Source: Vicugna vicugna (taxonomy: Eukaryota). From it: 35,955 bases of DNA. Positions within the stretch are counted from its first letter, which is position 1. Each line of letters begins with the position of its first letter. Location of the stretch: the NCBI GenBank assembly GCA_013265495.1, contig MU058037.1, forward strand, positions 1,923,498 to 1,959,452. Direction: 5' to 3'. This document shows, piece by piece, positions 1 to 35,955 of this stretch. The notes beneath the pieces were generated by a model, which worked only from the letters and a program-made list of their open reading frames with translations, had not been told where the DNA came from and searched no databases. Both the position numbers and the translations under genes were made by a program.

Positions 1-1329
1 TCAGCAAAAGTGAAATTGGTATTTTCACCCCTGTTACATTCCTATAACCATTTAACAATTGGTTCAAAATTCAGAAGGATACAGTATGAAAAATTATCAG
101 TTGGGACCACAATATAAGGAAGTAATGAACCTAGAATGTTCAAGGTGGGTGGAAGTGAAGGGGAGGGACAATGAAGAGAAAATACTAGCTAGCCAGAGGG
201 CTTATGGCAGAAAAAAGGCAGTGATGTGCTGGGATAAGATGGAAAGGGTAGACCGCAGAAGGCCTTGGCTGCCAAAATACGGATGGGAATGTTCACAGCC
301 TAGCTGCTGTAAGAGAGGTGTAAAATTAATTTCAACACAATGAGCTCAATGCTATTATAAAGATGCTTTCAAAGAATGGAAGAGGCTAATTCTGCTTGAG
401 AAGTGTGTGAGAAGATGCAGGAGGAGGAGAGGAGGATAAGAATGGAAGGTTTACAGAGGCGGCAGTTTCCAAAATGAGGATGGTCTAGTATGTCAGCAGC
501 ATTCCCCAACCCCCACCCCCATCTCTAATGCAGCAGCTGCTTGGCGGGCAGCAAGAGATGAGACTGAAAAGGTGGGCAGAAGAGAGGGCTAAGGAATTTG
601 CTTTAGGTGCTGGAGACAGGAGGAGGCCCCTGGAGTTGGCTTCATTGTACAAATTCGTACACTGCAGCGCAGCAGATTTATGAACCGTGAGAATGTATCC
701 CCCAGGGCTAGGAACAGACACACCATTTGAAACCTGACATGACCTTAGCTGGCAAGAGTTCTTGGGAGAGGAACAGAGGCTGCTTTGCTATGTGTTCTAC
801 AGGCGGTAAGGATTTCTCCACTAACTGAGGCTTTCCTCAGAGGTGCTTGCCTGTTATTTCCTGCTGCTGGTACCAGGAGCTGCTCTAGAAAGAGCGCCAC
901 GTCCGTGGGGAGGCTGCAGTGAAGATGCACCTTTAGCTACACAGGATGGTGGCAGGAATTGGGAAGGGGGTTGCTTCCTAGCTTCACGGCTCCAGCCACA
1001 GTTGGCTTACATTTTCCCTTTCTAGTGTTTTCCTAGCTCTCTTCATCTCATAGCTCATTTAGTGGGAAACATTGCTGAGAGTCCTTGAGCATTAACAAAA
1101 GCCTTTTCCTCTGGATGTTGAATCTGGAATTGATTTTATAAACCCTCAGACTTGGTGATAACCTTAAAGCATCTTTAGGGGGAGACTGGAGGGTAAAACA
1201 AGACCCCTGAGCTCTGCTCACACATCAGTTTCCTGGTGACCACTTTATTTAGCAGGGCAGTCCCGGATTCCTTATCTCACTCCCCACTCTAGTACTCATT
1301 CTCTTCCAGTAGACTCTTTAATTTATTTA

Positions 1330-1461
1330 TGTTGTTAACTGTTTCTCTCTCACCTGAATATAAATTACCTGAAGACAGGGATTTCCCTGTTTTGTTCACT
1401 GTTGTATCCTCAGTACCTAGAACACTGTCTAGCACATAGGGAAAAAATTCAACTAATATTT
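1330..1461 (+). mobile_element. LINE-2 3' end fragment (L2a-like)
   Basis: 'gacagggatttccctgttttgttcactgttgtatcctcagtacctagaacactgtctagcacatag' matches the characteristic L2 3' terminus. Confidence 0.85.
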
Positions 1462-1501
1462 CTTATATTTATTTCATTTTGTGTGGAATTCCAGATAGGA
1501 G

Positions 1502-1993
1502 GTGCAGCAGGCACTGTCCCCACCTCACACCCCCTCGGCCCCATCCCTTCCGAGCCCACAAGCCGGACTTCCACTACCAGCACTCACATCTCTTTGCCTA
1601 GGGGATTTCTTTGGCCATCAGAGCCTGTTCTACTCTGCAGTATGTGATAAGCCAGAAGGGCAGAGAATTAGCAATCTCACAAGGAGCTCCCAAGTAATGG
1701 CTGACTGATGGAGCTGATGAATTTAAACCCCAGCATGCCCCCTCCTTAGTTGGCATAACTCTGAGATGCATGTTCTATACTAATTCCCAGAGTTCCTCAG
1801 TGCATTTAAACTCCAGTTGCCCACAGTGTCACTTGCTTGAAACACATGTCTTGTATTAATAGCTTTCTCTTCCTTGGCTCTCGTCACATCCCCCACTCCC
1901 TTATTAGTGTTTCCTGGGATCACCTCTCAAATAAACCATTTGCGCTCAAATTCTTGTTTCAAAGGCTGTTCCTAGGGGAACCCAAAGTAAGAT
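1502..1993 (+). mobile_element. ERVL solo LTR (LTR16-family, LTR16C-like)
   Basis: The 3' end 'ttcctgggatcacctctcaaataaaccatttgcgctcaaattcttgtttcaaaggctgttcctaggggaacccaaagtaagata' matches the LTR16 terminus, including AATAAA. Length is ~490 bp. Confidence 0.8.
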
Positions 1994-2259
1994 AGCAAGT
2001 ATTCAATAAATGTTCAAATTAATTAATGATTATATTCTTATACTACTTTTTATGCCTATTGGAGTAGGCAGCAAACTGACTGTAGATAAATTTTGCCTTA
2101 AGATGTGTTTTTCTGAGTAGCAATACTTGAATACCTTCATGTATGTTGTGTGTACTCACATCCACCTGCTGTAGGCATTCACATGGAAATTTTGAGGTCT
2201 GGAGAGTGTATTCTGAGAGGCAACACACAGAATTGAAAAGCACAATTTAAAATGCTTTG

Positions 2260-2664
2260 ATGTTATATTCATACACTGGAATATTATTTTGCAATGAAAA
2301 GAAATGAAGTATAAATTATGCTAAAACTTGGATAAACCTTGAAAACCTTATTCTAAATGAAAGAAGCCAGTCACAGAAGACTACATATTATATGATTCCA
2401 TTTATATGAGATGTCCAGAATAAGGAAATCTGTAGAGACAGAAAGTAGGTTAGTTGTTGCCTAGTGCTTTGGTGAGAAAGGGGGGGATCTGAGGGTTGAT
2501 GACTAAGGGGAGTGAAATTTCTTTTGGGGGTAATGAAAATGTTGTAAGATTGTGGCAATGAATGGACATCTCTATGAATATGTTAAAATCCATTGACTTG
2601 CATATTTTAAATGGATGAATTTTGTGGCATGTGAATTAGATCTCATTAAAACTGATCAAAAAAA
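2260..2664 (+). mobile_element. Old L1 3' UTR (L1MB-type)
   Basis: Contains 'aaagaagccagtcacagaagactacatattatatgattccatttatatgagatgtccagaa...gagacagaaagtaggttagttgttgcc' and ends 'gtgaattagatctcattaaaactgatcaaaaaaa'. Confidence 0.88.
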
Positions 2665-2887
2665 GGGCTCTGATATCTGGCACATTTGGAATCAAGTCCT
2701 TACTCTGCAATATACTTGCCATAAATGAGCCAAATGAGCTGTACAGGTAAATGCTAAGATGGGGAAAGGATGACTTCCCCTGTGTCTGATTTCTCAGGAA
2801 AAGATGAATGGGGTTCAAATGAGGATAGAGAAGTAAGAGTGAGGGGTATTTCAATCTGGGAAGCAGAGAGAACAAGGTACAGCAATG

Positions 2888-3133
2888 AATAATAATAGTA
2901 AAAACTTACCATTATGGAACTCCTGCTATGCACCAGGTCCTGTACAAGGCATTTTGACTTCACTATCTTTTATTCTACAACTCTTTATTGTAGTATTATT
3001 ATCTCTGTTTTGCGAAATAAGAAACCAAGGCTCAGAGGATTAAATGATTACCCATGATCACCAAGCTAGTGAGTCCACACATACAATCCAAGATTCAGTT
3101 CTGTCTTCATCCAAACACTACACGCTTTCCATT
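2888..3133 (-). mobile_element. MIR SINE
   Basis: Reverse MIR core 'tattattatctctgttttgcgaaataagaaaccaaggctcagaggattaaatgattacccatgatcacc'. Confidence 0.8.
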
Positions 3134-3139
3134 AGTAAT

Positions 3140-3270
3140 TATATAGTAATCATAGTAAGTACTTGAATAGGGCTTGCTATGTGCCAGTCACAGTTCTAAG
3201 TTCTATTACCGTGTTAGCTCATTTAAACTACACTAACAGAATGCTGGATGAAAAAATTGAAGTTAGGGCC
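3140..3270 (-). mobile_element. MIR SINE fragment
   Basis: 'acttgaatagggcttgctatgtgccagtcacagttctaag...gatgaaaaaattgaagttag' resembles the reverse MIR 3' end and core. Confidence 0.6.
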
Positions 3271-4249
3271 AGATTAATAAAGGGAGATTTGAAACAGATT
3301 TTTTTTAGCAGTTCTCTAAATTTCCTAAAATTGAAAAGTCAGATAATGCCATTATTTGTGTATGAATTAGAATTTTCCTTGGCAGAATATTATCAGAGAT
3401 TTTTCCTTTCGAAAGATAGCTGGTATGGCTAGGGAGAACTGAAATAATAGGCTGCCTATAAATTATGAGATTAGCCAAGAAGCCATTTTGTAATATGTTT
3501 GAACTTTACCTTACAGCTAAAGGGTAATACCAATGTTTTACAGCGAAGGCCATACAAACAATGTTTAGGTTTTAGATGGTAAATATGTTTTAGCTCAGAA
3601 ATGTGTTATGCATCAAAGATAATGTTGATCAGCAATGCTCAGTTTGAAAAATATGTTTTTATTTCTTAACTGTAGCCCCCTACGTAGTATAGAGTAAGCA
3701 GTTGACATCTCCTCTTCCCACATTTCTCCTACTGGGTCTTAGAATAAACTAAGCCAAGAAAATTGAGTCTCCCTAGTTCTCAACAGCCTTGTGGAAAAGG
3801 GACCAGGAAAAAGCTAGCTTTGCTCTAATGAACAGAGTTTTGGCAGTTCTGTACACTATAAAAGTCTGAGTTCTTATCGTAAACTGGGGTACAGTAGTGA
3901 GTTTTGTAGCCTTTCAGTTAGGCTCAAGCTTTGAGTCTTAAAACTCTAACCTCTGGCTCTCATAGCATGAGAAAGATGGGGGCACATGTGTTACTATCAC
4001 CCTGATAGCCACATCCATCCCCAGGAGGAACAATGTCAGAACCTAAATGAATCTTTAATCTTGGAACCAGGGCTCTAGGATTTGGTGCCATTTCTCTTTT
4101 CCTGTCTGGTCTACACATCCAAGATATAGTCTTCCCTCCTTCTTTTAAGTACCTGATACCAAAGAGAAGTACTGGCAAGGCTAAGGAGAATTGAAATATG
4201 ATGCTGTCTGTAAATTACTGAAGTTAGCCAAGAAGCTATTTTATAATAT

Positions 4250-4562
4250 TTTTGAACTTTATCTTATATCCAAAAAGCAATCATTGAAGTTTTAAAAACA
4301 TGAGACTGCCATGATATGTTTTAGAAATATGAATCTTTCTTCTAGGGGAATAATAAATTGGAAGAGATACTAGAGGAAAAAATGTAGGAATACCACTGCT
4401 GAGGTAGTATTACAATGTCCCTAGCTTGGTAGCAAACATTGAAAAGAAGGGCAAGATATAAGAGATAATGTGAAGGAAGAACTAGTGAGAGGACTTGTTG
4501 GGGCGAGCTTGATGAGAGAAAGGTATCAGAGATGGCTTTGAGGTTTAGAGTCTGGGAAACCA
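4250..4562 (-). mobile_element. LINE-2 fragment
   Basis: Purine-rich reverse-L2 motifs 'gaactttatct...cattgaagttttaa' and 'gagagaaaggtatcagagatggctttgaggttt'. Confidence 0.65.
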
Positions 4563-5809
4563 TCCTTCCATTTCCCTCTCTGCTCCAAAACAACCCCGAG
4601 GAGTGACAGCTTAACAGGTTAAGTTAGCATTTTGTTATTTCCTAATGGGTGGAGAAGTTGACAAATAAACTTAATTCTTCTGAAGTCTAACATTAAAGTA
4701 AACAAACGTTGGAAGCATGTGCAATGTCCTGTTCGTCCTGGTCTGCAGCCACAAGAGACCTGTGCTGTGATTCTTCTATTCAGGGCATTCTTACAAAATG
4801 CTCTGGATGATTAGAACATCCAGAGAATGATAGAGCCGTCTCAGGAGCTAAGTTCCTTGGTGTCCAAATCATAATCCATTTGACAGCACTTTCTGAAAGG
4901 GATGATGAGAAGAATGCTCATTGTGAAATTTTTAGAACCACATGTTCCCTTTCATGTCTTACAAAGGGGAGGATTTAGTTTATCTTTGACAATTCTCTAA
5001 CTCTCTGGGGACAGAGAGTAAAAGAGAAAAAGCAATTACTTTTATTTGCTTTTGCTTAAAAATAGATGAGTTGGAGTTTACCTAGTTGCATTTGGCTACT
5101 CACACTGTCCCAGATCCTTTTTAAAAGTGATGTGTGATCTCTTTATTTTTCCTTTCCTTTAGGATTTATCACAAGCCCTAAGCTCCATTACTTCTTCCTG
5201 TCTTTCTAAGAAACAAATTATTTTCTCCTTTTCTTTCTTAGTTATCAACTATAATAAAAGAGAGTATTAATTTTAACACAGTCTCCCTGAATGGTTGATA
5301 TCCTTGCAGTTTCTTACTTTTAACAATGCACTTTCCTCCATTTTCAATGTAATTTTTGTGATATTTGTAATTTTATGATGTTGAACTGGGTACTATATCA
5401 TGTAAATTGCAAATCCTGCAGAAGGGAGGAAATGAGGTCTCACTTAGGAATTTACAATTAGATGAAAGGGAAAACCTCTGGAAGAAAAAGAATAGGAATA
5501 ATATGTACATGAAAAGAATTAGTTTCAGAAGTGAGGGGACAGAGGGAGTAAATCTTTTAGATGGGGAAGGAAGACTAAAATAAAATAAATATTTTATGCC
5601 ACCCCACATTTTGGGTCTCTGAGATGCCTGATATAAAGGATCCTCCCTAGGTGTGAACACCTGTCTACTTCTATGATGTAAGCTGAAGAGTACCAAATGC
5701 TGAAGGAGGCTACAGCTCCCTTCCATACTAACTCAGGCATTGTGCCAGGTATCTCTACTCTATTCATACCTGACAGTACTGCAATGGAGTTGGCTACTAT
5801 GATGACCCA

Positions 5810-6130
5810 GATTCCTTGAAGTCAGGATACTAATAGTTCAGGTTATGACCATAGGTGTGGATGTCAAGTACAGAAGTCACTAGAATCGAGGGGGCAAGAA
5901 ATATATAGGATAGGATGTTGGATGGGTCATCCACAAGGACTCTGGGGCCACCCAAGTGGATGACATGATTTGGGAAAGAAAGACTGAGCTAGATGTCAAA
6001 AGTCTTTAATACATGGGAAGTTATACTCAAAAAATAAGTTTTTAACAGTGATGATGAGGAATTAATGGTTTTATGAGAAGAGGAAGATGATGACATGCAT
6101 TGTGAAATGAGGAAACAGAGAGTTAGGGTC
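5810..6130 (-). mobile_element. LINE-2 internal fragment
   Basis: 'aggatgttggatgggtcatccacaaggactctggggccacccaagtggatgacatga' resembles reverse L2 ORF2-region consensus. Confidence 0.5.
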
Positions 6131-6139
6131 CTCTGGATT

Positions 6140-6440
6140 TCTTTTTAGGGATTGGCTCATGAGATTGTGGGTCCTGGCAAGACTGCAATCTGTAGGACAG
6201 GCTGGCAGGCTGGAAACTCAGGCAGGAGTTGATGCTCCAGTCTTGAGGCAGAATTTCTTCTCAAGGAAACCTGTTTTTGCCTTCAGCTGATTGGATGAGG
6301 CCCACTCACATCATCAAAGGTAATCTCCTTCACTTAAAGTCACATCTACAAAATACACGCATAGCAACCTCTACTTAGTTCTTGATTTAATAACTGGGTA
6401 CTATACCTAGCCAAGTTGACACATAAAACTAATCATCACA
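6140..6440 (-). mobile_element. ERVL LTR, MLT2 family (MLT2D-like), partial
   Basis: The reverse complement starts TGTGATGATTAGTTTTATGTGTCAACTTGGCTAGG, the canonical MLT2 5' end. Internal 'ctgattggatgaggcccactcaca' and 'ggctggcaggctggaaactcaggcaggagttgatgct' also match. Confidence 0.9.
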
Positions 6441-6596
6441 ATGAGGATAGGAAAACAAGGACATAGAAATAAGTTTTAGGGTTAGGAAAAAGCTGAGTAT
6501 CTGTAAATATTTTTATCCTTTACTCAAAGATCTCTTCTACTCCATAATTTGCTTCCTCTCTATTAACATCTGATTAGCCCCTTTCCCATTAATTCC

Positions 6597-8738
6597 TCCA
6601 AGAGGGATTTATTACTTGAATTCAAGGGCAGTTCAAAATATGAAAATTAATCAATTTGACAGCCAATATTAATAAAACAAAGGATAAAAATCACATGATT
6701 TCTCAATCGATTCAATAAAAAATTTGACACATTTAACACCCTTTCATGATTAAAAACTCCCAACAAAGTAGGAATAGAAGGAAATTACGTCAACAAAGGC
6801 CATATATGAAAAGCCCACAGCTAATATCATGCTCAATGGTAAAAAAAAAACTGAAAAGATTTTCCTCTAAGATCGGGAACAAGGTAAGGATGCACACTTT
6901 TACAACTTCTATTCAAAATAGTACTGGAAGTCCTAGCCAGAGCAAGTATGTAAGAAAAGTAATAAAGAGTGTCCAAATTGGGGGAAAAAAGAAGTAAAAT
7001 TATCTCTTTGCAAGATGATATGATCTTATATGTAGAAAATGCTAAAATGCCACAAAAAACCTATTAGAAGTAATCAACTAATTCAGTAATGTTGCAGTTT
7101 ACAAAGTCAACAACCAAAATTGCATTTTTATATAATAACAATGAACTATTGGAAAAGGACATTAAAAGCAATTGTATATCCTATAGCAAAAAGAGAAAAG
7201 AATAAAATAATTAAGATTAAACTTAACCAAAGAGATGGAAGACTTTATAATGAAAACTATAAAACATTGCTGAAAGAAATTAAAGAAGAACCAAATAAAT
7301 GGAAAGCAATCCTGTGTTTATGGATTGGAAGAATTAATATTGTTAAATGTCCATACCACCCAAAGTGATCTATAGATTTAATGCTACCTATGTCAATAAT
7401 CCCATGGCATTTTTGTACAGAAATAGAAAAAACATCCTTAAATTCATGTGGAACCACACAGGATCCCAAATAGCCAAGACAGTCTTGAGAAAGGACAAAG
7501 ATGGAGACCTCACACATTCTGATTTCAAAGCATATTACAAAGTTATAGTAATCCAACCAATATGGTACTGGCATAAAGACAGACATATATACCAGTGGAG
7601 CAAAATACGGAGCCCAGAAATAAACCTGCACATATAAGGTGAATTGGTGTTTGACAAGGGTGCCAAGACTACACAATGTGGAAAAGACAGGCTATTCAGC
7701 AAATGGTGTTGGGGGAACTGGATATCCAGAATGAAATTGCACCCTTACCTTATGCCATACATGAAAATCAACTCATAATGGATTAAAGACTTGAATATAA
7801 GACCTGAAACTGAAACAAAACCCATAGGAGAAAACATAAGGTATTAGCTTCAGGAAACTGGTATTGGCAATGATTTCTTGACTACAACACCAAAAGCACA
7901 GGCAACAAAAGTGAAAATAGACAAGTGGGACTACATCAAACTGAAAAGCTTCTTCACAGCAAAGGAAACAGTCAACAGCGTGAAAACGCAACCTATGGAA
8001 TGGGAGAAAATAATGCAAGCCAAATATCTGATGGGGGTTGATATCCAAAAAATATAAGTAACTCCTACAACTTAATAGCAAAAAAAAAAAAAAAGCCAAG
8101 TAACCTGATTAAAAATGGGCAAAGGACTTCCTTAGACATTTTTCCAAAGAAGGCATACAAATGGCTAATAGATGTATCTAAAGATTGTCAACATCACTAA
8201 TCAGGGAAATGCAAATCAAAAGCACAATGAGATGTCATCTCATACCTTTTAGGATGACCATTATCAAAAACAAAACAAAATAAAGCAACAATCGAAAATA
8301 AGAAGTGTTATTGAGGATGTGGAGAAATTGGAACCTTTGTACACTGTTGGTGGGAATGTAAAAATGGCGCAGTTGTTATGGAAAACAGTAGGGAGATTCC
8401 TTAAAGAATTAAACATAGCGTATGATCAGCTACTCCACTTCTGGGTATTTGTCCAAAAAAATTGAAAACATAATCTTGAAGAGATCTTTGGACTTCTGGC
8501 ATTACAGCATTATTTACAATAGCCGTAATGTAGAAACAACCTGAATGTCCATCAACAGATGAATGAGTAATGTGGTGTATACATACAATGAAATATTATT
8601 CAGGCTTTAAAAAGAGGGAAATCTCGTCATGTGTGACAACATGGATGAACCTTGAGTTCATTGTGCTAAGTGTAACAATTGAGTCATAGAATGATAGATA
8701 CTGCACAATTCCCCTTACATGAAGTATCTAAAATAGTC
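6597..8738 (+). mobile_element. Decayed LINE-1 (ORF2 RT/C-terminal region plus partial 3' UTR; L1MA9-like), copy A
   Basis: ORF fragments 'LYNENYKTLLKEIKEEPNKWKAILCLWIGRINIVK' and '[43 protein letters not shown]' are L1 ORF2p, broken by many stops and frameshifts. The 3' UTR is cut at 'gaagtatctaaaatagtc'. Confidence 0.95.
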
Positions 8739-8744
8739 TTAAGT

Positions 8745-11246
8745 ATAAAAGGCTGGTTCAATATCTGAAAATCAATCAATGTAATCCACCATATTAGTAA
8801 GCCAATGAACAAAAATATTGTCATATCAACTGATGCAGAAAAAGCATTTGGAGAAATCTAACACCCATACATGGGGGAAAAAAAAAACTTACAGCAAGTT
8901 AGGAATAGAGGGGAACTACCTTAAACTGATAAATAGAATCCACAAAATGTCCTCAGCTAACTTCGTACTTTGTGGTGAATGAATGATTGCTTTCCCCCTA
9001 GGATCAGGAATGGGGCAAAGATGTTCGCTCTCACCATTCTTATTCAGCATAATACTGAATGTTCTGGCCACTGCAATTAAGCAAGAAAACAAAATAAAAG
9101 GCATACAGATTACACAGAAAGACATACAGCTGTCTCTATCTGCAGATGACATGACTGTCTATGTAGGATATGGTAAGGAATCTACAAAAACACTTCCAGT
9201 GCTAATAAGTTCAGTAATGTTGCATGATACAAGAATCAACCACATTTCTATAGATTAAAAATAAACTTATGGAAATCAAAATTAAAAGCCATTTATTATT
9301 CCTCAATGAAAATGAAATAGGTAGAAACTGGAGAACAGATATAAAGGACCTATATTCTGAAAAATTACAAAATGTTTATGAAAGAACTCAAAGAAGGCCT
9401 AAATAAATGGAGAGACATACTGTATTTGTTACCAACATGATAACTATGTTAATTCTCCTTAAATTGGTATGTAAGTTTAATATAATTCCTAGCAAAATCC
9501 CAGTAAGAATTTTTTTAGAAAAAGACATGCTTATTTTGAAATTTATATGGAAAGCACAAGTTCTAGGATTGCTGAAAACAGTCTTGAAAAAGAAAAATTA
9601 AATGAGAAGAATTACTATACCCAATTTAAGGTTGGCTGTATAGCTCCAGAGATACAGAAGAGTGGTATTGGTTGGGGGACAGACACATAGGTCAGTGGAA
9701 CAGAGTACAGACTCTCAAAATAGACCCCCACACACATGCCCTACTGATTTTTGACAAAAGTTCAAAAGCAATTCAAAGGAGGAAGGATAGCTTTTCAATA
9801 AGCAGTGCTGGAGGATTTAGACATCCATAGGCAAAAAAGAAATGAAAAAAAGAACTTGACCCAACCTTGACATTTTACACAAAAGTTAACTCCAAATGGA
9901 TCACAGATTTCTTAAATGTAAGATGTAAAGCTGGATATCTTTTAGAAATAAACATAGAAGAAAATCTTTGGTATCTAAGATGAGGCAAAGACTTTTTATA
10001 CTTGACACCAAAAATATGATCCATAAAAGGAAAAGTCGATAAATTGACCCTCATCAAAATAAAACACTTTTCTCTGTGAAAAACCATGAGGGTAAAAGAT
10101 ATCTGCTAAAGAGTGGGAGAAAAAATTTGAAAAACACACATTTGAGAAAGGACTTGTATCCAGAATATATAAAGAACTGTCAAAACACAATAGTAAAAAA
10201 CAATTCAATTAGAAAGTTAGCAAAAGACATAAAAAGACATTTCACCAAAGAAGACATACAGATGGCAAATACACATATGAAAGATGTCCAACTTCATTAG
10301 CCTTTAGGGAAATTTAAATCAAAACCACAATGAGATATTACTATATCATATCAGAATGGCTAAAATAAAAAAAAATAGTGACAACACCAAATGGTGACAG
10401 GTATGGATTGAAACTGGATCAGTCATAAATTGCTGATGGAAATATAAAATGGTTCAGTCAATCTGGAAAACAATTCAGCAGTTTTGTAAAAAATAATGAA
10501 ACATACATGTAGCATACAACCCAGCAACTGTACTCTTGACCATTTATCCCAGAGAAATGGAAATTTATTTTTACATAAAAACCTATACACAAGTGTTCAT
10601 GATAGCCTTATTTGTAATAGCCCCACACTGGAAACAACTTTGATGTCCTTCAACAGGTGAATGGTTAAACCAACTATGGTACATTCATACCATGGAATAC
10701 TACTCAGCAATAAAAAGGAATGAACTACTGATACATCTTGGATGGATCTTCAGACAATTCTGTTGAGTGAAAAAAAGCCAATCTCATTAGGTTACATGCA
10801 TACTGTATCATTCCATTTATGTAGAGAACAGATTGATAGTTGCCAGCTGTTGGAGACTGGGGCAGAGAATGGGAGGGAAGTAGGTACAGTTATAAAAGGG
10901 TATCCTTATGGTGATCATATAATTATGTATCTTGACTGTGGCGGTGGACCCATGAATCTACACATGTGATAAAATTGTGTAGCGCTAAATACATAGCTAT
11001 ATCTCTCTCTATTAAGATAGACTCACAAATGAGTGCATGTGAAACTAATAAAATCTAAATAAGATAGGTAGGTTCTATCAGTACCAATAGATACATACTG
11101 ATAGGTTCTATCAATATCAAGATCCTGGTTGTGATATGGTGCTACAGTTATGCAGGATGTTACTACTGGGGGAAACTGGGTGAAGAGTATATGGAATCTT
11201 TCTGTATTATTTCTTATAACTTTATTTGACTAAAATGTTTAAAAAT
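8745..11246 (+). mobile_element. Decayed LINE-1 (L1MC/L1MD-type), ORF2 RT region to 3' end
   Basis: 'AFPLGSGMGQRCSLSPFLFSIILNVLATAIKQENKIKGIQI...LSLSADDM' is L1 RT (GxRQGCPLSP and FADD motifs, degenerate). The 3' UTR 'gatcctggttgtgatatggtgctacagttatgcaggatgttactactgggggaaactgggtgaag' is L1MC/MD-type. Confidence 0.93.
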
Positions 11247-11249
11247 GAA

Positions 11250-11856
11250 GAAGAGATTAGGTACAATTAAACAATGTTAGAAACAAAAATGGGACAAACA
11301 TCAGAGATGAAATACATCAGAGATTTTAAAAGATAAGAGATTTTATGATCAACTTTATGCTCATAAACTTGAAAATTTAGATAAAATGGATAATTTCCTA
11401 GGAAATATAACATTAAAATTGACTAAACAGAAAACAGAAAACTCAAATAAACATAATCATTTAAGAATCTGGGTCAGTAGCTAAAGTTTCACTCTCACAC
11501 AAGCACAAAACACTATGCCTAAATAATTTTATGGATGAATTTTATCAAACATTCAAGGAACATAGAATCCCAATCTTCTGTAGACTCTCCAGGCAATAGC
11601 AAATGAGGAAACATGTAATTCGTTTATTGAGGCTATTTCAATCTTCATACAAAAAACAGACATGGACATTTTTAGAAAGGAAAGTTACTGGCCAATCTCA
11701 CTAATTAATACAAAAGCAAAAATCCTAAATAAAATATTATCAATAGTATTTAAATAAGTATAAAATATTATCAGTAATATTTTACTTAGGATGTTTGCAT
11801 TTTAATGTCTTTAAATATGCAACTCAACTACATTGGGTTTAATTCAGTCATAAAAG
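11250..11856 (+). mobile_element. Older LINE-1 ORF2 fragment (L1ME/L1M5-type), left part
   Basis: 'aactttatgctcataaacttgaaaatttagataaaatggataatttcctagg' and 'ggccaatctcactaattaatacaaaagcaaaaatcctaaataaaatatt' (the RPISL..D.KILNKIL region). Confidence 0.85.
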
Positions 11857-12787
11857 TGTAACTAGTAAATTGAATAAGTAGGACTAATGGGGTATAATCA
11901 GAAACTTTGATTCCCCTATTGCCAATTGAAGTCCACTCTGTGGGATTAGATCTTTTCCCTTGGATCAAAAGTAAGACAGTTCCATGACTCTTATGTATTT
12001 TTGTCACGTTTTGTCACAGAAAAGCCTCAGTTTAATTAAATATCAGTAATAAATAAAGCTTTAATATTTCTTTAAAGTTGTATCTTCTTCCATCTCTCAC
12101 CTTAGGCCTACTGTGGGCTGGATAGTTGAAATGAGAAAGGGGATGTGGCCACTATCTTCTTACTTTCTCCCTAGAGTGCTTCTAACTCTTCTCTGCCATA
12201 ATGTTTATGAGGGTTTGTGATCCCTCTAGAATTGCATCATAAAAGGAGATAGATGAGAAGAGGAAGAAGAATAAGTTCTTCCTTGATTAATACTTGATGA
12301 ACCAGCATCAAAATATTTGAGCCTGACTGATGTTTAAACCAATTTGTTTTCTTATGGGGTACTCTTATGTGCTTTTCTCAGACTTTCCTGTCCTTCATAT
12401 TTCTCAAGTTGAGTCAACAATCTGTGTCTTCTGAGATCTGAGTGACACATACCAAACCTTCAAGTGATTCCACTGAAGCTCCTTTCTCTAGGCTTAAGGT
12501 GAATGTGAGCCCTGCTCCCACACCCTTCCACTGGGAGAACTTTAGACACACAGAACACCTACAGCTTTCTCTCAGTTCCTCTCCTAATTTCCAAGCATTT
12601 TCATGGCCTCTCTACTTTCTTTTAGATGTGGGGATTGGTGGTCAGCTAAGGGTCACAAAACTAGTTTGCAGCTACCTCCTTTACAAGACCACCATGGTGA
12701 TCTCACACATTGGCATGTGTTGTTTATTGTTAGGGCCTTCGCCAAAACTGAGACTGAAATAGTTCTGCTTTAAAACTCTATTTCACA
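11857..12787. mobile_element. Probable ancient solo LTR (~930 bp) inserted into an L1
   Basis: A non-L1 block with TG...CA ends (TGTAACTAG...TTTCACA) splits the L1 motif 'tgggtttaattcagtcataaaag | aggtttgtttactattaggaaaatctattaa'. No clean TSD is visible. Confidence 0.6.
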
Positions 12788-13570
12788 AGGTTTGTTTACT
12801 ATTAGGAAAATCTATTAACACAATTCAACACAATACACAAAGGAGAAGAATATATTATTATCTCAATAGAAGCAATCTTTTCTTTTAATATCTCAATAGA
12901 AGATTTATTTGATAGAATTCAGTATTTATTTATGATTTAGAAATCTCTTACAAACTAGTAATACAAAATAATATCTTAACTTGATTAAGAATTACCTGTT
13001 AAAAACTTCCATAGTAAACACCATACTTAATGATTTAATGCTTGGAGCCTTATTTTTAAAATAAGGATCAAGAAAAGGATTCCATTATCTTCATTTAACA
13101 TTTCACTGGAGATTCTATCCAACATAGTAATACAAGAATTTTTTAAAAAGAGAATAACATTTATTAGAATAGGAAAGTAAGGAATAAAATTACCACTATT
13201 TATAGAATATGCAGTTGTCTATACAGAGGATCCAAGAAAAATTATTAGAATTGATAAGAAAGTTCAACATATTCACTGAAAATCAGTATGTGAAATCAAT
13301 TGTATTTCTATCCATCAGTAACAGTTAGAAAATGTAATTTTTTTATTTAAATTTTTTGAAATTATTTTCAATAACAGTTTAAAAATAACCAATAATAGAT
13401 CTAACAAAGGATGTACATGACCTTTATGGAGAAAAATTATAAAATGTTATAAGACTTTAAGGAAAACCCAAGGAAATAGTGACAAATACAATGTTTATGG
13501 AGAAGACTCCATCATCATAAATATGTTATTTGTCCCACAATCAATCTAAGAATTCAATACAATCACAATC
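12788..13570 (+). mobile_element. Older LINE-1 ORF2 fragment, right part (continuation of 11250-11856)
   Basis: 'aaataaggatcaagaaaaggattccattatc', 'aattattagaattgataagaaagttcaac' and 'ctaacaaaggatgtacatgacctttatggagaaaaattataaaatgtt' are collinear with L1 ORF2. Confidence 0.85.
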
Positions 13571-13586
13571 AGAAGACATTCATGGG

Positions 13587-13716
13587 TTATGGTAGCTCAC
13601 AGAGAAAAAAAAATGTGACAATGAATATATATATGTTCATGTATAACTGAAAAATTGTGCTCTACACTGGAATTTGACACAACATTGTAAAATGATTATA
13701 AATTAATAAGAAAAAA
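13587..13716 (+). mobile_element. Young, extremely 5'-truncated L1 3' end (camelid-type) with 16-bp TSD
   Basis: Perfect direct repeat AGAAGACATTCATGGG at 13571-13586 and 13717-13732. The insert has an A-rich tail and closely matches the reverse of 35655-35775. Confidence 0.92.
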
Positions 13717-14009
13717 AGAAGACATTCATGGGAATAATAAATCCAAATTTGAGGGTGGGGCAAATGTGAGAATGGACATATAAGAACTTCTTTTCTTTTA
13801 TAGTATTTTATTTCTTAATCTAGGTAGTTTATACACAGGTGTTCATTATGTTCTTTTTTTTCAGTATTTCTTAAATATTAAGTTTAGGGAAAGGGTGTTG
13901 AGCACACAACTTTAGCATTATATTGCTGTCTACAACAAACCAGTCTCACAAAGTAACTGCTAATTTGGTATGGATTTATATCTAAATGCATTTACACCCT
14001 AGATTCTCT

Positions 14010-14100
14010 ATCCTTTACTTCTGTGTGATGTGAAGCAGGTAATTTATACTCTGAAAACCCTCAGTTTCCACATCTATGAAATGTGGTTATCATAAGCAAT
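14010..14100 (+). mobile_element. MIR core fragment
   Basis: 'ctgtgtgatgtgaagcaggtaatttatactctgaaaaccctcagtttccacatctatgaaatgtgg'. Confidence 0.7.
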
Positions 14101-15882
14101 TTAAAATTAAAAAAAATTTTAAGTAAGAGGATAAATTATGCTTTCAGTATATTTTAGTTTATTTCTCTATATTCTCTATTTCACTATCTGGTTCAGGTAG
14201 TGAAACACCTGGGACTCACAGTGCCCTTTGAGAAATACCATGAAATTCTGACATATATAACTCAATCTTGTGACCTAGGAGAAGTTTTACTCAAAGTAAA
14301 TATGGCATTTGTTTATAATATACAACCACAACCACACACGTAAGTAAGAGTTTCTGAATTACTCCACTAGTCTGCATTTGCTGCCACTTCTATAATTTTG
14401 TCTTCTGCTAGCATTCCTAGCATCAGTATGAGAAAAATTTATGGGTGGAATTATAAGATTGAAAAATCCCATGTATTAGTCTAACTACCCATCCCCCTCC
14501 CCCTCCCCCACCCCTGTGACTTGAGAAAAGAGCACTAATGTTGGAGTTTAGTTGAAAAACCTTCAATTATTCTTGGGGGAGGGGTGGAATCCCTGGGATG
14601 CAAAGCAAATAGAACATTGAAGAGGAAGTCCAAGTGGCTCCACCCAGCAAAATAAAAACATCTTCAAACCCTCCTATCAATATAATCAACATGACAAATC
14701 TTTCTTTAAAAGGTTTCTGGCTTATTAGTCTTTATTATCAGGTACTAGGTTAGACATTCCTTCATTTAAAGATAGAACTGCTATTTTAAAATCCAAATCA
14801 GAAATTGTTTGAAATATTTCCTCTGAACTAAGTTGAAGTGATCTATCCACAGAGCACATTCAGATAGTGAGTTATATCAAATGGGATTCAGAATAACTGC
14901 TCCTTAAAATGGGATTACCCAGGCATTCTAGATTTTGTTATATATGTATTTTAATTAATTTACAAAAATCCTTGTAAATGAAGCCTTGCTGGTACCTAGA
15001 CTTTCCCAGTATGACTTGAGATGAATCTACTACTCAGAGAAAATAGATACTCCCATCTACCCTTCTTCCATGGACTGACCAGACCTTATTAAGAACAGAT
15101 AGTCCTCTTTCCCAAGGTTGTTCAGGAAGTTATTAATTAATTTAACAGTATTTCCTGAGGACCTACTAGGTTAAATCATTGTTCTAGATGCTGGAGATAT
15201 AGCCGTGAACAAAATAAAGTTGTGTAGTTTAATGTTAGTAGTAAGTGTTATGAAAGAAATTAATCAGTGCATGAGAATGGAATTATGGGTGATACCATTT
15301 AAGATAGAGTGACATTTGAGCAGAGACCTGAATAAAGTGAGAGAATGAGTCATGTGAAGATATTGAGGAAGACAGTCTCTGAAAGATGAGAGACCGTGAA
15401 GGTCCTGAGGTGGGAACATGTTTGTTGTGATAGAAGAAGGGCAGGAGGCCAGTGCATAGTTTGAGTTTAGTGAAAAAGAGAGCTAGTGGCAAGAAATGAG
15501 GACAGAGAAATATTCAGAGGCCTTAATGGGGAAGGCTTTGTAAGCTACAATAAAGACCTTAGATTTTACGCTAAGTGTGATGAAAAATCACTGGAAGGTT
15601 TTGAATTTGGGAAAAATGTACACTGACGTATATTTTTAAAGCGGGTCATCCTGGAAACTGTAGGAAAATGAATCGTAGAGAGATAAGAGTACAAAGTCAG
15701 AGGCTACCTTAGCAATCCAGTTGAGAGATCACAATGGCTGGGACTGGAGTGTACTGGTAAAAGTGGTGAGATGAGTGATGGTAGAATATACAGGATTTGC
15801 TAATGGATTATTTGTAGTGTGTAAGAGAAAGCATAAAAGATGACCACAACTTTTGTGACTTGAGCAAATGCATGAATGATGG

Positions 15883-16230
15883 TGCTTGTCTTTGGGCTAC
15901 TGTAACAGAACACCATAGACTGGTGGTTCACAAACAACAAAAATTTATTTCTCACAGTTCTGGAGGCTGGAAAGTCCAAGAACAAGGTGTTGGCAGATTC
16001 ACTGTCCAGTGAGGGCCCACTTCCTGGTTCATAGACAGCTATCTTCTTACTGTGTCTTCACACGGCAGAATGGGTGAGGGACCTCTCTGAGGTCTCTTTT
16101 ATAAATGTACTAATCCCATTCATGACCTAATCATCTCCCAAAGACCTCCCATCACCTAATACCATCACATTAGGTGTTAGGATTTCAATATATGAATTTT
16201 TGGAGAGGCACAAACATTTAGTGTATAGCA
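15883..16230 (-). mobile_element. MaLR solo LTR (MLT1A/MLT1A0-like)
   Basis: 'aaatttatttctcacagttctggaggctggaaagtccaagaacaaggtgttggcagattc' and the end 'gcacaaacatttagtgtatagca' are typical of reverse MLT1A. Confidence 0.92.
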
Positions 16231-16860
16231 GTACCATTTACCGAGATGGCAAATGTTTGTTAAGATGGGAAACACTGGAGAAGGAGTGGTTTGGGGGGAG
16301 GGGAAATCTACCGTTCATTTTTTAACATGTTAATTTTGAGATCTCTATTAGAAATCTAAGAGCAGGCAGTAGACATGAGACTGGAGTTCGGGGGAAAGTT
16401 GGAGCTGGAGACATTTGGGAGGTATCAGTTTATAGTTTGTATTTAAGACAATGAAATCTAGAGGCATCTAGAGGCAGCATGTAGACAGAGAGAAGATGTA
16501 TGAACATTAACTCTGGGGTGTTATGATATATAGAAATATGGAACAAGAAAATAATAAGGGAGACTCAGAAGAGGCAGCCATCAGGGAAGCAAAATCCATC
16601 TTAGAAGCCAAGAAAGTGTTTCATGAAGGAGAGACCAATCAGCTTTGACAAATGATGCTAAGACCTCAAGGAATACGAAAATTGAGGATTGATATTGGAT
16701 TTGGCAATGCAGATTTGGCAATGTGGAGGGGACTTAAAGAGGCAGATTTCATTGGAGTGTTGTAGTGGATTCAAGGAACAGTTGGAGGAAAAAAGTGAAG
16801 ACTATATGGGTAACATTTTCAAAGATTTAGGCTGTAAAATGGAGTAATGAAATGGTGAGG

Positions 16861-17320
16861 TGTTGGGCGGTACCCCACAGGCCTATAAGGCCTGTACTAT
16901 CGCATCCTCAAAACTGAAGAAAGAGCCCCCTAGTTCAGTGACAGAGACATCAAAGGTTTAATGGACAGGGGGATCTTACATCTGAAGCAAGGTCCTGGAA
17001 CAACTCCCCACTGTGTGCAGTGGACGGTAGGCAAGACATGGCAGCAGGCTTCCCAGGGGGAGGTTAGCAGTTATGGGAGAATTGATGTCAGGTTGTCTCA
17101 TCAATTACCAGGGAAACCAGCAGAGGGGCACACCCTCACCACCCCTTTGATAAGCATAGTGGAGTTCTGATCTAAAGTTAGAACAATCTCTAGCTGAGGC
17201 CTGGGTCAAGTACGTAGGAAGATCAGTCATGTGAGTAAGGTGTAGGTGAACCAGGCACTGGTTGAGCAGAAGATGTACGGAGAGCAAGAGATCAATCATC
17301 TTGAGTGGCCTGACCACACA
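16861..17320 (-). mobile_element. Solo ERV LTR (460 bp) with 5-bp TSD
   Basis: TG...CA termini (TGTTGGG...CACACA) are flanked by TGAGG at 16856-16860 and 17321-17325. An ATTAAA poly(A)-type signal on the minus strand lies ~100 bp from the left end. GC content is higher than the host L2. Confidence 0.85.
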
Positions 17321-18556
17321 TGAGGGACTATTGAAACAATGGAGACTTTTATGATTGGACTTATTACAGCCTGTTTGTGTGCTAGTGAAAATGATAGTGA
17401 AATAAATGCTACAGGAGAAAAGAGGGACAGTTACAGAGGCACTGTTTTCAAGGTGCTGAGAAGGGTAATAGGTGACAGGACATCAAGATAGGAGCTAGAT
17501 AGTTTATCTTTTATAACTGGAGAGAAGGCAGAATATATGGGTGCAGATGCAATGAGATTAGAAAATGTGGTGGTGAAGGATGTGGAAGTTCAAACTCTTT
17601 CTGATTGATTTTTCAGTGGAAACAGGTAATAAAGTCATCAGCTAAAAGTGAGGAGTGGGGAATGGTGTTGGAGTTTTGAGGCAGGAGGCAGTGGTGTGAC
17701 AGACTCATCTTAGATAATGGGAGAATGACTTGACTTTTGGTAAGTATAATTGGACTACCAGGCAGCACTGAAGGTCGACATGTGGCTCATGGTCATAAAT
17801 CTAAAATGAGCCCACGTGCATACCTTTTCCCAATCATGCTCAGTAACTGAGGTGCAGGCATGCAATAGGTGGAAAGATGGATTTAAACATGTTATGGTTT
17901 TGCCTATAACTACAAGCTGTCCTGGTCATGTTATTTTTCTTGAGGCGCCATAAGAAGCAAGAGACTTCCGTGCAGTAAGTCAGTGATTTGGGAAAGAAGG
18001 AGTGGCTAGAAATCAAACCGGGGAGATAAAGATATCTCCAAGGAAGACAAAACATTTCATTCATTCCTCAGACTTTTTCATATGAATCAGTCTTTTAATA
18101 ACCCCCAAGTTTCGTGATGGATCTTGATTACTTCCAACTCCTTCAACATTCAATAAATTATCCCCACCCATAGTCCCAAGAGCAAGAAGTGGCATCAAGC
18201 AAGCCATCTGGATATGGGCTTAGCTGTGTGAGAGGAAACCAATGGCGGGAGAAAGCAGTATCACTCACAACCGATGAGGTCCTTGGCTGTTCTCTGGGGC
18301 AACCCTCCTCTTCATTTTCAGGCGGGACATACTTTAATATAGTAACAAAAGAAAAGCCCAGCAAGGAAGCAATACGTTTCATTGTCCAAATGAGTGCTGG
18401 TGCTAACAGAGTTTTATGAGTGTGGAGAGTGGCATTTGCAGAATTTTTACCTTATCTGTTTTTCAAGAAGTTAGTTTAGGAACATTTTCGAAGGCAATCT
18501 TTAAACAAAAGTCAATTCAAGAGAAAGCCTCTCTCTGTGGAAATATAGAAAGTTTC

Positions 18557-18565
18557 TGTGTGTGT

Positions 18566-18604
<39 letters not shown>

Positions 18605-18637
18605 CCAGAGAGAGAGAGAGCGAGCGAGCGAGCGAGC
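18557..18637. repeat. Compound microsatellite (TG)n(AG)n(AGCG)n
   Basis: Directly visible: tgtgtg...agagag...cgagcgagcgagcgagc. Confidence 0.97.
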
Positions 18638-19049
18638 AGGCATCGATTCCAGCAAAGGCAGCTGTTGGCAAGAGCTTGTGGCATATAACTCTACAAATTG
18701 CCCTCCATACCCCAGCACAGCTTGTGAACTCTCCAGAAAACATTCTGTGTGTGTTAGGCTCCCTCTTTCAGACTCTGCGCATAGGCAGCTGTTTGTTGAG
18801 TTTTGTAATTATACAAATGATGACAGCAGCCTAAACAGCTTCCCATGTTTTCCAGTTTTTCCTTAAGGAAAACAGGCAAGCATTTCCCATTACAGAGAAT
18901 CATACATAGAATCTAGGCTTTTCATGGAGATTTTCAGGGTCCATATTATAAGGAACCATGCAATGATGGAACTTAGAAACCAAATTAATGAACCTGGACC
19001 TTATCCTAAAAGTAACAATAAGAGGACAAGCAATGGAAGTCTTTTTTAT

Positions 19050-19502
19050 TTTTGGCTTAAAACAACATTGATGTATTATTTCTCATGAATCTGTGTGTTG
19101 ATGGGGCTGTTCTGCTGGGCTCACTACTGAAATGGAATTCTGTTGTAAGGTGGTTGAGATAGCCTCAGTCATTTGCCTGACAGTTGGTGCTGGCCTCTTA
19201 CCCTCCTTGTGGGCTTTTATCCTCTGGTAGGCTTATCTGGTTTCCTTAGGTAGCCTCAGGGCAGTGTTCAAGGTGGGGAAGATGCAAGTTGTACGGTCTC
19301 TTGAGGCTGAGGCTTTGTAACTAAAAAAAAAAGTCACTTCTGCCACATTCTATTGGTCAAAGCGAGTCCTAAGTCTAGCCCAGTTAAAGGGATGGATAAA
19401 CAGATGGAATCTCTGGGTGGGAGGAAGGGCACAGTCAGCTGCAAAGGGGCAGACATACTGCAATGGGAGAATTTTGTGACCATTTAAAAAAACTGACTAC
19501 AC
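19050..19502 (-). mobile_element. MaLR solo LTR (MLT1H/MLT1F-like)
   Basis: 'ggcttaaaacaaca...tattatttctcatgaatctgtgtgttg' and 'gtcacttctgccacattctattggtcaaagcgagtcctaagtctagcccag' are reverse MLT1 motifs. Confidence 0.85.
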
Positions 19503-19844
19503 CAAAAAACACTACTGAAATCCCAGAACCCACTTTGGGAAGTGTTATTCTAGGCTGAGTGACTTTTCCTCCCTAAAAAAGTTTCTCCCCAGTAGAGTAC
19601 ATACTTCTGATTGCTTAATTTCATTGTATAATCATATTGTGGTCCTAGGTCTCCTTCACTGGAGTTACAATACACGTGTTCTCTAATTTGGTTATCTTAC
19701 TGTACCAATTGCCAGTGTTTTTTCTGGGATAATTCCAATAATTCCATGCTTATTTTTGTAAGCTGAGAACAAAGAGGTCTTAAAGTTAAAAAAAAATCGT
19801 ACTTGTTTTATTTTCCAAGATATTAACAGCAGGGGGGAGCTATG

Positions 19845-20690
19845 TGGGTTACATCCAACATCATTGGGGGAGATCTCTTCATGCTGCACAGAGCTGCCTG
19901 GATGCATAGAGAACATTGTATCCATGGTCCAGAACCAGGCTCTGCAACTGTCCCCTGTTAGTGGAAGTGCTAAGGTATTTTGCTGTATTTTTCTAGCATC
20001 AGAACTGGAGGTAGAGACTATACTGTTTAGAAAGATTGCATTCATGCAGATCCTTAGACTTGGTATCTTTTAGAAGATGATTTTCATGTGACCTCTTTTG
20101 AGGTTTGCAGTCAACCCCTTTCCTTCAGTTTATGGAATCTTCTATTAATTATAAACTTCAATCTGTAGTTGTACTTCTCCCATACTTTTCAGATGCCAGA
20201 GAAAGGCCATCACCAACTGCTTGAGCTTGTAGCAGATGCTAAGGAGTGGCTCACTCTTCTATTCCAACCTTTTTCTGGTGTGTCTTTCTGTACTTCAAAG
20301 ACTGTAAAACTCCTTTGAAGGATTCTGAATGTGATTTGTGCTCCACCACTTAGATACTCTCATGTGAAACTTGAATTGGAAAATGAATTAACTGGGAAGA
20401 GAGGCAGCATATAAGGCATCCCTGTTGATGGTGACATGGGCTATACGATTCTGGAACTGGCAGCTGTGATTTCCTTATTCTCCAGTAGCTACCTTGGTAA
20501 CCCAGTCCCGTGGGGCTTTGGGGAGCTGTTCCTTGAATCTCAGTCTAGAATTTTTCTCAATGCTGATGTTATCCATTGAGTTGTAGGTTCTACTGCATGA
20601 GAAGAGAGAAGGCAGAATGACCCCATAACCCAGGAAGTCTTTAGCTGTTCTCCAGGGCATTTCTTCAGTGACTGTTCCCTTGGAGCACAG
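19845..20690 (+). mobile_element. Putative ancient RTE-X (L4-like) LINE remnant, RT C-terminal half and downstream domains
   Basis: Manual translation across stops and frameshifts gives, in order: VTSNIIGGDLFML (~LLYADDLVLL), SAKVFCCIF (~KTKVMVF), RLGIF (~KYLGIxF), LLELVADAKEWLTLLF (~LKLFDAKVxPILLY), KLL*RILNV...VKLELE (~FLRRILGV...RLELG), WAIRFWNW (~AIKFW), EERR...GHFFSDCSL (~ER.C...HFLLxCPL). Confidence 0.5.
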
Positions 20691-21024
20691 AGCTGGGTGG
20701 AGAAGGATGTAAAGGAAATTTGGAGAAGCAAATGGAAGATACCAGCACAATAATTAGGCCTAATGATCCAGCCAATCCTTGGGTTTTAGCTAGTTTTACA
20801 TCTCCTCTCACTGGCATTCATTGTAGGAGACTTGCTCTTAAATACTCCTTTGTAAACCATGCTGGACACTATGCTGTAACATTTACATACCTGTTTCTGT
20901 TATATTAATCATTAAGATTACAATCTTATAGATGAGCAGAGGAGAGGAATTGGAATTGATGGGGCTTGAATTTAGTTTTGTGTGGTTTTAAAGCCTAAGA
21001 TTTTCTAGAAAGTCATGCCCCCTT

Positions 21025-21056
21025 AGAGAGAGAGAGAGACAGACAGACAGACACAG
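21025..21056. repeat. Microsatellite (AG)n(AGAC)n
   Basis: agagagagagagagacagacagacagacacag. Confidence 0.9.
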
Positions 21057-22984
21057 ATATACACAGAGGTTGGGGGAAGAGAGGGAGAAGGAAATTAAAT
21101 ATTAAATCCCTTTGACAAAGATTAAATAAGATTATAAACATACCCGTTTTTATTCCTCTCCTACCAATAACCTTTCTCTCCATCAACTGTCAGTTTTCTA
21201 ATAAGAGAAATAAACAGAACACAACTGACACTCCAAGTGTGGTTTTGAGGATCAACCTTTTTCGGGGCTGTAAAACATTTTACAAACTTCTTTACAAACC
21301 TGTGTAAACTTCATAGCTTTCAACAAATATATTGATGATCTTATTGATAGTGAATTCACTTATTGCATTCAATTTAGTTTTAAATAATATTGTAACATAG
21401 GAAATTAAGCAAGTGAGATTTGTACCAGCGAAGTAGGCTAGGTCATTTCTTCAGTATAGTGTTTTTGATTATGTTATGCTTTCCATATTATGAGACTTTA
21501 AAATTGTGTTAATCATTTTATTTCTAAAGCATACTTATTTTAACATAATGAGCTCTTATTTAACTTTAATTGTTTTAAGTAATTAAGAGATTAATATAGT
21601 AAAGTACAATTTTCACTTTTGTATGGTGAGTAGTTTCTTATATTAGTGTTAAGAATGTATTTGTAAAAAGTAAAATTTTCTTTTGAAAAATTTATATAAA
21701 GGCATGAGATGGAATTTTGCTGGTTTCCTTATCAAGAGGATTTTTTTTTCTAGCCATGTAGGCACCTTTTTATAGAGTAATTTTCTCTAGTTTCATTATT
21801 TGTAATTGAAATCTATAAACTATCTTTTGTGGCCCCCTGTAACTTGTTCCATGATTGTGAGTTTTAATGATAGCTTTCTTGGAAAGAAGGTAAAATCAGT
21901 TGACTGACACTAATGGACTGGAGTTTATATAGAAGATACAAAATCATAAAAGTAGCTTATTTTTTCTTCAAAAAGAAATCACACAAACAAAAAAGAAATT
22001 GCACAGGAATATTTCCAGTTGCCTTTAAGGAAATCTGTCTGTTTGTACTTGTCTTTAGCTGCCTTGATGTTTCTTGGGCAGACAGATTTTTTTTATAAGT
22101 TGTTAGTATGAATCGTCATGATACAAAACGTATTCTTTGTTTCATTTTAACCTATTTGTCTTAGATCCTGAACTTTATTCAAGTATTTCTTTTTAAAAAA
22201 ATGGAAATGTACTGTTGGCCAGAAAAAAATTAATTTTCTAACCGCACCCTTAAAATTTTTATTTTCCCAGAGGGCTATTAAATTCTTAAGGTCTTCAACA
22301 GTACTTTCAGGAGATATCAGGGAGCTTGCATTGAGAGATTAGCATGTTTACTATGTAAGTGCAGTGATGTACATGAAACCTTTTAAGATTAACATAAATG
22401 TGCTATTTTTAAAATACACATCTTGAGGTGGTTAAGGAACCTTAAAAACCTTGCTTTTAATCTTAGATGGCAATTTTGTGGAAAAAAAAAGAGTCTCAAA
22501 GAAGACAGCCAAATATTTAAGTAATATTTTCCTTTCTCATCAACACTGTAGTAGCAAGAAAGCAGTAACTATTGAATGTTAGCTTTCTGTAACCCTTTCA
22601 AGACTTAAAATTTGGAGATAATGTTTGCTTTCAATCTTACTTGGAGATACTAGATTATGCATAACTTGGCTAAGAGTATCCTTCATTCAGCATCAGCCTT
22701 GGCATTTATTAAGAAGCGAAAGTCAGAAGGGGTTATTGGTCCTTCATTATTATATGTGTAAATTAAGACTATATTTTATTTTACTAACCTTAAAGTACCT
22801 TTAACAAAAAAAATAATAATAAAAGCTATAGTTATACATATGCCCCAAGTCTTTGTCCTTTTTCTCTCAGGCAGGGTGGAAGAATGGGGATGAGGAGCCA
22901 ATATAGCTATAGGAAATACTTCCAGAAACGAATGTTTACCAGTGCTTTTGTTCCATCTTTAGTGAGGATATTAACAGGCTGTTG

Positions 22985-23095
22985 TAATAAGTGGCTGAGT
23001 ATAATGGATTTTGGAGTCGGCCAACTTGCTGATTTGGCTAATGGTTAGATGAAAACTGAAACCTCTCCTTCTCTGAGGTTTCCTCTCCTCTGAAT
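22985..23095 (+). mobile_element. MIR 5' part (3' part appears to resume at ~23590-23675)
   Basis: 'gtggctgagtataatggattttggagtcgg...ctctgaggtttcctctcctctgaa'. After the L2, 'cacagcagtaaatgtttaatcagtgtgagct' resembles the MIR 3' end. Confidence 0.5.
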
Positions 23096-23097
23096 TT

Positions 23098-23585
23098 CAG
23101 CCACACTGGCCTCCTTGGTATACCAAACATGCTCCTCCCTCTTGGCCTTTGCTTTGCTCTTCCCTCTGCCAGAAATGCTCTTCCCTAAGGTATTTCATGG
23201 CTTATTCTTTCAGTTCACTCAGATTGATCCAAATGCTGTCTCCTTGGAGTGGCTTTCCCTGACCTTTCTAAAATAGCTCCTGACTCTGTTTCTTCATCCT
23301 GCTTTATTATTTGTCATAACACTTTTAACCACTTGACGTTGTATTGAATCATGTTATATTACTTTATATTATATCATATCATATGTTTGTATCTACTTTT
23401 TTATATGTATTTATAAAAATTATGTAACTATTTTCTGTCTCCTTCACTAGAATCTAAGCAGCATCATGAGGTCAAGTTACTTGCTTGCCTTGTACACTGC
23501 TGTATCTCCAGTGCCTTGAACACTGCAAGGCAAATAGCAGTTGTGCAAAAATGTTTGTTAAATGAATCAGCAAATGCATGAATAA
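23098..23585 (+). mobile_element. LINE-2 3' end (L2a-like)
   Basis: 'cagccacactggcctcctt...tccctctgccagaaatgctcttccc' and the terminus 'cactgctgtatctccagtgccttgaacactg...atgtttgttaaatgaat'. Confidence 0.9.
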
Positions 23586-23814
23586 GACTGATTTTGCAGG
23601 ATTCCTTAAGAGAACTAAATAAGACAGCTTATAAATAACACAGCAGTAAATGTTTAATCAGTGTGAGCTGGCTTTATTCAATGGTGGGAGAGGAATATTG
23701 TATAATTCCCTTTATATTTACACAGAGAAAGATGGTAAGCTAATATATCTGTATGAAATGCTCCCCCTGCCCCAAATGTTTTTAACTTAGCACTAAAATG
23801 CTGAGAGGTGAGCA

Positions 23815-25700
23815 TTTTGTTGTAGTAAAAAATACACAACATGAGACCTACCTTCTTTACACATTTTTAAGTATACAGTACAGTATTGTTAACTATATGC
23901 ACATTGTTCTACAGCAGATCTCTAGAATGTTTTCATTTTGCATTACTGAAACTCTATACCTATCAAACAGCAACTACCCATTCCCTCCCCCACCTCTGGC
24001 CCCACCCTCCCTCCGCCTTAGCCCCTGGCAAGCACCATTCTAATTTGTGGCTTTATGAGTTTAACTACTTTAGATACTTCATGTAAGTGTCTTTCTGTGA
24101 TTGGCTTATTTCACTTAGCGTAATGTCCTTGACGTTCATCTATCTTGTAGCATATGACAGGATTTTCTAATTTTTGAGGCTAAATTCCACTGTATGTATA
24201 TACTACATTTCATTTATCCATTCATGTGTCAATAAACATTTAGGTTGTTTCTACATCTTGATTATTGTGACTAATGCTGCAATGAAGATAGAATGTAAAT
24301 ATCTCTTCAAGATTTTTTTTTAATTCTTTAGGATAAATACATAGAAGTGGGATTGCTGTATCATAATTTGATAGTTGTGTTTTTAAATTTTTTGAGGAAC
24401 CTCTGTACTATTTCCATAGCAGATGTACCATTTTACTTTCCTACCAGCAGTGCACAAGGGTCCCAGTTTCTCTATATTCTCACCAATTCTTATTATTTTT
24501 CTGTTTTTTCTTTCTTTTTTTTTTATAATGACCATCCTCACACATATGAGGTGATATCTCATTGTGATTTTGATTTGCATTTCCCTGATGATTAGTGATG
24601 TTGGCCATCTTTACATAAACCTGTTGGCCATTTGGATGTCTTCTTTTTTATGCAACTAAATCCTTTGCCCAGTTTTAATCAAGTTTTTGATATTTTTTGC
24701 TATTGAATGGTAGTGGTTCCTTATATTTTTGGGGTGTTAACCCCCATAACATATACAGTTTGCATTATTTTCTCCTACTCCATAGGTTTCCTTTCCATTT
24801 TGTTGATTGTTTCCTTTGCTGCGAAGAAGCTTTTTAGTTTGATATAGTCCTACTTGTCTATTTTCAATTTTTTCGCTTGTGCTTTTGGTGTTGTAGTCAA
24901 GAAATCATTGCCAATACCAATTTCTTGAAGCTAATCCCTTATGTTTTCTCCTGTGGGTTTTACAGTTTCAGTTTCAGGTCTTACATTCAAGTCTTTGATC
25001 CATTTTGAGTTGATTTTCATGTATGGCATAAGGTAAGGGTCCAATTTCATTCTGGATATCCAGTTCCCCCAACACCATTTGTTGAAAAGCCTGTCTTTTC
25101 CACATTGTGTAGTCTTGGCACCCTTGTCAAACACCAGTTCACCTTATATGTGCAGGTTTATTTCTGGGCTCCCTATTTTGTTCCACTGGTGTATATGTCT
25201 GTCTTTATGCCAGTACCATATTGGTTGGATTACTATAACTTTGTAATATGTTTTGAAATCAGAATGTGTGAGGTCTCCAGCTTTGTTCTTTCTCAAGATT
25301 GTCTTGGCTATTTGGGATACCTTGATGTTCCACATGAATTTAAGGATTTTTTTTTAATGCTGTATAAAAATGCCATTGGGTTTTTGACATAGATTGCCTT
25401 GAATCTGTAGATCACTTTGGGCAGTATGGACATTTAACAATATTAAGTCTTCCAATCCATAAACACAGGGTGGCTGTGTTATTTGGTTCTTCTTTAATTT
25501 CATTCAGCAATGTTTTGTAGTTCTCATTGTAAAGGCTTTCACCTCCTTGGTTAAGTTTATTCCCAAATATTTTACTCTTTTTGATGCTATGTAAATAAGG
25601 TGATTTTCTTAATTTTTCCTTTCAAATTGTTTGTTATTAGTATATTGAAAGACAAATGATTTTTGTATCCTGCAACTTTGCTGAAATTATTAATTTTTTC
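23815..25700 (-). mobile_element. Decayed LINE-1 (L1MA9-like), 5'-truncated, copy B
   Basis: Reverse L1MA9-type 3' end ('gtatacagtacagtattgttaactatatgcacattgttctacagcagatctctagaa'), with ORF2 fragments '[34 protein letters not shown]' and 'MQIKITMRYHL'. Possible aged TSD gagaggtgagcatttt (23803) / gagagataagtatctt (25704). Confidence 0.95.
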
Positions 25701-26439
25701 TAGGAGAGATAAGTATCTTTAATGCAGAACACTTGTTTCTCTGTGAACCTGTCAAATGTCCTCCAGCCTGGTCTGTTTGTACTCCTACATTTTTTTCTTT
25801 AGTTAGTCATTCTTGTCTGCTTCTCCAGGACCCTAAGATCATAAAATGTAACTAGCTAGATAGTCAAGCTGTTGAAGTGCCAAAGACCCAACCATAGTGA
25901 GGTCTTCCAAAAGAACAGGACAGAACCCAGAACCCAAGACAGGGCTAAACTTGTTCTGGCTAGTGATGTGAGTCTAGCCATGATGCTTTGTTGTCCTGGG
26001 GTCTAGGAATCAGAAATGGCATCAGGTAACCCCTCTGTCCTAGCAAACCTGAATTTCACAAAGCATTGCTTCTATTTCCTCAGTGTCAGCCACCATGAAT
26101 AACACAACCAACTACCATTTTACATTTTGCAGGCTCTGGATTACTTCAAAGAAATTCTCAGACAATTTCCTGAAGGCTCTAAAGTAGCCATACACTGTTG
26201 TTTTTTTTTTTTTTAACTACATAATGATTCCCTTGGATTAGGGCAATTTTCCACATTTCACATCAGCTTTTCCAATGTAGTTGATATAAAATACTTTTTT
26301 TCTCAGTTCAGAAGGACCACTTAAATTGGTCTTTAGGTAACACTGGTGAAAAAGGTGTGTTCATTTGTCATAATACAATAAAAATTAGAATATATTATGC
26401 CAATTGACTTTAATATTTATGCCTTGACAAAATAATTTC

Positions 26440-26750
26440 ATTTATAGACATATAAACCAAGAAAATAATCTGAACTAGACAAAAGATTTTATGCTCATAT
26501 ATATTTATTATAACATTATTTTCAATGGTGAAAAGCTAGAAACACCCTATGAAGCTAACACTAGAAGGATGGTTCAATTAACCATTAAAATTATGCTCAT
26601 GAGGAGATTTTGAGAGAACTGAAAAGTAGTTGCTGTAATACTAAGAGGAAAGAACATTTAAAATAGTATATGTAGTCTAATTAAAGTTTTTAGAGAAAAA
26701 TACACAAAAATCTATACACAAGAAAACATCTGTCAAGAAATATACTACAG
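26440..26750 (+). mobile_element. Very old L1 3' UTR fragment (L1ME-type)
   Basis: 'atatttattataacattattttcaatggtgaaaagctagaaacaccct' and 'aaaatagtatatgtagt'. Confidence 0.55.
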
Positions 26751-26799
26751 CAGTGGCCCCAACTTTTCATGTATGAGAACCCTAATCAAAAACTCACCA

Positions 26800-27440
26800 T
26801 AGATTTCTGGTTCCAGTCAGAGTGGAGTAGTTCCATTCCTCCCAGGACCTCTCTTTAATATCTAAAAAAATCCCTGGATGTAACAGCAAACAAGCATAGG
26901 AAGACTGAAAGGTGGTAAGAAGAAGATAGATTACCTAGGGATCTTGGGACTGAAGGAAAGACACAGTGGTGAAGTTCCCTGGGGTGTCTTACAGTCTCCC
27001 ATATGTCTTAGATGATACAGAAGCCTCCAACCCAAACCACCAACAGGCACAGACCCAAAAAAATCTCTAAGAAAAGCTTATTATCCTTTTCCAAAGGACT
27101 GGAGAAAGGGTCACCTAGTAACAGACAAACTTTTTAGCAGTACCTGCCCTACTTCAGCTAAACACCAGTGGAGTAATTGCACCACTCTAACTGACAGTTT
27201 CAGTGAGGTCCAGCTAGGAAGTGAGCTTTTGTCTGCATCCTGCAGCAACAAATCAGTGTGTCAGCCCTTTGCTTCCCCTCTCCCTGGTGTCAGTGGGATT
27301 GGGGTGGGTGGGGCAAGGAGCTACAATTACACCTCCACTCAAAGACAACAAGGCAGTGAGAGTTGGTGCCCTATTTTTGCCAGGAAGGTGTCAGCAGGGC
27401 CAAGGGGGCAGCTGAACTTCCACTCCAACCATTTGCAATG
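26800..27440 (+). mobile_element. Old L1 5' UTR-like segment (L1MC/L1MD 5' end)
   Basis: Begins 'gatttctggttccagtcagagtggagtagttccattcctccc', which resembles the gacttccgg...aagatggag start of old L1s. It directly abuts L1 ORF2 sequence. Confidence 0.55.
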
Positions 27441-27442
27441 AG

Positions 27443-28370
27443 GCAGTATAAGTTCATACTTCTAAGTAATCCATGAATCAAAAAGGGAGTCTCAAAGGAA
27501 ATTTTAAAAATACATAGAACTCGATGCAAATGAAAATATAACATATCAAAAATATGTGATACACAGCTAAAGCAGTGCTGAGAGAGAAATTTATACCACC
27601 GAATGCTTCTGTTAGAAAACAGGACAAGTCTCAAATCAATAATCTAACTTCCTACCTCAAAGAACTACAAAAAAGAGCAAAATAAACTCAAAGCAAGTAG
27701 AAGGAAGTAAATAATAAGAACAGATAACAATGAAATTGAAAAGAGGAAAATAATAGAGAAAATTAATGGAACAAAAGCTGGTTTTTAGAAAAAAATCAAT
27801 AAAACTGATAAATGTCTATCAACACTGAAAGAGAGAAGACAAAACTCAACATCAGGAATGAAGCGGGATATCACTATAGATCCAGCAGAGAACACTACAA
27901 AGAAGTTTGTGCTCATAAATTCTAAAACTTAGGAAAAAATAAACCAGTTCCTTAAAAACTACAAATTACCAAATTAAACCAAGATGAAATAGTTAATCTG
28001 AATAGTTCTATAGTTGTTAAAGAAATGAGTTCATAATTTAAAATCTCCCCCAAAAAGAAATCTCTAGGCCCAGATGGCTTCATTGGAGAAGTCTACCAAA
28101 CACTTAAAGAATAATTAGCACCAATTTATACAATCTCTTCTGAAGAATATAGGGGAAGGGAACATTTTACAATTCATTTTATGAGGCTAGTGTTACCCTC
28201 ACATCAAAACTAGACAAAAGCAGTGCAACAGAAAGGAAAGAAGGAAGGAAAGAAAAGAAAAGAAAAAAAAGAAAAATTGAAAAAGACTACATACAGATTT
28301 TTTTTCATGGACTTACATGCAAAAATCCTCAAGAAACATCAGCAAATCAAATCCAGAAATGTATTAAAAA
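27443..28370 (+). mobile_element. LINE-1 ORF2 (end of EN domain to start of RT; L1MC/MD-type)
   Basis: 'atgaaaatataacatatcaaaatatgtgatacacagctaaagcagtgctgagagagaaatttata', 'ctctaggcccagatggcttcattggagaagtctaccaaac' (PGPDGF) and 'gcaaaaatcctcaagaaac'. Confidence 0.92.
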
Positions 28371-29107
28371 TACAGAAGAGACAAGAATATACAATGAGGG
28401 GAAAGACAACCTCTTCAATAAGTGGTGCAGGGAAAACTGGAGAGCTGCATGCAAAAGAATCAAACTAGACTACTCTCTCACACCACATATAAAAATAAAC
28501 TCAAAATTGATTAAATACTTAAATGTAAGACCTGAAACCATAAAACTCTTAGAAGAAGACAGGCAATGTGCTCTTTGGCATTGGTCTTAGCAATATTTTT
28601 TTTGGATGTGTCTCCTCAGACAAGGGCAACAAAGGCAAAAATAAATAAATGAGACTACGTCAAACTGAAAAGCTCTTCCACAGTAATGGAAACTATCAGC
28701 AAAACAGAAAGGCCACCTACTGAATGGGAGAAGATATTTACAAACGATATATCTAATAAGAGGTTAATATCCAAAATATATAAAGAACTCATACAACTCA
28801 ATATTTTTAAAAAATCTGATTTTGAAATGTGCAGAGGACCTGAATAGGCATTTTTCCATAGAGGACATACAGATGGCCAACAGGCACATGAAGAGATGCT
28901 CGACATCTCTAACCATCAGGGAAATGCAAATCAAAACCACAGTCACCTTACACCTGTCAGAATGGCTGTTAACAAAAAGACAACAAATAACAAGTATTGT
29001 TGAGGTGTAAAGCGATCCTTTATGCACTGTTGGTAGGAATGTAAATTTGTGTAGCCACTATGGAAAACAGTATGAAATTTCCTCAAAAAATTAAAAATAG
29101 AACCACT
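28371..29107 (+). mobile_element. Younger LINE-1 ORF2 C-terminal fragment nested in the older L1
   Basis: '[36 protein letters not shown]' is closer to intact ORF2p. 'ttggtcttagcaatatttttttttggatgtgtctcctcag' is typical of laurasiatherian L1s. It is out of register with the flanking L1. Confidence 0.85.
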
Positions 29108-30542
29108 CTATGTGTGCTCATGGATTAAAAGACTCAACCTAGTAAAGATGCCAGTTCTCCTTAAACTGATATGCAGACTTAATACAATTGCTATCAAAAT
29201 CCTAGCAAGGTTTTTGTGTGTGTGTGTGAACATAAACAAGCTTATTCTAATATTTATGTGGAAAGGCACTGGACCTAGAAAAGCTAAATAATTGTGAAAA
29301 AGAATAATAGTGGGAAGAATCACTCTACCTGATGTTAAAGCTTACTATATAGCAACAGTAATCAAAACAGTGTGGCATCAGCAGAATGATAGGCACATAG
29401 ATTCATGGAACAGAATAGAGAACCAAGAAATGGACACATATAAATATGCCGTACTGATTTTTGACAAAGATACAAAAGCAATTTAATGGAGGAAGGATAG
29501 TCTTTTAAACAAATGTTGCTGACACAATTGGGCCTCTATAGACAAAATAAGCAAATAAACGAAAACTCAGCCTAAACTTCATACTTGATACAAAAATCAA
29601 CTGAAAATGGATAATGGACATATTCTTTACATGTAAACATAAATATAAATATAAACTTTAAGAAATAAACAGAAAATCTTTGGGACCTTGAGCTAGACAA
29701 AGAGCTTTTGGACTTGATACCAAAAGCATAATTCCTAAGAGGAAAAAATTATAAATTGGACCTCATTCAAACAAAAAACTTTTTATCTGACAAACACCTG
29801 GTGAAGAGGGCGAAAAGATAAGCCAGAGACTGGGAGAAAATATTTTCAAACTCTATGGCCTACAAAGAGAACTCTGAAAACTCAGAAGTGAAAAAAACAA
29901 TTCGAGTAGAAAATGGACAAAAGACAGGAACAGACATCATACTGAAGAAGACATAACAATGGGAAAAAGCACGTGAAATGAATTTTAACATTATTAACCA
30001 TTGGAAAATGCAAATTCAAAGCATGAGATATTATTACATTCCTATAAGAATTGCTAAAATTAAAAATGGTGACAACATCAAATGCTGCAAGGATGTTGAG
30101 AAACTTGATCAATCGTATACTGCTGGTGGGAATGTAAAATGGTACAGCATCTCTGGAAACAAGTATGGTGATTTCTTACAAAACTGAACATGCACCTGCC
30201 ATGTGACTCAGCAGTTACCCACTTGTGCATTTATCATCAAGAAACAAAAAATGATGTTTACACAAAAACCTGTAAATAAATGTTCATAGCAGCTTCATTC
30301 ATAATAGCTCAAACTGGAAACAATGCAGATGCCCTTCAATAGGTGAGCAGTTAAACAAACTGTGGCATATCCATACTATGGAATACTACTTAGCAATAAA
30401 AAAATAACAAATTCTAGCTATATGTAACAACCTGGATAAATTTCCTGGGAATTAGGCTGAGTGGAAAAAGCCGATCTCAAGAGGTTAATAATGTATGATG
30501 TCATTTATATAGCATTCTTGAAATGACAAAACTATAGAATTT
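29108..30542 (+). mobile_element. LINE-1 ORF2 C-terminal part and 3' UTR (L1MC/MD-type)
   Basis: 'ctcatggattaaaagactcaacctagtaaagatgccagttctcc', 'MQIQSMRYYYIPIRIAKIKNGDNIKCCKDVEKL' and 3' UTR 'atagcattcttgaaatgacaaaactatagaa'. Confidence 0.92.
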
Positions 30543-33479
30543 AAGGATCTTTTGGTTCTCTCTAAGTTACTGTGTATATCATGTATAAACAATGTATAGA
30601 TTAGAATTAAATTACAAAAAAACAACCCTGCAACAATTAGAAGTATCCAACAACAGTAACACTAACGTTGCACTGAACACAATTTAACTTTATTTTAGAT
30701 TCAGAATCTTGTACCCTCTCAGGACCATCTTCATAAAAGCATTTCTTACTGTGAAATGAACAATTGCCAATTCATATAAATTTCTTGTCTATAGGAATCT
30801 GGATCAAAGAAAAACTCTTTGTTTTTTTTTTTAGCAATTCATGGAAAATTATACTAACTAGAACATTAAATCATTTATGAACATTAAATGTAAAATTAAG
30901 TGTTGAGACATTTCCAAAAACTTGAAATAAGTATTTAAGTTGTCATTTGATACATTCGTTTTTCAAAATACTTCTTTGATTAAACCCAATGAAATATTTT
31001 TATAAGCTAATATCTCATCTTTTCTGTGTTTATGAGAATTGGTATGGAGTAGGTTCAGGCCTCCTTCACGGCTGAACCAGCTAATAAATCTTTACCAAGG
31101 GTTTACATTCCTATGCTACATAGTCAGGCCTAGGATCTCTCCTGGACCATGAGGCCCTGCTTAATTTATGCTGACTTCTCTTTTCCTCCCACAACCCAAC
31201 ATTTTGTCAGTCCTAGTTGAGAGAGCCAAGCTAATTTCAGATTAAATTTTAGAAAGAAGCAGATTTTTTTTTCCTTCAACACTAAGCTATTTGTGGGACA
31301 GAAAACAACAAAAATAACAATAAGAATTACTTTTGAGGTTCTGCATATTCCAAATGGTAAATAAAACCTCTTTGCAAGGCAAACATCTTTTCCAGGACAC
31401 TGAGAAGTTTTTGCTTCCTATTGGCCTGCAAGCTCATACATCTGTGTATTACTTCTGCCTGTCAGTCTCCAATACCTCAGGATGAATTTTTATTAAGAAC
31501 CATAGGGGTCAGACATGGACCTGCATGATCCTTAAAGATAAGTGCAAGGAATCCAGATTAGAAGCAGAGCGAAAAAAGAGAAAGAGAAGATTCGTTTCTA
31601 AAGCATTTATTTCAATACCAAACATGGAAGCCAAAGAGTAGAAGATCATGTGTATGGGCATGTTGGAGAGCAAGCACTGTCCATGAGTGCTCTGTGGATT
31701 TTGCTCTGTTTTCCTGCAGTAACTTTCTAAGTACCTTAAATATTCTGATAAAATATTCCCAGGGTCAGTTTTGCTGATTGAGAAGGCCAACCACTACCTA
31801 TGTGGTATGACTACCCCCAAATACCTCCCTCATGCCAAGGCCATCATACCAGAAATTTCCACATTGGAAGTGTATCCCTTTGAACCTCTGGAGTTTCTGG
31901 TGTGTAAAATAGTGCATTTTAAGTCCTCTTTCTGGAGTCAACAGTCTATAAATTATAAATAAATAAATAAAGAAGGGAACGTTAAGAAGCAAATACCTCT
32001 GGGACTCATCATAGCACTTCACCCTTGATTTGCTGAATTCAAGGCCCTGAGAATTTTGCCTCATGTAGGGCTGAGTCTGGGGACTTTGAAAAACTGGAAG
32101 GAGGGATGGGAGGGGCCAAAAGAAAGGCTCTGCTTCCTTCCAGTGTTAGTGGGAACAGCAGCATCTGTCACTCTTGTTGCATACTGCCCCCAGTTCCTCC
32201 CATCTGGTAAATGAGCTCATCACTGCAGTTAATGGCTCTTATTAGCTCTAGTGGCAAGAAAGGAAAGTTCTAGGCTTTTCTACCAAAAATCACCCTTTCT
32301 CTTACTCTCTATCTTTAAATGAAGTAAAGCTCTTCAGTGAAAGCAGAGCCTCTTTGTTAGATAAAACCTGATGGGCTAAACAAAGTAAAGCTAGATTTCT
32401 TATGGATACATATGTATACATTTGATTTAATCAAACCAGCTTTTTTGTTATTTAAAATCACAAAATTATAAGTATCTGATTATAAAATTAATAGGTATTC
32501 ATTAGAAAGAAATTTTGAGAGATAAAAAAGTATTAAAGAAAAATAATTCTGCACTCCAACACTATGACAGCTAATGTTTTAAATAGAAATTGTGAACTTT
32601 AATTTTAATTGGCTATAACCAAAAGAAAAATCAACTATAGTAAAACTGAAGGAATTAAACAAGCAATATCTTAAGTGATTTCTTTTAACTAATAATAAAA
32701 ACTGTGAACAATAGAATGAAATGGATTATTATTAGATTTTGGAAAAAATTTTCATGAATCTGAATATGAATGAGCATAAGTTTAAGTTTACAAGAATCGG
32801 AAAGCCAGCTGTCTTATAAAAATTTTAAAGCGCCACTAACAAAAAGCATCAAGATGATATCAAATCAAACTGATCAATAATTCAATTTTTTAAGGACTGT
32901 ATTCACCAAAACCCACTTTTAAAATGGTCTTTTTAGGAGATGATTTTAGAGGAAGAACTGATTTATAAGTAAAATGCACCATAAAATGAAAATAACTTCT
33001 AGGATTAAAGAAGCTCATCATACATAAACAGCTAGAGCTATAACTTATTGTAACTCCAAAGAGATTATATGAGAATTCATAGAATTGTCTCTCTCCTTCT
33101 TCCTGATTTATCTGATCAGTGAAGGTGTGGCTTTGTCATATATTATTTATGAACTCCATTTGTTTAAAATTATACTTTGTTTTAGTGTACTTCATATTTA
33201 AATCTTGACTTTCTTATGAAGTTTTCTGTTTTCCCTACATATCCTATTGCCATTGTTATCTTAATTAGAAGAGTCAGATACTTTCATCTAATTAGCATTG
33301 AGCCATAGGTGTACTTCTGTGTTCATAATCATGTAATTAATATAATTTGTAAATTGTATTCACATTCATCTTCCATACATGCTTCTTCGCCATACTTAGG
33401 TGAAAGGAAGAATTTATAACTTTGTGTGATCCCCTCCCTTCACTCTACTTAGTCTTCGTAGATTAGGCTTAGGAGGTAA

Positions 33480-33570
33480 GAGTAGGATTGTGAGACCTTA
33501 GGCAAGCCATTTTACCTCTGTCATTCTCAGTTTCTGCCATAGGGAAAATGAGTTTTGGACTAGAAAGTGT
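33480..33570 (+). mobile_element. MIR core fragment
   Basis: 'tgtgagaccttaggcaagccattttacctctgtcattctcagtttctgccatagggaaaatgag'. Confidence 0.7.
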
Positions 33571-33784
33571 ATTTTGAAATACACTTATCATTACACCTAT
33601 CATACACTTATCATTATTACTATTATTATTGATTATGCAACAACATTTTTGTTTTAACAAGTGAAATTGTATGCACAACCCAATGTGTAAAACAGATGGA
33701 TCTAATGTAACATATGGAGCTAAGTGGTTAAATGGGGGCATGAAAGCATTGCCCACTTGACCTCCCCTTTTCTCCGTATGTGCT

Positions 33785-34505
33785 ATTCATATATTCATTT
33801 GAACAATTTTTACCAAGTACATGCTATGTGTCAGGAACTCTTGTAGATGCTGGAGATACTGAACACAGAGTTGGGAAAAAATGTGCACAATTGGCTCTTA
33901 TGTGTCCATTCAAGCAGGCTCCAGGGCACCACTGAGTATAAGAAAACTAAAATTAGTGAAGGATGATTTCACGTTTTTTGTCCTGAGCAACAGAGGGGAT
34001 ATGTGGTCATCAAATAAGATGGGTTACACTATGGGTGGATCAAGTTGAGGGCATCGCAGACCAGGAGTTCAGCTTTGGGCATATTAATTAAGGATGTCTC
34101 TTAGATATCCAAGTGTAGACATCAAGTAGGTAGCAGGATATATGATTCTGAGGTTCTGAGAAGACATAGAGGGTGAATATATGAATACTATGAATGTGAA
34201 CACCAGGAACCTGTAAATGGTATTTAAAGCCATGAAACTGGAAGACAACACCAAAAGAATGAATGTAAATATAGAAGAGATGAAGTCCAAGGCCTGAGCT
34301 CTAGGAAATCTGATGATTAGAGGTACATGAGATAAAGAGGAATCAGCAGGGGAGACAGAGAAACAACAGCCAGAGTTAGGAGGAAAAACTACATGAATTT
34401 AATGTCCTGGAAGCAAAGTAAAGAAAATGATTCAAGTAGAAATAGTGATAAACTGTGCCAAATGCTTCTTCAAGGTCAAGAAAGATGAGGATTGAGAATT
34501 GACCA
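33785..34505 (-). mobile_element. LINE-2 fragments (L2a-like)
   Basis: Reverse L2 3' end 'attcatttgaacaatttttaccaagtacatgctatgtgtcaggaactcttgtagatgctggagatac', plus internal 'gatatccaagtgtagacatcaagtaggtagc' and 'gtcaagaaagatgaggattgagaattgacca'. Confidence 0.88.
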
Positions 34506-35641
34506 GCAAGAAAACTCCACAGAACCTGGAACTTGGAATGCTGTTTTAAAACTACAGAGCTAAAATCCAATGACTCTTTTCTAGTCTGAATCTCTTCATG
34601 GAATCCACTTCCATGTGACCTATAATGAGGATTTTTTTCACTGCCAGGGCATTGCCTATCACTTTTGTTGACCTCCTTGACAATATCACCTGCTACCATA
34701 CGCTTCCCTAAGGCATTTATCTGCAGCAATTAACTTCCTTCTACCATGTGTGACTGTGCTCAACACAGCCCTTAAACCTGGGCAAACTGAGCCCCTCCCC
34801 CAGCCCCCCCGCCCAGGCCACACAAGGGGCCCAGTGCTTTAGCATACCTTCCTTGAAACTTTCCTAGAGGCCTTCTGGTATATCTGGGACTGGGTGAGGT
34901 CAATAATCTCTTCTGGGAGGCCAGTCCTGGACCAGGACAAGGAAAAATATTCTTTCTGCTCCCCTCACCCTGCTCAAGTGCCCCTTATCTCTCTTTCCTA
35001 AGAAGAAGATCTACATTATTTCAATACAAAGAAGTTCCAAAGAATCATGGTGTTGTGGATAATAACAGTGTTGTTACCTTTTTCTTCTGTTGGGAGATAG
35101 GAAATTATCAAGGAATGGCAGATTTGAAAATAAGAAAATGAAGATATCATTACAGGATCTGAAAAAAAAGATACTGTGCCTAGATACCACAAAGAATCTT
35201 TATGTGCTTTGATTGGGCAATAAAAAATATGAAAATACCTCTTCTCTACCCATAATCCTAAATATTCATCATTAAATCAAATGGGCCCATGAATTTTGTC
35301 ATACATTTTAAAATCAAATTGTGTATATAGACAGAAACCTTGCAAAAAATATTTGCTTGGAGCACCACACACCCTAGGGAAGACCCTAACTGTTTGTCAT
35401 CAGGTGCACCCCTACCCCCATCTCATGGGGCATATTGGCTTTCAAGTCCCTGCATCTATCAATGCCAAATAAGTTTGGAACATTAGCCTTGACAATCCAC
35501 CTTAAAATGGAAAATGTTATTACTCAGTGTGAATTTACAGTTTTGAATGCATTCTGTTTTCTTGGGAGTTCAAAGATAGGAGCATCCACCTGCTTCTCTG
35601 TCTTTCTTCTAAGGTTATCACCTGTTAAAGCAACCCTAGCT

Positions 35642-35955
35642 CTTTTTTTTTTTACATTTTTTTTATTGAGTAATAGTCGTTTTACAATGTTGTGTCAAAT
35701 TCCAGTGTAGAGCACAATTTTTCAGTTATACATGAACATACATATATGCATTGTCACATTTTTTTTTCACTGTGAGCTACCATAAGATCTTGTATATATT
35801 TCCCTGTGCTATACAGTACAATCTTGTTTATCTATTCTACATTTTGAAGTCCCAGTCTGTCCCTTCCCAGCCCCCGCCCCCTTGGCAACCACAAGTTTGT
35901 ACTCTATGTGTATGAGTCTGTTTCTGTTTTGTATTTATGTTCATCTTTTTTTTTT
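35642..35955 (-). mobile_element. Young L1 3' end (camelid-type, L1_Vpa-like), runs to the window edge
   Basis: A poly(T) tail is followed by 'ttattgagtaatagtcgttttacaatgttgtgtcaaattccagtgtagagcacaatttttcagttatacatgaac...cccccgccccttggcaaccacaagtttgtactctatgtgtatgagtctgtttctgttttgta'. Same family as 13587-13716. Confidence 0.92.

Follow-up and report, generated by a model that had tools for sequence, protein, structure and literature searches.

A homogenised tract shared by two old, inverted L1 copies in Vicugna vicugna points to probable, layered gene conversion

Two decayed L1 copies, here called A and B, lie tail to tail in the window (the whole stretch of DNA analysed, 35,955 nucleotides of contig MU058037.1 of Vicugna vicugna), with their inner ends 15.1 kb apart and the most similar parts of their sequences, the cores, 17.0 kb apart (Table 1). 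ORF2 homology was detected with phmmer (E about 1e-22 to L1 ORF2 proteins of solved structure), and an aligned ORF2 protein, P0001, is 65% identical over 96 aa. In A the ORF2 frame ends at ~8720 and contains 10 in-frame stops in 316 codons. A target-site duplication, a 3' UTR and an A tail, the hallmarks of LINE-1 insertion, were all found for B, while the 3' end of A is missing. Following the first-pass annotation, we provisionally label both copies L1MA9; young L1 3' ends, which suggest a camelid, lie at 13587-13715 and 35657-35955. The arrangement is best explained by two separate, old insertions of L1 elements that belonged to the same subfamily or to closely related ones.

Table 1. Positions of the two L1 copies, their layers of similarity and their shared lesions in the window.
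Feature	Position	Strand	Remarks
L1 copy A	6597..8738	+	5'-truncated, decayed 3' half of ORF2; without 3' UTR and tail; adjoins an older L1
L1 copy B	23819..25702	-	5'-truncated, decayed ORF2 end, 3' UTR, short A tail
Spacer between A and B	8739..23802	.	segment that an inversion would flip
Target-site duplication of B, 5' side	25704..25719	-	preceded in B's orientation by TT/AAAG
Target-site duplication of B, 3' side	23803..23818	-	
Homogenised core in A, youngest layer	7464..7898	+	18/435 columns differ from B
Homogenised core in B	24880..25317	-	from global alignment
5' shoulder in A, older layer	7229..7463	+	32/231 columns differ; common 1-nt deletions near 7241 and 7344
5' shoulder in B	25318..25548	-	from alignment with A
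3' shoulder in A	7899..8035	+	8/72 columns differ in 7899-7970, 15/65 in 7971-8035; common 1-nt deletions at 8014 and 8032
3' shoulder in B	24743..24879	-	from global alignment; outer end approximate
Premature TAA stop in both copies	7635..7637	+	
Site of 9-nt deletion in both copies	7727..7728	+	about 25054 in B
Short tandem duplication in both copies	7806..7817	+	6 nt in B; in A, 3 nt next to it were lost later
Second premature stop in both copies	7845..7847	+	

Several side searches accompanied the analysis of the pair. A 25-letter L1 pattern matched neither viral nor metagenome contigs (0 in each), a search of genome contigs with the decayed translation of A gave 37 candidate stretches and 0 hits, and Rfam gave 0 matches. 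Tandem repeats accounted for six rows, none of them inside the tract. A 94-codon frame at 31509-31793 with an exon-like look was set aside, as no homologue was found among 66 candidates, the best Pfam match fell below the cut-off and the atlas hits stayed under 0.9.

Self-BLAST of the window returned one inverted match between the copies (A 7065-8737 against B 25702-24064), with 79.7% identity over 1703 columns. The homology stops where the L1 sequence stops and the flanks have nothing in common; an inverted segmental duplication was rejected, since homology does not reach the non-repeat flanks. Within the match, the similarity is distributed in steps. In the global alignment, A 7461-7895 is 95.6% identical to B: 19 of the 435 ungapped columns mismatch, by 12 transitions and 7 transversions, and a single 3-nt indel is present, so that the hand count in the first-pass annotation, of about 19 differences and one small indel, proved exact. 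On either side, 31 of 228 columns mismatch at A 7229-7460 (~86% identity), 161 of 765 at A 7896-8690 (79%) and 153 of 690 at A 7971-8690. The annotation had also described the flanking L1 sequence as more diverged than the tract, and indeed sliding identity is not uniform, divergence stepping from 4% to 22%. Its further remark that the 3' UTRs are more diverged still does not stand: what diverges there is the coding sequence of ORF2, which extends to ~8720 in A, and since A is almost without a 3' UTR, the UTRs of the two copies are not comparable.

Segmentation by BIC divided the alignment best into 7229-7463 (13.9% divergence), 7464-7970 (5.1%) and 7971-8690 (22.2%), a three-segment model that is ahead of two segments by only 1 BIC unit. 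The log-likelihood ratio for a middle segment of low divergence was 33; 60 shuffles, evaluated on a coarser grid, gave 8 at most. By Fisher's test the core (18/435) is far less diverged than the 3' part (153/690; p=1.5e-18); it also differs from the 5' shoulder (32/231; p=1.7e-5), and the shoulder in turn from the 3' part (p=0.006). The corresponding K2P distances between A and B are 0.043 in the core, 0.154 in the 5' shoulder, 0.122 at 7899-7970 and 0.267 at 7971-8690. A stretch at 8189-8233, with one mismatch in 45 columns, was not counted as a further tract; including it worsens the BIC. The feature is thus real in the given sequence, and local identity far above that of the flanks, one of the marks of gene conversion, is what we find. 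An older, second layer at 7229-7463, 14% apart, lies beyond the tract that had been recognised at first. The longest run of identity between the copies is 59 nt, which is what 18 randomly placed differences would produce (P=0.85), and so there is neither a recent patch nor a sign of collapse.

The ends of the elements inform on the history of the spacer. The two target sites of B (23803 and 25704) were confirmed as an aged duplication, identical at 12 of 16 positions with four transitions. Random site pairs reached 12/16 in 0 of 3000 cases at fixed positions, in 4 of 3000 with 3 nt of slack and in 7 of 3000 with 6 nt. We take the TT/AAAG ahead of the 5'-side duplication to be an endonuclease-like site. 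The 5' flank of A and the 3' flank of B do not match (best 8/14). The first-pass argument from these sites against a single net inversion holds: as B's two target sites match, an odd number of fixed flips is excluded, and the sites are compatible with an even number. Derived changes upstream of the core are evenly divided (19 in A, 20 in B), so no arm swap is seen. Flanking markers are therefore unexchanged, as in non-crossover repair, with B's duplication intact and the 5' flank of A unlike the 3' flank of B. The chimeric elements with mismatched target sites that characterise RRMI are not seen, since the target sites of B match.

Both copies carry the same ORF2-breaking damage in the core. 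The loss of about 9 bp and the duplication, each reported in the first pass, are present in A and in B. Shared indels might also have turned up in unrelated copies, a possibility raised with the original claim; none of the 13 other L1 DNA copies has the 9-nt deletion, nor does it occur in any of the 119 ORF2 proteins that cover the site (120 were aligned), all of other subfamilies or species. Across the 144 core codons, 20 rare amino-acid states are common to A and B, and 11 and 5 are private. With the 13 DNA copies and 120 proteins, all from other subfamilies, as reference, shared derived, non-diagnostic mutations are confined to the pair. A 3-nt shortfall near 7490 was dropped as a marker of shared history because protein P0001 has it too (1 of 120 at that length). 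An active L1 master element cannot carry stops, a deletion and rare changes of this kind; the shared sequence is therefore that of an already dead copy.

Common lesions continue outside the core. Both copies lack one nucleotide near 7241, where the base is present in 4 of 5 outgroups, and another near 7344, present in 6 of 6 outgroups; the latter lies in an A run and is possibly recurrent. Further 1-nt deletions are shared at 8014 (base in 10 of 10 outgroups) and 8032 (8 of 9), as is a stop at 8179. The lesions at 8014-8179 sit in sequence that is 22-23% apart, like the outer part, and the 15 differences in 65 columns at 7971-8035 have P=0.03 under the rate of the shoulder; these lesions would stem either from a very early, third event or from a defective source common to both copies. 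A TGG-to-TAG stop at 8531 in both copies was not used, as it may be a parallel mutation, several such changes being present in B.

The pair was then placed among other L1 sequences, in an alignment of A and B with 13 further copies (10 of 15 loci fetched and three from the window; L006-L009 and L015 were omitted as short or rearranged). These outgroups belong to other subfamilies or other species and are 59-72% identical to A and B, a distance at which subfamily-specific states inflate the counts of shared changes everywhere. At polarisable sites, 56 changes are shared and 15 unshared in the core (319 sites), against 40 and 111 outside (478 sites; p=1.6e-13), and the 5' shoulder has 24 and 21 in 164 sites (p=0.001 versus the 3' part). 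Where the outgroups are invariant, the shared and unshared changes number 16 and 4 in the core (130 sites), 4 and 8 in the 5' shoulder (84 sites), 15 and 53 at 8061-8690 (263 sites) and 0 and 13 at 7065-7228 (38 sites). The A-B distance divided by the distance between outgroups is 0.14 in the core, 0.36 in the 5' shoulder and 0.69 in the outer part, and in trees of the partitions the tips of A and B add up to 0.05 for the core, 0.17 for the shoulder and 0.33 for the outer part. In any 200-column window, neither A nor B exceeds 79% identity to the 13 other copies, whereas A and B reach 97% with each other. No such tract was seen in the other nine pairs of L1 copies in the window, where identity peaks at 77%. 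Divergence from the outgroup majority is 21% for A and 19% for B in the core, and 18% and 24% at 7971-8690. Since the core is as far from the outgroups as the flanks are, and since the mutations common to A and B are old, the similarity reflects shared history and not conservation.

Non-allelic gene conversion between the neighbouring inverted L1 copies, probably repeated, is our best reading of these data, and we consider it likely. After both copies had begun to decay, a double-strand break in one would have been repaired with the other, 17 kb off on the same chromosome, as template, and repair without crossover would have overwritten part of the broken copy. There were probably at least two nested events, the older over at least 7229-8032 and the younger over 7464-7898 (or to 7970), and the pair would have drifted after conversion. 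The 17-kb separation counts against this reading, as it exceeds the ~10 kb reported for Alu pairs (PMC6598467, PMC8230782). The initial proposal, that the copies paired long after insertion, is supported; the extent has to be revised, as the sharing is wider than the 430-bp tract and includes the older layer, with ORF2 making up the diverged 3' part.

From the K2P values, the relative age is 0.16 of the outer divergence for the core and 0.58 for the 5' shoulder, so that, relative to the outer split, the core event would have roughly a sixth of the age and the shoulder event somewhat more than half. Each event would have joined sequences ~11% apart, with an outer value that may include subfamily differences. 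This lies within the reported range, in which conversion occurs mainly above 80% identity and declines with distance (PMC3924818) and proceeds best at 89-100% identity (PMC8230782). L1M subfamilies are said to be more than 60 million years old (PMC2603318), and if the elements are of that age, the core would date to roughly 10 million years or more. The much faster rate of 5e-9 per year used in PMC8605555 would place the core at ~4 million years, but would make the element implausibly young. Efficient recombination needs a perfect match of roughly 200 bp according to PMC3924818; with 59 nt, the pair is now below it.

The direction of transfer is hinted at weakly. At outgroup-invariant sites the decay of B shrinks from 49 of 263 outside to 17 of 130 in the core, and that of A stays level (p=0.20), a weak hint that A was the donor. 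The core differences comprise 14 derived in A, 5 in B and 1 unpolarised (p=0.064), and those at 7899-8690 comprise 56 in A, 83 in B and 34 unpolarised, a flip relative to the core with p=0.007. As one complete conversion predicts symmetry, the 14:5 skew would reflect chance, patchy repair or constraint on B. One can envisage an exchange site that is long-lived and renews itself, with the core of B perhaps under constraint, which we regard as unlikely; in its boldest form, which draws on the 14 of 19 polarised core differences that arose in A, opposite to the trend in the flanks, a decayed L1 piece would have been co-opted, with the core of B constrained and A its drifting shadow. GC-biased conversion left no signal in the shared changes (27 AT-to-GC versus 21 GC-to-AT). 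The conversion reading itself implies no function, and no gene or phenotype is implicated.

Other histories could produce parts of this pattern. If A and B descended from a common defective source, such as one damaged non-autonomous L1, or if a third, decayed copy had donated to both, direct conversion between them would be confined to the core or unneeded. The deletions at 8014 and 8032 and the stop at 8179, common to both copies in strongly diverged sequence, speak for a defective source, as does the 3-nt shortfall shared with P0001, which indicates that some shared states predate the pair. However, a common source predicts uniform divergence instead of the observed step, and a third donor that hit the same interval in two neighbours is less economical than mutual exchange, with no third L1 copy in the window carrying the tract; we consider such a source or donor unlikely. 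Tracts associated with crossover, left at each flip of a 15-kb spacer that was inverted an even number of times or is polymorphic for inversion, appear to us distinctly improbable. Inversions caused by inverted L1 pairs are known, more than half of them exceeding 10 kb (PMC2603318), inversions between inverted repeats recur often (PMC3961182), and nested layers would fit repeated recombination. Against this, the same target-site duplication at both ends of B leaves no room for an odd number of fixed flips, recent inversions are seldom mediated by old L1M elements (PMC2603318), and the longest perfect match is now far under the efficient minimum.

An assembly or polishing artefact, with reads from one copy assigned to the other, is very improbable. 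It gains something from the reach of the public-run support, which covers the spacer at 13900-23700 and not the tract: this segment was found at shares of 0.92-0.99 in 20 of the 23 listed public runs (9 studies, four organism labels; three runs marked as a possible source), and three runs (X21-X23), with a share of 0.00, count as no evidence. The 23 runs include no distant relative. Yet collapse gives ~100% identity, whereas the core has 18 evenly spread substitutions with an excess of transitions, one 3-nt indel and identical runs no longer than chance allows, and mis-mapping cannot yield a 14% shoulder with common frameshifts. That no exchange took place at all, and that two copies of the same subfamily merely resemble each other in a part of ORF2 that is conserved or mutates slowly, we find scarcely credible. 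Unrelated L1 copies do show slightly higher identity here (75-76%, against 67-71% elsewhere), but the distance of A and B from the outgroups is as large inside the core as outside, and the pair has stops, a deletion and rare residues in common.

If gene conversion is the right reading, the locus preserves a clean fossil trace of ectopic repair involving L1 elements that are old and well diverged, past the ~10-kb range of Alu, with nested layers that would be datable from related genomes. Repeat ages and subfamily calls taken from pairwise identity may mislead at such loci. Conversion between nearby repeats is already established, and a single locus is another example of modest significance.

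The open-licence literature searched contained no report of layered conversion between old, inverted L1 copies, which is weak evidence of absence, and the locus can be compared with four kinds of known system. In the palindromes of the X and Y chromosomes (PMC8981503, PMC8327919) inverted copies are likewise homogenised by conversion, but their arms bear genes, extend over many kb and are >99% identical, whereas here 0.4 kb of dead L1 is 96% identical; ongoing palindrome conversion, with >99% identity and GC bias, differs from the 96% at best, the 59-nt longest run and the absence of GC bias in our pair. L1-L1 inversions (Lee 2008, PMC2603318; Aguado 2014, PMC3961182) have in common with it an inverted L1 pair and a spacer >10 kb; the known events involve mostly young L1PA or long, near-identical repeats, and here the matching target sites of B show no net inversion. 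Ectopic conversion is also described for human LTRs (Trombetta 2016, PMC4921805) and, in camelids, for the LTR pairs of single elements, ~1,800 of which per camelid genome have intra-element tracts (PMC8605555). As in our pair, linked repeats donate, and tract maxima are up to 450 bp, but those LTRs are in direct orientation or young and polymorphic, while our non-LTR pair is inverted and its nested layers look fixed. Finally, conversion of Alu elements by their neighbours (Doronina 2021, PMC8230782; Aleshin and Zhi 2010, as cited in PMC8230782 and PMC6598467) operates over a range under ~10 kb (PMC6598467, PMC8230782), whereas the present case concerns one locus with L1 elements 17 kb apart, 22% diverged outside the tract and with a 435-bp tract longer than an Alu; the likeness lies in neighbouring retroposons with common non-diagnostic mutations, in which partial tracts give rise to hybrid elements.

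Copy A, one of the two 5'-truncated L1s of the inverted pair, is adjoined at its truncated 3' end by an older L1 (segments 6597-6720 in copy A and 8739-8860 in the older L1), and self-comparison of the window gave nearly identical ORF2 start positions for the two, position 6631 of copy A aligning with 8756. This agreement may be due to chance; alternatively, copy A may have been joined to the older L1 by homology at its 5' end, its 3' end being lost later. Old L1s are dense and nested at 8739-11200 and 26780-30540. Pairwise comparison of the window copies found no homogenised tract (a core of high identity, as in the inverted pair) in the direct L1 pair.

Further features of the window
Feature	Position	Strand	Remarks	Source
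Open frame, 94 codons, exon-like reading	31509-31793	-		
Direct repeat, ~100 bp	3420-3521 / 4172-4274		82% alike, 750 bp apart	window self-comparison
Third L1 copy	28381-29100		inside an older L1	window self-comparison
Direct L1 pair	9453-10824 / 29155-30512		69% alike	window self-comparison
Microsatellite, TG + GA, passing into GAGC repeats	within 18556-18930			tandem-repeat search
Two retroposon 3' ends, young-looking	13587-13715 / 35657-35955		inverted to each other	

Among the L1 loci fetched from outside the window, five (L010-L014) are mammalian ORF2 sequence in short, low-coverage contigs of bacterial genome records (Streptococcus, Enterococcus, Sinisalibacter and Paraclostridium), most likely as contamination. 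Comparison of the L1 copies showed that L001, L012, L013 and L014 are mutually close.

The microsatellite is followed by ~250 bp of non-repetitive sequence, which by eye looks like a candidate promoter or first exon; both lie in the spacer between copies A and B, i.e., the interval that an inversion would flip. Sequence and Pfam searches found no homologue of the 94-codon frame. The two retroposon 3' ends, separated by 21.9 kb, are 93% identical over 129 nt by window self-comparison, and presumably they resemble camelid L1 3' ends.
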